IMG/VR virus record: IMGVR_UViG_2660237951_000012 | Coordinates: 1-18,756 of that record | Reading direction: 5' to 3' (one strand) | Source of the DNA: a virus | Taxonomy: Duplodnaviria > Heunggongvirae > Uroviricota > Caudoviricetes | DNA length: 18,756 nucleotides | Shown here: positions 1 through 18,756 of the stretch, one piece after another | Numbering within the stretch: the first letter of the stretch is position 1 | How the letters are laid out: the number at the start of each line of letters is the position of its first letter | Position numbers and translations under genes: made by a program | The notes under the pieces: model-generated | What the model was told of the DNA's origin: nothing | The model's database searches: none | What the model saw: the letters and a program-made list of their open reading frames with translations, nothing else

Positions 1-413
1 GATCGTATGTGCCTTTATGATTGGTCTGTAGATAGTGTAGAGCAGAAAAGAAAAGGTGGAGTCAGAACAGGATGAAAGTCGGAGGATAAAAAGTCAGTTC
101 AAGTATGGGGGATTCAGTGGTTACCACCAGGAGCTTGCAATGGGAACAGCGAATATTAACGGTAGCCACCGATAAATTTCAAAAAAGAGCATATGCCTAA
201 TATTCAACCAAACAGTGGCATCTTAAATATACTATTCCAAATATATTAAAGTCCCATGGAGTTACCTGGAAAGGGCCTTCATGTCTGTAATTCCTACTTA
301 TGTAGGAAATGTTGTACAGAACATTTATTATAATCCTATTCAAATATAATAATCAGCCATTATTATATTTAAACACTAGAGAGTGTCGTTGGTATTTAAT
401 GGGGAAAGGTGAG

Positions 414-731
414 ATGAAAAAGATAGCTGCTATATCATTAATTAGTATTTTTCTTATGTCTGGTTGTGCTGTGCATAATGATGAGACAAGTATCGGTAAA
501 TTTGGTCTTGCATATAAAAGTAATATTCAGCGTAAACTCGATAACCAATACTACACCGAAGCCGAAGCTTCTTTAGCCAGGGGCAGAATATCTGGTGCAG
601 AAAATATAGTAAAAAATGATGCAGCCCATTTCTGTGTTACTCAGGGCAAAAAAATGCAGATAGTTGACCTGAAGACAGAAGGTGCAGGATTACATGGCGT
701 CGCTCGTCTGACATTCAAATGTGGAGAGTGA
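414..731 (+). CDS. small lipoprotein, 105 aa (host flank)
   Basis: ATG at 414 preceded by AAAGGTGAG Shine-Dalgarno; N-terminus MKKIAAISLISIFLMSGCAV has a signal peptide with LMSGC lipobox. The listed ORF start at 309 is an unsupported upstream extension. Length and position next to the P2 site fit E. coli yegR, but the sequence itself was not recognised. Confidence 0.6.
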   Translation: MKKIAAISLISIFLMSGCAVHNDETSIGKFGLAYKSNIQRKLDNQYYTEAEASLARGRISGAENIVKNDAAHFCVTQGKKMQIVDLKTEGAGLHGVARLTFKCGE

Positions 732-793
732 GAATATTTTTTGGTAAGCGTCAAACATGCGCGTTCTGGTTGTGCTTAGCCGGAACCTGTGCG

Positions 794-826
794 AGCACGA
801 TGCCGTTACGTGAAAGGCATCGTGCT
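794..826. other. perfect 11-bp inverted repeat (AGCACGATGCC / GGCATCGTGCT) with 11-nt loop
   Basis: Seen directly in the sequence downstream of the lipoprotein gene; no T-run follows, so it is not a canonical intrinsic terminator. Confidence 0.4.
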
Positions 827-888
827 ATGAAGGGAGATTCTATCGATGTGGTCAATGGAAGACGGTGGCCAGGGATAGGGCTTATGCA

Positions 889-916
889 TAAAAAATAAGC
901 CCGTGTAAGGGAGATT
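889..916 (+). repeat. attL core of the P2-like prophage
   Basis: TAAAAAATAAGCCCGTGTAAGGGAGATT is repeated exactly at 17223..17250 in direct orientation. It matches the P2 att core as remembered and lies next to the int gene. Confidence 0.85.
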
Positions 917-995
917 TAGGGTGTCACCAGTAGGGGCTTTCAACGGTACAATGCGGGTTTGAGCGGCATAAATTACCACTGAAAGCCCTTAAACG

Positions 996-2009
996 TTACT
1001 CTACTGTGGACACTATGTGGACACTCTCGGCCTCAGTACCACCTCTTAGCGGATTAAGAGAAATGGCGTCCTGAAGGTACTCTGGCGCAAAATGAGCGTA
1101 AACCATAGTTTGCTCAATCCGCGTGTGACCTAGTATCCGTTGTAGCGTGATAATACTTCCTCCATTAATCATGAAATGAGTGGCAAAGCTGTGCCTTAGT
1201 GCATGTGTGGCTTGCCCCATTGGCAAATCCGGTTTTATTGCTTTCATTGTTCGTCTGAAGCGAGGGTAATCAGCATCAGGGAATAAAAAACCTCGTTTGT
1301 TATCCGCGATCATTTTGGCAACAGCCTCTGAGATCGGGACGGTGCGTGGTTTGTTTGTTTTCGTTTTAACAAACGTGACGCGGTTATGGATGATATTTTC
1401 TGCTTTCAAACGAGCTGCTTCTCCCCAACGTGCTCCAGTACTCAGGCAAAGAATCGCAATCTTTTTGTTGTCGCCGTCAAGAGCAGCAAGCAGTAAGGCA
1501 ATTTCTTCCTGCGTGAGATAGCCTGTGTCTGGTTTTTCCTCCTTAAGCCTTTTTGTCCCTCTGATAGGGTGCTCACCAAAGAATAACTCCGCTTCAATCA
1601 GGGCTGTAAACATGCCGCTAATACATGTTAAATCACGATTGATACTCGAAGGTTTAATACCCTGACTTCTTCGGGTGGCGCAGTACTGGCTGATAAGCGA
1701 TTTCGTAATTTGAAATGCGCATGGGTCATTCGTTATTTTTGTGAAGATTTCAATTTTTCCAAGATTAGATTTCCCATGCTCTTCGTGTTTACCCTTTAAA
1801 TCCCACCAGATCTGTGTCAGCTCCGACAGACGTCGCTTGTCTGTTGGTTTTGATAGCCATTCTTTATTGTGGTGGTTGTACAACGTGTATTTCTCGAAAG
1901 CGACAGCTTCGCTTTTCTTATCAAACTTCCTACGGATGCGTTTTCCATTACGTCCAGTAGGGCGGATGTCCACTTCATATCGACCATCATCGAGTTTTTT
2001 GATTGCCAT
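996..2009 (-). CDS. int: P2-type tyrosine integrase
   Basis: 337-aa translation (MAIKKLDDGRYEVDIRPTGRNGKRIRRKF...HALRHSFATHFMINGGSIITLQRILGHTRIEQTMVYAHF) matches remembered P2 Int, with the R...HxxR...Y catalytic signature; adjacent to attL. Confidence 0.95.
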   Translation of the reverse strand: MAIKKLDDGRYEVDIRPTGRNGKRIRRKFDKKSEAVAFEKYTLYNHHNKEWLSKPTDKRRLSELTQIWWDLKGKHEEHGKSNLGKIEIFTKITNDPCAFQITKSLISQYCATRRSQGIKPSSINRDLTCISGMFTALIEAELFFGEHPIRGTKRLKEEKPDTGYLTQEEIALLLAALDGDNKKIAILCLSTGARWGEAARLKAENIIHNRVTFVKTKTNKPRTVPISEAVAKMIADNKRGFLFPDADYPRFRRTMKAIKPDLPMGQATHALRHSFATHFMINGGSIITLQRILGHTRIEQTMVYAHFAPEYLQDAISLNPLRGGTEAESVHIVSTVE

Positions 2010-2124
2010 CAGAAAACCCTCCGAGTGGTGTGTTTTTTTGCGACTACTAATCGCTTTTTTCGTGGTGGCTGAAATTTAGCCACCAATAGTAGGCACTTGT
2101 GATGAATATATTCACGATGAATTG

Positions 2125-2424
2125 TTAACCAGTCTTTTGACCGGAGTGGGGCGACGTTGTTTCGTTTTGCCCAAAGTGTGCGAGAGCGGGCGCAATTTGC
2201 CCGGACTCAGGAGCGATCTGATTGGTCATGAACCATAAAGTGTATTTGGTGAATTGTGGGGTCTGCAGGATGTTCATCATGACATCTGTTGGAGGTGTTG
2301 AACGACCACTTTCATAGTAACTCAGCGTGCCATACGGAACCCCTGTTAAATCAGCAAGTTGTTGTCTGCTCAAATACTCTGATTTTCGCATTAAGACTAT
2401 CTTCTCGCTTATCGTGTTTGACAT
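2125..2424 (-). CDS. C: P2 immunity repressor C
   Basis: 99 aa, MSNTISEKIVLMRKSEYLSRQQLADLTGVPYGTLSYYESG..., helix-turn-helix; divergent from cox as in P2. Confidence 0.9.
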   Translation of the reverse strand: MSNTISEKIVLMRKSEYLSRQQLADLTGVPYGTLSYYESGRSTPPTDVMMNILQTPQFTKYTLWFMTNQIAPESGQIAPALAHFGQNETTSPHSGQKTG

Positions 2425-2538
2425 GGTGTTTAGATCTCAATAGTATTTAGTTTAGATGTAGATTGTTTAGTGCTTGGATGTGGGCACTAAAAGGCATTAT
2501 AAGACATTAAACGCAATTCATGAGGGCTAGAGGACGAC
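2425..2538. promoter_or_regulatory. C/cox immunity switch region with operator direct repeats
   Basis: Direct 8-bp repeats GTTTAGAT at 2428..2435 and 2450..2457 (22 bp apart) plus further TTTAG/TAGAT copies between the divergent C and cox starts, consistent with the P2 C operator layout. Confidence 0.55.
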
Positions 2539-2814
2539 ATGAGCAAGCAAGTAACACTCATGACTGATGCGATTCCTTATCAGGAGTTCGCAAAACTAAT
2601 AGGAAAATCGACAGGAGCGGTTCGTCGGATGATTGATAAAGGAAAGCTGCCTGTAATTGATATGACCGATCCACAATCAGCTTCAGGTCGTGCAGGTGAA
2701 TATTGGGTATACCTTCCGGCATGGAATAACGGACTAAAACTGGCTTATGAAAGCCGCCCTAAAGAGATTCGTGACGGCTGGTTGATGTGGTTGTGCCTTT
2801 ATGACAGTGGATGA
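2539..2814 (+). CDS. cox: P2 Cox (excision and lytic-switch regulator)
   Basis: 91 aa, MSKQVTLMTDAIPYQEFAKLIGKSTGAVRRMIDKGKLPVIDMTDPQSASGRAGEYWVYLPAWNNGLKLAYESRPKEIRDGW; the last codons may be altered by the adjacent rearrangement junction. Confidence 0.88.
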   Translation: MSKQVTLMTDAIPYQEFAKLIGKSTGAVRRMIDKGKLPVIDMTDPQSASGRAGEYWVYLPAWNNGLKLAYESRPKEIRDGWLMWLCLYDSG

Positions 2815-3040
2815 AATACGCATCGCGGATAACGGCGCGTTTTGTCGCTTCCGGCCACTTTTCATCCCACCTGTCGACCGAAAACGCCCACGCCAGCCAC
2901 GGCAGCAGATTTGCCGGACAGGTGTCCGGGTTCCACAGCTCACGAATACTGACCGGCGTTTTTTCAATTTCCGCACAGGCTTTTGCGGCGGCGACCTCAA
3001 GCGGTGATGAGCCGGTCGGCAGCAGTCGCGAATCACTCAT
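2795..3040 (-). pseudogene. I: tail protein I, N-terminal fragment (3' end lost at junction with cox)
   Basis: MSDSRLLPTGSSPLEVAAAKACAEIEKTPVSIRELWNPDTCPANLLPWLAWAFSVDRWDEKW...HCHKGT matches remembered P2 gpI up to about residue 82, then diverges and terminates. Inverted relative to canonical prophage order. Confidence 0.7.
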
Positions 3041-3359
3041 CCGAGCCTCCGGTCACGACGCGGTATTCGGTACAGAAAGACGCCTGCGTACTGTTGAGCA
3101 CGATGTCGGCCAGTGGTGCAGCCAGTTCGACACGCTGCACACCTTCCACATGCAAAGCGGCATAAATGGCAGACAGACGGATGTCGCGCCCCAGCCGGTG
3201 CTGTGCCGTGATATACGCTTCCAGCTTTTTCACAGCGGCAGCGCGGATGGGTTCGCTTTCGGGACCAGGGTAAAGGTAAAGCGTGGCGTTTATCTGGTAT
3301 TCAACGATGGCGGCAGACTGCACGGTCAGCCGGTCTTCAAAACGCTTAAACTCATTCAT
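3033..3359 (-). pseudogene. J: baseplate protein J, C-terminal portion (108-aa ORF)
   Basis: Sits immediately upstream of I with an ATGAGTGA start/stop overlap, as J does in P2; C-terminus ...TEYRVVTGGSDE. P2 J is about 302 aa, so only the C-terminal third is present. Identity rests on gene order plus partial recollection. Confidence 0.55.
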
Positions 3360-3740
3360 CCCACTTACTCACCAGTTCGCCATTGATATAAAGCTCCATC
3401 GGGCGGGTGACCGGCTCCGGCGGCGGAGGTTCCGGGATATTCTTCACATGCAGCGCACCGTCAACCTCACTGACCAGCGTGCGCTCGGTCAGCATCAGGC
3501 TGATGCTGATATCAAAGCTGCTGTCATTGTTGATGTCCGCATAAAACGTGAAGCCCTTTTTCTGGCCTTCGTCGGTGGTCATGATGTCGGGCTGATTTTC
3601 CCGCAGCCACGCCAGCACCGGCACGATGAGCAGGTCAAAATCACCGGTAAAGTCGGTCACAATGACATTGAGCGTGTAACGCTTTTCGAATGACAGCGAC
3701 GTCGCCAGTGTGGAGGCAATACTCCCGTTATCCGTCGTGG
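3352..3740 (-). pseudogene. C-terminal fragment of an unresolved P2-like late (virion morphogenesis) protein
   Basis: Protein-like sequence ...TDFTGDFDLLIVPVLAWLRENQPDIMTTDEGQKKGFTFYADINNDSSFDISISLMLTERTL...MELYINGELVSKWDE ending in an ATGAATGA overlap with the downstream ORF. The N-terminal 50 residues of the listed ORF are Gly/Ala-rich and look like antisense of the P fragment. Family not identified. Confidence 0.35.
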
Positions 3741-3963
3741 CTGTCTGGAATATGACGTCAGCGCCACCGACATCACCAGCTCGTTTATGGCTATCCGCAA
3801 GACCATGACCAGCAGCGGACGCAGTGCCACCTATGAGGCCAGCCGCAGCGAGGAAGCCAGCCACGCCGACCTCGCCTGGGCGACCATGCACGCCCTGTTA
3901 AATGAGCCACTCACCGCCGGTATCAGCACCCCGCTGACATCCACCATTCTGGAGTTTTACTGA
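3741..3963 (+). pseudogene. P: terminase large subunit P, C-terminal remnant
   Basis: The frame ending in TGATG overlap with the Q start codon translates to ...MAIRKTMTSSGRSATYEASRSEEASHADLAWATMHALLNEPLTAGISTPLTSTILEFY. P precedes Q in the P2 P-Q operon; only about 70 codons remain (an internal ATG at 3787 would give 58 aa). Confidence 0.4.
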
Positions 3964-4997
3964 TGAGCAAGAAAAAAGGGAAAACACCGCAACCTGCGGC
4001 AAAAAAAATGACCGCCAGCGCCCCGAAAATGGAGGCATTCACCTTTGGTGAGCCGGTGCCGGTACTCGACCGCCGTGACATTCTGGATTACGTCGAGTGC
4101 ATCAGTAACGGCAGATGGTATGAGCCACCGGTCAGCTTTACCGGTCTGGCAAAAAGCCTGCGTGCTGCCGTGCATCACAGCTCACCGATTTACGTCAAAC
4201 GCAATATTCTGGCCTCGACATTTATCCCGCATCCGTGGCTTTCCCAGCAGGATTTCAGCCGCTTTGTACTGGATTTTCTGGTGTTCGGTAATGCGTTTCT
4301 GGAAAAGCGTTACAGCACCACCGGTAAGGTCATCAGACTGGAAACCTCACCGGCAAAATATACCCGCCGTGGTGTGGAAGAGGATGTTTACTGGTGGGTG
4401 CCGTCCTTCAACGAGCCGACAGCCTTCACGCCCGGCTCCGTGTTTCACCTGCTGGAGCCGGATATTAATCAGGAGTTGTACGGCCTGCCGGAATATCTCA
4501 GCGCCCTTAATTCTGCCTGGCTGAATGAGTCGGCCACGCTGTTCCGCCGAAAGTATTACGAAAATGGCGCTCATGCCGGATACATTATGTACGTCACCGA
4601 TGCCGTGCAGGATCGCAACGATATCGAAATGCTTCGCGAAAACATGGTTAAGTCGAAAGGCCGCAACAACTTTAAAAATCTGTTTCTCTATGCCCCACAG
4701 GGGAAAGCCGACGGCATCAAAATTATCCCGCTCAGTGAAGTGGCAACGAAGGACGATTTTTTTAATATCAAAAAAGCCAGCGCCGCAGACCTGCTGGACG
4801 CACACCGCGTCCCCTTTCAGTTGATGGGCGGCAAGCCGGAGAATGTCGGGTCACTGGGTGATATTGAGAAAGTGGCAAAAGTATTCGTGCGAAATGAACT
4901 TACTCCACTCCAAAACCGGCTCAGTGAGGTCAATCATTGGGTAGGAGAATCAGTAATATGTTTTAAAAATTACAAACTTAGCGATGAGGATTATTAG
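3963..4997 (+). CDS. Q: portal protein Q
   Basis: 344 aa, MSKKKGKTPQPAAKKMTASAPKMEAFTFGEPVPVLDRRDILDYVECISNGRWYEPPVSF... matches remembered P2 gpQ at the same length. Orientation is inverted relative to int/C/cox. Confidence 0.92.
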   Translation: MSKKKGKTPQPAAKKMTASAPKMEAFTFGEPVPVLDRRDILDYVECISNGRWYEPPVSFTGLAKSLRAAVHHSSPIYVKRNILASTFIPHPWLSQQDFSRFVLDFLVFGNAFLEKRYSTTGKVIRLETSPAKYTRRGVEEDVYWWVPSFNEPTAFTPGSVFHLLEPDINQELYGLPEYLSALNSAWLNESATLFRRKYYENGAHAGYIMYVTDAVQDRNDIEMLRENMVKSKGRNNFKNLFLYAPQGKADGIKIIPLSEVATKDDFFNIKKASAADLLDAHRVPFQLMGGKPENVGSLGDIEKVAKVFVRNELTPLQNRLSEVNHWVGESVICFKNYKLSDEDY

Positions 4998-5002
4998 CCT
5001 AT

Positions 5003-5029
5003 AAAAAAGGCCGCAGAGCGGCCTTTTTT
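5003..5029. terminator. bidirectional intrinsic terminator between convergent Q and the 835-aa gene
   Basis: A6-GGCCGC-aga-GCGGCC-T6: GC stem flanked by an A-run and a T-run, so it can terminate on both strands. Confidence 0.7.
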
Positions 5030-5030
5030 A

Positions 5031-7505
5031 TTATACCTTTGTAATATGCTTTAATATTTCAATCACTTTAGCAACATATGATTGACTTACGCCGCCATCT
5101 CCTTCATATTCAGATATTTTATTTAAAGACTGTTTACATGCTTCCATATATTTAACTTTATTACTCTTCGATAGCTTATTGTAATTTGACAAATGAAAAT
5201 CTTTATATCTCGAAAACTGCCTCAGAGAGTAAATATCCACATCCAAATTACTAAGAAGGTTGTTTGCCTTTTCGAAATTAGAGAATACAATATTACCATC
5301 TGGTATCTTTTCGCTTGAAAGCAAATATATTTTTGCTTGCTGGGTATCAATATTGTTCGTGTGATATTTTGCTCGCTTTTCAGCTAACGCATATGCCTGG
5401 TCAATATACTGTTGTGCTTTTGGGTAATTTTTGTAAGCAATAAAACACATTGCGTATTGCAACCAGAAGTGTGGGTTTGAATTTAGCCATGGAACTTCAA
5501 TTTTTAACTTTTCATAATATCGTTGTAGCGTTGATATTTTCATACTTTCAGGAAGCAGCTGCTCAACAAAAGAAAACCTGAGCATAGCTTTAAATATTCT
5601 ATCCTGTTCATAATCCTTAGAGTTTAATTGATTAAACCTTGATGCAATAGTAAGCATTCGCTCTATAATAACAGTAGGAGTGAAATTATTTTTTATTAGA
5701 TGTATGCAAAATAAACTAGACCCGTTAATGATCCTACCGCCATGGAAATTAAATATTGCCTTAAACGCACTGTTATTAGTAAAATCCGGATCATAAATCA
5801 AATCATTGCCTGCAAGATCAGATATAATCCCTCGATTCGTTTCAATGCCAAGTATTTGACAAAGACAAATTGAAATAATTGTGTTTTCATGACTCTTACT
5901 CTTTTTAATCCCGGTAATTAAATCACTTATCTTATTTTTTATTTGCGGCGACTCCAAAAGAGTAAGCAATGCAATTGAGAATTGACTGTTATTCTCATTA
6001 GCTAAATATCTTACCTTTTGCTCTACACTAAGCCCTGCATTATCTCCCCAAAGACCTAAGTTATCTATTATTTTTGAAAAATCTTTTAACTCTACCTCAT
6101 CTAACATATCAATATTTATTTCAGAATATTTGAATTTTATGCGCTCCAAATCATCTCTGTGATATTCATGATCTGCAACACGGGCAGTAGCAAGTATTAG
6201 TACATTTTCGTAAGCAGCTCTGCCCACATGTTCCATTAATTCAAGATTCTTCTCATACCCATCAAGTAATATGATATTTTTCATGGATGATTGTGCTATA
6301 TAGTCAATATCTGATATAAAATCACCATCTATATCGGCCACTGTATAAACATCATAACCACCGACGGATAAAACACTCCTTAGCTCTTTCAATAAGATGG
6401 TTTTTCCGTTTCCAAGCGCCGAATAAATAATTACATTTTTTGATTGTTCAATTAATGAAACAGCTTTATCAATTTCACTTCTTTTTACTAAAAACGGTAC
6501 CTTAGTATTACCAAGTATAAAATTATCAATATGATGATCATCCAAATCACCATACATCAACATTTTTTCAACCTCTTCATCTCTAATAGAACTTGATTCA
6601 TTGGTTATATCATGAAGAAAAAGTGACTGTAGCTTATACTCCTGCTCTTCTGATACTGAAGTAATATTATCTCTTATTCTATTGGCAAAACCACTCAAAC
6701 CTATAGGCAAAACGGTACCGAATTTTTCTAGAGTAAATTCTAATTCGATATCAGGATTGAGACTAGTTACAAAAAATGTTTTTTCTTTTAATTGAGGTAA
6801 GGTAGAAAGGATTTTTTTTATTTCAATATCATACATTGAATAACCGATAAAAACGATCGCGCCACACCTATCTAAATCTCTTTTAAAATAATAGAACCAT
6901 TCAGAGTCAGTAAAAGAGTCAGGGCTTGAATAAGATGAATCAGAAAGTTTGAATGAATCATCAAGCGTTTCAGTAGAAATATTATTAATTGAACCATTAA
7001 GATGAATACATAAATTCTTGCGCTTATAATATTCCTTTGTTTTATGCTCAAGATCTATAGTTTCGAATTTATTACCGGATGATTCAGCTGCGATCTCAAA
7101 ACATCGGTCATAATTAGTTGTGTAACAACGTTTCCATGGTAGCGATGCGATTATATTTTGGTTCTCCGATGTTGTTTTTATAGAATAATTATAAATTAAT
7201 AGTTCTATTAATTTTAATGACGAGTTTTTTGCTAAGTAATAATCAGAAGAAAAGCGTAGGTTATCATTTTTAGGTATTGAACAAAGACCACATAATATAT
7301 GAGATAGCTCTATTGAAGAAGAAGGATTAGTATCATTAATATTCGTAGCTTCTTTAGAGAAACCCGCCCCCAAAAACAACATTGCCTTTCCAGAACAAAT
7401 ATTTGTAACTAGTTTAGCATAATCAATAGTTTGCTTGCTAATAATCAACTCTGTAAAATTAATATCCATTATAAAACCTATCATATAAATTAAGTGGGAT
7501 TTCAT
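5031..7505 (-). CDS. SIR2-like domain / P-loop NTPase / TPR-like repeat protein, candidate anti-phage defence
   Basis: The N-terminus carries the SIR2-type motif set LFLGAGFS, TTNYD, IHLNGS and VFIGYSMYD. The middle has a Walker A-like YSALGNGKT, Walker B-like NIILLDGYE and LILATAR. The C-terminus is helical and repeat-like. The listed ORF starts on TTG at 7538; ATG at 7505 (or 7469) is more likely. Strongly AT-rich by eye. Confidence 0.8.
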   Translation of the reverse strand: MKSHLIYMIGFIMDINFTELIISKQTIDYAKLVTNICSGKAMLFLGAGFSKEATNINDTNPSSSIELSHILCGLCSIPKNDNLRFSSDYYLAKNSSLKLIELLIYNYSIKTTSENQNIIASLPWKRCYTTNYDRCFEIAAESSGNKFETIDLEHKTKEYYKRKNLCIHLNGSINNISTETLDDSFKLSDSSYSSPDSFTDSEWFYYFKRDLDRCGAIVFIGYSMYDIEIKKILSTLPQLKEKTFFVTSLNPDIELEFTLEKFGTVLPIGLSGFANRIRDNITSVSEEQEYKLQSLFLHDITNESSSIRDEEVEKMLMYGDLDDHHIDNFILGNTKVPFLVKRSEIDKAVSLIEQSKNVIIYSALGNGKTILLKELRSVLSVGGYDVYTVADIDGDFISDIDYIAQSSMKNIILLDGYEKNLELMEHVGRAAYENVLILATARVADHEYHRDDLERIKFKYSEINIDMLDEVELKDFSKIIDNLGLWGDNAGLSVEQKVRYLANENNSQFSIALLTLLESPQIKNKISDLITGIKKSKSHENTIISICLCQILGIETNRGIISDLAGNDLIYDPDFTNNSAFKAIFNFHGGRIINGSSLFCIHLIKNNFTPTVIIERMLTIASRFNQLNSKDYEQDRIFKAMLRFSFVEQLLPESMKISTLQRYYEKLKIEVPWLNSNPHFWLQYAMCFIAYKNYPKAQQYIDQAYALAEKRAKYHTNNIDTQQAKIYLLSSEKIPDGNIVFSNFEKANNLLSNLDVDIYSLRQFSRYKDFHLSNYNKLSKSNKVKYMEACKQSLNKISEYEGDGGVSQSYVAKVIEILKHITKV

Positions 7506-7566
7506 AGTTAGTTCATTTCTGAACACAAAGCAAGTCAATAGCCATAATAAAATCTTTAACGCGCAG

Positions 7567-7585
7567 TGCTTTCCCCGCCTCGCCC
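7567..7585 (-). other. P2 cos site (19-nt cohesive end)
   Basis: Minus strand reads GGCGAGGCGGGGAAAGCAC, a 19/19 match to the P2 cohesive end as remembered; orientation agrees with the inverted segment. Confidence 0.8.
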
Positions 7586-8154
7586 GCCCGCTTCATGTGG
7601 CGGTTTTAATGCAGTTGCATAGATACTATGGATCCGCACCAGCTCTGACCGCGAGCAGCTGGAACGGGCATCCCCGACGCATGCAAAAACATTCACTTGT
7701 TGCATGCACGGCTTATTTAATGACAAATCAACTTAAGCGTCACCGCAGCTCCCACAAAAAAACGTAACACCATGATTTTAGTGATATTTATGACTTTTTT
7801 AATTGCTTATTTAAGTCCGCCATATTGAAACCGTGCATTTTTTAGCCACCAATAACTTTAAAAAATTTACATTGCTTTCAATACCTTATCATCCGTAGTC
7901 CCTGCTTTTTACTTTGAGCTATATCAAAAAAAGCTCAAACATCCTTGATGCAAAACCAGTATTACACAACATAAAATGCAACCAGAAACAACGACATACT
8001 ATATGTTGTGTTGTTCAGGCTCTCTGTTCGGTGATATGCCAGATCACTTTGCGTTTAAACAGAGCATTATTTCAGGGCAAGACTTCGCTAAATAGTAACT
8101 CCGCCTCAGAAGCGCATATATCGGCGGAAATTGCCCTCTGCTTACAGGAGGAGA

Positions 8155-8268
8155 TATGAAGAAGTGCTATTACTGCATTCTCGTTCTGGCCCTCTTTGGC
8201 TATCCATATGGTAGTCCAAGTGGTTTGTCAGTAAACGTCAGTAATATCCATGTAAGTATTATTCTTTA
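8155..8268 (+). CDS. hypothetical 37-aa hydrophobic peptide
   Basis: ATG preceded by strong AGGAGG Shine-Dalgarno at 7-nt spacing; MKKCYYCILVLALFGYPYGSPSGLSVNVSNIHVSIIL; followed by a hairpin with T-run. No recognisable homology. Confidence 0.35.
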
Positions 8269-8282
8269 GTATGCTTCAAACA

Positions 8283-8311
8283 AAAAAACCACCTGCCAGG
8301 GTGGTTTTTTT
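8283..8311 (+). terminator. putative intrinsic terminator
   Basis: AAAAAAACCACCTGCCAGGGTGGTTTTTTT: CCACC/GGTGG stem followed by a T7 run. Confidence 0.5.
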
Positions 8312-8571
8312 GCGCCTGTCATCATTCCGATGAAAGACTAGCAAGACTTCGCTCGAGATGAATTATGCTTCGACAAAAGGTCACTCGCAATGGTTTTATT
8401 AGCCGAAATAGATGCTCTTTTATGACTCGAATCAAATAGCTGCCTTAAATTACATGCTAGCGATTCAATACAATTTAGCCTTCTACTTCAGCATGCTATT
8501 GCTCCTCATCTGCATTAGAGGCGCTTCGCATAATCCATTCAAAGGCATATAAAATCACGCTGCATTTTTAC

Positions 8572-10848
8572 TCAAATGGGTAACAAAAATCCAGGCCACT
8601 CATCAGCGACCTGATAATTGAAATATTTCCCGTAATAATTTACGGTCGCGCCACGCGCCAGCGCCTCAAGCTCCCATCGCTGCGGCCTGATACCGTTCTG
8701 AGCAAGGTCAACGCGGATACGGGTAATTTGCATTCTTTCCGACCGGGTCAGTCTGGCCGATGGTGCAATTTCATGTGGTTTTAACGGGCTTCCGTTTCTT
8801 TGCTGACGATTTGGTGTTCTCAGGTCGTGTTTTAATGCCCCCCTGAGCGCCCTCACGACCTCCGTGTCATTCCATTCGATAACACCGTCATCAACCAGAT
8901 TAAGCACGGCTGCGGCGTGTTCAGAAGGTGTGGGAGCCGGTAACGAAGTATCACCACCGGTGAGCTTTCCACAGTTATTGACAGGACTCCGAGGCGCGGC
9001 GATGCCGCTTTTTAAAGTCAAAGGCTCAACGACCGGCACTTTCGGAACAATGCGCCAGTCCGTCGTTCTGGTGATATGAATATGACGCGCGCCGAGATGC
9101 GGCGCGTAAATGCCGACCACTCTCTCGACTTCTTCCTCGTACTCGTTAACGTCATCCGACGGGCTACGGGCGACCCTGACAGTCTGACAATCGCGCGGGA
9201 CATTTGCCCCGCCCTGCGCGCTGATATACAACGCAAAATCACCACTGTCTGCAGCGGCGCGTGCAGCCTCGACGCGCTCGTCAAACTCATCAGCAATGCT
9301 GACGCCGCGAGGCAATTTGCGTAGTTCACGGTAAGCCCCCATTGTCGGCAGACCAACCGTTTTAAATTGCGGAATGCGCCACGTTGACGCCCATGCGGTA
9401 ACAGCAGCAGCTGTGTCTTTCAGCGGCCTACCGGTATCATTATCGAGCTGACCATCCAGTGCATAGCCGTCGATGTTTTTTGAGATGTATTTCGCGATAT
9501 ATCCCGCAGCACCGCCCCGGTTAAGGTGTTTTGCCTGAAAACGGTTTCGCGCGGCTCCTCTTTCGTCGCCATCCTCTTTGAGCGCATAGCGACGCATGAT
9601 TTCAATAATCTGGTTACGCTGGCGTGGATTACAAAAAAGCATCATATGCCAGTGCGGCGTTCCGTCGTGGTGTGGTTCAACAACACGCAAACCGTAGGCC
9701 TGTAAATCATTATCCTTGAATGCCGTGCGCATCAGGCTCCAGATACGGCAGAGATAACGCTGCGCATCCTTTGGATTAAATGCCTCATCGTTCCAGCCGT
9801 GATTTAGCTGGACGGTTTTACTTTCGCCTTTTCTGACCTGACGTGTCGGGTGATACTTTGACGGCGCGGTCAGCGTGATAAACATCCCCACATCACCCTC
9901 TGCGGCGGCGTAACGCTCAATACCGGCGATGGTGTTCATCAGCTCCATCCGGCGAATTTCTGGATTAGAAATACTGCCCATCACCTTACTGATAAGGTCG
10001 ATGCGCTCGCCGGTTTCCTTGTTTTCAAGGTCACACGATTTAAGAAATTCCAGATTTGCCTGGCGGCGCGCACGCACATCACGAATGGCATGTTTACTGG
10101 CATAAGGAGAACGGTCTTTATTGACCTCCCCGACAGCAATCAGTAACGCCTCATGCCAGCGCATACGCTGGCCTTTAAGCTGATGAGTCCACCACTCATC
10201 GTTAAACAGGCGGGCAATGGCAGAATATGCCTGCCTCGTGGTCATCTGCCCTTTACGGTATTTTTTCCAGTAAAGCGGGGAAATATTGAAAGCACGTGCA
10301 GCGCCAGCAACATGACCATACAGATGTGCCTGCGCCTCATCCGTAAACAGCGATTCTTTTTCGCCATGCGCATCCACCCAGGCATCGCAGAGTTCCTCAT
10401 ACATCATGAAAAGCTGCGATGAGATACGGGCAGCAAACTTTTTCAGCTCCTTGTCATTCATTCCCGGCAGGCGCGCATAGTGGTCACGCTCTGCCAGAAA
10501 CAGCAACGACGCGTCGGTGTTCATTTCATGGCGCTGATTCACACGCTCAATGCGCGGCCATAAACGACGCTGAAAAGTGGATGTGAGGAAATAAAACCCG
10601 TGCACCGGGCTTTTATTGCGCCGGATGTAGTCATAGCGTGAAGTAAACAGCGAGCGCAAAAAGTAAGGCAGGCGGTTAATCGTGGATAAAACACCTTGCA
10701 CCTGACGCATCTCGTCACGTGTAAGGGGTCTTTCGCGCCCGACAGCCTCGCGTGGCGCGTTCCATGCATAAGCACCGGTAAACGCCTTACCGGTGCCTGC
10801 GGCAAATGCTGACGGAGGGACAAAACGCCCGGAGGCTTTAACGGCCAT
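8572..10848 (-). CDS. A: replication initiation endonuclease A (rolling-circle initiator)
   Basis: Matches remembered P2 gpA across its length (MAVKASGRFVPPSAFAAGTGK...HWHMMLFCNPRQ...YIAKYISKNIDGY). The listed ORF begins 14 codons upstream at 10890; the internal ATG at 10848 corresponds to the P2 start. Confidence 0.9.
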   Translation of the reverse strand: MAVKASGRFVPPSAFAAGTGKAFTGAYAWNAPREAVGRERPLTRDEMRQVQGVLSTINRLPYFLRSLFTSRYDYIRRNKSPVHGFYFLTSTFQRRLWPRIERVNQRHEMNTDASLLFLAERDHYARLPGMNDKELKKFAARISSQLFMMYEELCDAWVDAHGEKESLFTDEAQAHLYGHVAGAARAFNISPLYWKKYRKGQMTTRQAYSAIARLFNDEWWTHQLKGQRMRWHEALLIAVGEVNKDRSPYASKHAIRDVRARRQANLEFLKSCDLENKETGERIDLISKVMGSISNPEIRRMELMNTIAGIERYAAAEGDVGMFITLTAPSKYHPTRQVRKGESKTVQLNHGWNDEAFNPKDAQRYLCRIWSLMRTAFKDNDLQAYGLRVVEPHHDGTPHWHMMLFCNPRQRNQIIEIMRRYALKEDGDERGAARNRFQAKHLNRGGAAGYIAKYISKNIDGYALDGQLDNDTGRPLKDTAAAVTAWASTWRIPQFKTVGLPTMGAYRELRKLPRGVSIADEFDERVEAARAAADSGDFALYISAQGGANVPRDCQTVRVARSPSDDVNEYEEEVERVVGIYAPHLGARHIHITRTTDWRIVPKVPVVEPLTLKSGIAAPRSPVNNCGKLTGGDTSLPAPTPSEHAAAVLNLVDDGVIEWNDTEVVRALRGALKHDLRTPNRQQRNGSPLKPHEIAPSARLTRSERMQITRIRVDLAQNGIRPQRWELEALARGATVNYYGKYFNYQVADEWPGFLLPI

Positions 10849-11113
10849 ATGAGCCAAAAGCCTCTGAACAACGCTTGCTGAGTTGCTCAACCTGCGCGTT
10901 TAAATCAGCAAAAGACTTTGCGCTTCCGGTCAGAATATCGTGATGCATCAGGCCGGAAACGAGCTGGCTTAATTTCGGGTAATAACCAACCACCGCCAGC
11001 CATTCCTGACCGGCGTTTTTACCGCTTTCCGCTCTCTTTTTCTCGTGGAGAATAAACTGAAAGCTGTCACTGGTAACGACATAACGTTCGCCAATTTCAA
11101 TACGAATACTCAT
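10838..11113 (-). CDS. small P2 early-region protein upstream of A (orf83-like)
   Basis: 91 aa with GGAG Shine-Dalgarno 6 nt upstream of the ATG; its stop overlaps the A start. Position matches the small ORFs that precede A in P2; function unknown. Confidence 0.5.
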   Translation of the reverse strand: MSIRIEIGERYVVTSDSFQFILHEKKRAESGKNAGQEWLAVVGYYPKLSQLVSGLMHHDILTGSAKSFADLNAQVEQLSKRCSEAFGSYGR

Positions 11114-11188
11114 GCCGTTCTCCGGTAATGTTTGTTTTTTGCTTCAAAGACTGACTGGCAGGAAACACAACGCGTGGCTGACGGATAA

Positions 11189-12784
11189 GCCGCACGACGG
11201 GCACAGGACGCCACCACAGCACGAAAAGGCCTTGTCCAGCTCAGTAGTGCCACCAACAGCACGTCTGAAACGCTCGCTGCAACACCAAAAGCGGTAAAAG
11301 CAGCATATGACCTTGCTAACGGGAAATATACCGCACAGGACGCCACCACAGCGCGAAAAGGCCTTGTCCAGCTCAGTAGCGCCACCAACAGCGATTCTGA
11401 AACGCTTGCGGCAACACCAAAGGCGGTTAAGACAGCGTATGACCTTGCTAACGGGAAATACACTGCACAGGATGCCACTACAGCGCGAAAAGGTCTTGTC
11501 CAGCTCAGTAGCGCCACCAACAGTGATTCTGAAACGCTGGCCGCAACACCAAAAGCGGTGAGGTCTGCCTATGACAATGCTGAAAAACGTCTTCAGAAAG
11601 ATCAGAACGGTGCGGATATTCCGGGAAAGGATACCTTCACGAAAAATATCGGTGCCTGTCGTGCTTATAGCGGCGCTTTGAGCACTGAAGCCGGAAACTG
11701 GACAACCGCGCAGTTTATTGACTGGCTAGAGTCTCAGGGAGCCTTTAATCATCCCTACTGGATGTGCAAGTGTTCCTGGTCATACGGTAATAACAAAATT
11801 ATTACCGATACTGACTGTGGGACTATTCATCTTGCAGGTTGCGTGATTGAGGTTATGGGCGTTAAAGCAGCAATGACCATTCGTGTGACCACTCCGAGTA
11901 CATCAAGCGGTGGTGGTACCACCAGTGCGCAATTCACGTATATCAATCACGGAGCTGATTATGCGCCGGGCTGGCGACGCGACTACAATACGAAAAATAA
12001 GCAACCGGCTTTTGCATTAGGGAAAACAGGAAATACGGTTGCAAATAATAAAGCGGTAGGATGGAACTGGGACAGTGGTGCTTATTGTGCACAGGATGGC
12101 GGAGCATCAAAAATGGTGCTGCATTTTTACACGGGTGAGGGAAGTTGTCCGGCAATGCAGTTTCTTGTGGATTATAAAAACAGGGGGATTTTTTACAGGT
12201 CGGCACGTGATGGGTATGGATTTGAGGCTGACTGGTCAGAGTTTTATACAACATCACGAAAGCCAACACCTGCGGATATTCTTGCTCTGGCATTATCAGG
12301 CGGAAGCATGTCAGGCAGCATAAAATTTATCAATGATGCCTTCCTGATTTGGGAAAGAAACACTGACTGGGCGAAAATTGGATTTAAAAATGATTCAGAT
12401 GCTGATTCTGACTCATACATGTGGTTTGAAACTGGTGATAATGGCAATGAATATTTTAAATGGCGCATCAGGTCTGGCAGCACAACAAAAGATCTGATGA
12501 CGCTTAAGTCTGATGCACTACGGGTTACCGGGCAGGTGATACCATCAAATTTCAGCAATTTTGACTCCCGCTATGTCCGGGATCTCCGACTTGGTGGTGC
12601 AGCCACATACAAACCTGCGAACAATGGCATGACATGGACACATCAGGCACCGTCCGGGTGTGTATATACCGGCATTATTGTTCAGGATACCGGCTCAAAC
12701 TCTGCCGATAACATTGGTGGCGTATATTACAGACCGGTTCAGAAATACATTAACGGGACATGGTACAACGTGGCGCAGGTATAA
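11189..12784 (+). pseudogene. H: tail fibre protein H, 5'-truncated
   Basis: The frame is open from the stop at 11186 with no ATG, GTG or TTG before the GTG at 11558. It encodes the H repeat region, the conserved WERNTDWAKIGFKNDSDADSDSYMWFETGDNGNEYFKWR block and the C-terminus RPVQKYINGTWYNVAQV. The roughly 200 N-terminal residues of P2 H are absent. Confidence 0.8.
11201..11575 (+). repeat. tandem 132-bp repeats (about 2.8 copies) in the tail-fibre H gene
   Basis: The unit encoding AYDLANGKYTAQDATTARKGLVQLSSATNS(D/T)SETLAATPKAVKT recurs with period 132 nt (TATGACCTTGCTAACGGGAAATA at 11306 and 11438). It generates the spurious ORFs 11110..11520(-) and 11307..11561(+). Confidence 0.85.
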
Positions 12785-12787
12785 TTT

Positions 12788-13315
12788 ATGCAGCATTTGA
12801 TAAATATAACGGCAGGTAATCCAAAAACGGTTGAACAATATCAATTGACAAAGGACTTTGATGTTGTCTGGTTTTTTACAGAAGATGGTAAGAACTGGTA
12901 CGAAGAACAAAAGTATTTTGCTGATGACACGATAAAAATAGCGTACGACAAAGATAATATTATCCGCTATGTAGAAAAGGATGTGACAGCTATCAGACCG
13001 GATGGATTAAGTGTTGTTGAAGTGCCGGATATTACTGCTAACCGACGGGCGGACATTTCAGGGAACTGGATGTTTAAGGACGGCAAAGTGATTAAACGCA
13101 TTTATACGGCAGAGGAATTACAACAGCAGGCAGAAATTCGGAAAGCCAGACTTCTTGCAGATGCTGAATCCGTGATTTTGCCGCTGGAGCGCGCTGTCAG
13201 GCTGAACATGGCAACAGAGGAGGAGCGCACACGGCTGGAGGCTTGGGAACGCTACAGCGTTTTGGTCAGTCGTGTGGATCCTGCAAATCCTGAATGGCCG
13301 GAAATGCCGCAATAA
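12788..13315 (+). CDS. G: tail fibre assembly protein G
   Basis: 175 aa, [40 protein letters not shown]...[14 protein letters not shown] matches remembered P2 gpG. Confidence 0.9.
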
Positions 13316-13348
13316 GTTGTATAAGCTCTGGTGTGAGATTACATATCT

Positions 13349-13392
13349 ATGGCACAGAGTAAAGCCTAATCTGGCAGTCCGCTCTGTGCCAT
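13349..13392. other. 11-bp perfect inverted repeat (ATGGCACAGAG / CTCTGTGCCAT) with 22-nt loop
   Basis: Seen directly, just downstream of G at the boundary of the AT-rich cargo island. Confidence 0.4.
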
Positions 13393-13510
13393 TACCGGAC
13401 ATACTGAGCAGAAGGCTAAAAAGGACGCTTTCAGGACATATAGCAAGGGAGCAAGGATGAAAGAATTAACCAAGTATATTTAATGTTTCAATCATGATAG
13501 TTTCTGAATT

Positions 13511-13533
13511 AAAGGGGGCTACCCACCCCCTTT
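13511..13533 (-). terminator. putative hairpin terminator downstream of the 92-aa gene
   Basis: AAAGGGGG-ctaccca-CCCCCTTT stem-loop immediately after the stop at 13536; flanking T-run is weak. Confidence 0.4.
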
Positions 13534-13535
13534 AA

Positions 13536-13814
13536 TTACTTGTTCCACTCAGTCAGAATTTGGTTACTAACTTCATCTGAGAGATTGTACCAATAAGCTG
13601 AGTTATTGGTTGCGTCTACAACAATAAGCTTATCATCACTATCCATGACCGCCCTCACAATTTTGGCTGCATCCTCGGCAGAGTAACTACAGTTAACATA
13701 CCAGTTCGATTCAGTTGTTAAAGCCCAATTTCCTAAAGATTTAATTGCATCATACACAGCCGCATAATCTTTCGTTTTAATGAGGTCGTAAGTAATAAAT
13801 AAATTATTAGCCAT
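13536..13814 (-). CDS. hypothetical 92-aa protein (Z/fun-position cargo)
   Basis: ATG with GGGAG Shine-Dalgarno 8 nt upstream; MANNLFITYDLIKTKDYAAVYDAIKSLGNWALTTESNWYV...; no homology recognised. Confidence 0.6.
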   Translation of the reverse strand: MANNLFITYDLIKTKDYAAVYDAIKSLGNWALTTESNWYVNCSYSAEDAAKIVRAVMDSDDKLIVVDATNNSAYWYNLSDEVSNQILTEWNK

Positions 13815-13840
13815 AAATCATCTCCCAAAGGACAAAGAAA

Positions 13841-13866
13841 AAAGCGCCTAGAAAGGCGCTCATATA
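13841..13866 (-). terminator. intrinsic terminator between the DUF3606-like gene and the 92-aa gene
   Basis: Minus strand reads AGCGCC-tttcta-GGCGCT followed by TTTTTTCTTT, lying between the stop at 13867 and the next Shine-Dalgarno. Confidence 0.6.
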
Positions 13867-14046
13867 TTAATGGTCTTTAAGCCATGCCTGTACTTTCTTA
13901 GCCGAATGACCTACAGCCTGTACGGCTTGAACAAGTTTGGCCTCGCTAACTCCAAACTTTTCAGCCCAATCACGTCTCTCGTAATCCTGTTTGATACTTA
14001 TTAAATCATTGTCAGGGGTACCGATTTTGGTCTTATCATCAGCCAT
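13867..14046 (-). CDS. DUF3606-like small protein
   Basis: MADDKTKIGTPDNDLISIKQDYERRDWAEKFGVSEAKLVQAVQAVGHSAKKVQAWLKDH with GAGGA Shine-Dalgarno upstream of this ATG; the listed ORF extends to 14085. The motif pattern resembles the DUF3606 family from memory. Confidence 0.55.
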   Translation of the reverse strand: MADDKTKIGTPDNDLISIKQDYERRDWAEKFGVSEAKLVQAVQAVGHSAKKVQAWLKDH

Positions 14047-14537
14047 TTTACTGATTCCTCGTGATACAGGCTTATACCTGCCCATTAGTTATATGGCTCC
14101 CGTGCTGCTTCGTAAACGTTCAATAATCAAACAATTGACACTGATCATAAAACCAGTTATAGGATTTGACTCTAGCTTGGATATATGATGATGCCACCCC
14201 CTTTATATTGTTGTCGGTAACTCACAGACATTGAACTCATGCTGGTGAGTGAAAGGCTACATAAACGCCCAACATTTAAACTGCCCTCAGCAGCGTTCGC
14301 GGAGCAATATACAGGCTTCGTATTCAATCCTTGCCCTACGAGAAACCCTAGCCGTTGCCTCGTTTTCAAGTGTCAGGAAGTTCTTTGTCAGACCTCATAC
14401 AGTCTTGGGCTGGGTGAGGTGCATGGGGGAAGTTGAAGCCTTAACTGTTGAGGTAAATCGAACCATAAGTGTGCAATTTTTCAAGCCCGGCGCTATTTTA
14501 GTATTGAAAACAATTAGTACGCCCCCAAGGACAACTC

Positions 14538-15230
14538 ATGATCGAATTTATCGCAGAGCATATAAACACAGTAAGTACACTTATCTCCGCTTTGGCAGCA
14601 TTGCTAACAGCAGTTGCTACATTTTTCTTGTGGAGAGTAACAAGGCTATTAGCAGACGAGACAAAAAGGATGGTTGACGCATCAGTTCAACCTCATGTCG
14701 TTGTGACTCTTGAACCAAATTCTTGGGCTGCTTTTTATTTTGATATCAATATTGCTAATACCGGAAATGCCCCAGCCTATGATATTGAAGTCGGATTTAA
14801 TCCCCCACTGGTTAATGCAGAACATAGAAAAAATGAAGGTATACCATTTAGCAAGGTTAGCGTATTGAAAAACGGCCATTCCCTTAACAGCAGTCTTTGT
14901 AAGTATGACCAGATTAAAGATCAAGTTTATTCTGTTAGTATTAGCTGGTCTAAACAGCCGGGCTCAACTGAAAGAGAGCGGAATGAGTATTCTTATGATA
15001 TGGCTTCTTTCGAGGGGGTTAGCTACTTAGGTGCAAGGAGTCCAATGACACAGATAGCTGAGCAGATGAAAAAGATTAGAGAAGACTGGAGGCCGATTTC
15101 CCAGGGAAGCAAAAAAATTAAAACAGACAACTATAATTCAAGTGACAGAGCCGAGGAACAACGAGCACGTGAAGAGTGGTATCAGACCACTGCAAAGAAA
15201 TGGGATAAAGAAAAGCAAAAAGATAACTAA
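14538..15230 (+). CDS. hypothetical 230-aa membrane-anchored protein (Z/fun-position cargo)
   Basis: AAGGA Shine-Dalgarno 7 nt upstream; one N-terminal transmembrane helix (TLISALAALLTAVATFFLW), a central domain and a Lys/Glu-rich C-terminal tail; followed by a terminator. No homology recognised. Confidence 0.7.
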   Translation: MIEFIAEHINTVSTLISALAALLTAVATFFLWRVTRLLADETKRMVDASVQPHVVVTLEPNSWAAFYFDINIANTGNAPAYDIEVGFNPPLVNAEHRKNEGIPFSKVSVLKNGHSLNSSLCKYDQIKDQVYSVSISWSKQPGSTERERNEYSYDMASFEGVSYLGARSPMTQIAEQMKKIREDWRPISQGSKKIKTDNYNSSDRAEEQRAREEWYQTTAKKWDKEKQKDN

Positions 15231-15360
15231 TACAATTGACCTGCTCCCCATAAATTAGCATACCACAATCTCAGGTCCGCTCTTCGCTCAAAACAGGCTG
15301 TCAGATTTGACAGAATTTTGGTTACGTAATTTGTCAGTTGGAAACAGAGAGAGTACAAAT

Positions 15361-15395
15361 CAAGGCAGGCAAGCTGATTGCCCGCCTTTTCTTTA
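15361..15395 (+). terminator. putative intrinsic terminator after the 230-aa gene
   Basis: AAGGCAGGC...GCCCGCCTT imperfect stem (one mismatch) followed by TTTTCTTTATCTGTTGTTT. Confidence 0.5.
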
Positions 15396-15490
15396 TCTGT
15401 TGTTTCATCCACTGACCAGCCAGGTCAAATAGCGTCTCATGCACTGCCCAACAGAAAATAGTTGCACCCATTAACCACGGAGTTAAACGG

Positions 15491-15658
15491 ATGAGTGACT
15501 ATCATCATGGCGTGCAGGTGCTGGAGATTAACGACGGCACCCGCGTGGATGAATCACTGGCCGCGCTTTATGGCGATATCGGTAAACAGGCGGAGTCGCT
15601 CATCGGTAAGGCTGGCAGTATGGCGACCAGATTCACGGGTATGACGGGGGCGGGATAA
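15491..15658 (+). pseudogene. in-frame fusion remnant: tail sheath FI N-terminus joined to tail protein U C-terminus
   Basis: The 55-aa ORF starts MSDYHHGVQVLEIN (remembered FI start) and ends ...SMATRFTGMTGAG with a TAATG overlap onto D, which is the natural U/D junction. Implies deletion of FI, FII, E, T and most of U. Confidence 0.55.
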
Positions 15659-16821
15659 TGCTGGATGCGCTGACATTTGATGCAGGCAGTACGCTGACGC
15701 CGGATTACATGCTGATGCTCGACAGCAGGGATATTACCGGCAATATCAGCGACCGTCTGATGAGCATGACCCTGACGGATAACCGGGGCTTTGAGGCTGA
15801 CCAGCTTGATATTGAACTGAACGATGCCGACGGGCAGGTCGGGCTGCCGGTTCGTGGCGCTGTCCTGACGGTGTATATCGGCTGGAAAGGTTTTGCCCTG
15901 GTATGCAAAGGGAAATTTACCGTTGATGAGGTTGAACACCGGGGCGCACCGGATGTAGTCACCATCCGCGCCCGGAGTGCAGATTTTCGCGGGACGCTCA
16001 ATTCCCGCCGGGAAGGCTCCTGGCATGACACCACGCTCGGTGCGATTGTTAAGGCGATAGCCACCCGTAACAGGCTGGAAGCCAGTGTCGCTCCGTCACT
16101 GGCCGGAATTAAAATCCCGCACATCGACCAGTCGCAGGAGTCTGATGCGAAATTTCTGACCCGTCTTGCAGAACGCAACGGCGGTGAGGTGTCGGTAAAA
16201 ATGGGAAAACTGCTGTTTCTCAAAGCGGGGCAGGGGGTGACGGCCAGCGGTAAAAAAATCCCGCAGATTACCATCACCCGCAGCGATGGTGACCGTCACC
16301 ATTTTGCGATTGCTGACCGTGGAGCCTACACCGGCGTAACGGCAAAGTGGCTACACACCAAAGACCCGAAGCCGCAAAAGCAGAAGGTAAAACTGAAACG
16401 CAAAAAGAAAGAGAAACACCTGCGCGCACTGGAGCACCCGAAAGCGAAACCGGTCACGCAGAAGAAAGCGCCAAAAGTACCGGAAGCGCGCGAAGGTGAA
16501 TACATGGCCGGTGAGGCTGACAATGTTTTTGCCCTGACCACGGTATATGCCACAAAAGCGCAGGCCATGCGCGCCGCTCAGGCGAAGTGGGATAAACTGC
16601 AACGGGGTGTGGCGGAGTTCTCCATCAGCCTGGCTACCGGTCGGGCAGATATTTACACGGAAACACCGGTTAAAGTGTCAGGCTTTAAGCGCGTCATAGA
16701 CGAGCAGGACTGGACAATCACTAAGGTGACACATTTTCTTAATAATAGCGGCTTCACGACGTCCTTAGATCTTGAGGTCAGGCTTTCTGATGTGGAGTAC
16801 GAAACAGAAGATGATGAGTGA
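15658..16821 (+). CDS. D: tail protein D
   Basis: 387 aa, MLDALTFDAGSTLTPDYMLMLDSRDITGNISDRLMSMTLTDNRGFEADQLDIELNDADGQ... matches remembered P2 gpD, including the Lys-rich internal segment. Confidence 0.92.
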   Translation: MLDALTFDAGSTLTPDYMLMLDSRDITGNISDRLMSMTLTDNRGFEADQLDIELNDADGQVGLPVRGAVLTVYIGWKGFALVCKGKFTVDEVEHRGAPDVVTIRARSADFRGTLNSRREGSWHDTTLGAIVKAIATRNRLEASVAPSLAGIKIPHIDQSQESDAKFLTRLAERNGGEVSVKMGKLLFLKAGQGVTASGKKIPQITITRSDGDRHHFAIADRGAYTGVTAKWLHTKDPKPQKQKVKLKRKKKEKHLRALEHPKAKPVTQKKAPKVPEAREGEYMAGEADNVFALTTVYATKAQAMRAAQAKWDKLQRGVAEFSISLATGRADIYTETPVKVSGFKRVIDEQDWTITKVTHFLNNSGFTTSLDLEVRLSDVEYETEDDE

Positions 16822-16902
16822 TGTTTTTATTTTATCTGTTTGTTTTATAAGGATAAATTAACTAAAATAACACCATCAACAAAACCGGAAGAGGTGCTCG
16901 CG

Positions 16903-17121
16903 ATGTTTCATTGTCCTTTATGCCAGCATGCCGCACATGCGCGTACAAGCCGCTATATCACTGACACGACAAAAGAGCGTTATCACCAGTGCCAGAACGT
17001 GAATTGCAGCGCCACGTTCATCACCTATGAGTCGGTACAGAGATACATCGTGAAGCCGGGAGAAGTCCACGCCGTAAGGCCGCACCCGTTGCCGTCAGGG
17101 CAGCAAATTATGTGGATGTAA
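16903..17121 (+). CDS. ogr: Ogr zinc-finger late transcription activator
   Basis: 72 aa from the internal ATG: MFHCPLCQHAAHARTSRYITDTTKERYHQCQNVNCSATFITYESVQRYIVKPGE..., with CxxC...CxxxxC motif. The listed ORF start at 16840 is an upstream extension. Confidence 0.93.
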   Translation: MFHCPLCQHAAHARTSRYITDTTKERYHQCQNVNCSATFITYESVQRYIVKPGEVHAVRPHPLPSGQQIMWM

Positions 17122-17132
17122 TTACAAACAGA

Positions 17133-17159
17133 AAGCCCCTCAGTTGAGGGGCTTTTTTT
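17133..17159 (+). terminator. intrinsic terminator of ogr
   Basis: AGCCCCTCA-gt-TGAGGGGCT perfect stem followed by T7. Confidence 0.8.
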
Positions 17160-17222
17160 GTCGATGTGGTCAATGTGTGGACGTGACCAGAAATAAATCC
17201 TTTTATTTCATTGTATTACGCG

Positions 17223-17250
17223 TAAAAAATAAGCCCGTGTAAGGGAGATT
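17223..17250 (+). repeat. attR core of the P2-like prophage
   Basis: Exact copy of 889..916; overlaps the 3' terminator end of cyaR on the opposite strand. Confidence 0.85.
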
Positions 17251-17310
17251 ACACAGGCTAAGGAGGTGGTTCCTGGTACAGCTAGCATTTTATGGGTTAT
17301 GTTTTTCAGC
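17224..17310 (-). ncRNA. cyaR: CyaR (RyeE) Hfq-dependent small RNA
   Basis: Minus strand reads GCTGAAAAACATAACCCATAAAATGCTAGCTGTACCAGGAACCACCTCCTTAGCCTGTGTAATCTCCCTTACACGGGCTTATTTTTT, matching CyaR as remembered, including the terminator that forms the P2 att core. Confidence 0.85.
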
Positions 17311-17360
17311 GAAACGGATGATAACCTTAATAAATGCAGCTGTATGTGATCGGTTTCTAA
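17311..17360 (-). promoter_or_regulatory. cyaR promoter with CRP-like site
   Basis: On the minus strand, a -10 TATCAT lies 7 nt upstream of the RNA 5' end and TTAGAAACCGATCACA (TCACA half-site) sits around -40. CyaR is known to be CRP-activated. Confidence 0.55.
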
Positions 17361-17394
17361 GAATTTTCCATCCGGGAAAAATAATCGAAATTAA

Positions 17395-18756
17395 TCACTT
17401 ACCGTGTGGGTTACGCGTGGTTTCCCCGGAGAAATTACGCATCAGCAGCGCGTAATTTAGCTCAAGATCCTGCGGCACCGGGAGCCACACAGTATAACCA
17501 TCGCCTGGTGCTACCGGCATAGCTTCGCCTTTGGCGTTTTCCATGTGCTCAAGGGTAAAGTTAATGTTGCCTTGCGGCGTCATCAGCTCAAGGCTGTCGC
17601 CAACGGAGAATTTATTTTTCACTGCTACCGCCGCGAGGTCCCCCTTGCGCTCACCGGTAAACTCACCAACAAACTGCTGGCGGTCAGAAACCGAATAACC
17701 GTATTCGTAGTTCTGATAATCGTCGTGAGTATGACGACGCAGGAAACCTTCGGTATAGCCACGATGCGCCAGACCTTCCAGAGTTTCCAGCAGGCTGGTA
17801 TCGAACGGTTTGCCCGCAGCGGCATCATCGATAGCTTTACGATAAACCTGTGCGGTGCGTGCGCAATAGTAGAAAGATTTAGTACGGCCTTCGATCTTCA
17901 GCGAATGCACGCCCATTTTGGTCAGGCGCTCAACGTGGGCGATGGCACGCAGATCTTTCGAGTTCATAATGTAAGTGCCGTGTTCGTCTTCAAACGCGGT
18001 CATATACTCGCCCGGACGCTGGGCCTCTTCGATCATAAACACTTTGTCGGTTGGCGCGCCAATACCAAGCGTCGGCTCAACGTTTTGCACCGGAATCGGC
18101 TCGTACTTGTGTACGATGTTGCCGACGTCATCTTCTTTACCTTCCTGTACGTTGTACTCCCAGCGGCAGGCATTGGTGCAGGTTCCCTGGTTCGGGTCGC
18201 GTTTGTTAATGTAGCCCGAGAGCAGGCAGCGGCCGGAGTAGGCCATGCACAGTGCGCCGTGAACGAAGATCTCGATCTCCATATCCGGCACCTGATTGCG
18301 GATCTCTTCAATCTCTTCCAGCGACAGCTCGCGAGAGAGGATCACGCGGGTCAGGCCCATTTGCTGCCAGAATTTCACCGTCGCCCAGTTTACGGCGTTA
18401 GCCTGCACCGAGAGGTGGATCGGCATTTCAGGGAAGTGCTCACGCACCAGCATAATCAGCCCTGGATCGGACATAATCAGCGCATCCGGCCCCATTTCCA
18501 CCACCGGTTTCAGGTCACGGATAAAGGTTTTCAGCTTGGCGTTGTGCGGGGCAATGTTGACCACGACATAAAACTTTTTCCCCAGCGCGTGGGCTTCATT
18601 GATGCCGAGCTGAAGATTTTCGTGGTTGAATTCGTTGTTGCGCACACGCAGGGAGTAACGCGGCTGGCCCGCATAAACAGCATCTGCGCCATAAGCGAAA
18701 GCGTAACGCATATTTTTCAGCGTTCCCGCCGGGGAAAGGAGTTCCGGTTTAAACAT
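17395..18756 (-). CDS. yegQ: U32-family peptidase-like protein YegQ (TrhP)
   Basis: 453 aa, MFKPELLSPAGTLKNMRYAFAYGADAVYAGQPRYSLRVRNNEF... matches remembered E. coli YegQ; the start codon sits at the last bases of the window. Confidence 0.93.
   Translation of the reverse strand: MFKPELLSPAGTLKNMRYAFAYGADAVYAGQPRYSLRVRNNEFNHENLQLGINEAHALGKKFYVVVNIAPHNAKLKTFIRDLKPVVEMGPDALIMSDPGLIMLVREHFPEMPIHLSVQANAVNWATVKFWQQMGLTRVILSRELSLEEIEEIRNQVPDMEIEIFVHGALCMAYSGRCLLSGYINKRDPNQGTCTNACRWEYNVQEGKEDDVGNIVHKYEPIPVQNVEPTLGIGAPTDKVFMIEEAQRPGEYMTAFEDEHGTYIMNSKDLRAIAHVERLTKMGVHSLKIEGRTKSFYYCARTAQVYRKAIDDAAAGKPFDTSLLETLEGLAHRGYTEGFLRRHTHDDYQNYEYGYSVSDRQQFVGEFTGERKGDLAAVAVKNKFSVGDSLELMTPQGNINFTLEHMENAKGEAMPVAPGDGYTVWLPVPQDLELNYALLMRNFSGETTRNPHGK

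What the first reader, a model, noticed from the sequence alone, without database searches (positions are those of the whole stretch)
2795..11200. Inverted about 8.4-kb block with large deletions: a scrambled P2 prophage that keeps its cargo loci
Relative to int(-)/C(-)/cox(+), the genes A and the orf83-like ORF are on the minus strand and Q and the P remnant on the plus strand, opposite to canonical P2 prophage order, while H', G, D and ogr keep canonical orientation. The block contains only fragments of I, J, an unresolved late gene and P, so the capsid genes O-N-M-L, the lysis genes and V/W are deleted. Junctions fall near 2795..2815, 3340..3360, 3740 and 11113..11200. Both accessory loci are nevertheless intact.
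Basis: partly seen in the sequence, partly recalled or inferred. Interest (0 to 1): 0.55.

Follow-up and report, generated by a model that had tools for sequence, protein, structure and literature searches.

The report
Scrambled, defective P2 prophage remnant
This is a dead P2-type virus embedded in an E. coli chromosome that has lost half its genes and has one 8.4-kb piece flipped, while its two anti-virus "cargo" slots survive; the flip is real in the sequence but it is an ordinary example of prophage decay, seen so far in one draft assembly only.

Summary
Window 889-17250 is a P2-family prophage between attL (882-916) and attR (17216-17250) at the yegS/yegR...cyaR-yegQ site. Window 2793-11207 (8,415 bp) lies on the opposite strand to both flanks, compared with phage P2 and with an intact prophage at the same site in E. 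coli M172-1. Refined junctions are 2792|2793, 3323-3335, 3726-3733, 11201-11207, plus an unreported deletion junction at 15538-15546. The "unresolved late gene" is R. Of 41 P2 genes, 24 are absent, 8 are fragments and 9 are full length (cox with an altered tail). The two inversion junctions share 0 and 3 nt of homology and have lost 1,415 and 920 bp. The three plain deletions sit on 8-13-nt direct repeats. No inverted repeat, invertase or IS element is present, so I infer illegitimate recombination. The cos-proximal cargo is an intact Avs5-type SIR2-STAND gene, and the Z/fun-slot trio is also intact. Every junction is private to one SOAPdenovo short-read draft (GCA_001484085.1), so a misassembly cannot be excluded (about 10-15%). 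Defective P2 prophages that keep their defence genes are already described. Interest is low.

The parts
882..916 (+). attL core, a direct repeat of attR
   Evidence: 35-nt direct repeat with 17216-17250, 94% identical (family D8); the P2 attP core aligns from window 889
996..2009 (-). int, full length (337 aa, 99.4% to P2 Int)
   Evidence: Pfam Phage_integrase
2125..2424 (-). C immunity repressor, full length (99 aa, 100% to P2 C)
2418..2446 (+). Pe-like early promoter (TTGACA-17-TAGTAT)
   Evidence: same position as Pe in the P2 annotation
2539..2814 (+). cox'. P2 homology ends at 2792, 22 nt before the native stop. The last 6 codons and the stop come from antisense I, and the product is still 91 aa.
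   Evidence: the exact product WP_072215982.1 is found on one contig only
2793..11207 (-). Inverted block of 8,415 bp. Its content runs opposite to the canonical prophage order.
2793..3040 (-). I' fragment (N-terminal, about 83 aa)
3036..3335 (-). J' fragment (aa 203-302)
3323..3335 (.). Deletion junction J'/S-R' on an imperfect 13-nt direct repeat (CGGTCAGCCGGTC). Removes P2 8952-11897 (S, orf30, V, W, J N-terminus).
3355..3732 (-).
   Evidence: phrog_65 tail terminator; Pfam P2_Phage_GpR
3726..3733 (.). Deletion junction R'/P' on an 8-nt direct repeat (CGTTATCC). Removes P2 1459-8540 (P N-terminus, O, N, M, L, X, Y, K, lysA/B/C, R N-terminus).
3727..3962 (+). P' fragment (terminase ATPase, aa 513-590)
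3963..4997 (+). Q portal gene, full length (344 aa)
5001..5031 (.). Perfect 14-nt hairpin with A/T runs on both sides, between Q and the cargo gene. Likely a bidirectional terminator.
   Evidence: inverted repeat I25
5031..7505 (-). Cos-proximal cargo: Avs5-type SIR2-STAND gene, 824 aa, intact
   Evidence: Pfam SIR2_2 1.1e-13, with nSTAND3/5 below their cut-offs; PADLOC ThsA-type SIR2; PDB 9jap_A (EfAvs5, PMC11897194) E = 2e-130 over residues 3-795; exact sequence on 86 contigs
7566..7584 (.). cos, the 19-nt cohesive-end sequence
   Evidence: P2 1-25 and 33546-33593 both align here
7614..8587 (.). About 1 kb with no convincing ORF, between cos and the 3' end of A. It travels with the block.
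8572..10848 (-). A, the replication-initiator nickase, full length (758 aa as called; 97.5% to P2 A)
10838..11113 (-). orf83 (DUF5405), full length, 91 aa
11113..11207 (-). orf82' fragment (aa 45-74)
11201..12784 (+). H' tail-fibre gene lacking about 209 N-terminal codons and any start codon before 11558. It opens with 3 tandem 132-nt units (11201-11596).
   Evidence: colinear with the OkiPb01716 H gene
12788..13315 (+). G tail-fibre assembly gene, full length, 175 aa
13536..15230 (.). Z/fun-slot cargo of three ORFs: 13536-13814(-) 92 aa, 13867-14085(-) DUF3606, 14538-15230(+) 230 aa. All intact; function unknown.
   Evidence: the same trio is in OkiPb01716
15491..15658 (+). In-frame fusion of FI (about 18 aa) to U (aa 121-159), behind the pF region. 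The deletion junction at 15538-15546 sits on a 9-nt repeat (CACCCGCGT) and removes P2 17708-22670 (FI, FII, E, T, U N-terminus).
15658..16821 (+). D, full length, 387 aa
16903..17121 (+). ogr, full length, 72 aa, 100% to P2 Ogr
17216..17250 (+). attR core

Best explanation
The window holds a defective (cryptic) P2-family prophage at the cyaR/yegQ attachment site of a commensal E. coli.

Origin of the structure. An ancestor of about 33 kb resembled the intact same-site prophages of strains M172-1 (early region, Avs5 cargo) and OkiPb01716 (H, G, Z/fun trio). It lost about half its DNA in a few illegitimate-recombination events. Three were plain deletions between 8-13-nt direct repeats, the signature of RecA-independent slippage or short-homology deletion. 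One was a non-homologous inversion of the segment that runs from the early operon through A, cos, the cargo gene and Q/P to gene I. Its two joints share only 0 and 3 nt of homology, and 1,415 bp and 920 bp were lost at the breakpoints. That pattern (deletion-inversion-deletion) fits either two double-strand breaks that were resected and rejoined with the middle piece flipped, or an inversion followed by one 2.3-kb deletion across one joint. This step is inferred.

Consequences, partly shown from gene content and partly inferred. The element has no capsid, lysis, baseplate, sheath, tube or tape-measure genes, and no B. Its replication genes orf83-A are cut off from the early promoter Pe and face the other way, so it can neither replicate nor form particles. 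It keeps int, the C repressor, both att cores and cos. It also keeps both accessory slots intact: an Avs5-type SIR2-STAND NTPase, expected to deplete NAD+ on sensing phage, and a three-gene Z/fun-slot cassette of unknown function. In effect it is now a fixed immunity and defence island.
For: 1. Strand and colinearity maps.
2. Canonical orientation in four same-site prophages and in all matching phage records.
3. Junction sequences and microhomologies.
4. No inverted repeat pairing the two block ends.
5. No recombinase, IS or tRNA in the window.
6. No N in 25 kb of the contig.
7. Pe-like promoter upstream of cox, and no promoter-like site upstream of orf82'-orf83-A on the minus strand.
8. Cargo integrity.
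9. Homology-free inversions inside P2 prophages do occur. The complete genome ETEC1701 has an independent, near-reciprocal one at the same site.
10. Defective P2 elements with conserved defence genes are reported in PMC13586616, and the two cargo slots in PMC9122126 and PMC13586616.
11. A uniform random-deletion model spares both cargo slots in only 1-3% of trials.
Against: 1. All junction-spanning products occur on one contig of one Illumina/SOAPdenovo 2.04 draft (PMC7133007). No read-level or independent-assembly support could be obtained.
2. This type of inversion is rare. It was found in 1 of 5,426 complete E. coli genomes, 1,772 of which had a match.
3. The order and number of events, and the molecular pathway, cannot be recovered, because no relative shares any junction.
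4. Silencing of A rests only on a consensus promoter scan.
5. The random-deletion test is post hoc and has n = 1.
Confidence: 0.8

Rival explanations
1. Assembly artefact. The strain really has the block in canonical orientation, with two extra plain deletions (cox to orf82 and I to H), and SOAPdenovo flipped the middle piece.
For: The structure comes from a single short-read draft made with SOAPdenovo 2.04. No other assembly, complete genome, species-representative genome or metagenome contig carries either joint. Such inversions are rare.
Against: The joints are seamless, with no N in 25 kb of the contig. There is no repeat at either joint where a graph could branch. A de Bruijn contig can only contain junction k-mers that are present in reads. 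Flipping the block back does not restore native sequence. It would need two further deletions with no clean microhomology (0 nt at the cox/orf82 joint; only an imperfect GCAC match at the I/H joint), unlike the three real deletions with 8-13 nt. The rest of the contig is colinear with E. coli on both sides.
Confidence: 0.12
2. Programmed inversion by a site-specific serine invertase (Gin/Cin/Pin type). Such enzymes are used by P2-like phages, including the M172-1 relative, to switch tail fibres.
For: M172-1 carries a recombinase gene next to its tail-fibre genes, and one joint lies inside H.
Against: There is no recombinase gene in the window. No inverted repeats pair the block ends. DNA was lost at both joints (1,415 and 920 bp), which conservative site-specific recombination does not do. 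The other joint is in cox, not in a fibre gene.
Confidence: 0.01
3. The block was not inverted in place. A linear fragment of a second, incoming P2-like genome (orf82 through cos to I) replaced the resident middle part in reverse orientation, by end-joining or two illegitimate crossovers.
For: The element is a mosaic. The block from P' to orf82' is closest to M172-1 (99.2%). The I'J' piece is closer to P2 and OkiPb01716 (99.1%) than to M172-1 (94.5%). The right arm is closest to OkiPb01716 (97.3%).
Against: Mosaicism of this degree is normal among P2-like phages and needs no special event. This model needs the same two homology-free joints plus DNA uptake. Nothing distinguishes it from in-place inversion.
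Confidence: 0.05
4. Homologous recombination between two inversely oriented P2-like prophages, or other inverted repeats, flipped the segment.
For: Many E. coli carry several P2-like prophages (median of 2-3 matching places per genome).
Against: The joints connect non-homologous positions (cox to I, orf82 to H) with 0-3 nt of identity. Both flanks belong to one chromosomal locus that is contiguous in other strains.
Confidence: 0.02

Closest known systems
Bacteriophage P2 (NC_001895) as a prophage
   Same: 96-99.5% nucleotide identity over int, C, cox, I', J', R', P', Q, A, orf83, D and ogr. Same att core, same cos, same outer orientation (attL-int ... ogr-attR).
   Different: 24 of 41 genes are absent and 8 are truncated. 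The orf82'-A-cos-Q-P'-R'-J'-I' segment is inverted. Old/tin and Z/fun are replaced by other cargo. H and G are a different allele (47-78% aa identity).
Intact P2-like prophage of E. coli M172-1 (CP058714) at the same yegQ-yegS site
   Same: Same insertion site. Same Avs5-type cargo between Q and cos. 99.16% identity over window 3726-11207 in one piece.
   Different: M172-1 is complete and canonical in order. It has an invertase and a switchable tail-fibre module where the window has the DUF3606 trio.
Defective P2-like elements with conserved defence genes (PMC13586616), and the K-12 ogrK/yegZ P2 remnant (the K-12 remnant is from my own knowledge, not tested here)
   Same: Loss or pseudogenisation of mobility and morphogenesis genes, with neighbouring defence genes left nearly identical to those of intact phages. 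EC2001, 1218KP and ETEC1701 at this same site also keep their cos-proximal cargo.
   Different: That paper does not mention inversions (no occurrence of 'inversion', 'inverted' or 'rearrange'). Here decay includes an 8.4-kb inversion, and both cargo slots survive.
E. coli ETEC1701 (CP122938) prophage at the same site
   Same: An independent homology-free inversion whose block also contains A (in part), cos, the cargo and Q/P.
   Different: Different breakpoints (inside A, and at the K/lysA boundary). It is near-reciprocal, with only 3-4 nt gained or lost. It has different cargo (an AAA ATPase) and an IS3 element in int. It comes from a complete genome.
Avs5 (EfAvs5, PDB 9JAP; PMC11897194)
   Same: Full-length homology (E = 2e-130, residues 3-795 of 824). 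N-terminal SIR2 domain followed by a STAND NTPase region.
   Different: It is a different orthologue, and its activity and phage trigger are untested. It sits in a prophage cos-proximal hotspot.

Membership tests
P2-family (Peduovirus) prophage | Nucleotide or protein homology to P2 core genes | tested here: met
   17 of 41 P2 proteins hit, mostly at 94-100% identity (the H/G allele and the FI stub are lower, 48-78%); blastn E = 0; 178 phage records matched, mostly Peduovirus and P2-like phages
P2-family (Peduovirus) prophage | Integrated between duplicated att cores next to int | tested here: met
   35-nt direct repeats at 882-916 and 17216-17250. These positions equal the P2 attP core.
P2-family (Peduovirus) prophage | Canonical gene order int-C-cox-B-A-cos-Q-P-O...H-G-FI...D-ogr | tested here: not met
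   2793-11207 is inverted relative to both flanks
P2-family (Peduovirus) prophage | Complete set of essential replication, head, tail and lysis genes, i.e. a viable phage | tested here: not met
   24 genes are absent and 8 are truncated. It is a remnant, not a functional member.
Site-specific invertible DNA segment (Gin/Cin/Pin type) | Invertase gene adjacent to the segment | tested here: not met
   No recombinase ORF other than the tyrosine integrase int
Site-specific invertible DNA segment (Gin/Cin/Pin type) | Inverted-repeat crossover sites at both ends, and conservative exchange | tested here: not met
   No inverted repeat pairs 2793 with 11207. 1,415 and 920 bp are missing at the joints.
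IS- or transposon-mediated inversion | An IS copy at one or both joints | tested here: not met
   Every base of 2793-11207 and of the flanks aligns to P2-like phage DNA or cargo. No transposase ORF is present.
Avs5 (SIR2-STAND antiviral NLR-like protein) | N-terminal SIR2 effector domain | tested here: met
   Pfam SIR2_2 at 51.9 bits, above its 24.5 cut-off; PADLOC ThsA-type SIR2
Avs5 (SIR2-STAND antiviral NLR-like protein) | Central STAND/NOD NTPase and C-terminal sensor, with full-length similarity to a characterised Avs5 | tested here: met
   phmmer against PDB 9jap_A (EfAvs5): E = 2e-130 over residues 3-795. The Pfam nSTAND3/5 hits are below their curated cut-offs.
Avs5 (SIR2-STAND antiviral NLR-like protein) | Anti-phage activity with NAD+ depletion | not testable with these tools
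   Needs a phage challenge and an NADase assay
P2 defence-cargo hotspots (cos-proximal gpA-gpQ slot; Z/fun slot) | Variable non-core genes between A and Q next to cos, and between G and FI | tested here: met
   Avs5-like gene at 5031-7505 between Q and cos; the trio at 13536-15230 between G and pF/FI'. Different cargo occupies the same slots in P2, ETEC1701, 1218KP, OkiPb01716 and M172-1. The slots are defined in PMC9122126 and PMC13586616.

The most novel reading that the evidence does not exclude
The deletion-inversion-deletion was a single end-joining or template-switching event that disabled the prophage in one step: it removed B and uncoupled A from the early promoter. Together with the other deletions it was retained because selection protected the two defence slots. 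On this reading, homology-free inversions around cos (seen independently in ETEC1701 at the same site) would be a recurrent route by which E. coli turns P2 prophages into fixed defence islands.
Probability: 0.12. Interest if true: 0.35.

Novelty: new member of a known kind. Interest (0 to 1): 0.17.

Why it matters
The importance is modest. The window gives a fully mapped, base-resolved example of how a P2 prophage decays. There are three short-repeat deletions and one homology-free inversion with loss at both joints. The two known defence-cargo slots remain intact: an Avs5-type gene and an uncharacterised three-gene cassette. This agrees with recent population-scale reports that defective P2 elements keep functional-looking defence genes. 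It adds inversion to the list of inactivating lesions. It does not reveal a new system or mechanism. The uncharacterised Z/fun-slot trio is the only part with discovery potential, and it is not specific to this remnant.

Tried and rejected
1. Inverted repeats or invertase sites at the block ends: none found.
2. The same junctions elsewhere. None were found in 5,426 complete E. coli genomes, in 185,579 species-representative genomes for both J1 and J2, or in JGI metagenome contigs for J1. Exact look-ups of four junction-spanning proteins returned this contig only. One search failed only because the called gene starts with a non-ATG codon; it was repeated with M as the first residue.
3. Recurrence survey. 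I built a synthetic query of int-C-cox, 13.3 kb of random padding, and P+Q in the window's relative orientation, so that only 'inverted-type' genomes would join both parts. Only ETEC1701 did. Sensitivity is limited to inversions that leave P/Q within about 9.5 kb of cox and keep at least about 0.9 kb of P/Q.
4. Flipping the block back in silico to test whether the 'virtual' canonical joints look like ordinary microhomology deletions: they do not.
5. RNA families in the 1-kb gene-free stretch 7500-8650: only sub-threshold chance hits.
6. PADLOC on the Z/fun trio and small ORFs: no hits.
7. Random-deletion simulation for cargo survival: nominal P of 0.01-0.03. I treat this as suggestive only, because it is post hoc, has n = 1 and assumes uniform placement.
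8. 'samples_with_this_contig: 4' disagrees with 'contigs: 1'. I could not resolve this and do not count it as independent support.
Full report
**What the window is**

The window is part of contig LLYC01000087.1 (33,885 bp; window = record positions 2486-21241) of the E. coli draft assembly GCA_001484085.1. This is a human-gut commensal isolate sequenced on an Illumina HiSeq 2000 and assembled with SOAPdenovo 2.04 (PMC7133007).

The chromosomal frame is yegS/yegR on the left and the CyaR sRNA (17227-17312, minus strand, 100.7 bits) plus yegQ/trhP on the right. Between them, a P2-family prophage is bounded by 35-nt direct repeats at 882-916 and 17216-17250. These repeats correspond to the P2 attP core. 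The same site is occupied by P2-like prophages or remnants in strains M172-1, OkiPb01716, EC2001, 1218KP and ETEC1701.

**Checking the observation**

blastn against P2 gives the following map:

| Window | P2 coordinates | Strand | Content |
|---|---|---|---|
| 889-2792 | 24355-26258 | + | attL core, int, C, cox |
| 2793-3335 | 12440-11898 | - | I N-terminus, J C-terminus |
| 3323-3733 | 8951-8541 | - | R, start of S |
| 3726-4902 | 1458-282 | - | P C-terminus, Q |
| 7566-7584 | cos | | cohesive-end sequence |
| 8588-11207 | 30294-27674 | - | A, orf83, orf82 C-terminus |
| 11201 onward | H internal repeats, then H and G | + | |
| 15276-15546 | pF/FI start | + | |
| 15538-17250 | 22671-24382 | + | U C-terminus, D, ogr, attR |

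- Against the intact same-site prophage of M172-1, window 3726-11207 is one colinear 7,483-nt alignment at 99.16% identity. It lies on the strand opposite to both flanks.
- The right arm, 11201-15546, is colinear with OkiPb01716 at 97.3%.
- tblastn with all 41 P2 proteins confirms the strands and fragments. Full length: int, C, Q, A, orf83, G, D and ogr, plus cox with its last six residues replaced. Fragments: I, J, R, P, orf82, H, FI and U. Twenty-four genes are absent.

So the inverted block is real in this sequence and spans 2793-11207 (8,415 bp). The 'unresolved late gene' is R. A fifth junction, at 15538-15546 outside the block, removes FI through U and was not in the finding.

**Is this simply another phage's gene order?**

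No.

- None of 50,697 phage records covers the window in one orientation.
- Four other elements at this very site have the block in canonical orientation. They include EC2001, which shares the P'-Q-cargo-A segment at 99.3% identity.
- I also built a synthetic query: int-C-cox, then 13.3 kb of random padding, then P+Q in the window's relative orientation. With this design, only genomes with the inverted arrangement would join the two parts.
- Among 5,426 complete E. coli genomes (1,772 with any match), only ETEC1701 did so.
- ETEC1701 carries an independent inversion at the same site. Its breakpoints are inside A and at the K/lysA boundary, and it is near-reciprocal, with only 3-4 nt gained or lost.

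Such inversions therefore happen, but they are rare.

**Junction anatomy**

- The three plain deletions sit on short direct repeats: an imperfect 13 nt at 3323-3335, 8 nt (CGTTATCC) at 3726-3733, and 9 nt (CACCCGCGT) at 15538-15546.
- The two inversion joints differ from these. The joint at 2792|2793 has no shared base, and the joint at 11201-11203 shares 3 nt (GCA).
- In P2 coordinates, 26259-27673 (1,415 bp: the cox tail, orf78, B, orf80, orf81 and the orf82 N-terminus) and 12441-13360 (920 bp: the I C-terminus and the H N-terminus) are missing at these joints.
- No inverted repeat pairs the two ends.
- The window holds no invertase, IS element or tRNA.

I therefore infer illegitimate recombination. 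It was either one 'deletion-inversion-deletion' event (two resected breaks rejoined with the middle piece flipped, or template switching) or an inversion followed by a single 2.3-kb deletion across one joint. The data cannot separate these two routes. No relative shares any junction.

**Could it be a misassembly?**

This cannot be excluded, because the structure exists in one short-read draft only. Several points argue against it:

- The joints are seamless, with no N in 25 kb of the contig.
- There is no repeat at either joint where an assembly graph could branch.
- Turning the block back would not restore native sequence. It would require two further deletions that lack the microhomology seen at the three genuine deletions.

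I put the artefact at about 0.1-0.15.

**Functional state (inferred from content)**

- The element lacks all head, lysis, baseplate, sheath, tube and tape-measure genes, and it lacks B.
- A and orf83 are now separated from the early promoter (Pe-like site at 2418-2446) and point the other way.
- No promoter-like site lies upstream of them (this is weak evidence).
- The element keeps int, C, both att cores and cos.
- cox' is still 91 aa, but its last six residues (GLGEPR in P2) are replaced by CLYDSG, read from antisense I.
- H' has no start codon before 11558.
- An in-frame FI'-'U stub precedes intact D and ogr.

**Cargo**

- The cos-proximal slot (between A and Q, PMC9122126) holds an 824-aa SIR2-STAND gene at 5031-7505 on the minus strand.
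- That gene has a Pfam SIR2_2 hit. It is a full-length homologue of EfAvs5, PDB 9JAP, with E = 2e-130 (PMC11897194). Its exact sequence is present on 86 contigs, so it is intact.
- The Z/fun slot (PMC13586616) holds three intact ORFs at 13536-15230: phrog_1090, DUF3606/phrog_10779 and phrog_11802. They have no PADLOC match. The same cassette occurs in OkiPb01716.
- A uniform random-deletion model with the observed deletion sizes spares both slots in only 1-3% of trials.
- The other same-site remnants (EC2001, 1218KP, ETEC1701) also keep their cos-proximal cargo.
- This fits selection for the cargo, but the test is post hoc and has n = 1.

**Comparison with what is known**

[quoted passage not shown] The hotspots themselves are described in PMC9122126. 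That literature does not mention inversions, so the inversion is an extra detail rather than a new kind of thing.

**Verdict**

It is a new member of a known kind, a cryptic P2 prophage remnant that retains its defence cargo. Interest is low, and confirmation at read level is still needed.

Noticed in passing
window 17227-17312 (-): A complete CyaR (RyeE) sRNA gene (Rfam RF00112, 100.7 bits) overlaps the attR core (17216-17250). The prophage sits at the 3' end of cyaR.
   Followed up: partly
window 7614-8587: About 1 kb between cos and the 3' end of gene A has no ORF longer than 81 aa. It is 93-99% conserved and also unannotated in M172-1, EC2001, Salmonella phage MET_P1_103_31 and a P2 variant (OU784750). 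No Rfam family matches; only palindromic sub-threshold hits occur around 8203-8367.
   Followed up: partly
window 7505-7584: The Avs5-like gene starts only 28-60 nt from the 19-nt cos sequence. Its promoter must lie on or across cos, so the gene would be cut off from its upstream DNA in linear virion DNA.
   Followed up: no
window 11201-11596: Three tandem 132-nt (44-aa) units open the truncated tail-fibre gene H'. The inversion joint falls exactly at the start of the first full unit. OkiPb01716 has an extra partial unit upstream.
   Followed up: partly
L004 (E. coli ETEC1701, CP122938) 7565/7566 and 17076/17078: An independent inversion inside a P2-like prophage at the same yegQ site. Its breakpoints are inside A and at the K/lysA boundary. 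It is near-reciprocal (3-4 nt gained or lost) and has no inverted repeats. An IS3 element interrupts int in the same element.
   Followed up: partly
window 13536-15230: The Z/fun-slot cassette has three ORFs: a 92-aa protein (phrog_1090), a DUF3606 protein and a 230-aa protein (phrog_11802). None has a known function or a PADLOC match. The same cassette is in the OkiPb01716 prophage. It is a candidate uncharacterised accessory or defence module.
   Followed up: partly
window 2539-2814: The truncated cox reading frame picks up six codons and a stop from antisense gene I, and ends at exactly the native length (91 aa). It is therefore annotated as an ordinary Cox protein (WP_072215982.1).
   Followed up: yes
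window 15491-15658: An in-frame 55-aa fusion joins the first ~18 codons of sheath gene FI to the last 39 codons of U. It lies behind the late promoter region pF and is followed by intact D and ogr.
   Followed up: partly
L007 17302-17851 (source contig, just beyond the window's right end): A ParD/ParE toxin-antitoxin pair lies between yegQ and yegP in this strain and in OkiPb01716. It is not present in EC2001, 1218KP, ETEC1701 or M172-1 at that position.
   Followed up: no
database record for LLYC01000087.1: the look-up of encoding contigs reports 'samples_with_this_contig: 4', whereas listing of cluster members reports the junction protein on 1 contig. I could not tell whether these are independent assemblies.
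   Followed up: no

What the first reader, a model, noticed from the sequence alone, without database searches (positions are those of the whole stretch)
5031..7538. AT-rich 835-aa SIR2 / NTPase / TPR single-protein candidate defence gene between the Q terminator and cos
The N-terminal 280 residues carry the SIR2-type motif set LFLGAGFS, TTNYD, IHLNGS and VFIGYSMYD, the fold used as an NAD-depleting effector in Thoeris ThsA, DSR and Avs5-type systems. The middle has a P-loop (YSALGNGKT), a Walker B-like IILLDGYE and a sensor-like LILATAR, suggesting a STAND-like NTPase. The C-terminus is helical and repeat-like (for example YAMCFIAYKNYPKAQQYIDQAYALAEK). The gene is much more AT-rich than the flanking P2 genes and sits where P2-like phages carry variable cargo (old/tin region), here between the Q terminator and cos. 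At 835 aa it is shorter than typical Avs or DSR proteins, so it may be a compact or undescribed variant.
Basis: partly seen in the sequence, partly recalled or inferred. Interest (0 to 1): 0.85.

Follow-up and report, generated by a model that had tools for sequence, protein, structure and literature searches.

The report
Avs5 SIR2-STAND defence gene, P2 prophage
The AT-rich gene next to the cos site of this decayed P2-like prophage encodes an untested E. coli member of the known Avs5 family of anti-phage proteins, which destroy NAD+ on infection, so it is a sound defence-gene call but not a new kind of system.

Summary
The product is most likely 812 aa (ATG at 7469), not 835 aa. It is identical to E. 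coli WP_157846090.1, annotated "SIR2 family protein".

Avs5 proteins are normally about 800-850 aa with a short C-terminal sensor, so the "compact, undescribed variant" idea fails. The location, the gpA-gpQ cos-proximal hotspot of P2-like phages, is a published defence hotspot. This exact protein is already listed there in Rousset et al. 2022, untested.

What remains unknown is its phage trigger and its assembly mode: EfAvs5's filament and bundle contact residues are mostly not conserved. The carrier prophage is scrambled and defective.

Verdict: new member of a known kind, low to moderate interest.

The parts
5031..7469 (-). Coding sequence of the Avs5-family SIR2-STAND protein (812 aa plus stop), identical to WP_157846090.1
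   Evidence: ORF. Identical translation to the RefSeq CDS in strain M172-1. Full-length match to EfAvs5 9JAP.
6645..7469 (-). SIR2 NADase effector domain (about aa 1-275): GAGFS 34-38, TTNYD 117-121 (Asn119), HLNG 156-159 (Asn158 at the HG/NG position), Tyr180, Ser211
5670..6644 (-). Central STAND/NOD NTPase (about aa 276-600): Walker A GNGKT (Lys356), Walker B LLD (Asp403, single acidic residue), sensor TAR (Arg430)
5034..5669 (-). C-terminal all-helical sensor-type domain (about aa 601-812), with the conserved PHFWLQYAM and YHTNNIDTQQA motifs
7470..7538 (-). In-frame upstream extension of the mechanical ORF (TTG 7538, ATG 7505); probably 5' untranslated leader or promoter region, not coding
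   Evidence: Homologue lengths and N-terminal alignment. Some annotations do use ATG 7505, giving an 824-aa form seen on 86 contigs.
7470..7555 (-). AT-rich region between cos and the start codon that belongs to the inserted cargo; the gene's promoter is presumed to be here or just upstream, but is not identified
   Evidence: G+C jumps from 22-30% to 60% at about 7550. The consensus promoter scan found no more sites than shuffled sequence.
5003..5029 (.). Bidirectional intrinsic-terminator-like hairpin (A6-GGCCGC-AGA-GCGGCC-T6) shared by convergent Q and the Avs5-like gene
   Evidence: Read directly from the sequence. It was not listed by the simple terminator scan.
7566..7584 (-). P2-type cos core 19-mer GGCGAGGCGGGGAAAGCAC, 97 nt upstream of the start codon
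   Evidence: Exact match, none in 200 shuffles. That this 19-mer is the P2 cohesive end is from my own knowledge. Independent support: the region matches the ends of P2-like phage records.
3963..4997 (+). P2 portal gene Q, left border of the hotspot
   Evidence: RefSeq annotation of the 99%-identical locus.
8572..10890 (-). P2 replication gene A, right border of the hotspot
   Evidence: RefSeq annotation 'replication endonuclease'.

Best explanation
The gene encodes a single-protein anti-phage system of the Avs5 (AVAST type 5, SIR2-STAND) family. It sits as cargo in the cos-proximal gpA-gpQ hotspot of a P2-like prophage.

Inferred mechanism, by homology to EfAvs5 and PaAvs5:
1. In uninfected cells the protein is an autoinhibited monomer, with a nucleotide bound by the central NOD (Lys356, Asp403, Arg430).
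2. A protein of an infecting phage is recognised through the C-terminal helical domain.
3. NOD- and SIR2-mediated oligomerisation pairs the SIR2 domains and switches on NAD+ hydrolysis (Asn119, Asn158) to ADP-ribose and nicotinamide.
4. NAD+ depletion stalls replication of the invading phage, which protects the lysogen population and hence the prophage.

Shown here: architecture, full-length homology, conservation of catalytic and nucleotide-binding residues, fold, and genomic setting. Inferred only: NADase activity, protection, oligomerisation geometry, and the identity of the trigger.
For: phmmer against PDB gives EfAvs5 (9JAP) at E 1.9e-130 over query residues 4-796, 33.8% identity over 788 aligned residues. 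A profile of 30 homologues hits 9JAP at E 8e-241 across 812 of 820 profile positions.

The equivalents of EfAvs5 A41, T140, N141, Y142, N180, Y202, S233, K379, D426 and R453 are all conserved. They are invariant or nearly invariant in the subfamily.

Mutational and biochemical proof of the mechanism exists for the homologues: PMC11897194 (N141A, K379A, D426A and C-terminal deletion abolish defence; NAD+ falls on T7 infection; gp1.7 is the trigger) and PMC12931631 (N110A, N153A, K363A, R438A and C-terminal deletions; JADA is the trigger).

The location is the published P2 defence hotspot (PMC9122126). WP_157846090 is listed there in that paper's supplementary file 6. AVS_V has been reported in P2 prophages (bioRxiv 10.64898/2026.02.27.708500).

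Homologues sit at cargo positions of other mobile elements: a Proteus P2-like prophage at the same hotspot, a Cronobacter lambdoid prophage, and a Citrobacter P4-like satellite remnant.

The G+C content (31% against about 51-53% for Q and A) indicates horizontal acquisition.
Against: No experiment exists on this protein.

Most EfAvs5 residues shown to mediate dimer, filament and bundle contacts are not conserved. These are T262, H362, D164, R185, E307, K552, H622, K623, E85, K792 and the basic C-terminal tail. The filament mechanism therefore cannot simply be transferred.

EfAvs5 R537, which contacts the ATP phosphate, is Lys here.

The Pfam STAND and TPR matches are below their curated cutoffs.

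PADLOC, NCBIfam and PHROGs give no Avs5 or family assignment. However, EfAvs5 itself also gets only ThsA hits in this PADLOC copy.

No promoter was identified. The carrier prophage is defective. One strain carries an IS-disrupted copy.
Confidence: 0.85

Rival explanations
1. The gene is a silent or decaying passenger. It survives intact only by chance in a scrambled, defective prophage and provides no defence in this host.
For: The prophage has an inversion and several deletions that removed the capsid, lysis and most tail genes. No promoter stands out above shuffled sequence. In strain NMBU-W12E19 the same gene is split by ISKpn26 inside a similarly degraded prophage. Only 4 of 5426 complete E. 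coli genomes carry the gene.
Against: The ORF is uninterrupted and 100% identical in protein sequence to the copy in an apparently complete prophage. That exact sequence occurs on 217 contigs. All catalytic and nucleotide-binding residues are intact. The preprint 10.64898/2026.02.27.708500 reports that pseudogenised defences are rare in P2 and P4.
Confidence: 0.07
2. It is an Avs5-like protein whose output or assembly differs from the EfAvs5 model. For example, it might form a closed oligomer rather than bundled filaments, or the SIR2 domain might act by ADP-ribosyl transfer or deacylation instead of bulk NAD+ hydrolysis.
For: The interface and bundling residues of EfAvs5 are mostly replaced, and the poly-basic C-terminal tail is absent. 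The global TM-score of the model to the filament subunit is only 0.38 despite clear homology. Walker B has a single acidic residue, D403-G404.
Against: The NAD pocket is fully conserved, including the NG variant. The NG variant is functional for NAD+ hydrolysis in PaAvs5-1 (PMC12931631). The low TM-score may instead reflect a closed monomer model being compared with an open filament subunit; PMC12931631 reports closed AlphaFold3 models for PaAvs5, but I did not inspect this model's conformation. NAD+ depletion has been seen in every Avs5 tested so far.
Confidence: 0.06
3. It is the SIR2 component of a multi-gene system (Thoeris ThsA-like, SIR2-HerA or DSR-like) whose partner lies elsewhere.
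For: The only PADLOC hits are to ThsA SIR2 models (E 3.2e-12 and 3e-9), with a weak Dsr1 hit (E 0.015).
Against: The ThsA match covers only the SIR2 part (profile positions 12-211 of 478). The rest of the protein is a P-loop NOD plus a helical domain homologous to EfAvs5. No TIR, HerA or other partner ORF lies between Q and A. Homologues in four different element types occur without a conserved neighbour.
Confidence: 0.02

Closest known systems
EfAvs5 (Escherichia fergusonii AVAST type 5 / SIR2-STAND; PDB 9JAP; PMC11897194)
   Same: Same order of domains: SIR2, then NBD-HD-WHD NOD, then a short helical C-terminal sensor. The two are collinear over nearly the whole length, at 34% identity (SIR2 38%, NOD 29%, C-terminus 38%). 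The NAD-pocket residues are identical, including the Asn at the canonical His position. Walker A Lys, Walker B Asp and the TTR/TAR sensor Arg are conserved. Both are single-gene systems.
   Different: About 66% of residues differ. Most dimer, filament and bundle contact residues and the basic C-terminal tail are not conserved. EfAvs5 R537 is Lys here and the second Walker B Asp is Gly. The trigger is unknown (EfAvs5: T7 gp1.7). This protein is 812 aa against 849 aa, and it is carried in a P2-like prophage hotspot.
PaAvs5-1/-2/-3 and EcAvs5 (other Avs5 clades; PMC12931631) and the 9NC9 'AVAST5 filament' structure
   Different: Only 13-15% identity in the structural alignment to 9NC9, and no sequence-profile hit. 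This protein groups with EfAvs5 (clade 3 in that paper) rather than with those clades. No formal phylogeny was done here.
P2 cos-proximal defence hotspot cargo (old/tin in P2; Rousset et al. 2022, PMC9122126; AVS_V in Klebsiella P2 prophages, bioRxiv 10.64898/2026.02.27.708500)
   Same: Same locus, between gpA and gpQ and adjacent to cos. It is AT-rich swapped-in cargo, and this exact accession is listed there as a hotspot arrangement 'SIR2_2'.
   Different: It is unrelated in sequence to old/tin. It lies on the Q side of cos. In a P2 genome the cos-Q gap is only about 70 bp and the cargo lies on the A side. It was not among the curated entries retrieved from that paper's tables, and no test of it was seen.
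Thoeris ThsA, DSR1/DSR2, SIR2-HerA and KomC (other SIR2 NADase defence effectors)
   Same: Homologous SIR2 NADase fold and motif set. The presumed outcome is the same: NAD+ depletion.
   Different: There is no SLOG domain and no ThsB partner, no HerA partner, and none of the long DSR sensor. Activation here is through an in-cis STAND NTPase.
Human SAMD9/SAMD9L
   Different: About 11-12% identity. SAMD9 is a much larger multi-domain eukaryotic protein with a different effector output.

Membership tests
Avs5 (AVAST type 5, SIR2-STAND) | N-terminal SIR2-like domain (Pfam PF13289) | tested here: met
   SIR2_2 E 1.2e-13, 51.8 bits against a cutoff of 24.5, residues 129-243 of the 825-aa query.
Avs5 (AVAST type 5, SIR2-STAND) | Catalytic SIR2 motifs: GAGxS, TTNxD (catalytic Asn), HG or NG motif | tested here: met
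   GAGFS 34-38, TTNYD 117-121 and NG 158-159 align to EfAvs5 A41, T140, N141, Y142 and N180. They are invariant in 30 homologues. The motif definitions come from PMC12931631.
Avs5 (AVAST type 5, SIR2-STAND) | Central STAND/NOD NTPase (nSTAND3-type) with Walker A, Walker B and a sensor/finger Arg | tested here: met
   K356, D403 and R430 align to EfAvs5 K379, D426 and R453. Pfam nSTAND3 (E 2.5e-4) and nSTAND5 (E 1.4e-3) are below their curated cutoffs for this sequence, but are recorded on many homologues. The fold matches AAA+ ATPases and Avs4.
Avs5 (AVAST type 5, SIR2-STAND) | Short C-terminal helical-repeat sensor domain | tested here: met
Avs5 (AVAST type 5, SIR2-STAND) | Full-length collinear homology to an experimentally validated Avs5 | tested here: met
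Avs5 (AVAST type 5, SIR2-STAND) | Stand-alone single gene (no obligatory partner) | tested here: met
   It is the only substantial ORF between Q and cos. Homologues have no conserved neighbour in four different contexts.
Avs5 (AVAST type 5, SIR2-STAND) | Recognition by a dedicated defence-system HMM (PADLOC or DefenseFinder AVAST_V) | tested here: inconclusive
   PADLOC 2.0.0 gives only ThsA SIR2 hits. The positive control EfAvs5 also gives only ThsA/SIR2 hits, so the library copy cannot decide. DefenseFinder is not available here.
Avs5 (AVAST type 5, SIR2-STAND) | Phage-triggered NAD+ hydrolysis and phage protection | not testable with these tools
   Requires plaque assays and NAD+ measurements.
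Avs5 (AVAST type 5, SIR2-STAND) | EfAvs5-type filament and bundle interfaces (a feature of EfAvs5, not established as family-defining) | tested here: not met
   Of 12 alignable mutationally validated interface residues, one is identical (K241 to K219) and two are conservative (K461 to R438, E404 to D381). E85, K792 and the basic tail are not conserved.
Thoeris ThsA | SIR2 fused to a C-terminal SLOG domain, with an adjacent ThsB (TIR) gene | tested here: not met
   The PADLOC ThsA match is limited to profile positions 12-211 of 478. No TIR ORF is nearby.
DSR1/DSR2 | A protein of more than 1000 aa with N-terminal SIR2 and a long non-NTPase sensor region | tested here: not met
   812 aa with a P-loop NOD. 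Dsr1 E 0.015, local only. The Foldseek matches to DSR2 (E about 1e-9) are far weaker than the match to Avs5.
SIR2-HerA | Two-gene operon with a HerA helicase | tested here: not met
   No HerA or DUF87 ORF lies next to the gene.

The most novel reading that the evidence does not exclude
This E. coli lineage of EfAvs5-clade proteins senses a trigger different from the two known ones (T7 gp1.7, jumbo-phage JADA). It also assembles through interfaces unlike the EfAvs5 filament. In addition, the same lineage occupies the cos-adjacent slot of both a P2-like helper phage (this window) and a P4-like satellite remnant (Citrobacter, 65% identity, same orientation relative to a conserved cos region). This hints at older cos-linked shuttling of one defence family between helper and satellite, which a recent survey reports as almost never happening for close (>85% identity) homologues.
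Probability: 0.2. Interest if true: 0.4.

Novelty: new member of a known kind. Interest (0 to 1): 0.25.

Why it matters
It adds one more uncharacterised allele to a family whose mechanism, structure and distribution are already published. Its practical value is as a test case for two questions. First, what does an EfAvs5-clade sensor recognise when it is carried by a P2-like phage? It must tolerate P2 and P4 proteins while blocking competitors. Second, is filament bundling general, given that the contact residues differ? It also shows that the defence gene remains intact in this prophage although most structural genes have been lost.

Tried and rejected
- **PADLOC:** gave no Avs5 assignment, only ThsA SIR2 models. 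I ran EfAvs5 as a control and it behaved the same way, so the negative result is uninformative.
- **NCBIfam and PHROGs:** no family for the protein.
- **Phage records:** the 50,697-record collection holds no homologue by megablast or tblastn.
- **Promoter and terminator scan of 4900-8700:** no more sites than in shuffled sequence. It also missed the hairpin that I read by eye.
- **Paper for PDB 9NC9:** not found in the library.
- **Table S1 of PMC12931631:** it does not contain this accession, so the clade was assigned only by similarity to EfAvs5.
- **P2-type cos 19-mer in the Proteus P2-like locus:** no convincing match.
- **ThsA, DSR and SIR2-HerA readings:** considered and rejected (see the membership table).
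- **The 835-aa TTG start:** rejected on homologue lengths, the RefSeq start and the aligned Citrobacter start.
Full report
**1. Observation**

The minus-strand ORF 5031..7538 exists (835 codons from a TTG).

- The gene is 31.4% G+C, against 50.8% for gene Q and 53.2% for gene A. The composition switches within about 50 bp at both borders.
- Downstream, it converges on portal gene Q (stop at 4997). An A6-GGCCGC-AGA-GCGGCC-T6 hairpin at 5003-5029 lies between the two genes.
- Upstream, 97 nt beyond the ATG at 7469, lies an exact copy of the 19-mer GGCGAGGCGGGGAAAGCAC at 7566-7584 (none in 200 shuffles). I know this from the literature as the P2 cohesive end. The region also matches the termini of P2-like phage records.
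- The real product is probably 812 aa. RefSeq starts the identical protein (WP_157846090.1) at ATG 7469. Homologues are 810-816 aa and cover 100% of that version. The Citrobacter orthologue's ATG, preceded by GGAG, aligns to 7469. An 824-aa annotation from ATG 7505 also circulates.

**2. What it is**

- A phmmer search of all PDB sequences gives one outstanding hit: 9JAP, 'SIR2-like domain-containing protein'. The match has E 1.9e-130 and is collinear over query residues 4-796.
- 9JAP is EfAvs5, the AVAST type 5 SIR2-STAND protein of Escherichia fergusonii.
- Identity to EfAvs5 is 33.8% over 788 aligned positions: SIR2 38%, NOD 29%, C-terminus 38%.
- A profile built from 30 homologues hits 9JAP at E 8e-241 across 812 of 820 profile positions.
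- Pfam finds SIR2_2 above its threshold. The nSTAND3, nSTAND5 and nSTAND6 models and the TPR models all score below their curated cutoffs.
- An AlphaFold2 model built with the alignment is confident (pLDDT 87.5, pTM 0.84).
- Foldseek against the PDB ranks 9JAP first (E 1.3e-51). Next come 9NC9 'Helical assembly of AVAST5 filament', then SAMD9, DSR2 and ThsA.
- The global TM-score to 9JAP is low (0.38). One possible reason is that a closed monomer model is being compared with an open filament subunit. PMC12931631 reports closed AlphaFold3 models for PaAvs5. I did not inspect the conformation of this model.

**3. Residue-level test** (812-aa numbering)

- All seven EfAvs5 residues modelled as contacting NAD+ are identical here: A35, T118, N119, Y120, N158, Y180 and S211 (EfAvs5 A41, T140, N141, Y142, N180, Y202, S233).
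- The nucleotide-binding residues are also kept: Walker A K356 (K379), Walker B D403 (D426) and the sensor Arg R430 (R453). These positions are invariant or nearly invariant in the 30-sequence alignment.
- The canonical sirtuin catalytic His position is occupied by Asn158. This is the 'NG' variant, shown to be functional in PaAvs5-1 and present in about half of Avs5 proteins.
- Walker B has a single acidic residue (D403-G404). PaAvs5-1 shares this feature, and EfAvs5 binds ATP without hydrolysing it.
- By contrast, the EfAvs5 residues shown by mutation to mediate dimer, filament and bundle contacts are mostly replaced. K241 is identical, and K461 to R and E404 to D are conservative. T262, H362, D164, R185, E307, K552, H622, K623, E85, K792 and the basic C-terminal tail are not conserved.

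**4. Family and distribution**

- An exhaustive HMMER scan of 1.84 billion cluster representatives finds 738 with E<=1e-30. Nearly all of the 150 best listed are 800-830 aa and collinear. [quoted passage not shown]
- The exact 812-aa protein occurs on 217 contigs, and every listed member of its 90% cluster is from E. coli.
- It is rare: 4 of 5426 complete E. coli genomes carry it. It is absent from 50,697 phage records.
- Homologues at 49-65% identity sit in cargo positions of other mobile elements:
  - the same gpA-portal interval of an apparently complete Proteus P2-like prophage;
  - a Cronobacter lambdoid prophage, between the replication genes and the RusA/Q region;
  - a Citrobacter P4-like satellite remnant, described below.
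- The Citrobacter remnant reads: psu fragment, cos-like site, gene, P4-type integrase, ssrA. About 75 nt around cos are roughly 80% identical to the window. The gene has the same orientation relative to cos.

**5. Setting**

- Rousset et al. 2022 (PMC9122126) defined the cos-proximal region between gpA and gpQ of P2-like phages as a defence hotspot. WP_157846090 appears in that paper's supplementary file 6 as the arrangement 'SIR2_2' in two draft genomes. It was not among the curated entries I retrieved, and I saw no test of it.
- A 2026 preprint reports AVS_V in P2 prophages. It also reports that P2 and P4 almost never share close (>85% identity) defence homologues.
- In a P2 genome the cos-Q gap is about 70 bp and the cargo lies on the A side. 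Here the A-cos side (about 1 kb) has no long ORF, and the 2.5-kb cargo lies on the Q side.
- The window's prophage is defective. Compared with the apparently complete prophage of strain M172-1:
  - 2793-11207 is inverted relative to the flanks;
  - it carries internal deletions (junctions at 2792/2793, about 3335 and about 3733) that remove the 5' part of P, O through the lysis genes, and most baseplate genes;
  - a further deletion removes FI through most of U.

**6. Mechanism**

By homology, the proposed sequence of events is:
1. The protein rests as an autoinhibited monomer with nucleotide bound.
2. A phage protein is sensed through the C-terminal domain.
3. NOD- and SIR2-driven oligomerisation activates the enzyme.
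4. The SIR2 domain hydrolyses NAD+.
5. Replication of the infecting phage is blocked.

None of these steps has been shown for this protein. The divergence of the interface residues means that the assembly geometry and the trigger are open questions.

**7. Verdict**

Its novelty hypothesis is not. This is an uncharacterised member of the EfAvs5 branch of a known, structurally solved family, at a known hotspot, and already catalogued there.

Noticed in passing
window 1-18756 (junctions 2792/2793, ~3335, ~3733, 11207, ~15540): The whole window is a small, scrambled, defective P2-like prophage. It lies between the yegS-side attachment end and ogrK/cyaR/yegQ (trhP). Segment 2793-11207 is inverted relative to the flanks. 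Several deletions have removed the capsid, lysis and most tail genes, while int, C, cox, Q, cos, A, D, ogr and the cargo genes remain. None of the 5426 complete E. coli genomes covers 80% or more of the window in one place.
   Followed up: partly
window 8156-8269 (+), hairpin ~8275-8315: A 37-codon ORF (MKKCYYCILVLALFGYPYGSPSGLSVNVSNIHVSIIL) with a strong AGGAGG Shine-Dalgarno sequence, followed by a GC-rich hairpin with flanking A and T runs. It sits in the otherwise ORF-free cos-gpA spacer, where P2 carries old/tin. There is no Pfam or PHROGs match. It could be a small membrane peptide or toxin.
   Followed up: partly
L002 7163-11663 (Citrobacter freundii JBQHPC010000019.1): The closest non-E. 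coli homologue (65% identity) lies in a P4-like satellite remnant: psu fragment, cos-like site (3 mismatches to the P2 19-mer, with about 80% identity over about 75 nt to the window's cos region), the gene, a P4-type integrase and ssrA. The same defence lineage therefore sits in the cos-adjacent slot of both helper-type and satellite-type elements.
   Followed up: partly
L007 3132-6805 (E. coli NMBU-W12E19, NZ_CP042892.1): In one of the four complete genomes that carry the gene, it is split by an IS5-family ISKpn26 insertion. The surrounding P2-like prophage there is also heavily degraded (truncated portal and replication genes).
   Followed up: no
window 13536-15230: The region between tail-fibre assembly gene G and the deleted sheath gene (the position of P2 Z/fun, from my own knowledge of the P2 map) holds three small genes of unknown function: 13536-13814 (-) phrog_1090, 13867-14085 (-) DUF3606, and 14538-15230 (+) phrog_11802. 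These may be additional cargo.
   Followed up: partly
window 17227-17312 (-): CyaR/RyeE sRNA gene (Rfam RF00112, 100.7 bits), between ogrK and yegQ/trhP at the prophage's right end.
   Followed up: no
window 309-731 (+): An ORF of unknown function (phrog_21109; annotated as hypothetical in RefSeq) between the integrase and the yegS-side end of the prophage. The 2026 P2/P4 preprint lists this position as a minor defence hotspot.
   Followed up: no
window 6993-7004 (codons for H156-L-N158-G159): The SIR2 domain carries the 'NG' variant at the canonical HG catalytic position, plus an invariant His two residues upstream (H156). The role of that His has not been addressed in the Avs5 papers I read.
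   Followed up: partly
L003 8001-10442 (Cronobacter sakazakii SWWP01000010.1): A 52%-identical homologue sits in a lambdoid prophage between the lambda-P-like replication gene and the RusA/antiterminator Q region. The family therefore uses cargo slots in unrelated temperate phages.
   Followed up: no

What the first reader, a model, noticed from the sequence alone, without database searches (positions are those of the whole stretch)
7539..7913. Intact cos site retained in a prophage lacking terminase and capsid genes, with cargo between cos and Q
The 19-nt P2 cohesive-end sequence is present without mismatch at 7567..7585, only 29 nt from the start region of the 835-aa gene. The element has lost P (terminase ATPase) and all head genes but keeps cos, int, cox, A and Q. 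A cos-bearing defective element could in principle be excised and packaged in trans by a superinfecting P2-like helper, which would mobilise the candidate defence gene.
Basis: partly seen in the sequence, partly recalled or inferred. Interest (0 to 1): 0.45.

Follow-up and report, generated by a model that had tools for sequence, protein, structure and literature searches.

The report
Relic P2 cos in decayed prophage
A complete phage P2 DNA-packaging site survives next to a known antiviral gene (Avs5) inside a recently wrecked, partly inverted P2-like prophage; this is an ordinary by-product of prophage decay, and nothing shows that the wreck still travels.

Summary
The whole 55-bp P2/P4 cos core and a second conserved block to its right are present. 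The 359 bp around cos are identical to those of an intact sibling prophage.

The host element is a P2-like prophage at the classical P2 attachment site (yegR | cyaR-yegQ).

The cargo is an Avs5 (SIR2-STAND) homologue sitting in the published cos-proximal P2 defence hotspot.

Cos is best read as a young relic. The avs5-cos stretch differs from the intact sibling at 3 of 3000 positions, so its intactness says nothing about selection. The diagnostic junctions occur in only one assembly lineage.

The identical Avs5-cos module sits in many intact P2-like prophages on two different integrase/immunity backbones. Intact phages plus recombination therefore already explain its mobility.

Packaging in trans by a helper is mechanistically possible: att cores, int and cos are intact, and the excised circle would be 16.3 kb. 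It is unproven and hindered by P2-type immunity, loss of replication and size.

The parts
7566..7584 (-). 19-nt P2/P4 cohesive-end sequence (cos cleavage region)
   Evidence: Exact single match, 0 of 200 shuffles. Equals P2 1-19 / 33575-33593.
7559..7613 (.). 55-bp cos core shared by P2 and P4 (7 bp on the Q side + 19 + 29 bp on the A side)
   Evidence: Alignment with P2, P4, two sequenced phages and sibling prophages. Its 3 differences from P2 all occur in other natural elements. Homology on the Q side ends at -6/-7 in more than 30 elements.
7588..7603 (+). Short GC hairpin followed by TTTTAATGCA inside the core. Its 3' arm is naturally variable.
7679..7707 (.). Second conserved block right of cos: inverted repeat GCATGCAA-N13-TTGCATGC, conserved in P2, P4 and P2-like phages. 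Candidate terminase-recognition flank (inferred).
   Evidence: Alignment; conservation profile over 112 unique sequences.
5031..7505 (-). Cargo gene avs5 (SIR2-STAND NTPase-sensor). The start is ATG 7505 (824 aa) or ATG 7469 (812 aa).
   Evidence: Pfam SIR2_2 plus weak nSTAND. Full-length match to PDB 9JAP EfAvs5, E 3.9e-130. RefSeq annotates it 'SIR2 family protein'.
5001..5031 (.). Perfect 14-bp hairpin with T/A runs on both sides: a likely bidirectional terminator between Q and avs5
   Evidence: I9.
3963..4997 (+). Portal gene Q. The ORF is intact, but its operon promoter (upstream of P) is deleted.
   Evidence: 324/344 identical to P2 Q.
3726..3962 (+). Remnant of terminase ATPase gene P (last 79 codons only)
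   Evidence: Matches P2 1458-1221.
7585..8571 (.). Spacer between cos and A (988 bp, the 'empty' state of the A-side cargo slot). Contains the conserved small ORF 8156-8269.
   Evidence: Cos-A distances of 898-992 bp are the minimum class. Conservation shown.
8572..10890 (-). Replication endonuclease gene A (ori nick site at about 8990 by P2 coordinates). The ORF is intact but inverted and separated from the early promoter Pe.
   Evidence: and (735 identical residues against P2 A's 761).
2793..11207 (.). Block inverted relative to the prophage ends. It also holds internal deletion junctions at about 3323-3335 (J'/S') and 3726-3733 (R'/P').
   Evidence: blastn against P2. Colinear with intact M172-1 only over 3726-11207.
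890..916 (+). attL core (27 bp, identical to the P2 attP core)
17224..17250 (+). attR core (27 bp, identical to the P2 attP core), overlapping the 3' end of cyaR
996..2009 (-). Integrase, 335/337 identical to P2 Int
2125..2424 (-). Immunity repressor C, 99/99 identical to P2 C. Pc, Pe, O1 and O2 are unchanged.
2539..2814 (+). Chimeric cox (residues 1-86 as in P2; the last 5 residues and the stop come from inverted gene I sequence)
   Evidence: This exact protein is on record in one contig only.
16903..17121 (+). ogr late-gene activator, identical to P2 Ogr

Best explanation
This is the ordinary cos packaging site of a P2-type phage. It survives as a young relic inside a decayed, rearranged P2-like prophage at the classical P2 attachment site (3' end of cyaR, between yegR and yegQ).

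The intact ancestor had the order int-C-cox-B-A-[spacer]-cos-avs5-Q-P-heads-tails-ogr. Several illegitimate deletions and one inversion then destroyed packaging, head, lysis, most tail functions and replication control. They happened to spare the contiguous block P'-Q-avs5-cos-spacer-A.

Cos lies 61-97 nt upstream of avs5. It therefore rides along with any selection to keep avs5 and its upstream region.

Shown:
- the sequence is complete by comparison with working phages;
- the element is defective;
- the cargo sits in the known P2 hotspot.

Inferred:
- The site could still be cut by a helper's gpP/gpM terminase, but the wreck is not a maintained mobile element.
- The Avs5 module moves in nature on intact P2-like phages, and by homologous recombination at its conserved flanks (Q on one side, cos core/spacer/A on the other). 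The wreck could also donate the gene to an incoming phage this way.
For: Completeness of cos:
- Exact 19-mer and full 55-bp core.
- The -120..+220 stretch around cos is identical to that of intact prophage M172-1.
- Core variants lie within natural variation and are shared with at least 8 intact-looking prophages.

The element is defective:
- The map against P2 shows five deletions and an inversion.
- The window is colinear with the intact sibling only over 3726-11207.

The relic is young:
- Only 3 differences from M172-1 in window 5000-8000. About 0.06 changes would be expected in 55 bp, so intactness carries no signal of selection.

Decay is independent and private:
- EC2001, NMBU-W12E19, L139 and L132 are other wrecks with different deletions.
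- This window's junctions are absent from 5426 complete E. coli genomes, IMG/VR, JGI metagenomes and GTDB representatives. They are on record in one NCBI contig, seen in 4 samples.

The cargo travels by other means:
- The identical 824-aa Avs5, with cos 61 nt upstream, occurs in intact P2-like prophages at two att sites with different int, C and cox.
- A sharp identity break falls just right of the 19-mer, between 7585 and 7596, in GTVSS-020: 99.4% to the left, 94% to the right.

Published context:
- The gpA-gpQ, cos-adjacent hotspot (PMC9122126).
- Defective P2 elements keep near-identical defence genes (PMC13586616).
Against: The element keeps an unusually complete set of cis sites for excision and packaging: both att cores, arm sites, Cox sites, int, cos and ori. 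An excised dimer would be 97% of P2 length. A residual helper-dependent transfer therefore cannot be excluded. No experiment was possible. The remnant is so young that absence of selection cannot be shown either; only absence of evidence for it.
Confidence: 0.75

Rival explanations
1. One reading: the wreck is a working hitchhiker. On infection by a P2-like helper it is excised by Int/Cox as a 16.3-kb circle, cut at cos and packaged into helper capsids as a monomer or dimer. This spreads avs5 in a satellite-like way.
For: - Complete cos.
- Perfect att cores, intact int and binding sites.
- The circle would be 16,334 bp, 48.6% of P2, and a dimer 97.2%.
- Closed circles with the 55-bp cos are the preferred substrate, and cosmids of about 43% of capsid capacity are packaged and delivered (PMC2231350).
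- P2 cosmid transduction is established (PMC9594776, PMC9942202).
- Heteroimmune P2-like phages with the same cos exist.
Against: - The P2-identical C repressor should block homoimmune helpers (P2 immunity is established knowledge).
- B is deleted and A/ori is inverted away from Pe. P2 A acts mainly in cis (my own knowledge), so no amplification is expected.
- Cox is chimeric.
- There are no satellite genes: against P4, only cos and ogr/delta match.
- The element keeps useless gene fragments, so it shows no streamlining.
- It is confined to one assembly lineage at the ancestral att site.
Confidence: 0.1
2. Cos is kept for a host-side or cargo-side function. It could be part of the avs5 promoter or 5' leader. 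Or it could act as a chromosomal decoy or tripwire that incoming P2-like terminase binds or cuts, helping defence.
For: Cos is always exactly 61 nt upstream of the 824-aa avs5 start in all 10 loci examined. All decayed siblings that keep avs5 also keep cos and the spacer. The only promoter-like hit on the avs5 strand upstream of the gene (7802-7775) lies beyond cos.
Against: The fixed spacing follows simply from the module being one recombination unit bounded by the cos core. The promoter scan is at chance level. No precedent is known to me. A chromosomal cut would harm the host.
Confidence: 0.05
3. The odd architecture (inversion plus deletions) is an assembly artefact of a draft genome holding one or more P2-like prophages. 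In that case the 'defective element with cos' would not exist as drawn.
For: The source is a 33.9-kb contig of a draft assembly. P2-like sequences are often multi-copy in E. coli (median 2 places per genome).
Against: Six clean junctions with intact flanking chromosome on both sides are not typical of a misassembly. The same contig is recorded in 4 samples. Comparable wrecks exist in closed genomes.
Confidence: 0.05

Closest known systems
cos sites of phages P2 and P4 (Ziermann & Calendar 1990, cited in PMC9122126, PMC9594776 and PMC2231350)
   Same: Identical 19-nt cohesive end. The same 55-bp core and the same second conserved block on the A/psu side.
   Different: Three single-base differences from P2 in the core, all seen in other natural elements. 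The Q-side flank is replaced by cargo from -7 onward, as in P4 and 6% of P2-like loci.
cos-proximal defence hotspot of P2-like phages, between gpA and gpQ (Rousset et al. 2022, PMC9122126)
   Same: Cargo lies between A and Q next to cos. The cargo is a SIR2-STAND (NLR-like) defence gene, a class listed for these hotspots.
   Different: The cargo is on the Q side of cos (6 of 94 loci) rather than on the usual A side, where P2 carries old and tin. Here the phage around it is wrecked.
Defective P2-like prophages that keep near-identical defence genes (PMC13586616, NAR 2026)
   Same: A decayed P2-like element with pseudogenised or deleted core genes. Its defence gene is identical at protein level to the one in intact elements.
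   Different: This is a private rearrangement that includes an 8.4-kb inversion. That paper raises recombination-based swapping as an open question, not cos-mediated packaging.
Satellite P4 and engineered P2/P4 cosmids (PMC2231350, PMC9594776, PMC9942202, PMC6893505)
   Same: They share the cos signal, rely on helper terminase and capsids, and are packaged from closed circles.
   Different: The element has no alpha primase, epsilon, sid or psu and no autonomous replication. At 16.3 kb it does not fit a P4-size head.
P2 remnant of E. coli K-12 at the same locus (ogrK, yegZ next to cyaR/yegQ; my own knowledge)
   Same: Same attachment site and the same ogr-D end retained.
   Different: The K-12 remnant has lost cos, the hotspot, int and C. 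The present element is at a much earlier stage of decay.
EfAvs5 (AVAST type 5; PDB 9JAP, PMC11897194)
   Same: Full-length homology, E 3.9e-130, with the SIR2-NOD-sensor architecture.
   Different: Different sequence; activity was not tested here. The PADLOC 2023 models hit only the SIR2 part.

Membership tests
P2/P4-type cos site | 19-nt cohesive-end sequence GGCGAGGCGGGGAAAGCAC | tested here: met
   Exact at 7566-7584.
P2/P4-type cos site | 55-bp core conserved between P2 and P4 | tested here: met
   7559-7613: 52 of 55 identical to P2, and the 3 variants are found in other natural elements, including intact-looking prophages.
P2/P4-type cos site | Conserved flank on the A/psu side (about 100-150 bp) that improves packaging | tested here: met
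   7614-7736 is 95% identical to sequenced phages MET_P1_103_31 and 720R8, and the GCATGCAA-N13-TTGCATGC block is shared with P2 and P4.
P2/P4-type cos site | Cleavage by gpP/gpM terminase and packaging into capsids | not testable with these tools
   Needs an in vivo transduction or in vitro cos-cleavage assay.
Functional P2-like (Peduovirus) prophage | Terminase P and M, scaffold O, capsid N, head completion L | tested here: not met
   P2 1458-8541 is absent; only 237 nt of P remain.
Functional P2-like (Peduovirus) prophage | Early operon Pe-cox-B-A contiguous; complete tail and lysis genes | tested here: not met
   B and orf78-82' are deleted, A is inverted, and S-J', I'-H' and FI-U' are deleted.
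P4-like satellite | Alpha primase/ori-crr, epsilon, delta-sid-psu helper-exploitation genes | tested here: not met
   tblastx/blastn against P4 finds only cos and ogr/delta similarity.
P2 cos-proximal defence hotspot | Variable cargo between gpA and gpQ, adjacent to cos | tested here: met
   avs5 lies between Q (ends 4997) and cos (7566), and A starts at 8572.
Avs5 (AVAST type 5) | N-terminal SIR2 effector + STAND NTPase + C-terminal sensor, homologous to characterised Avs5 | tested here: met
   Pfam SIR2_2 at 116-230 and weak nSTAND at 326-435. Residues 13-783 of 812 align to EfAvs5 9JAP, E 3.9e-130.
Avs5 (AVAST type 5) | NAD+ depletion and phage resistance | not testable with these tools
   Functional assay required.

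The most novel reading that the evidence does not exclude
The wreck is an incipient satellite. It is a half-genome-sized (16.3 kb) P2 remnant that keeps just the cis sites (attL/attR, cos, ori) and int/C/ogr. A heteroimmune or virulent P2-like helper would excise it and package it, as a monomer or as a dimer that fills 97% of a P2 head, carrying Avs5 into new hosts. That would be a natural example of a prophage decaying into a hitchhiker.
Probability: 0.07. Interest if true: 0.5.

Novelty: new member of a known kind. Interest (0 to 1): 0.2.

Why it matters
If the relic cos were used, decayed prophages would count as a hidden pool of helper-mobilisable defence islands, and as a possible evolutionary route from phage to satellite.

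As the evidence stands, the locus is a clear textbook case of three known things:
- the P2 cos-adjacent defence hotspot;
- rapid, independent decay of P2-like prophages around a retained defence gene;
- exchange of one cargo-plus-cos module between phage backbones.

Its practical value is as a well-mapped natural substrate. All junctions, att sites and cos are defined, so it could be used to test whether defective P2 elements still donate defence genes, by packaging or by recombination.

Tried and rejected
1. I tried to read selection from the intactness of cos. Rejected: the avs5-cos stretch differs from the intact sibling at only 3 of 3000 positions, so no change is expected in 55 bp either way.

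2. I first took the single-base change in the 19-mer of the decayed NMBU-W12E19 element as a sign of relaxed constraint. Rejected: the same G10A variant occurs in intact-looking prophages L130 and L134. It is a lineage polymorphism.

3. I looked for spread of this rearranged element:
- junction-spanning queries against 5426 complete E. coli genomes;
- exact junction 38-mer against IMG/VR, JGI metagenomes and GTDB representatives;
- look-up of the chimeric Cox protein.
Only the source contig was found.

4. I looked for inverted repeats or IS ends at the inversion end points and found none convincing. The inversion looks illegitimate.

5. Rfam scans of the cos-A spacer gave only sub-threshold noise.

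6. The promoter scan around avs5 and cos was at chance level. The avs5 promoter remains unassigned.

7. The primary paper on the minimal cos (Ziermann & Calendar 1990) and the 1993 P2/P4 review are not held in the library. The 55-bp figure is taken from papers that cite the 1990 paper, and from my own alignment.

8. The Avs5-cos junction 41-mer was not found in IMG/VR, metagenomes or GTDB representatives. The exact-protein look-up, however, showed many draft assemblies with it.

Full report
**Observation.**
The 19-nt P2 cohesive-end sequence GGCGAGGCGGGGAAAGCAC occurs once in the window, exactly, at 7566-7584 on the minus strand. None of 200 dinucleotide-preserving shuffles gave a match, even with three mismatches allowed.

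The '29 nt' distance refers to the longest possible TTG-started ORF (5031-7538). Gene callers start the gene at ATG 7505 (824 aa) or ATG 7469 (812 aa). That puts cos 61 or 97 nt upstream of the gene.

**What the surrounding element is.**
I mapped the window against P2 (NC_001895). The map reads:
- chromosome, 1-888;
- P2 24355-26258 at 889-2792: attL core, int, C, and cox without its last 22 nt;
- three inverted fragments: P2 12440-11898 (I', J') at 2793-3335; 8951-8541 (S', R') at 3323-3733; 1458-282 (last 79 codons of P, plus Q) at 3726-4902;
- 2.6 kb of non-P2 cargo;
- the cos core at 7560-7613;
- about 1 kb of spacer;
- P2 30294-27674 inverted (A, orf83, part of orf82) at 8588-11207;
- forward again: part of H, G, a cargo segment in the fun(Z) slot, the pF promoter with the first codons of FI fused to the end of U, then D, ogr and the attR core, ending at 17250;
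- cyaR and yegQ.

- B and orf78-82' are deleted.
- The lysis genes, S-J', I'-H' and FI-U' (sheath, tube, tape measure) are deleted.
- The whole block 2793-11207 is inverted relative to the ends.
- The inversion separates A (which contains ori) from the early promoter Pe.
- Q has lost its operon promoter.
- cox carries five foreign C-terminal residues.

I found no repeats that would explain the inversion.

**Is cos complete?**
I aligned the region with the circular junctions of P2 and P4, two sequenced phages (one record begins exactly at the cos end) and sibling prophages.
- The 55-bp block shared by P2 and P4 is present at 7559-7613: 7 bp on the Q side, the 19-mer, and 29 bp on the A side.
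- A second conserved block, GCATGCAA-N13-TTGCATGC at 7679-7707, is also shared by P2, P4 and the others.
- The window differs from P2 at three core positions. Among 120 cos-containing IMG/VR loci and the sibling prophages, each of these variants recurs. The 3' arm of the small hairpin in which two of them lie is naturally variable.
- On the Q side, sequence similarity among more than 30 natural elements (P4-like satellites and P2-like phages with Q-side cargo) stops 6-7 bp from the cohesive end. Cargo abutting cos at that point is therefore normal.
- The 359 bp from -120 to +220 are identical to those of an apparently intact prophage in E. coli M172-1.

By every comparative test available the site is complete. 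Whether terminase cleaves it cannot be tested here.

**The cargo and its position.**
The gene has a SIR2_2 domain and weak STAND NTPase matches. It aligns over nearly its full length (E 3.9e-130) to PDB 9JAP, the Avs5 protein of Escherichia fergusonii (PMC11897194). It is thus a homologue of a characterised antiviral STAND protein.

The interval between gpA and gpQ next to cos is a published hotspot for defence genes in P2-like phages (PMC9122126). Within it, cargo usually lies on the A side. In 94 IMG/VR loci with both cos and Q, the cos-Q distance is about 176 bp in 88 and 0.9-2.3 kb in six. The window has 2569 bp on the Q side and a minimal 988 bp on the A side. The arrangement is a minority one, but it is not new.

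**Relatives.**
Four of 5426 complete E. coli genomes carry this Avs5-cos arrangement, all at the same site between yegQ/cyaR and yegR.
- Two are intact-looking prophages: M172-1 and GTVSS-020.
- Two are wrecks with deletions different from those in the window: EC2001 and NMBU-W12E19. The latter also has an IS5 in avs5.

A look-up of the exact 824-aa protein found it in 86 index blocks. Among the ten places shown:
- six intact-looking prophages sit at the cyaR site with P2-type int and C;
- three prophages sit at a second site with a different integrase, repressor and Cox, and one of these is itself decayed;
- one further wreck sits at the cyaR site and has lost Q.

Cos lies 61 nt upstream of the gene in all ten.

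GTVSS-020 is 99.4% identical to the window up to position 7595. From there it diverges, with 13 differences in the next 120 bp and then 94% identity. That places a recombination boundary just right of the 19-mer, between 7585 and 7596. The Avs5-cos unit therefore moves between phage backbones by recombination and travels on intact phages.

**Is this wreck itself mobile?**
Its diagnostic junctions are absent from all 5426 complete genomes, and from IMG/VR, JGI metagenome contigs and GTDB representatives. The chimeric Cox protein is on record in a single NCBI contig (GCA_001484085.1, LLYC01000087.1), seen in four samples. That is the pattern of vertical inheritance in one lineage.

The wreck is also young. 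Across 5000-8000 it differs from M172-1 at only three positions, so an unchanged 55-bp core is what neutrality predicts. I first took a base change in the 19-mer of NMBU-W12E19 as a sign of drift. The same variant occurs in intact-looking prophages, so I dropped that argument.

**Could a helper mobilise it?**
These parts are in place:
- two perfect 27-bp att cores;
- intact Int arm sites (one mismatch) and Cox sites;
- int 335/337 identical to P2.

Excision would give a 16,334-bp circle, 48.6% of P2. Closed circles carrying the 55-bp cos are the preferred packaging substrate. Cosmids of about 43% of capsid capacity are packaged and delivered (PMC2231350). P2 cosmid transduction is routine (PMC9594776, PMC9942202).

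These points count against it:
- The repressor is identical to P2 C and its promoters and operators are unchanged. P2 vir1 or a heteroimmune helper would be needed, and such phages with the same cos do exist.
- The element's own cox stays repressed and is chimeric.
- B is missing and A is cut off from Pe. P2 A acts mainly in cis (my own knowledge), so the circle would not amplify.
- The circle is too large for P4-size capsids, and cos packaging is size-sensitive (PMC6893505).
- No satellite genes are present.

A more realistic route for the wreck to pass on avs5 is marker rescue. It offers an incoming P2-like phage 1.3 kb of Q-side homology and 3.6 kb of cos/spacer/A homology in the correct relative orientation. 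The recent literature raises exactly this as an open question for defective P2 elements (PMC13586616).

**Verdict.**
The feature is a complete, probably still cleavable P2 cos that persists as a hitchhiker beside a retained Avs5 gene in a recently wrecked prophage. It is a new instance of well-described phenomena. Interest is low to modest.

Noticed in passing
window 8156-8269 (+), with terminator-like hairpin 8281-8312: A 37-codon ORF (MKKCYYCILVLALFGYPYGSPSGLSVNVSNIHVSIIL) sits behind a strong AGGAGG ribosome-binding site. A long conserved upstream region (about 7860-8155) precedes it and a GC hairpin with a T-run follows it. The ORF keeps 37 codons in 16 P2-like loci, with 7 synonymous and 5 non-synonymous codon changes. 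It has no family match and is annotated only sporadically. It lies in the cos-A spacer that all decayed siblings retain. It may be a small membrane peptide or a type I toxin-like module (speculative).
   Followed up: partly
window 17227-17312 (-): The CyaR/RyeE sRNA gene (Rfam 100.7 bits) overlaps the attR core at 17224-17250. The P2 attachment site here is the 3' end of cyaR, and the prophage regenerates it.
   Followed up: partly
window 2793-11207: An 8.4-kb inversion of the P'-Q-avs5-cos-A block, plus deletion junctions at 2792/2793, about 3323-3335, about 3726-3733, 11201-11207 and about 15538-15546. No flanking repeats were found. The junctions are not seen in any other collection searched.
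   Followed up: yes
window 11201-11596: Three tandem 132-nt copies (100, 89 and 76% identity) inside the tail-fibre gene H fragment. The same repeats occur in intact H genes of other E. coli prophages, so they are a natural tail-fibre variant and not a product of the rearrangement.
   Followed up: partly
window 13400-15276: The second P2 cargo slot, the fun(Z) position between G and FI, holds uncharacterised genes: phrog_1090 (13536-13814, -), DUF3606/phrog_10779 (13867-14085, -) and phrog_11802 (14538-15230, +). None matches PADLOC.
   Followed up: partly
L007 (E. coli GTVSS-020) against window 7585-7715: Identity drops sharply, from 99.4% to about 94%, just right of the 19-mer. The first differences are at 7596 and 7598, inside the 55-bp core, which indicates that the conserved cos core serves as a recombination boundary for swapping cargo modules.
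   Followed up: partly
L130, L134, L139 (position 9922) and L008 (23866): A natural variant of the 19-nt cohesive end, GGCGAGGCGAGGAAAGCAC (G10A), is shared by intact-looking and decayed Avs5-carrying prophages. Whether P2-type terminases cut it equally well is unknown.
   Followed up: no
L132, L133, L138: The identical Avs5-cos module sits in P2-like prophages at a second chromosomal site (next to radical-SAM, flavodoxin-like and LysR genes). These have a different integrase (331 aa), repressor and a longer Cox (118-123 aa), so they are heteroimmune carriers of the same cargo.
   Followed up: partly
L131 8171-9715: One sibling prophage carries a reverse-transcriptase gene (RVT_1, retron-like) on the A side of cos in addition to Avs5 on the Q side. 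Both cargo slots flanking cos are filled.
   Followed up: no
window 5001-5031: A perfect 14-bp inverted repeat with flanking A/T runs lies between the convergent Q and avs5 genes. It is a likely bidirectional terminator.
   Followed up: no

What the first reader, a model, noticed from the sequence alone, without database searches (positions are those of the whole stretch)
8155..8311. Strongly signalled 37-aa hydrophobic peptide gene near cos
A consensus AGGAGG Shine-Dalgarno at ideal spacing, an ATG, a 37-codon ORF with a hydrophobic Cys/Tyr-containing N-terminus and an immediately following hairpin plus T-run form a compact expression unit in an otherwise AT-rich noncoding stretch. Its size and hydrophobicity resemble type I toxin or small membrane peptides.
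Basis: seen in the sequence. Interest (0 to 1): 0.4.

Follow-up and report, generated by a model that had tools for sequence, protein, structure and literature searches.

The report
Undescribed phage/plasmid toxin-antisense RNA module
The 37-codon reading frame is a real, conserved gene for a small membrane-type peptide, and a previously unannotated small antisense RNA gene faces it; together they look like a new family of RNA-controlled toxin-antitoxin modules carried by P2-like prophages and Klebsiella plasmids, though toxicity is untested.

Summary
The ORF is 8156-8269 (+), 37 aa, with AGGAGG four bases upstream and a bidirectional terminator (8281-8312) 11 nt after the stop. The P2 cos 19-mer lies at 7566-7584.

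The ORF is not a chance frame. All 78 homologous loci fetched keep exactly 37 or 38 codons. dN/dS is 0.09-0.41, and pN/pS is 0.35 in frame against 1.35 and 1.16 out of frame.

About 600 bp (7863-8460) is a self-contained module. It occurs in 152 of 5426 complete E. coli genomes, always beside P2 gene A. It also occurs on about 390 Klebsiella IncF plasmids and next to an N15-type protelomerase gene. It is almost never annotated.

Facing the ORF is a predicted ~73-nt minus-strand sRNA (8355→8281). Its promoter hexamers are invariant around a diverged spacer. Its middle hairpin covaries and is more stable on the minus strand in 18 of 18 variants. Its 5' end pairs with the mRNA 5'UTR 66-79 nt upstream of the ATG.

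Best reading: a new type I toxin-antitoxin-like family. Its layout resembles par/Fst of pAD1 and its control logic resembles timP/TimR, but it matches no known family by sequence. Toxicity and RNA expression are untested.

The parts
7863..8460 (.). Extent of the mobile module: the block shared between P2-like prophages and plasmid or other contexts.
   Evidence: BLAST of the window against the Klebsiella-type plasmid locus L005 aligns window 7863-8435 at 73% identity. The MAFFT alignment of 39 distinct modules loses similarity outside about 7863-8460.
7949..7977 (+). Putative promoter of the peptide mRNA: -35 TGCAAA (7949-7954), 17-nt spacer, -10 TAAAAT (7972-7977). The inferred start is about 7985.
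   Evidence: Phylogenetic footprint over 16 distinct sequences: mean identity is 1.00 for -35, 0.94 for -10 and 0.75 for the spacer. The -35 is a weak consensus match and the TSS is not mapped, so this is an inference.
7985..8155 (+). Structured 5'UTR of about 171 nt. It contains hairpin A (8022-8064), a hairpin displaying the target loop, hairpin C (8099-8128), the anti-SD segment UUGCCCUCU (8131-8139) and the SD AGGAGG (8146-8151).
   Evidence: RNAalifold consensus on 9 divergent sequences gives 27 pairs, 3 of them with compensatory changes, and pairs the SD GGAGGC with upstream GCC.CC.
8076..8089 (+). Target site in the 5'UTR (GGCAAGACTTCGCT), the upstream copy of the direct repeat, 66-79 nt before the ATG.
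   Evidence: A 13-nt exact direct repeat is present. Only these two copies occur in the whole window. A 13-nt exact repeat arises in 22 of 5000 shuffles of the module. The site is invariant or changed only by pairing-preserving transitions in homologues.
8156..8269 (+). 37-codon ORF for a small peptide with a basic N-terminus, a 13-residue hydrophobic core, a GYPxGS hinge and a Ser/Asn/Val-rich tail. This is the candidate toxin.
   Evidence: It is 37 codons in 76 loci and 38 in 2. There are 14 peptide variants among the first 39 modules. dN/dS is 0.09-0.41. Variable sites by codon position are 19/13/29.
8281..8312 (.). Bidirectional intrinsic terminator shared by the peptide mRNA (+) and the antisense sRNA (-).
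   Evidence: Perfect 13-nt arms with a 6-nt loop. It folds at -19.1 kcal/mol, z = -3.97. It is almost invariant in all modules.
8281..8355 (-). Predicted ~73-75-nt antisense sRNA, the candidate antitoxin. It has a 5' seed (N)GAGCGAAGUCUUGC, a middle hairpin and a terminator hairpin.
   Evidence: It folds at -29.5 kcal/mol, z = -4.33. The middle hairpin has unrelated sequence between clades but always forms. Four pairs show compensatory changes. It is more stable on the minus strand in 18 of 18 distinct variants (mean -8.5 vs -4.3 kcal/mol) because of G-U pairs.
8341..8353 (-). Downstream copy of the direct repeat. On the minus strand it is the sRNA 5' seed, complementary to 8077-8089 of the mRNA.
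   Evidence: core duplex of 14-17 bp at mRNA -79..-63. One position runs G-C, then G-U, then A-U across lineages.
8362..8402 (-). sRNA promoter: -10 CATAAT (8367..8362), 17-nt spacer, -35 TTGCGA (8390..8385), and an A/T-rich UP-like block TAATAAAA (about 8394-8402).
   Evidence: Found by the promoter scan. Over 17 distinct sequences from 78 loci, mean identity is 1.00 for -10, 0.95 for -35 and only 0.66 for the spacer, and the spacer length is fixed at 17.

Best explanation
Window 7863-8460 is a self-contained, horizontally mobile type I toxin-antitoxin-like module.

A plus-strand mRNA is inferred to run from about 7985 to 8312, roughly 325 nt. It encodes a 37-aa peptide with a signal-peptide-like or short membrane-anchor N-terminus. 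By analogy this peptide inserts into the inner membrane and is harmful when made in quantity.

A convergent minus-strand sRNA of about 73 nt (8355→8281) has its own sigma-70 promoter and shares the bidirectional terminator with the mRNA. Its 5' end pairs with 13-18 nt of the mRNA 5'UTR, 63-79 nt upstream of the start codon (8076-8089 in this window). The two terminator hairpins are also mutually complementary.

The mRNA nucleotides bound by the 3' part of the sRNA seed (GGCA) are also the partner of an internal segment just upstream of the SD. That segment can alternatively pair with the SD itself. The most likely mode of repression is therefore that sRNA binding displaces this segment, which then closes the ribosome-binding site. 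Blocking of a ribosome standby site or RNase III cleavage of the duplex may act as well or instead.

Shown here: the coding constraint, the sRNA gene signals, the complementarity and the covariation. Inferred: transcription, toxicity, the direction of regulation, and the biological role. Possible roles are retention of the prophage or plasmid, or abortive infection within the P2 defence hotspot.
For: (1) Real coding gene. It is 37 or 38 codons in 78 of 78 loci. NG86 dN/dS is 0.09-0.41 for the 26 of 28 pairs among 8 divergent representatives where it could be computed; dS was saturated in two. pN/pS is 0.35 in frame against 1.35 and 1.16 in the other frames. SD spacing is conserved.

(2) Autonomous module. 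The same block lies beside gene A in 49 P2-like loci with different cargo genes. It is in 152 of 5426 E. coli genomes. It is on about 392 large plasmids, 390 of the 406 matching records being Klebsiella, and on Enterobacter and Citrobacter elements. It lies next to a protelomerase gene, next to TacA/GNAT toxin-antitoxin genes and 1.2 kb from dinQ.

(3) sRNA gene. Promoter hexamers are invariant around a diverged 17-nt spacer (scan hit). The middle hairpin covaries. It is strand-specifically more stable in 18 of 18 variants. Fold z-score is -4.33.

(4) RNA-RNA pairing. The repeat occurs only twice in the window. Every observed change keeps pairing: mRNA A→G opposite U (L044, L058, L067); sRNA C→U opposite G (L006, L042, L044); both sides changed to A-U in L077; mRNA C→U opposite G in L078.

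(5) Competing intramolecular helix. The target-flank:anti-SD helix covaries: GGGCAA/UUGCCC, GGUGGCA/UGCCGCC, GGUGGCA/UGCCACC, GGUGACA/UGUCACC. It has about the same energy as the anti-SD:SD helix. The consensus fold pairs the SD.

(6) The layout matches the published par(pAD1) organisation: convergent promoters, a shared bidirectional terminator, direct repeats and an SD-sequestering stem (PMC7472228).
Against: There is no experimental datum for transcription, translation or toxicity.

Blocking the target site in silico did not consistently lower predicted SD accessibility. It stayed near 0.2 unpaired with or without the block in most variants, so the switch step is not supported by thermodynamic modelling.

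In this window's own allele the SD hairpin is weak (-6.3 kcal/mol, z = 0.24; anti-SD:SD -7.3) and the duplex is only 13 Watson-Crick pairs plus 1 G-U.

The hydrophobic core is only about 13 residues. That is short for the membrane-spanning helices of most type I toxins and more like a secretion signal. AlphaFold on the single sequence is of middling confidence (pLDDT 70).

The -35 of the mRNA promoter matches the consensus poorly, although it is invariant.

The well-studied Klebsiella strain MGH 78578 plasmid pKPN3 lacks the module, so its published dRNA-seq data cannot be used.
Confidence: 0.7

Rival explanations
1. The peptide is a non-toxic small membrane or exported protein whose synthesis is tuned by the antisense sRNA. 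It could be a superinfection or entry-exclusion factor, a modulator of a membrane protein, or a short secreted peptide released from a cleaved signal sequence. Under this reading the pair is a regulated accessory gene, not a toxin-antitoxin pair.
For: The N-terminus looks like a Sec signal: a basic n-region, a 13-residue h-region and a Pro/Gly break followed by small residues. The module sits in the P2 accessory and defence hotspot, where exclusion genes are common. Purifying selection shows function, not toxicity.
Against: Three features are the hallmarks of genes that must be kept silent: tight multi-layer RNA control, a dedicated cis-encoded antisense RNA, and SD pairing in the consensus fold. 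The module moves as an autonomous ~600-bp unit between prophages, IncF plasmids and a protelomerase-linked element, and it lies beside other toxin-antitoxin loci. That is typical of addiction modules.
Confidence: 0.2
2. The functional product is RNA only. The plus-strand transcript and the minus-strand sRNA would act as regulators or sponges for other targets, and the ORF would be incidental or merely tolerated.
For: Both RNAs are highly structured and conserved. Non-coding parts such as the terminator and the repeat are even more conserved than the ORF.
Against: The frame-specific substitution pattern, the fixed ORF length and the conserved SD and start codon across 59-100% peptide identity cannot be explained without translation. 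No other complementary site for the seed exists in the window.
Confidence: 0.05
3. The ORF plus terminator is a leader-peptide transcription attenuator, or just a chance ORF next to the terminator of gene A.
For: There are weak sub-threshold Rfam similarities to Phe_leader and RNAI (26 bits against gathering scores of 55 and 47), all driven by the terminator hairpin. In P2-like contexts the terminator also lies downstream of gene A.
Against: No co-oriented gene follows the terminator in any context: gene A is convergent, and on plasmids the neighbours differ. The coding signature and module-wide conservation exclude a chance ORF.
Confidence: 0.02

Closest known systems
par (Fst / RNA I - RNA II) of Enterococcus faecalis plasmid pAD1 and par-like loci
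   Same: The gene layout is the same. Convergent promoters drive a peptide mRNA and a short antisense RNA. The two share one bidirectional intrinsic terminator, so their terminator stem-loops are mutually complementary. A DNA direct repeat is transcribed in opposite directions and gives a second region of complementarity. An intramolecular stem occludes the SD (PMC7472228, compared). It is also carried on plasmids and phages.
   Different: par-like loci are described in Gram-positive bacteria. par has two repeats (DRa and DRb) that cover the translation initiation region, whereas here a single 13-18-nt repeat lies 63-79 nt upstream of the start codon. The peptide lacks the Fst/Ldr signature: there is no charged C-terminal tail, no PXXXG motif, and no Pfam Fst or Ldr match. 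The sRNA here is about 73 nt with an extra covarying hairpin, against about 40 nt for RNA II.
timP/TimR (ryfA locus) of Salmonella and E. coli
   Same: Both encode a small (38-41 aa) enterobacterial peptide with a signal-sequence-like hydrophobic N-terminus and a polar Ser/Asn-rich tail. The N-terminal motifs resemble each other (MKIRCFCIVLIV against MKKCYYCILVLA and MNRLCLCILVLT). In both, the sRNA 5' end pairs with the 5'UTR at almost the same distance from the start codon: -78..-61 in K-12 timP (read) against -79..-66 here. In timP, translation is governed by alternative 5'UTR pairings that open or close the SD (PMC13000454). The competing helices found here suggest the same logic.
   Different: No homology is detectable. 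Rfam ryfA (RF00126) gives no hit even at E ≤ 5. hhalign aligns only 11 residues, with probability 8%. TimR is encoded upstream and divergently, whereas this sRNA is downstream and convergent and shares the terminator. timP has a weak SD and sits at a fixed chromosomal locus, whereas this module has a consensus SD and is carried on mobile elements.
tisB/istR-1, zorO/orzO, dinQ/agrB, shoB/ohsC (enterobacterial type I systems whose sRNAs target the 5'UTR)
   Same: All pair a short hydrophobic peptide with a long structured 5'UTR. A short stretch of sRNA complementarity lies far upstream of the RBS rather than over it. An RBS-sequestering structure is common among these toxin mRNAs (general knowledge of these systems; background).
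   Different: In those systems the sRNAs are divergently transcribed from upstream. The peptides here match none of the Pfam or NCBIfam models at all. No LexA box is evident in the promoter region by eye; this was not formally scanned.

Membership tests
Type I toxin-antitoxin systems (the general kind) | A small (<60 aa) hydrophobic protein gene that is genuinely coding | tested here: met
   37 aa with GRAVY 0.91. dN/dS is 0.09-0.41 and the frame control is 0.35 against 1.35 and 1.16. The ORF is intact in 78 of 78 loci.
Type I toxin-antitoxin systems (the general kind) | An adjacent gene for a small RNA with complementarity to the toxin mRNA | tested here: met
   Sequence-level evidence only. 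The promoter footprint is conserved. The hairpin covaries and is strand-specific. There are 13-18 nt of complementarity with pairing-preserving changes. Expression was not tested.
Type I toxin-antitoxin systems (the general kind) | The protein is toxic when overproduced | not testable with these tools
   This needs inducible expression and growth or membrane assays.
Type I toxin-antitoxin systems (the general kind) | The RNA represses toxin synthesis | not testable with these tools
   The in silico target block gave no consistent change in SD accessibility. Reporter fusions with compensatory mutations are needed.
par / Fst-RNA II (Fst/Ldr superfamily) | Convergent promoters, a shared bidirectional terminator and direct repeats transcribed in opposite directions | tested here: met
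   The definition comes from PMC7472228. Only one repeat is present here, not two.
par / Fst-RNA II (Fst/Ldr superfamily) | Repeat complementarity covers the toxin translation initiation region | tested here: not met
   The target lies at -79..-66 relative to the ATG.
par / Fst-RNA II (Fst/Ldr superfamily) | Fst/Ldr peptide signature: a TM helix, a conserved Trp, a charged C-terminus and a PXXXG motif, or a Pfam match | tested here: not met
   There is no Pfam or NCBIfam hit at E ≤ 10. The C-terminal tail is uncharged.
timP/TimR (Rfam RF00126 ryfA) | RNA homology to the ryfA family | tested here: not met
   No RF00126 match was found in the window at gathering score or at E ≤ 5, nor in the plasmid variant.
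timP/TimR (Rfam RF00126 ryfA) | Peptide homology to TimP | tested here: inconclusive
   hhalign aligns residues 1-11 only, with probability 8%. The shared CxCI[VL][LV] motif is suggestive, but the sequences are too short for significance.
timP/TimR (Rfam RF00126 ryfA) | The antitoxin sRNA is encoded upstream and divergently | tested here: not met
   The sRNA gene is downstream and convergent. No terminator or complementary copy is conserved upstream.
Hok, Ldr, Ibs, TisB, ShoB, DinQ, ZorO toxin families | A match to the family's Pfam or NCBIfam model | tested here: not met
   Zero families matched at E ≤ 10 in both libraries, for both the window peptide and the plasmid peptide. PGAP annotates dinQ and hok in neighbouring regions but never this ORF.
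Leader-peptide transcription attenuators | A co-oriented regulated gene downstream of the terminator | tested here: not met
   Gene A is convergent here, and unrelated or opposite-strand neighbours flank the module on plasmids.

The most novel reading that the evidence does not exclude
The module may be a new, mobile type I toxin-antitoxin family that acts as an abortive-infection or retention device inside the P2 defence hotspot and is exchanged between phages, phage-plasmids and IncF plasmids. Control would run through a three-partner RNA switch. The sRNA and an internal anti-SD segment compete for the same four mRNA nucleotides, so sRNA binding indirectly shuts the ribosome-binding site. 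This would be a par-type gene layout, described so far in Gram-positive bacteria, operating with timP-type switch logic in enterobacteria.
Probability: 0.3. Interest if true: 0.7.

Novelty: new variant of a known kind. Interest (0 to 1): 0.55.

Why it matters
If confirmed, this adds a new family to the short list of enterobacterial type I toxin-antitoxin systems. The family is present in about 3% of complete E. coli genomes and on hundreds of clinically important Klebsiella IncF plasmids, yet it is invisible to current annotation.

It would be a convergent, terminator-sharing (par-like) arrangement in Gram-negative bacteria. No example of that arrangement in Gram-negatives came up in the papers I read.

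It would also place an RNA-controlled toxin inside the P2 defence hotspot. Surveys of that hotspot have catalogued protein-coding systems only, so their 'empty' 1.1-kb gap next to gene A is not empty.

The three-way covariation (mRNA target, anti-SD segment, sRNA) gives a directly testable model for how an sRNA bound 70 nt upstream can shut a ribosome-binding site.

Tried and rejected
(1) Rfam scans. I scanned the window at gathering score, the region at E ≤ 5, and a plasmid homologue. Only CyaR elsewhere in the window passed; the rest were sub-threshold, terminator-driven hits.

(2) Pfam and NCBIfam on two peptide variants returned nothing.

(3) Protein databases. The 5.8-billion-protein search refuses queries shorter than 40 aa. 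A 41-aa padded query found only 3 entries. The exhaustive HMMER search found 8 hits, six of them family members, several mis-extended by gene callers, and two longer proteins with weak partial matches that I did not examine.

(4) Switch test. I constrained the target site as unpaired to mimic sRNA binding. This gave no consistent change in SD accessibility, so the switch remains a covariation-based hypothesis only.

(5) RNAduplex on whole UTRs allows huge interior loops, and its energies barely beat shuffles. Only the core duplex is meaningful.

(6) Published expression evidence. K. pneumoniae MGH 78578 has dRNA-seq data, but its plasmid pKPN3 was fetched whole and lacks the module. The hypervirulent K. 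pneumoniae RIL-seq paper does not mention such a locus.

(7) Full-text searches found nothing for the peptide, the repeat, or type I systems in P2-like phages or Klebsiella plasmids. The two P2-hotspot papers do not mention it.

(8) No LexA box is evident by eye in the mRNA promoter region.

(9) The 81-aa TTG ORF at 7914-8159 overlaps the 5'UTR. I did not test its conservation; the region it covers carries conserved RNA-structure signals.

Full report
**Observation**

It runs 8156..8269 on the plus strand, starts with ATG, and encodes 37 aa: MKKCYYCILVLALFGYPYGSPSGLSVNVSNIHVSIIL. AGGAGG lies at 8146-8151, four bases before the ATG. The stop codon is followed after 11 nt by a perfect 13-bp hairpin flanked by an A-run and a T-run (8281-8312). 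That hairpin is a terminator in both orientations. The surrounding 1.1 kb is unannotated in RefSeq and has lower G+C than the neighbouring gene.

**Genomic context**

The window is a P2-like prophage of E. coli.
- Gene A, the replication endonuclease, is 8572-10890 (-).
- The portal gene is 3963-4997 (+).
- The sequence I recall as the P2 cohesive-end 19-mer lies at 7566-7584. BLAST to the annotated P2 cosR agrees.
- An 812-aa SIR2-family gene (5031-7469, -) lies between the portal gene and cos. It has weak similarity to the ThsA SIR2 domain.
- CyaR, next to the integrase end, marks the attachment site.

The ORF therefore lies in the cos-proximal accessory and defence hotspot between gpA and gpQ (PMC9122126). 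This is where P2 itself carries orf91, tin and old.

**Distribution**

The 231-bp core occurs in 152 of 5426 complete E. coli genomes at 90-100% identity. In every E. coli prophage locus I fetched it lies about 270 bp beyond the end of gene A, while the cargo genes on its other side differ: SIR2, an AAA ATPase pair, an ImmA/IrrE set, and hypothetical pairs. The conserved block extends over window 7863-8460.

The same block recurs at 73% DNA identity outside phages.
- It is on a Klebsiella-type plasmid, 1.2 kb from dinQ.
- tblastn finds the peptide on about 392 large plasmids, mostly conjugative; 390 of the 406 matching records are Klebsiella. It is never annotated there.
- It is on an Enterobacter plasmid and a Citrobacter contig.
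- It is in IMG/VR and metagenome contigs.
- It lies next to a protelomerase gene (an N15-type phage-plasmid), next to TacA/GNAT toxin-antitoxin genes, and next to secretin genes.

Of the first 75 loci, 49 are beside gpA and 26 are not. Only one phage record annotates the ORF, as a hypothetical protein.

**Is it coding?**

Yes. All 78 loci keep the ORF open. It is 37 codons in 76 loci and 38 in the L078/L079 lineage, despite indels immediately after the stop. The first 39 distinct modules gave 19 distinct ORF sequences and 14 peptides.

Variable sites fall 19/13/29 on codon positions 1/2/3. NG86 dN/dS is 0.09-0.41 for the 26 of 28 pairs among eight divergent representatives where it could be computed; dS was saturated in two pairs. 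The same statistic is 0.35 in frame but 1.35 and 1.16 in the two shifted frames.

The invariant residues are C7, the ILVL core, G15-Y16-P17, G/D19, S22 and G/N23. Rare stop-loss and disrupted variants exist in the protein databases.

The peptide has a basic N-terminus, a 13-residue hydrophobic core, a Pro/Gly hinge and a Ser/Asn/Val-rich tail. AlphaFold on the single sequence gives helix-break-helix at pLDDT 70, which is weak evidence.

**The antisense RNA**

A 13-nt direct repeat, GCAAGACTTCGCT, flanks the ORF at 8077-8089 and 8341-8353. These are the only two copies in the window. A 13-nt exact repeat arises in 0.4% of shuffles.

Just outside the downstream copy, on the minus strand, is a promoter: TTGCGA, 17 nt, CATAAT (8390..8362). 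Across 17 distinct sequences from 78 loci the -10 is 100% conserved and the -35 is 95% conserved. The spacer is only 66% conserved but is always 17 nt. An upstream TAATAAAA block is invariant.

Transcription from this promoter would start at about 8355, exactly at the complement of the repeat, and end at the shared terminator. The product would be about 73 nt.

Between the seed and the terminator lies a hairpin whose sequence is unrelated between clades but which always folds. RNAalifold finds four pairs with compensatory changes. Because of its G-U pairs, the hairpin is more stable on the minus strand in 18 of 18 distinct variants, with mean -8.5 against -4.3 kcal/mol. The whole RNA folds at -29.5 kcal/mol, z = -4.33. 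These are the signatures of a real minus-strand sRNA gene.

**The intermolecular duplex**

The sRNA 5' end pairs with 13-18 nt of the mRNA 5'UTR, 63-79 nt upstream of the ATG. Every sequence change seen in either partner preserves pairing:
- mRNA A→G opposite sRNA U (L044, L058, L067);
- sRNA C→U opposite mRNA G (L006, L042, L044);
- both sides changed, giving A-U, in L077;
- mRNA C→U opposite sRNA G in L078.

This is a modest number of events, but they all point the same way.

**The mRNA**

A conserved TGCAAA-17 nt-TA(A/G)AAT footprint (7949-7977) predicts a start near 7985 and a 5'UTR of about 171 nt.

The consensus fold contains:
- a long hairpin (8022-8064);
- a small hairpin that displays UCGCUCAA, the 3' half of the target, in its loop;
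- a third hairpin (8099-8128) with compensatory changes;
- pairing of the SD with an upstream GCC.CC segment.

That anti-SD segment (8131-8139) can also pair with the 5' flank of the target site. This alternative helix covaries: GGGCAA/UUGCCC in P2-type modules, GGUGGCA/UGCCGCC or UGCCACC in plasmid types, and GGUGACA/UGUCACC in L077. Its energy is similar to that of the anti-SD:SD helix, -11 to -13 against -7 to -13 kcal/mol.

In L077 the same mRNA position covaries with both the anti-SD segment and the sRNA. The sRNA and the anti-SD segment therefore compete for the same nucleotides.

This suggests a three-partner switch in which sRNA binding frees the anti-SD segment to close the ribosome-binding site. 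Simple thermodynamic modelling with the target blocked did not show a consistent change in SD accessibility. This step is therefore inference, and standby-site blocking or RNase III cleavage are equally possible.

The window's own allele has a weaker SD hairpin and a shorter duplex than most relatives.

**Comparison with known systems**

By layout, the closest is par (Fst/RNA I-RNA II) of pAD1. Both have convergent promoters, a shared bidirectional terminator, direct repeats transcribed in opposite directions and an SD-occluding stem (PMC7472228). However, the peptide lacks the Fst/Ldr signature, and the repeat lies far upstream of the start codon rather than over it.

By peptide type and control logic, the closest is timP/TimR. 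Both have a signal-like N-terminus, an sRNA site at almost the same distance from the start, and alternative UTR pairings that control the SD (PMC7667032, PMC13000454). However, there is no Rfam ryfA hit, hhalign gives only 8% probability over 11 residues, and the sRNA is on the other side of the gene.

No Pfam or NCBIfam model of any type I toxin matches. PGAP annotates dinQ and hok nearby but never this ORF.

Full-text searches for the peptide, the repeat, or such a system in P2-like phages or Klebsiella plasmids found nothing. The two large surveys of P2 hotspots do not mention it. Within the limits of these searches the family is undescribed.

**Verdict**

The ORF is a bona fide small-protein gene embedded in a conserved, mobile, ~600-bp two-RNA module with the architecture of a type I toxin-antitoxin system.

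My confidence is about 0.9 that the gene is real, about 0.8 that the sRNA exists, and about 0.7 that the pair works as a type I toxin-antitoxin-like system.

Toxicity, expression and biological role are untested. Possible roles are retention of the prophage or plasmid, or abortive infection in the defence hotspot. In P2-like contexts, read-through from gene A would also carry the antitoxin sequence in its 3'UTR. That might neutralise the toxin mRNA during lytic growth, but this is speculation.

I rate it a new variant of a known kind, of moderate interest.

Noticed in passing
window 5031-7469 (-): An 812-aa SIR2-family protein with only weak similarity to the ThsA SIR2 domain (E = 1e-11, residues 19-227). 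It lies between the portal gene and cos, on the opposite side of cos from the usual P2 cargo position. It is likely a stand-alone or uncharacterised defence gene.
   Followed up: partly
window 17227-17312 (-): The CyaR sRNA gene (Rfam 100.7 bits) lies immediately outside the integrase end of the prophage. From memory, this is the known attachment site of P2-like phages at the 3' end of cyaR.
   Followed up: no
RefSeq records such as NZ_CP062865.1, NZ_CP029180.1 (L007, L008): Many 'complete' E. coli chromosomes begin exactly at the start codon of the prophage gpA gene, so the module always sits at record positions 2519-2749. These assemblies were apparently rotated onto the P2 replication gene instead of dnaA.
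   Followed up: no
window 8403-8435: A further conserved block (TTTTATGACTCGAATCAA) lies beyond the sRNA promoter and is shared by prophage and plasmid versions. Its role is unknown. It could be a regulator binding site or part of the module boundary.
   Followed up: no
window 8090 and 8152: This window's allele, shared with about 8 other loci, carries A instead of C at both positions. This shortens the sRNA-mRNA duplex to 13+1 bp and weakens the anti-SD:SD helix (-7.3 against about -12 kcal/mol in relatives). It may be a 'leakier' variant.
   Followed up: partly
L005 3736-3873; L067 59-855; L044 65-1150; L077/L078: Non-phage copies of the module lie beside other addiction or mobile-element genes: the dinQ type I toxin, the TacA/GNAT (TacT-like) pair, an N15-type protelomerase, and secretin genes with small ORFs.
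   Followed up: partly
proteins P0001, P0003, P0004, P0009, P0010: Database entries for this peptide are mostly artefacts or variants: a stop-loss form (68 aa), a disrupted form (71 aa), and gene calls extended upstream through the 5'UTR (73-88 aa). This shows how gene callers mishandle the locus.
   Followed up: no
window 7914-8159 (+): An 81-aa TTG ORF ends where the 37-aa ORF starts and overlaps the structured 5'UTR. I did not test its conservation; the region it covers carries conserved RNA-structure signals, so I suspect it is spurious.
   Followed up: no

What the first reader, a model, noticed from the sequence alone, without database searches (positions are those of the whole stretch)
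11189..12784. Tail-fibre H gene truncated inside its 132-bp tandem repeats and carrying a divergent Cys-containing central domain
H lacks its start and N-terminal domain, and the breakpoint lies inside the 132-bp repeat array, suggesting repeat-mediated recombination. Downstream of the repeats the sequence diverges from remembered P2 H (NHPYWMCKCSWSYGNNKIITDTDCGTIHLAGCVIE...) before rejoining the conserved C-terminus, as expected for a swapped receptor-binding region. G is intact directly downstream.
Basis: partly seen in the sequence, partly recalled or inferred. Interest (0 to 1): 0.4.

Follow-up and report, generated by a model that had tools for sequence, protein, structure and literature searches.

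The report
Broken tail-fibre gene in decayed P2 prophage
This is the 3' three-quarters of a phage P2-type tail-fibre gene, left without a start codon or promoter when a P2 prophage in an E. coli chromosome was scrambled and half deleted; it is ordinary prophage decay and the fibre variant is already known from intact phages.

Summary
The tail-fibre (H) frame is open from 11189 to 12784. A TAA closes it just upstream, and there is no start codon before a GTG at 11558 that lacks a ribosome-binding site. The break lies inside a 132-bp repeat array (11201-11559, 2.7 copies). An intact H in E. coli SW071614 (736 aa) is 100% identical over the last 527 residues, so codons 1-209 are missing. G (12788-13315) is intact.

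The proposed cause, repeat-mediated recombination, is not supported. The sequence joined to the repeat is the antisense of P2 orf82, and the two share only 3 bp (GCA). This is one of five short-microhomology junctions in a 16.4-kb remnant of a 33.6-kb P2 prophage. The remnant sits between perfect att cores at the yegS/cyaR-yegQ site. Its central 8.4 kb (P'-Q-SIR2-A-orf83-orf82') is inverted.

The divergent Cys-containing block does differ from canonical P2 H. It is 74% identical to the phage Mu S' fibre (PDB 8JU3). It occurs at 97-100% identity in intact H genes of phage fiAA91-ss, isolate P2DC1 and several E. coli prophages.

Verdict: a recent pseudogene carrying a known mosaic H allele. Interest is low.

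The parts
890..916 (.). attL core of the prophage remnant
   Evidence: 27/27 identical to the P2 attP core (P2 24356-24382) and to the copy at 17224-17250.
996..2009 (-). P2 integrase gene, intact
   Evidence: phrog_1 integrase, E 2.6e-85. Window 889-2792 is 99.5% identical to P2 24355-26258.
2125..2424 (-). P2 C immunity repressor gene, intact (99 aa)
   Evidence: phrog_147, full length. 99.5% nucleotide identity to P2.
2539..2814 (+). cox', with its last 7 codons replaced. Junction J1 lies at 2792/2793.
   Evidence: Homology to P2 cox ends at 2792. From 2793 the sequence is inverted P2 gene I. This exact fusion protein is on record only in contig LLYC01000087.1.
2793..3335 (-). Inverted fragment of baseplate genes I' and J'
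   Evidence: 99.1% identical to P2 12440-11898 and to L001 16001-16543.
3323..3733 (-). Inverted fragment of tail genes S' and R'. Junction J2 (~3323-3335) and junction J3 (~3726-3733) bound it.
   Evidence: 97.3% identical to P2 8951-8541.
3726..4997 (+). 3' end of terminase gene P, plus the intact portal gene Q (3963-4997), inverted relative to the prophage flanks
   Evidence: 97% identical to P2 1458-282. phrog_68 portal, E 9.5e-175.
5031..7538 (-). SIR2-domain cargo gene (835-aa ORF; called as 824 aa), between the Q terminator and cos
   Evidence: Pfam SIR2_2, E 1.1e-13, with weak nSTAND hits. Weak PADLOC ThsA hits. Annotated 'SIR2 family protein' in related prophages.
7562..7613 (-). cos region (right-end side of P2)
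   Evidence: 94-96% identical to P2 33546-33593.
8572..11113 (-). Replication genes A (8572-10848/10890) and orf83 (DUF5405; 10838-11113), inverted
   Evidence: phrog_91 and phrog_154. 96.9% identical to P2 30294-27674.
11114..11203 (-). 3' fragment of P2 orf82 (DksA/TraR-like zinc-finger gene). This is the left partner of the junction that truncates H.
   Evidence: Homology to P2 runs to P2 27674, inside orf82 (27548-27772).
11201..11203 (.). Junction J4: 3-bp microhomology (GCA) shared by orf82-antisense and the H repeat
   Evidence: Three-way alignment of the window, L001 and L003.
11201..11559 (+). 132-bp tandem repeat array, 2.7 copies, encoding three Phage_fiber_2 motifs
11189..12784 (+). 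'H: 5'-truncated tail-fibre pseudogene. Codons 210-736 of the intact allele are preceded by 4 foreign codons.
11573..12286 (+). Mu S'-type domain (fragment residues 129-366), the 'Cys-containing divergent block'
   Evidence: phmmer against PDB: 8JU3_A, E 2.2e-140. 176/238 residues identical, with 4 Cys positions shared with Mu S'.
12290..12541 (+). Block shared with P2 H and Mu S (NTDWAKIGFKND...), a Gp34_trimer-like domain
   Evidence: 55/84 identical to 5YVQ_A. 69% identical to P2 H 391-471. Pfam PF21446.
12560..12781 (+). C-terminal domain ending in the conserved ...RPVQKYINGTWYNVAQV
12788..13315 (+). G, tail-fibre assembly chaperone gene, intact (175 aa)
   Evidence: phrog_136, full length, E 1.9e-78. 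Pfam Caudo_TAP. 100% nucleotide identity to SW071614 (H26).
15276..15546 (+). PF late-promoter region and first codons of FI. Junction J5 (9-bp microhomology CACCCGCGT, 15538-15546) fuses it to the 3' end of U.
   Evidence: 80% identical to P2 17433-17707. Junction alignment.
15658..17121 (+). D (15658-16821) and ogr (16903-17121), intact
   Evidence: Pfam Phage_GPD. Ogr_Delta gene call. 97.2% identical to P2 22671-24382.
17224..17250 (.). attR core
   Evidence: 27/27 identical to the P2 attP core and to 890-916.

Best explanation
The feature is a recently created pseudogene. It is the 3' 72% (codons 210-736) of a P2-family tail-fibre gene H, with its intact chaperone gene G, stranded in a defective P2 prophage at the E. 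coli yegS / cyaR-yegQ attachment site.

The prophage lost about half of its genome through at least five illegitimate joins, each with only 0-9 bp of microhomology. Two of them, J1 in cox and J4 in H, are the ends of an 8.4-kb inversion that carries P'-Q-SIR2-cos-A-orf83-orf82'. J4 happens to fall in the second copy of the 132-bp fibre repeat, and it fuses the repeat to the antisense strand of orf82.

Shown:
- H has no start codon and no N-terminal baseplate-attachment domain.
- The V-W-J-I-H-G operon promoter PV is gone.
- No sigma-70-like promoter or ribosome-binding site stands in front of the remaining frame.

Inferred: the fragment is not expressed, and G is intact only because the event is recent. 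The DNA from 11201 to 13400 is 100% identical to an intact prophage.

The 'divergent Cys-containing domain' is a normal feature of this H allele. It is a Mu S'-type module recombined into a P2 H backbone. This is the long-known mosaicism of tail-fibre genes, and it has nothing to do with the truncation.
For: Frame and starts.

Repeat array.

Intact counterpart: 100% identical over 527 aa, with one more repeat.

Junction partner and 3-bp microhomology.

Four further junctions with 0-9 bp microhomology.

Prophage boundaries: perfect 27-bp att cores at 890-916 and 17224-17250.

Inverted orientation of 2793-11203 relative to an intact prophage at the same chromosomal site (L001) and to P2.

No inverted repeats at J1/J4. 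No IS or invertase among the ORFs examined or the source contig's gene calls.

No promoter-like site on the + strand upstream of the frame.

Allele present intact elsewhere: fiAA91-ss 97.7%, P2DC1 99.1%, and E. coli SW071614, VG12A2 and S40 at 99.6-100%.

Mu S' relationship.

The same contig was seen in 4 samples, and the cox' fusion and the 408-aa call occur only there.
Against: Expression was not measured. Read-through transcription, or weak initiation at GTG 11558 or at internal ATGs, cannot be excluded from sequence alone.

The order and number of events (one complex event or successive ones) cannot be reconstructed.

The source is a draft assembly contig, so the structure has not been confirmed here with reads.
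Confidence: 0.88

Rival explanations
1. Repeat-mediated recombination: the 132-bp tandem repeats promoted the rearrangement that removed the 5' part of H.
For: The breakpoint lies within the array. Repeat copy number varies between 2 and 4 among intact H genes, so the array does recombine with itself.
Against: Recombination between repeat copies changes copy number but cannot remove the N-terminus or attach orf82-antisense DNA.

The partner sequence shares only GCA with the repeat.

The four other junctions of the same remnant lie in non-repetitive genes and look the same.
Confidence: 0.04
2. Assembly artefact: a short-read assembler mis-joined contigs at the repeat, and H is intact in the real genome.
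For: The source is a draft assembly (LLYC01000087.1, 33.9-kb contig). Tandem repeats are classic mis-assembly sites. No complete E. coli genome carries the junction.
Against: The two sides of J4 share only 3 bp, too little for a k-mer graph mis-join.

The reciprocal end of the inversion (J1) and three further deletion junctions lie in unique sequence.

The missing H 5' part and I 3' part are absent from the window.

The contig is recorded in 4 samples.
Confidence: 0.04
3. Programmed, invertase-driven inversion of a tail-fibre segment (Gin/Cin/Pin type), caught in an orientation that disconnects the constant and variable parts of H.
For: The H allele carries a Mu S'-type domain. A related prophage at the same chromosomal site (L001) has a recombinase next to alternative fibre ends. 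A segment next to 'H is indeed inverted.
Against: None of the window ORFs searched, nor any gene called on the source contig over this stretch, matched a recombinase or invertase other than the tyrosine integrase.

The inverted segment is 8.4 kb of replication and packaging genes, not alternative fibre ends.

No inverted-repeat crossover sites flank it.

In intact relatives of this allele H is a single fixed ORF.
Confidence: 0.01
4. Retained functional module. The 'H-G cassette is kept because it does something. It could be a homologous-recombination donor that lets incoming P2-like phages change receptor specificity. Alternatively, a 408-aa receptor-binding fragment made from GTG 11558 and folded by G could block the receptor.
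For: The whole receptor-binding part and the chaperone gene are undamaged. A gene caller does call a 408-aa ORF. Flanking homology exists for recombination: the repeats upstream and G/PF downstream.
Against: 100% identity to an intact allele means the fragment is too young to show selection.

There is no promoter or Shine-Dalgarno sequence.

The arrangement is confined to one contig lineage.

The neighbouring tail genes were destroyed at random.
Confidence: 0.05

Closest known systems
Intact gpH of P2-like phages carrying the same allele (phage fiAA91-ss H, NC_022750; isolate P2DC1, NC_070905; E. coli SW071614 WP_124326427.1)
   Same: 97.7-100% amino-acid identity over the whole retained part. 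The domain order is the same (fibre repeats, Mu S'-type domain, P2 H/Mu S block, C-terminal domain), and the same G gene follows.
   Different: The window copy lacks codons 1-209 (the N-terminal baseplate-attachment domain and the first repeat), its start codon, the upstream I gene and the PV operon promoter.
Canonical phage P2 gpH (NC_001895, 669 aa)
   Same: Shares the repeat motif (83% over 89 aa), an internal block (69% over 81 aa) and the C-terminal end (48% over 88 aa), followed by G.
   Different: P2 has 2 repeats. Its centre is unrelated to the Mu S'-type domain, and it has an extra ~120-aa segment before the C-terminus that is absent here.
Phage Mu tail fibre S' (G(-) form), PDB 8JU3, and S (G(+)), PDB 5YVQ
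   Same: Fragment residues 129-366 are 74% identical to the S' chain. Residues 368-451 are 65% identical to S.
   Different: In Mu these are alternative ends switched by Gin inversion. Here both modules sit in tandem in one fixed ORF on a P2 backbone, with no invertase present.
Cryptic P2 remnant of E. coli K-12 at the same site (ogrK with a D fragment, next to cyaR/yegQ). This comparison is from my own knowledge and was not tested here.
   Same: A P2-family prophage at the yegS/yegQ attachment site, reduced by deletion, that keeps ogr and D sequences next to attR.
   Different: The window remnant is much larger (16.4 kb). It still has int, C, Q, A, a SIR2 gene, 'H and G, and it contains an inversion.

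Membership tests
P2-family tail fibre gpH (functional gene) | Complete ORF with a start codon and the conserved N-terminal domain (P2 H residues 1-~165) that attaches the fibre to the baseplate | tested here: not met
   The frame opens at 11189 after a TAA. There is no start before GTG 11558. Residues 1-209 of the intact allele are absent, and no P2 12734-13360 homology exists anywhere in the window.
P2-family tail fibre gpH (functional gene) | Phage_fiber_2 (PF03406) repeats | tested here: met
   Three stretches, E 2.9e-59. The 132-bp array has 2.7 copies.
P2-family tail fibre gpH (functional gene) | Conserved C-terminal end, followed directly by the chaperone gene G | tested here: met
   ...RPVQKYINGTWYNVAQV is aligned with P2 H. 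G lies at 12788-13315, full length.
P2-family tail fibre gpH (functional gene) | Position in the V-W-J-I-H-G late operon, behind the Ogr-dependent promoter PV | tested here: not met
   V, W and PV are deleted. The I'/J' fragments lie 8 kb away in the opposite orientation. The upstream neighbour is antisense orf82/orf83/A.
Mu S'-type receptor-binding module | Sequence homology to the solved Mu S' fibre | tested here: met
   8JU3_A, E 2.2e-140; 176/238 residues identical.
Mu S'-type receptor-binding module | Same receptor specificity as Mu G(-) | not testable with these tools
   Needs adsorption or host-range experiments. 26% of the residues differ.
Invertible tail-fibre segment (Gin/Cin/Pin systems) | Serine invertase gene, plus inverted crossover sites flanking alternative fibre 3' ends | tested here: not met
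   None of the ORFs searched, nor any gene called on the source contig here, matched an invertase. No inverted repeats pair 2792 with 11203.
Tail-fibre assembly chaperone (P2 G / Caudo_TAP) | Full-length match to the family profile and an intact ORF | tested here: met
   phrog_136 positions 2-177 of 178, E 1.9e-78. PF02413 positions 2-131 of 131.
Defective P2 prophage | Bounded by duplicated att cores and carries P2 genes, but lacks essential morphogenetic genes | tested here: met
   27-bp att cores at 890-916 and 17224-17250. int/C/cox are 99.5% identical to P2. O, N, M, L, X, Y, K, V, W, FI (apart from its first ~56 bp), FII, E and T are absent; most of P, R, S, J and U is absent; I lacks its 3' part and H its 5' part.

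The most novel reading that the evidence does not exclude
The promoterless 'H-G cassette could act as a standing donor of a Mu S'-type receptor-binding module for heteroimmune P2-like phages that infect this strain. Recombination would run through the fibre repeats on one side and G/PF on the other, so that a 'dead' prophage fragment reshapes the host range of live phages. Alternatively, a 408-aa fibre fragment could be made and mask the receptor.
Probability: 0.05. Interest if true: 0.35.

Novelty: already known. Interest (0 to 1): 0.1.

Why it matters
It matters little beyond annotation. This gene should be labelled a 5'-truncated tail-fibre pseudogene inside a scrambled P2 remnant, not a 408-aa 'tail fibre protein'.

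The locus is a clean, datable example of prophage decay by several microhomology joins, including an inversion. The immunity repressor, integrase, ogr, D and a SIR2 defence-type gene remain intact.

The H allele shows once more how P2-family fibres are assembled from modules shared with phage Mu. That is established knowledge.

Tried and rejected
- Full-length H in another frame: none. The other two frames across the repeats give only short ORFs (61 and 84 aa) caused by the repeats.
- The missing H 5' end elsewhere in the window: no homology to P2 12734-13360.
- The J4 junction in other genomes:
  - 0 of 5,426 complete E. coli genomes cover it.
  - An exact 30-mer scan of one genome per species found 0 matches.
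  - Exact-protein look-ups of the cox' fusion and of the 408-aa call found only the source contig.
- Inverted repeats or crossover sites at the inversion ends: none.
- Promoter, terminator and Shine-Dalgarno support for an internal start: none.
- Rfam over the whole window: only CyaR, nothing near H.
- Literature: two searches for papers on the K-12 P2 remnant and on the Mu S' structure returned nothing directly usable. Two further searches failed on syntax.
- Not run, because a solved structure at 74% identity and intact alleles at 100% identity already answer the question: structure prediction, large protein-database searches and metagenome scans.

Full report
**1. The observation**

Translating the three forward frames of 11111-12786 shows one frame open from 11189 to the stop at 12782-12784. 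That frame opens just after the stop TAA at 11186-11188.

A codon scan finds no ATG, GTG or TTG between 11189 and 11557. The first candidate is GTG 11558, preceded by CACCAAAAGCG, which is not a Shine-Dalgarno sequence. The first ATG is at 11762.

Tandem Repeats Finder reports a single array in the whole window: 11201-11559, period 132, 2.7 copies, 90% matches. The copies are 88-93% identical to one another. They encode three Pfam Phage_fiber_2 motifs, E 2.9e-59.

G (12788-13315, 175 aa) matches the tail-fibre assembly families over its full length. The description is therefore accurate.

**2. What the window is**

BLAST against complete E. coli genomes, and then against canonical P2 (NC_001895), shows a P2 prophage at the yegS / cyaR-yegQ site. 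Two perfect copies of the 27-bp P2 att core bound it, at 890-916 and 17224-17250. Only 16.4 kb of a 33.6-kb genome remains.

| Window | P2 coordinates | Orientation | Content | Identity |
|---|---|---|---|---|
| 889-2792 | 24355-26258 | direct | att, int, C, most of cox | 99.5% |
| 2793-3335 | 12440-11898 | inverted | I'/J' | 99.1% |
| 3323-3733 | 8951-8541 | inverted | S'/R' | 97.3% |
| 3726-4902 | 1458-282 | inverted | P' 3' end, Q | 97.0% |
| 7566-7613 | 33593-33546 | inverted | cos | 95.8% |
| 8588-11207 | 30294-27674 | inverted | A, orf83, part of orf82 | 96.9% |
| from 11201 | H from nt 13361 (codon 210) | direct | 'H, then G | 76-94% (H pieces); G 77% |
| 15276-15546 | 17433-17707 | direct | PF promoter, first codons of FI | 80.0% |
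| 15538-17250 | 22671-24382 | direct | U' 3' end, D, ogr, att | 97.2% |

An intact relative at the same chromosomal site, E. coli M172-1 (locus L001), has the normal order yegS-int-C-cox-...-A-SIR2-Q-P-O...I-H-G...D-ogr-yegQ. Everything between 2793 and 11203 in the window is therefore inverted relative to the prophage ends, and it carries internal deletions.

**3. The junctions**

Base-level three-way alignments give five novel joints.

| Junction | Position | What is joined | Microhomology |
|---|---|---|---|
| J1 | 2792/2793 | cox' to inverted I' | about 0-1 bp |
| J2 | ~3323-3335 | J' to S' | about 6 bp (CGGTCA) |
| J3 | ~3726-3733 | R' to P' | about 4 bp (ATCC) |
| J4 | 11201-11203 | orf82-antisense to the H repeat | 3 bp (GCA) |
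| J5 | 15538-15546 | FI' to 'U | 9 bp (CACCCGCGT) |

BLAST's apparent 7-bp overlap at J4 needs a 1-bp gap.

J1 and J4 are the two ends of the inversion. At both ends sequence was also lost: orf78 through part of orf82 on one side, and I 3' plus H 5' on the other.

No inverted repeats pair the two ends. Of the ORFs searched and the genes called on the source contig, only the tyrosine integrase is a recombinase, and no IS was found. The pattern is illegitimate, microhomology-type joining, the ordinary route of prophage decay.

**4. Is the break 'inside the repeats', and is it 'repeat-mediated'?**

The closest intact H is in E. coli SW071614 (locus L003, 736 aa). It is 100% identical to the window from its residue 210 to its end. 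The DNA is 100% identical from 11201 to 13400. That gene has 3.3 DNA copies of the repeat and four protein motifs, against three motifs in the window. The break is therefore inside the array, about 0.6 copy in.

Among ten intact P2-family H proteins, the motif count is:
- 2 in P2;
- 3 in fiAA91-ss and Yersinia phage P37;
- 4 in the other seven.

The array does change copy number by its own recombination. That process cannot explain this truncation. The sequence attached to the repeat is unrelated DNA (orf82 antisense) sharing three bases, and four sister junctions in the same remnant lie in non-repetitive genes. The position in the repeat is best read as coincidence.

**5. The 'divergent Cys-containing central domain'**

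Canonical P2 H aligns with the fragment over three regions only:
- the repeats (83% over 89 aa);
- an internal block, NTDWAKIGFKND...KDLMTLK (69% over 81 aa);
- the C-terminal end (48% over 88 aa).

The region between the repeats and the internal block is a different module. A sequence search of the PDB places it. Fragment residues 129-366 match the phage Mu S' fibre chain 8JU3_A at E 2.2e-140, with 176 of 238 residues identical. Residues 368-451 match Mu S (5YVQ), with 55 of 84 identical.

Four of the Cys positions are shared with Mu S'. Three are specific to this allele, and Mu S' has one that this allele lacks.

The whole allele occurs intact at these identities:

| Source | Identity to the retained part |
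|---|---|
| Phage fiAA91-ss | 97.7% |
| Isolate P2DC1 (NC_070905) | 99.1% |
| E. coli 20220828076 | 99.1% |
| E. coli S40 | 99.6% |
| E. coli VG12A2 | 99.8% |
| E. coli SW071614 | 100% |

It is a known, circulating allele and it is unrelated to the truncation. That P2 H, Mu S/S' and P1 S share modules is established knowledge; I state this from my own knowledge of the tail-fibre literature.

**6. Can the fragment be expressed?**

- The V-W-J-I-H-G promoter PV and genes V and W are deleted.
- The upstream neighbour is the antisense strand of orf82-orf83-A.
- A consensus scan finds no sigma-70-like site on the + strand between 10800 and 12425.
- No start codon with a ribosome-binding site exists.
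- A gene caller nevertheless calls a 408-aa protein from GTG 11558. I regard that call as an artefact of ORF length.

Expression was not measured, so silence is inferred, not shown.

**7. Provenance and reality**

The cox' fusion protein and the 408-aa call are on record only in NCBI assembly GCA_001484085.1, contig LLYC01000087.1 (33.9 kb), which was seen in four samples.

No complete E. coli genome, and no species-representative genome, has the J4 junction.

Misassembly is unlikely. J4 has only 3 bp of overlap, its reciprocal partner J1 is present, and three further junctions lie in unique sequence.

**8. Verdict**

The feature is a young pseudogene of a known mosaic H allele in a scrambled, half-deleted P2 prophage. 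Nothing about it is unusual for a specialist.

The only mildly novel reading left open is that the intact receptor-binding part plus G serve as a recombination donor or an expressed fragment. I give this about 5%.

Noticed in passing
window 5031-7538 (-): A low-GC (about 30-34%), 835-aa SIR2-domain protein with weak STAND-NTPase and ThsA-like matches sits between the Q terminator and cos. It is intact although half of the prophage is gone. The same gene is present in related prophages (L001, L002). It is probably an anti-phage cargo gene of the P2 hotspot.
   Followed up: partly
window 2793-11203: The whole block P'-Q-SIR2-cos-A-orf83-orf82', plus the I'/J' and S'/R' fragments, is inverted relative to the prophage ends. 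The ends of the block show 0-3 bp of microhomology and no inverted repeats. An independent, non-inverted decayed prophage occupies the same chromosomal site in E. coli EC2001 (L002).
   Followed up: yes
window 15276-16821: Deletion J5 (9-bp microhomology) fuses the Ogr-dependent PF promoter and the first ~56 bp of FI to the last ~120 bp of U. This leaves intact D and ogr behind a late promoter. Whether FI'-'U is in frame, or D is expressed, was not checked.
   Followed up: no
window 17227-17312 (-): The CyaR/RyeE sRNA gene (Rfam RF00112, 100.7 bits) overlaps the attR core (17224-17250). The prophage att duplication therefore supplies one end of this host sRNA gene.
   Followed up: no
window 7600-8570: About 1 kb between cos and the end of gene A has no ORF longer than 81 aa and no Rfam match. 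It is 93-94% conserved in Salmonella phage MET_P1_103_31 and in isolate P2DC1, where part of it is annotated as a hypothetical protein. P2 orf91, tin and old are absent here.
   Followed up: partly
window 13536-15230: The cargo between G and the PF promoter (the P2 Z/fun position) consists of a 92-aa hypothetical protein (-), a DUF3606 protein (-) and a 230-aa protein (+). The 230-aa protein has no Pfam or PADLOC match, and its counterpart in SW071614 is annotated as 198 aa.
   Followed up: partly
window 2125-2424 (-) and 996-2009 (-): The immunity repressor C and the integrase are intact and 99.5% identical at the DNA level to phage P2 itself. The remnant may still confer P2 immunity, although cox has lost its last 7 codons.
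   Followed up: no
window 11573-12541 (H fragment residues 129-451): This H allele carries a Mu S'-type module and a Mu S/P2 H-type module in tandem in one fixed ORF. In Mu the S and S' variable parts are alternatives switched by inversion.
   Followed up: partly

What the first reader, a model, noticed from the sequence alone, without database searches (positions are those of the whole stretch)
13316..15490. Second cargo island at the P2 Z/fun position with three unannotatable genes
Between tail-fibre assembly gene G and the FI start, where P2 carries Z/fun, lies a 2.2-kb AT-rich island. It encodes a 230-aa protein with a single N-terminal transmembrane helix and a Lys/Glu-rich tail (+ strand), and on the opposite strand a DUF3606-like small protein followed by a 92-aa protein. 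This position is a known accessory hotspot in P2-like phages; none of the three products resembles a structural or replication protein, so they are candidate superinfection-exclusion or abortive-infection factors.
Basis: partly seen in the sequence, partly recalled or inferred. Interest (0 to 1): 0.7.

Follow-up and report, generated by a model that had tools for sequence, protein, structure and literature searches.

The report
Uncharacterised three-gene cargo in P2 hotspot
A 1.9-kb piece of foreign DNA in a known cargo slot of a decayed P2-type prophage carries three real genes of untested function (a membrane-anchored protein, a lone Cas2-like protein and a small DUF3606 protein); the same island was sequenced in 2003 and 2019, and a role in phage-versus-phage conflict is plausible but unproven.

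Summary
Between tail-fibre assembly gene G and the FI start lies an AT-rich insert with three intact genes under purifying selection. The cargo proper is 13386-15274, bracketed by the only two copies of GTCCGCTCT in the window.

The island is not new as sequence. It is 97.8% identical to the 'Z-region' of P2-EC53 (AJ512682) and 98.3% to the viable phage R18C. It occurs in about 100 of 5,426 complete E. coli genomes.

It is a mosaic, not one system:
- **Leftward module:** DUF3606 (59 aa), a conserved terminator-like hairpin, then a 92-aa protein. It was lifted from the integrase end of a satellite-like island and still carries 33 codons of that integrase.
- **The 92-aa protein** has a confident Cas2/VapD-type fold with an invariant Asp10 and Ser36. 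It belongs to a large family of lone genes in temperate phages, without cas1 or CRISPR arrays.
- **Rightward gene:** a 230-aa inner-membrane protein (RefSeq: DUF8453), predicted N-out/C-in, with a cytoplasmic Ig-like domain. It is solitary cargo on many mobile elements.

No protein matches a known defence system, structural protein or solved structure by sequence. A conflict function (exclusion or abortive infection) is plausible but untested. Interest is moderate.

The parts
13316..13393 (+). P2 backbone spacer after gene G with a hairpin (ATGGCACAGAG ... CTCTGTGCCAT, 13350-13393). This is the 'left inverted repeat' of AJ512682. It is shared with other P2-like phages whatever their cargo.
13377..13385 (+). 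Left copy of the 9-bp direct repeat GTCCGCTCT, at the left edge of the cargo.
   Evidence: 2 matches in the 18.7-kb window, 0.06 expected
13382..13483 (+). Remnant of the last 33 codons plus stop of a tyrosine integrase of the L010 type (LCAITGHTEQKAKKDAFRTYSKGARMKELTKYI*). It is the scar of the donor island.
   Evidence: (tblastn E 4e-15, 64% identity)
13507..13537 (.). Perfect 12-bp palindrome (AATTAAAGGGGG N7 CCCCCTTTAATT). It is a terminator-like hairpin overlapping the stop codon of the 92-aa gene.
13536..13814 (-). Gene for a 92-aa stand-alone Cas2/VapD-like protein (phrog_1090). It has a ferredoxin fold plus a C-terminal helix. Invariant residues are D10, S36, D58 and D61.
13842..13861 (-). 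GC-rich hairpin followed by a T-run in the 52-nt spacer between DUF3606 and the 92-aa gene. It is conserved in the homologous islands. It may be an attenuating terminator and a recombination joint.
13867..14046 (-). Gene for a 59-aa DUF3606 protein (PF12244, phrog_10779).
14047..14157 (-). Promoter/leader region of the DUF3606 + Cas2-like module. It is 88-89% identical to the same region of the integrase-adjacent islands, and homology stops at about 14157.
14158..14537 (+). Upstream region of the 230-aa gene. Only the last 60-140 bp are shared with homologous loci. The remaining roughly 300 bp have no relative in the loci fetched and no significant RNA structure.
14538..15230 (+). Gene for a 230-aa bitopic inner-membrane protein (phrog_11802; RefSeq 'DUF8453'; ORF1 'putative lysogenic conversion protein' of P2-EC53). 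It has a TM helix at about residues 12-32, a cytoplasmic 7-strand Ig-like sandwich at 54-154, and two charged helices.
15275..15283 (+). Right copy of the 9-bp direct repeat GTCCGCTCT. The P2 backbone resumes here.
15284..15490 (+). P2 backbone upstream of FI, conserved in P2-like phages. It contains terminator-like hairpins (15298-15313, 15362-15388) and a long imperfect palindrome (15332-15416), the 'right inverted repeat' of AJ512682.
15491..15658 (+). 55-codon fusion ORF made of the first 18 codons of FI joined to the 3' end of U. It is the junction of a 4.96-kb deletion and is not a functional sheath gene.

Best explanation
The island is a mosaic 'moron' cargo sitting in the gap between two late operons of a P2-like prophage, the Z/fun hotspot. 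It was assembled from at least two independently mobile modules. Each has terminator-like hairpins downstream and candidate promoters upstream, although no consensus sigma-70 site was detected.

**Module 1 (13382-14157, leftward).** This is the integrase-proximal cargo end of a small satellite-like integrative island, captured by illegitimate recombination. It reads: promoter, DUF3606 (59 aa), leaky hairpin, 92-aa stand-alone Cas2/VapD-like protein, terminator, and a 33-codon integrase scar. The constant, functional core is the Cas2-like protein. It most likely forms a dimer with an acidic Asp10/Ser36 site at the interface and acts on nucleic acid. The small upstream gene is an exchangeable accessory or regulator.

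**Module 2 (about 14400-15274, rightward).** This is a solitary gene for a membrane-anchored protein. Its short N-terminus faces the periplasm. Its Ig-like domain and charged helical tail face the cytoplasm. Its strictly conserved juxtamembrane motif (ATFFLWRVT..LA.ETKRM) points to homo-oligomerisation or to docking on a conserved host inner-membrane component.

**What is shown and what is inferred.**
- Shown: gene structure, folds, topology signal, modularity, origin and selection.
- Inferred: expression from the prophage in lysogens.
- Inferred: a role in conflict between mobile elements, with the membrane protein acting in exclusion or abortive infection at the inner membrane and the Cas2-like protein acting as a nuclease.
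For: **Hotspot and prior sequence.** Other P2-like phages carry different genes between identical flanks. The literature names Z/fun as an accessory and defence hotspot. The same island is found in P2-EC53 and R18C.

**Reality of the genes.** Omega is 0.035-0.14. The genes are intact in a prophage that has lost FI-U and most head and tail genes. They are also the only survivors of a decayed islet in Pantoea leporis.

**Modularity.**
- Homology of the pair module to integrase-adjacent islands ends at about 14157.
- An integrase scar lies at 13382-13483.
- TM230 homologues occur alone next to integrases, relaxases, a P4 primase and IS elements in alpha-, beta- and gamma-proteobacteria.
- No recurrent neighbour appears across 72 loci.
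- Co-occurrence is 2 of 72.
- The same island backbone carries either TM230 or the Cas2-like pair in the same slot.

**Cas2-like protein.**
- 27 of 55 family members hit PF09827 below threshold over its full length.
- D10 at the end of strand 1 and S36 at the strand 2-3 turn are invariant. They match the catalytic positions described for Cas2, VapD and BPSL1038.
- Homologues are lone genes in temperate phages of four other genera. In the three records examined, the gene lies among early or lysogeny-control genes and points against its immediate neighbours.

**TM230.**
- The AF2 model has pLDDT 85.6.
- 53 of 53 homologues have more K/R after the TM helix than before it (3.64 against 0.32).
- The fold is an Ig-like sandwich.
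- Defence-type neighbours (PDC-S32/AbiJ_NTD4, PDC-M04A) sit beside homologues.
Against: - No experiment and no homology links any of the three proteins to a validated defence, exclusion or toxin function. PADLOC gives only noise (E 0.02-0.03).
- The promoter scan found no consensus sigma-70 site in the island, so lysogenic expression is inferred, not shown.
- The Cas2-like assignment rests on fold and sub-threshold profile hits. The ferredoxin fold is common, and ACT and other domains score nearly as well.
- DUF3606 also occurs in chromosomal, non-mobile contexts.
- The trio is conserved as a unit in two different contexts (P2 and Pantoea). A Pseudomonas locus places a Cas2-like gene directly upstream of a TM230 homologue. 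Complete independence of the modules is therefore not proven.
Confidence: 0.55

Rival explanations
1. DUF3606 and the 92-aa protein form a type II toxin-antitoxin (addiction) pair analogous to VapX/VapD. The Cas2/VapD-like protein would be an RNase or DNase toxin, and the upstream small protein its antitoxin. The pair would stabilise whichever element carries it and might abort infection.
For: - The 92-aa protein has a VapD/Cas2-type fold with a conserved Asp and Ser.
- It is a small two-gene unit with the smaller gene first.
- It always sits at element ends next to integrases.
- It persists in decayed elements.
Against: - On the same island backbone the upstream gene can be DUF3606, an unrelated 41-42-aa basic peptide, or absent, with the 92-aa gene intact.
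- In Staphylococcus, Enterococcus and Mannheimia phages the gene is alone.
- DUF3606 occurs alone in Yersinia and Burkholderiales.
- The genes are 52 nt apart with a terminator-like hairpin between them rather than translationally coupled.
- Their synonymous divergence differs sharply.
Confidence: 0.15
2. All three genes form one system. A Cas2-like sensor or nuclease and DUF3606 would control a membrane effector (the 230-aa protein) that collapses the membrane on infection.
For: - The trio is conserved at 94-95% identity as a unit in two unrelated contexts, the P2 hotspot and a Pantoea leporis islet.
- About 100 E. coli genomes carry all three.
- In Pseudomonas machongensis a Cas2-like gene lies directly upstream of a 45%-identical TM230 homologue on the same strand.
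- TM proteins with a soluble beta domain are common abortive-infection effectors (established knowledge; quotes this view).
Against: - 70 of 72 TM230 loci lack a Cas2-like gene within 6 kb, and none of the 25 viral Cas2-like loci outside the P2-type island has TM230.
- No conserved neighbour of TM230 was found.
- In the island the two units are divergently transcribed and of different origin.
- The two families are alternative cargo in the same slot of one island family.
Confidence: 0.1
3. The genes are not about phage defence. The lone Cas2-like protein could be a counter-defence decoy that poisons host Cas1-Cas2 spacer acquisition. The membrane protein could be a lysogenic-conversion factor that changes host physiology, as the original GenBank label suggests.
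For: - The fold matches Cas2 over its whole length, including E. coli Cas2 in the Cas1-Cas2 complex.
- The family is phage-borne in many CRISPR-bearing genera and never accompanied by cas1.
- The very high conservation of TM230 (45-50% identity between E. coli and Sphingomonadaceae) fits a conserved host target better than a fast-evolving phage target.
Against: - Cas2's role in adaptation does not need the catalytic Asp, yet D10, S36, D58 and D61 are invariant here.
- There is no evidence of interaction with Cas1.
- The family also occurs on satellite-like islands. Whether those strains have an active CRISPR system was not checked.
Confidence: 0.1
4. The island is decaying junk DNA with chance ORFs.
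For: - The prophage is heavily degraded.
- About 300 bp of the island has no recognisable content.
- It contains an integrase scar.
Against: - Omega is 0.035-0.14.
- Hundreds to thousands of homologous clusters exist across phyla.
- The structure models are confident.
- The ORFs are intact in a viable phage.
Confidence: 0.02

Closest known systems
Z-region of prophage P2-EC53 (GenBank AJ512682; ORF1 'putative lysogenic conversion protein') and the fun(Z)-position morons of phage R18C (MN016939; PMC6823313)
   Same: It is the same island: 97.8% and 98.3% nucleotide identity over all 2,175 bases, in the same position between G and FI. The R18C paper already notes ORFs of unknown function here, one labelled DUF3606.
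   Different: Those records annotate only ORF1 (EC53) or call everything hypothetical. The following were not described there: the Cas2-like fold, the membrane topology, the integrase scar, the module boundaries and the wider distribution. The copy in this window sits in a defective prophage.
Cas2 / VapD / BPSL1038 superfamily of small ferredoxin-fold nucleases
   Different: It falls below Pfam's Cas2 threshold and has no sequence hit to any PDB chain. There is no cas1, CRISPR array or VapX nearby. The motif is D10-X25-S36 ('TES'), not BPSL1038's D11-X20-SST. No activity has been tested.
P2 fun(Z), old and tin, and the defence cargo of P2/P4 hotspots (Rousset et al. 2022, PMC9122126; PMC13586616; bioRxiv 10.1101/2024.10.15.618418)
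   Same: It is the same kind of locus: variable cargo between conserved P2 genes. Such cargo is often anti-phage and is retained even in defective prophages.
   Different: None of the three proteins matches any PADLOC model, including the systems reported from these hotspots. No phenotype is known.
Membrane-anchored prophage exclusion or abortive-infection proteins (for example P22 SieA, HK97 gp15, T4 Imm, Cap15-type effectors), recalled from established knowledge
   Same: It is a small prophage-borne inner-membrane protein encoded as a solitary moron. It has one TM helix plus a beta-rich soluble domain.

Membership tests
P2 Z/fun hotspot cargo | Lies between tail-fibre assembly gene G and sheath gene FI of a P2-like phage. 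| tested here: met
   G is Caudo_TAP. The FI stub, D, Ogr and the flanks are 97-99% identical to an intact P2-like prophage.
P2 Z/fun hotspot cargo | Content varies among P2-like phages while the flanks are conserved. | tested here: met
   Most P2-like phages match only 13316-13400 and 15275-15490. P2 variants carry unrelated 299-aa or 181-aa genes there.
Pfam DUF3606 (PF12244) | Score above the gathering threshold over the full domain. | tested here: met
   65.3 bits against 24.3, covering profile positions 1-54 of 54.
CRISPR-associated Cas2 (PF09827) | Ferredoxin-like Cas2 fold. | tested here: met
CRISPR-associated Cas2 (PF09827) | Sequence score above Pfam's gathering threshold. | tested here: not met
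   12.7 bits against 23.8. 27 of 55 relatives hit it, with a best E of 0.0011.
CRISPR-associated Cas2 (PF09827) | Encoded next to cas1 and a CRISPR array. | tested here: not met
   No cas gene appears in the listed genes or annotation of the loci examined around the 92-aa homologues. In the window, every ORF of 90 aa or more in unambiguous genes is accounted for by prophage, cargo or host genes. No dedicated search for CRISPR arrays was run.
Cas2/VapD nuclease superfamily | Conserved Asp at the C-terminal end of strand 1, plus Ser/Thr at the strand 2-3 turn. | tested here: met
   D10 and S36 are invariant in 55 sequences and lie at those secondary-structure positions. The positions are as described in PMC10491678.
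Cas2/VapD nuclease superfamily | Nuclease activity. | not testable with these tools
   This needs biochemistry.
BPSL1038 subfamily | D11(X20)SST motif. | tested here: not met
   The spacing here is D10-X25-S36 and the turn reads T-E-S (one search compared). The C-terminal third helix is shared.
VapXD-type type II toxin-antitoxin pair | Obligate pairing of the toxin gene with a cognate upstream antitoxin gene. | tested here: not met
   The upstream gene is DUF3606, a 41-42-aa peptide, or absent on one backbone. The 92-aa gene is alone in Gram-positive phages.
Known anti-phage defence systems (PADLOC-DB v2) | A significant match to any system component. | tested here: not met
   There is no hit for the 230-aa protein. 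The other two give E 0.027 and 0.019 only.
DUF8453 (name used by RefSeq for the 230-aa protein) | A match to that model. | not testable with these tools
   The model is not in the Pfam or NCBIfam copies at hand, which give no hit. The name appears in RefSeq annotation of identical genes.
Bitopic N-out/C-in inner-membrane protein | A single hydrophobic helix with the positive-inside signal on its C-terminal side. | tested here: met
   53 of 53 homologues show it, with 0.32 K/R before the helix against 3.64 after it. No second hydrophobic segment is present. It is a prediction only.

The most novel reading that the evidence does not exclude
The 92-aa protein may represent a very large, uncharacterised family of lone, phage-borne Cas2/VapD-like proteins (2,428 clusters at 50% identity). 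The family would perform one conserved job for temperate phages and satellites of both Gram-positive and Gram-negative bacteria. That job could be a single-protein nuclease immunity or exclusion function. Alternatively it could be a Cas2 decoy that blocks CRISPR spacer acquisition. In some lineages (this island, Pseudomonas L078) it may have become coupled to the DUF8453 membrane protein as a two-part abortive-infection system.
Probability: 0.12. Interest if true: 0.7.

Novelty: new member of a known kind. Interest (0 to 1): 0.4.

Why it matters
The Z/fun slot of P2-like phages is an established accessory-gene hotspot that also carries defence systems. This island is one of its recurrent cargoes: about 2% of complete E. 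coli genomes, one viable phage, and a Pantoea genome. No function is assigned and no known system matches.

The analysis turns 'three hypothetical genes' into two concrete, testable units:
- A widespread lone Cas2/VapD-like protein of temperate phages.
- A highly conserved cytoplasm-facing membrane protein that travels alone on many mobile elements.

The analysis also documents how such cargo is built. A piece of a satellite-like island's integrase end was pasted into a phage hotspot. Both cargo islands of this prophage have outlived its virion genes, which fits the published idea that defective P2 elements persist as carriers of useful cargo.

If either unit proves to be an exclusion, abortive-infection or anti-CRISPR factor, it would add a new family. 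If not, the locus is an ordinary moron island.

Tried and rejected
- **Sequence searches against solved structures.** Searches with single sequences and with family profiles gave only noise.
- **NCBIfam.** Nothing was found.
- **PADLOC.** Nothing significant was found.
- **Rfam on 13000-17500.** Only CyaR, outside the island, was found.
- **A structured RNA in the long 5' region of the 230-aa gene.** The fold z-score is -0.9, so this was rejected.
- **Left and right 'inverted repeats' as island termini.** Each is mainly a self-complementary hairpin belonging to the P2 backbone, not a pair of cargo ends.
- **The 234-aa protein upstream of DUF3606 in Yersinia ruckeri as a TM230 relative.** It is not one.
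- **An 82-aa divergent gene of the donor island as part of the window.** It is absent.
- **Domain fusions of the Cas2-like family as functional hints.** Longer hits are tandem copies or a mis-called phage polyprotein, with no informative domains.
- **A conserved partner gene for TM230.** None was found across 72 loci.
- **The 190-aa E. coli paralogue.** It is an IS-truncated pseudogene lacking the TM helix.
- **Unavailable resources.** The afdb50 fold library was not available. Nilsson et al. 2004 and Christie & Calendar 2016 are not held in the paper library. No paper mentions the protein accessions or DUF8453.
Full report
**1. What is in the sequence**

- A 230-aa ORF on the + strand (14538-15230).
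- A DUF3606 ORF on the - strand (13867-14085).
- A 92-aa ORF on the - strand (13536-13814).

The DUF3606 ORF really starts at the ATG at 14046, giving 59 aa. This is shown by its ribosome-binding site, by RefSeq annotation of identical genes, and by conservation in related islands.

The cargo has GC 0.41, against 0.55 for gene D. All three genes are under purifying selection when compared with diverged copies. Omega is 0.14 for the 230-aa gene, 0.035 for DUF3606, and about 0.1 with synonymous sites saturated for the 92-aa gene.

**2. Context: a decayed prophage**

The window is a roughly 17-kb remnant of a P2-like prophage beside ogr, the CyaR sRNA and trhP/yegQ. It holds, in order:
- integrase and repressor C;
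- scrambled baseplate fragments and a portal fragment;
- a SIR2-STAND gene at the old/tin hotspot;
- gene A and a truncated H;
- G, the island, D and Ogr.

Compared with an intact relative (strain ECamp52, L003), 4.96 kb from FI codon 18 to the end of U is deleted. The 'FI start' is therefore a 55-codon fusion stub. Both cargo islands remain intact while the virion genes are gone.

**3. Prior knowledge**

The whole 2,175-bp interval is 97.8% identical to GenBank AJ512682, 'Bacteriophage P2-EC53 proviral Z-region, ORF1'. Only the 230-aa ORF is annotated there, as 'putative lysogenic conversion protein'. The interval is 98.3% identical to the viable rabbit phage R18C.

The R18C paper describes ORFs of unknown function at the fun(Z) position, one labelled DUF3606. 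About 100 of 5,426 complete E. coli genomes carry the full island.

Recent hotspot papers treat Z/fun as a known accessory and defence hotspot. I found no paper that mentions these proteins, their accessions or 'DUF8453'.

**4. Borders**

Other P2-like phages share only 13316 to about 13393 and 15275-15490 with the window. The 9-mer GTCCGCTCT occurs exactly twice in the 18.7-kb window. Both copies are on the + strand, at 13377-13385 and 15275-15283, against 0.06 expected. The foreign DNA is therefore 13386-15274.

The 'left' and 'right inverted repeats' of AJ512682 are mostly self-complementary hairpins of the P2 backbone.

**5. The leftward module and its origin**

The stretch from the terminator after the 92-aa gene to 111 bp upstream of DUF3606 is homologous to the integrase-proximal end of small integrative islands. 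These occur in E. coli, Klebsiella and Pectobacterium, and several encode a major capsid protein, so they look like satellites. In those islands the pair lies convergent with a tyrosine integrase.

The window still carries the last 33 codons of such an integrase at 13382-13483, starting exactly at the cargo border (E 4e-15). The module was therefore copied from such an island.

Within that island family, the gene upstream of the 92-aa gene varies on an otherwise identical backbone. It is DUF3606, an unrelated 41-42-aa basic peptide, or nothing.

A GC-rich hairpin with a T-run lies in the 52-nt spacer between the two genes and is conserved. Synonymous divergence from island L010 is 0.41 for DUF3606 but saturated for the 92-aa gene. 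This indicates recombination between the two genes.

DUF3606 proteins also occur alone, in Yersinia ruckeri and in chromosomal neighbourhoods of Burkholderiales.

**6. The 92-aa protein**

No Pfam, NCBIfam or PDB sequence match reaches significance. The AlphaFold model built on 55 homologues is confident, with pLDDT 93.7. [quoted passage not shown]

- Other ferredoxin-fold proteins at similar scores, so the fold alone is not diagnostic.

Three further points support a Cas2/VapD relationship:
- 27 of 55 family members give sub-threshold, full-length hits to PF09827.
- Annotators of Staphylococcus phages call their homologues Cas2.
- The invariant polar residues D10 (end of strand 1), S36 (strand 2-3 turn), D58 and D61 (loop from helix 2 to strand 4) lie on the elements that form the dimer-interface active site in Cas2, VapD and BPSL1038.

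The family is large, with 2,428 clusters at 50% identity at E up to 1e-3. Almost all members are about 92 aa and stand alone.

I examined three temperate-phage homologues: Enterococcus phiFL1A, Staphylococcus SN8 and Mannheimia 587AP2. In each the gene is a lone ORF set among early or lysogeny-control genes and pointing against its immediate neighbours. This is the usual signature of a moron expressed from the prophage. No cas1 appears in the genes listed for any locus examined.

I therefore file it as a stand-alone Cas2/VapD-like protein, not as a CRISPR Cas2. Its activity is untested.

**7. The 230-aa protein**

It belongs to phrog_11802, and RefSeq now names it DUF8453. The AlphaFold model (pLDDT 85.6) has three parts:
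- One long N-terminal helix (residues 2-49) containing the only hydrophobic segment (12-30).
- A seven-strand sandwich (54-154).
- Two charged C-terminal helices.

In 53 of 53 homologues the 15 residues after the TM helix carry more K/R than the short N-tail (3.64 against 0.32). This predicts an N-out/C-in orientation with a cytoplasmic globular part.

The most conserved stretch is the end of the TM helix and the juxtamembrane segment, ATFFLWRVT..LA.ETKRM. Identity is still 45-50% between E. coli and Sphingomonadaceae or Xanthomonas.

Homologues are solitary cargo genes on many mobile elements:
- Next to integrases in Xanthomonas and Klebsiella.
- In an Erythrobacter element with a Mob_Pre relaxase.
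- At a tRNA-Gly island in E. coli NCTC11023, beside a DUF3800/PDC-M04A protein.
- As an IS-truncated paralogue beside an AbiJ_NTD4/PDC-S32 protein in a P4-like satellite, in about 460 E. coli genomes.
- At 26% identity in SPbeta-like Bacillus phages.

Clustering all neighbours within 2.5 kb in 72 species-level loci reveals no recurrent partner. One island backbone carries either this gene or the Cas2-like pair in the same slot.

**8. Do the three genes travel together?**

Mostly they do not. Only 2 of 72 TM230 loci contain a Cas2-like gene within 6 kb, and only 1 contains DUF3606. Among 44 viral contigs with the Cas2-like gene, the 19 that also have TM230 are all copies of this same P2 island.

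There are two exceptions:
- The identical trio (13386-15290, 94-95% identity, including the integrase scar and the right 9-mer) sits in Pantoea leporis outside any P2 context. It lies between the acetoin genes and another integrase fragment.
- In Pseudomonas machongensis, a Cas2-like gene lies directly upstream of a 45%-identical TM230 homologue on the same strand.

A functional link is therefore not excluded, but it is the minority pattern.

**9. Interpretation**

The best-supported reading is a mosaic moron island made of two independently mobile units. It is kept by selection and placed where it does not disturb P2 late transcription. Its position, its neighbours elsewhere and its persistence in defective elements fit a role in conflict between mobile elements. 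Published work on P2/P4 hotspots shows that many unannotated cargoes there are anti-phage.

Mechanistically I favour two actions. The membrane protein would act at the cytoplasmic face of the inner membrane, either blocking entry or triggering membrane failure, through a conserved host partner or by self-assembly. The Cas2-like protein would act as a dimeric nucleic-acid-directed enzyme, with the small upstream gene as a dispensable modulator. These steps are inference.

The rivals are:
- A VapXD-like toxin-antitoxin pair, weakened by the interchangeable or absent upstream gene.
- One three-gene system, weakened by the co-occurrence statistics.
- A counter-defence or host-physiology role.
- Junk DNA, which is refuted.

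**10. Verdict**

It is not new as sequence, it matches no known system, and nothing here demonstrates function. The most interesting lead is the large family of lone Cas2/VapD-like genes in temperate phages. Interest is moderate (0.4).

Noticed in passing
window 5031-7538 (-): An 835-aa SIR2 + STAND-NTPase protein (PF13289 at 1e-13; nSTAND3; PADLOC ThsA-type SIR2 at 3e-12) sits between gpA and the portal fragment. This is the P2 old/tin defence hotspot. It is presumably the 'first cargo island' of this prophage.
   Followed up: partly
window 1-17121, deletion junction at 15538-15546: The prophage is heavily degraded. Baseplate fragments are inverted and scrambled at 2791-3789, the portal is truncated, H is truncated, and a 4.96-kb deletion fuses FI codon 18 to the end of U. 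Both cargo islands are intact.
   Followed up: yes
window 13377-13385 and 15275-15283: GTCCGCTCT occurs only twice in the window, as direct repeats exactly at the two cargo borders (0.06 expected). Other P2-like phages have degenerate versions at the same places. It may be a recombination core of the hotspot.
   Followed up: partly
L044 4536-6755 (Pantoea leporis NZ_JALMEU010000002.1): The same three-gene unit (94-95% identity, including the integrase scar and the right 9-mer) lies outside any P2 prophage, between the acetoin (budABC-like) genes and a 99-aa integrase fragment. A 313-bp insertion sits at the position of window 14312.
   Followed up: partly
L078 about 5670-6699 (Pseudomonas machongensis): A 91-aa Cas2-like gene lies directly upstream of a TM230 homologue on the same strand, near an AlpA-like gene, an IS element and a 909-aa ATPase. 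This is an independent second adjacency of the two families.
   Followed up: partly
L014 5819-5944; L032 4370-4498; L134 and L136: A 41-42-aa basic peptide (M.K[RK].VVRSAITGQFV...HP.TT.TETIK) replaces DUF3606 upstream of the Cas2-like gene in some islands. Its function is unknown.
   Followed up: no
L007 5645-5911 and L014 5476-5751: A Cys-rich 88-91-aa protein (…GRHKCCGCAY…) precedes the cargo slot in two related islands that carry alternative cargo: TM230 in one, and the peptide plus Cas2-like gene in the other.
   Followed up: no
L021 about 4900-5573 (and about 460 E. coli genomes): A 70%-identical paralogue of the 230-aa gene in a P4-like satellite is cut by an IS3-family element that removes the TM helix. 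It lies next to an AbiJ_NTD4 / PDC-S32 gene and the P4 primase.
   Followed up: yes
window 17227-17312 (-): The CyaR/RyeE sRNA (Rfam 100.7 bits) lies between ogr and trhP, as in E. coli K-12.
   Followed up: yes
window 11110-11622: Tandemly repeated sequence in the 5' part of the H fragment matches several offset positions of the intact H gene. These are collagen-like tail-fibre repeats, and the out-of-frame ORFs there are artefacts.
   Followed up: no

What the first reader, a model, noticed from the sequence alone, without database searches (positions are those of the whole stretch)
15396..15658. In-frame FI'/U' mini-ORF: a precise deletion of the tail sheath/tube/tape-measure block leaves D and ogr intact
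The 55-codon ORF joins the first 18 or so codons of the sheath gene to the last 37 or so codons of U in frame, retaining the natural TAATG coupling to D. D and ogr are then full length and ogr has its own terminator. Retention of ogr and D at this host site also occurs in E. coli K-12 (ogrK plus a D fragment), hinting that this end of the prophage is under selection or simply deleted last.
Basis: partly seen in the sequence, partly recalled or inferred. Interest (0 to 1): 0.35.

Follow-up and report, generated by a model that had tools for sequence, protein, structure and literature searches.

The report
Deletion scar in decayed P2 prophage
The 55-codon ORF is the scar of a 5-kb deletion that removed the tail sheath, tube and tape-measure genes of a decayed P2-like prophage; the scar itself is ordinary, but its right-hand breakpoint in gene U is reused by many independent deletions in other E. 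coli prophages.

Summary
ORF 15491..15658 joins P2-type FI codons 1-16 to U codons 124-159. The three codons between them (T-R-V) lie in a 9-bp direct repeat, CACCCGCGT (15538-15546), present in both parent genes. Relative to intact relatives exactly 4,972 bp are missing: the rest of FI, FII, E/E', T and most of U. The fusion is in frame. The pF promoter region is 100% identical to that of an intact relative, and the ATAATG stop/start overlap with D is kept. D (387 aa), ogr (72 aa, identical to P2 Ogr), its terminator, attR and CyaR are intact.

The prophage is otherwise a 16.4-kb wreck at the yegR-yegQ (locI) site, with at least three more deletions and an 8.4-kb inversion. D and ogr are therefore not specially spared. 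I found no evidence that the mini-ORF has a function.

One result was unexpected. At least 14 different left partners in other E. coli prophages, at three att sites, are joined to U at this same nucleotide. The identical FI-16|U junction also occurs in a second, divergent prophage. U nt 359-361 is thus a recurrent deletion endpoint, and its cause is unexplained.

The finding as given is ordinary; the hot spot is modestly interesting.

The parts
890..916 (+). attL core of the prophage (27 bp, identical to the P2 attP core)
   Evidence: Exact match, one of two in the window, with 0 expected by chance. P2 homology starts here.
15362..15388 (+). Terminator-like hairpin that closes the cargo unit upstream of pF
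   Evidence: Found by the hairpin scan. The sequence is conserved with P2 just upstream of the pF activator site.
15398..15423 (+). Homologue of the P2 pF activator (Ogr) binding site
   Evidence: Aligns to the P2 site annotated at 17555-17583. Window 15396-15546 is 151/151 identical to the region upstream of an intact FI in CFSAN061770.
15465..15467 (+). Inferred pF transcription start, placed by homology only
   Evidence: Aligns to the P2 F-operon start at 17626-17628.
15491..15658 (+). 55-codon FI'-U' fusion ORF, the deletion scar
   Evidence: ORF list; alignments to FI and U; no Pfam hit.
15491..15537 (+). FI-only part (FI nt 1-47)
   Evidence: 100% identical to the FI 5' end in L003; matches no part of U.
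15538..15546 (+). Junction microhomology CACCCGCGT, present in both FI (nt 48-56) and U (nt 360-368); the crossover lies somewhere inside it
   Evidence: The two BLAST matches overlap here; parental sequences shown side by side.
15547..15657 (+). U-only part (U nt 369-479, up to the stop)
   Evidence: 97-98% identical to the U 3' end of P2 and L003.
15655..15660 (+). ATAATG overlap of the U stop and the D start codon
   Evidence: Read directly from the sequence; same arrangement as P2 U 22312-22791 / D 22791-23954.
15658..16821 (+). Gene D (baseplate hub), full length, 387 aa
   Evidence: Same length as P2 D with three substitutions; Pfam Phage_GPD 1.7e-26.
16840..16869 (+). ogr promoter (-35/-10), placed by homology
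   Evidence: Constant offset from the P2 annotation 23973-24002 (offset checked on the D and ogr ends).
16903..17121 (+). ogr, 72 aa, identical to P2 Ogr
   Evidence: Translation comparison; Pfam Ogr_Delta 1.1e-21.
17132..17155 (+). Rho-independent terminator of ogr and the F operon
   Evidence: Hairpin found by the scan; P2 annotates a terminator at the corresponding position, 24265-24288.
17160..17223 (+). Int P-arm and IHF sites of attR, placed by homology
   Evidence: The P2 P-arm sequence TCGATGTGGTCAATGTGTGGACGTGACC is present.
17224..17250 (+). attR core (27 bp)
   Evidence: Exact match.
17227..17312 (-). CyaR sRNA gene; its terminator overlaps the att core
   Evidence: Rfam RF00112, 100.7 bits against a threshold of 47.
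17395..18756 (-). Host gene yegQ/trhP, the right flank of the locI site
   Evidence: ORF; same flank annotated in S3, E4, M172-1 and MG1655.

Best explanation
The mini-ORF is a neutral scar. A P2-like prophage sits at the classical P2 locI site, between yegR and cyaR/yegQ. It lost 4,972 bp of its F (tail) operon in one illegitimate, short-homology recombination event between two in-phase copies of CACCCGCGT, one at FI nt 48-56 and one at U nt 360-368. One copy of the repeat was kept. No IS, no extra bases and no recombinase site are present at the junction. This fits slipped-strand or template-switch joining, or microhomology end joining. The mechanism is inferred from the junction anatomy and has not been tested. 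The deletion removed FI from codon 17-20 onward, FII, E/E', T and U codons 1-120. The pF promoter now drives (if Ogr is present) a short transcript: mini-ORF, then D, then ogr, then the terminator. That the fusion is in frame and still overlaps the D start follows from the two repeats sharing a codon phase. It need not reflect selection. The prophage was disabled independently several other times, so the scar has no role in virion production and the 55-aa product probably does nothing. The location of the right breakpoint is not arbitrary: U nt 359-361 is a recurrent deletion endpoint in P2-like prophages.
For: Junction anatomy and the 9-bp overlap. Deletion size 14271-9299 = 4,972 bp in L003, and the same in P2 (22671-17699). 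Flanks: pF region 151/151 identical to an intact relative, U'-D 97.4%. Same codon phase in both parents. D and Ogr intact. att cores and CyaR. Other damage, mapped against the intact M172-1 prophage: window 2793-11207 is inverted and holds two internal deletions with 13-bp and 8-bp overlaps; B to orf82 and part of I/H are missing. The prophage is 16,361 bp against 33,593 bp for P2. Rarity: the junction is absent from 5,426 complete E. coli genomes, from GTDB representative genomes and from JGI metagenomes. The 55-aa product is on record only as WP_187641020.1 plus two one-residue variants. Recurrence: the same FI-16|U junction occurs in a different prophage at the pflB site; mismatches start 31 nt left and 8 nt right of the junction, and D differs by about 3.6%. 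Thirteen further left partners are joined at the same U position.
Against: Nothing contradicts the deletion origin. Three points keep it from being a purely random slip. (1) The F operon holds 209 direct repeats of 9 bp or more, several of 11-17 bp, so this pair is not the obvious choice. (2) The U endpoint is reused far more often than chance allows. (3) Base 15547 (G) matches neither the usual FI (C) nor the usual U (T/A) base at that position. This may be a private substitution or a variant in the parent. The claim that the ORF is neutral is inferred. Expression was not measured.
Confidence: 0.9

Rival explanations
1. The deletion was triggered by a localised lesion in gene U, not by a random slip. 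The lesion would be a site-specific nick, a replication pause or a fragile site at U nt 359-361. It would leave a fixed strand end that is joined, through 2-9 nt of terminal homology, to whatever lies upstream. This refines the best explanation and does not replace it.
For: Fourteen distinct left partners share this U endpoint to the nucleotide: FI codons 16, 80, 92, 250 and 275; FII 71; E 13; T 34; T ~700; R 81; cos nt 81; two cargo sites; one contig end. The 13 other junctions in U codons 77-159 are singletons or one pair. The prophages sit at three att sites (yegQ, pflB, fieF/pfkA) and their D genes differ by 1.6-3.6%, as much as intact phages differ from one another. Homology at the junction is often only CA or TA, so homology length does not explain the choice of site. 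A -1 frameshift allele also maps to the CCC run of this site (P0055).
Against: No cause was found. There is no stable hairpin (z = +1.6 and +1.2). P2 has no Chi site, and about 55 equally Chi-like 8-mers lie nearby. The site does not resemble the P2 ori nick site, att core, Int arm sites, Cox site or cos. A control search with the C-terminus of gene T also showed mild clustering (2+2+1 of about 10 junctions within 9 nt), so some clustering may be generic. The survey sees only ORFs of 131 aa or fewer that gene callers reported.
Confidence: 0.45
2. The junction arose in two steps. First came an S3-type deletion (FI nt ~756 joined to U nt 360 across CACC). That deletion creates an 11-bp direct repeat, GGCACCCGCGT, about 700 bp apart. 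A second slip between those repeats would then give exactly the window's junction.
For: Strain S3 carries precisely that intermediate at the same chromosomal site, also in frame. The predicted product cannot be told apart from a one-step event.
Against: The window's U'-D differs from that of S3 by 37-38 of about 1,275 nt, which is no closer than to unrelated phages. The window's pF/FI side is 100% CFSAN061770-like. The one-step 9-bp event has occurred independently in another background.
Confidence: 0.06
3. The in-frame scar is kept by selection. It would preserve translation into D, avoiding polarity, so that a pF - mini-ORF - D - ogr module remains expressible. The module could then serve, for example, to interfere with or complement incoming P2/P4-type elements.
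For: Of the 10 left partners that lie inside genes, 9 are in frame. A simulation of the detection bias gives an expectation of 0.34-0.48 (p about 0.001-0.008). D is a full 387 aa in all fetched remnant contexts except L022.
Against: Part of the in-frame excess follows from the homology itself, because ACC and GGC ACC are in-phase codons. For junctions with only 1-2 nt of homology the count is 4 of 5, which is not significant. The promoter in front of D differs among remnants (pF, R, cos, cargo). The remnants are clonal and probably young. E4 carries an out-of-frame junction with D intact. This window's junction is known only from the window itself.
Confidence: 0.08
4. The junction is an assembly artefact: a collapse across a short repeat.
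For: None specific. The source reads were not available for checking.
Against: A 9-bp repeat is far too short to collapse an assembly. The same product is recorded in NCBI nr as WP_187641020.1. One-residue variants of it are encoded in an independent NCBI assembly, a Logan assembly and ENA contigs. Analogous junctions sit in complete genomes (S3).
Confidence: 0.02

Closest known systems
E. coli K-12 cryptic P2 remnant PR-X (ogrK + yegZ) at the locI site
   Same: Same chromosomal site, next to cyaR and trhP/yegQ. The ogr end of a P2-type prophage is retained. OgrK differs from this Ogr by one residue (A57V). From memory, not retrieved here: Barreiro & Haggard-Ljungquist 1992 described the remnant, and Slettan et al. 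1992 showed that K-12 ogr is functional.
   Different: PR-X is only 629 bp. D is cut to its last ~215 nt, and its left end is the att core itself (…CCCGTGTA|GCAGAG…), which points to an att-core x pseudo-site event. Here attL, int, C, A, Q, G, cargo and a full-length D survive, and the junction lies between FI and U.
Intact P2-like prophages: P2 NC_001895; E. coli CFSAN061770 at pflB; M172-1 at yegQ
   Same: Same gene order and 97-100% nucleotide identity in pF, the FI 5' end, the U 3' end, D, ogr and att. CFSAN061770 carries the same cargo between G and FI.
   Different: These prophages carry the full FI-FII-E-T-U block and all head, lysis and baseplate genes.
Short-homology (illegitimate) deletions with one fixed endpoint, for example deletions anchored at an arrested replication fork (terB hot spot, Bierne, Ehrlich & Michel 1991; from memory, not retrieved)
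   Same: One endpoint is fixed to the nucleotide, the other endpoint varies from 0.3 to more than 20 kb away, and the junctions have 2-9 nt of homology.
   Different: No Ter-like site, bound protein or structural cause was identified at U nt 359-361. Replication arrest there is only a hypothesis.
Defective P2-like prophages that keep their defence cargo (bioRxiv 10.64898/2026.02.27.708500)
   Same: Mobility and virion genes are decayed, while the cargo is intact: an 835-aa SIR2_2 protein with a sub-threshold STAND NTPase match at the old/tin hotspot, and a unit containing DUF3606 at the Z/fun hotspot.
   Different: In my term search that paper did not turn up a recurrent breakpoint in U.

Membership tests
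P2-like (Peduovirus) prophage integrated at locI | 27-bp att core duplicated at both ends, next to cyaR/yegQ on one side and yegR on the other | tested here: met
   Exact cores at 890-916 and 17224-17250; CyaR at 17227-17312; flanks as in S3, E4, M172-1 and MG1655.
P2-like (Peduovirus) prophage integrated at locI | int-C-cox immunity/integration module and D-ogr-att right end, in P2 order | tested here: met
   Window 889-2792 is 99.5% identical to P2 att-int-C-cox; 15538-17250 is 97.2% identical to P2 U'-D-ogr-att.
P2-like (Peduovirus) prophage integrated at locI | Complete set of head, lysis, baseplate and tail genes, i.e. a viable phage | tested here: not met
   Missing: most of P; O to lysC; part of R and most of S; V; W; part of J; part of I and H; most of FI; FII; E; T; most of U; B to orf82. 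An 8.4-kb segment is also inverted. This is a defective prophage.
Short-homology (microhomology-mediated) deletion | The same short sequence occurs at both parental breakpoints, in direct orientation, and one copy is kept at the junction | tested here: met
   CACCCGCGT occurs at FI nt 48-56 and U nt 360-368, and once in the window at 15538-15546.
Short-homology (microhomology-mediated) deletion | No foreign bases, IS end or recombinase core site at the junction | tested here: met
   The two parental alignments abut with overlap and no insert. The site does not resemble the att core, arm sites, ori nick site or cos.
Short-homology (microhomology-mediated) deletion | Independence from RecA and from phage Int | not testable with these tools
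   Requires genetics in recA and int backgrounds.
K-12 PR-X type remnant | att core fused directly to a 3' fragment of D, with everything to the left of it lost | tested here: not met
   Here D is full length, and attL-int-C-cox and many other genes remain.
Functional small protein or selected gene fusion | Conserved across unrelated lineages, or matching a known domain | tested here: not met
   No Pfam hit. The product is on record only as WP_187641020.1 and two one-residue variants. The junction is absent from 5,426 complete E. coli genomes.
Functional small protein or selected gene fusion | Expression, and a phenotype on loss | not testable with these tools
   Requires RNA-seq or Ribo-seq and a knockout.

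The most novel reading that the evidence does not exclude
Gene U of P2-like prophages contains a specific fragile point at nt 359-361 (CT[C/T]|ACCCGCGT). An unidentified process creates a fixed strand end there; it could be a nick by a phage or host enzyme, or a replication pause. This repeatedly truncates the tail operon and leaves D-ogr-att behind. The excess of in-frame junctions would then mean that remnants which keep translating into D are preferentially retained. If so, this is a defined, recurrent route by which P2-type prophages are disabled and partly domesticated.
Probability: 0.25. Interest if true: 0.55.

Novelty: new member of a known kind. Interest (0 to 1): 0.3.

Why it matters
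The scar on its own only shows how one more P2-type prophage lost its tail genes. The recurrent breakpoint matters more. If one nucleotide position in U accounts for about half of the deletion endpoints seen in that part of the gene, across divergent phages and three integration sites, then prophage decay is not purely random here. In that case the repeated survival of D-ogr next to the att site (K-12 being the textbook case) would have a mechanistic explanation, at least in part, and not only a selective one. The site is small and defined, so the idea can be tested directly by recoding it in a P2 lysogen and collecting deletions.

Tried and rejected
1. Derivation from a single gene: rejected, because the two halves match FI and U separately.
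2. The 9-bp repeat as the longest available: rejected. The F operon has 209 direct repeats of 9 bp or more, up to 17 bp.
3. Common descent of the window and S3 junctions: not supported. D differs by about 3%.
4. Common descent of all junctions at the U site: rejected. The right-hand sides are as diverse as those of intact phages. The window and L160 differ within 8 nt and 31 nt of the junction.
5. Hairpin or cruciform at the U site: none.
6. Chi or a Chi-like stop for RecBCD: P2 has no Chi, and about 55 equally Chi-like 8-mers lie nearby.
7. A secondary gpA nick site: the ori sequence GCGCCTCG|GAGTCC is not similar.
8. Int core sites, Int arm sites, Cox or cos: best ungapped matches are only about 50%.
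9. An apparent rule of a pyrimidine at position -2 in the left partners: this turned out to be plain 2-nt homology, because intact U occurs as both CTC and CTT.
10. Searches for the junction elsewhere found nothing: complete E. coli genomes, GTDB representatives, JGI metagenomes, IMG/VR.
11. Exact-protein contig look-up for the window's own product found nothing.
12. Literature searches found no description of a breakpoint in U.
13. CRISPR self-targeting was considered but not properly tested.

Full report
**1. What is at the coordinates**

The ORF runs 15491..15658 (55 codons). The first 95 bases of the reported range (15396-15490) are non-coding. They align to the P2 late promoter pF, including its annotated activator-binding site and transcription start. 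Over 15396-15546 they are 151/151 identical to the sequence upstream of an intact sheath gene in E. coli CFSAN061770 (locus L003).

BLAST of the window against L003 gives two matches that overlap by nine bases. Window up to 15546 corresponds to L003 up to 9307 (FI nt 56). Window from 15538 corresponds to L003 from 14271 (U nt 360). The parental sequences are:

- FI: ...GACGGCACCCGCGTCATTTCC...
- U: ...GTCGCTCACCCGCGTTGATGAA...
- Window...GACGGCACCCGCGTGGATGAA...

The product is therefore FI codons 1-16, then T-R-V encoded by the shared CACCCGCGT, then U codons 124-159. The missing DNA is 4,972 bp both in L003 and in P2 (17699 to 22671). It comprises the rest of FI, FII, E/E', T and U codons 1-120. 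Both repeat copies are in the same codon phase, so the fusion is in frame. The U stop still overlaps the D start as ATAATG.

**2. Downstream genes and flanks**

- D is 387 aa, with three substitutions relative to P2 gpD.
- Ogr is 72/72 identical to P2 Ogr. K-12 OgrK differs by A57V.
- Pfam confirms Phage_GPD and Ogr_Delta and finds nothing in the 55-aa product.
- The ogr/F-operon terminator hairpin is at 17132-17155.
- The Int P-arm sequence is present.
- The 27-bp att core occurs exactly twice, at 890-916 and 17224-17250.
- CyaR overlaps attR, and yegQ/trhP follows.

This is the classical P2 locI site, the one occupied in MG1655 by cryptic prophage PR-X (ogrK plus the D fragment yegZ).

**3. 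State of the whole prophage**

The element is 16.4 kb against 33.6 kb for P2. I mapped it against the intact prophage of strain M172-1, which sits at the same site:

- 1-2792: flank, attL, int, C and nearly all of cox.
- 2793-11207: an inverted segment. It holds I'/J' (2793-3335), S'/R' (3323-3733) and P'-Q-SIR2-A-orf83 (3726-11207). Two internal deletion junctions show 13-bp and 8-bp overlaps.
- B to orf82, and part of I and H, are missing.
- 11208-15400: a partial H, then G and cargo.

The FI-U deletion is thus one of at least four deletions plus an inversion. int, C, A, Q, G and the cargo genes are as intact as D and ogr. This weakens any argument that the D-ogr end is specially preserved in this strain.

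**4. How common this junction is**

The junction is absent from 5,426 complete E. coli genomes, from GTDB representative genomes and from JGI metagenomes. The 55-aa protein exists in NCBI nr as WP_187641020.1, with two one-residue variants.

One variant is encoded in a different defective prophage at the pflB att site, with different cargo and a different pattern of decay. Its sequence differs from the window 31 nt to the left and 8 nt to the right of the junction, and by about 3.6% across D. The same FI-16|U deletion has therefore very probably happened at least twice.

**5. The unexpected part: a recurrent endpoint in U**

Two other complete genomes have independent FI-U deletions at locI with D and ogrK intact:

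- S3 joins FI nt ~756 to U at exactly the same position (CACC), also in frame.
- E4 joins FI nt ~574 to U nt ~453, out of frame.

Protein searches with the fusion, and with the last 75 residues of U, returned many short ORFs that are themselves fusion products. At least 14 different left partners are joined immediately before T121 of U:

- FI codons 16, 80, 92, 250 and 275
- FII codon 71
- E codon 13
- T codon 34
- T codon ~700 (out of frame)
- R codon 81
- the cos region (P2 nt 81)
- two cargo regions
- one contig end

DNA for 11 of these was fetched and confirms the junction to the nucleotide. They lie at three att sites: yegQ, pflB and fieF/pfkA. Their U'-D segments differ by 20-46 of 1,280 nt, as much as intact phages differ from each other. 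They are therefore independent events and not one inherited scar.

The 13 other junctions found in U codons 77-159 are singletons, apart from one pair. Every left partner shares at least CA or TA with U, and at most 9 nt. The TA cases are explained by the natural CTT variant of Leu120.

In complete genomes the events are rare. U nt 240-359 occurs at 1,805 places and U nt 360-479 at 1,817. IMG/VR viral contigs show none.

**6. Caveats on the hot spot**

- The survey sees only ORFs of about 131 aa or fewer that gene callers reported.
- A control with the C-terminus of T showed a weaker cluster, 2+2+1 of about 10 junctions within 9 nt. Some clustering may therefore be generic.
- The cause is unknown. 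I found no hairpin and no Chi site, and Chi-like 8-mers are common nearby. The site does not resemble the P2 ori nick site, att core, arm sites, Cox site or cos.
- The pattern is one fixed end, one variable end up to more than 20 kb away, and 2-9 nt of terminal homology. This is what a fixed strand end would give, whether from a nick or from a paused nascent strand. That mechanism is inference.

**7. In-frame bias**

Nine of the ten left partners that lie inside genes are in frame. A simulation on P2 imposes the one-base A homology and the 43-131 aa detection window. It predicts 34-48% in frame, giving p of about 0.001-0.008. Part of this follows from the homology itself, because ACC and GGC ACC are in-phase codons. 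For junctions with only 1-2 nt of homology the count is 4 of 5, which is not significant. Selection for continued translation into D is therefore possible but not shown.

**8. Comparison with K-12**

The parallel is real, but the route differs. In MG1655 the att core itself is fused to D nt ~950 (AAAAAATAAGCCCGTGTA|GCAGAGTTC). That looks like an att-core x pseudo-site event and not an internal operon deletion. I cite from memory that this remnant and the functionality of K-12 ogr were described in 1992 (Barreiro & Haggard-Ljungquist; Slettan et al.). I could not retrieve those papers. A 2026 preprint reports that defective P2-like prophages often keep intact defence cargo, which fits the SIR2_2 protein (with a sub-threshold STAND NTPase match) here.

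**9. Verdict**

The feature is a deletion scar in a defective P2-like prophage, which is a known kind of thing and in itself ordinary. The added value is that its U breakpoint belongs to a recurrent, unexplained deletion endpoint.

Noticed in passing
window 15538-15546; L002, L007-L022, L160-L161 at the equivalent of P2 22670-22672: U nt 359-361 (CT[C/T]|ACCCGCGT) is a recurrent right-hand deletion endpoint. At least 14 different left partners in E. coli P2-like prophages, at three att sites, are joined there. Other junctions in the last 83 codons of U are singletons, apart from one pair. The cause is unknown.
   Followed up: yes
L160 10001-10168 (NCBI GCA_047671475.1) and L161: The same FI-16|U junction as in the window occurs in a different defective prophage at the pflB att site. 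Mismatches begin 31 nt left and 8 nt right of the junction, so the identical deletion appears to have arisen more than once.
   Followed up: yes
L007/L008 (yegQ site) and L009 (pflB site), junction at 7040: An identical E-13|U junction sits at two different att sites, in backgrounds that differ by 28 of 1,280 nt in U'-D. About 245 nt around the junction are identical, so either recurrence or a short recombination patch is possible.
   Followed up: partly
window 2793-11207: An 8.4-kb segment of the prophage (I'/J', S'/R', P'-Q-SIR2-A-orf83) is inverted relative to both prophage ends. It contains two more deletion junctions, with 13-bp (3323-3335) and 8-bp (3726-3733) overlaps.
   Followed up: partly
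window 5031-7538 (-): An intact 835-aa protein at the P2 old/tin cargo hotspot, with a SIR2_2 domain and a weak, sub-threshold STAND NTPase match. It is 99% identical to the cargo of an intact prophage in strain M172-1. This is likely an anti-phage system retained in a dead prophage.
   Followed up: partly
window 13536-15230: Cargo at the Z/fun hotspot between G and pF: a 92-aa ORF, a 72-aa DUF3606 protein and a 230-aa ORF with no Pfam match. The sampled end of this unit (15240-15395) is 100% identical to, and the cargo genes are the same as in, intact prophages such as that of CFSAN061770. Function is unknown.
   Followed up: no
window 11110-11560: Repetitive stretch (repeated ...VALLSWTRPFRAVVASCAVYFPLARSYA... 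in one frame) at the right border of the inverted segment, just before the partial H gene. It matches the intact relatives only partly: window 11248-11433 is 89% identical to a stretch of L003, and the rest has no match there.
   Followed up: no
L006 (MG1655) 3500-4000, reverse strand: The left end of the K-12 PR-X remnant lies inside the att core, fused to D nt ~950 (…AAAAAATAAGCCCGTGTA|GCAGAGTTC…). This is a different origin from the internal F-operon deletions.
   Followed up: partly
proteins P0069-P0076: In the control search, deletion junctions at the C-terminus of tape-measure gene T also cluster mildly around ...PA|GRSY... (GCT GGC CGC). Endpoint clustering may therefore be a more general feature of these operons.
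   Followed up: partly
protein P0055: One U allele carries a -1 frameshift exactly in the CCC run of the hot-spot sequence (ACCCGCG to ACCGCG).
   Followed up: no
window 17224-18756 and 1-844: The host flanks are only about 96-98% identical to the same genes in strains S3 and E4. Almost all 5,426 complete E. coli genomes give a best match of 95-99%. The source may be a divergent E. coli lineage, and no complete genome in the collection has this locus arrangement.
   Followed up: no
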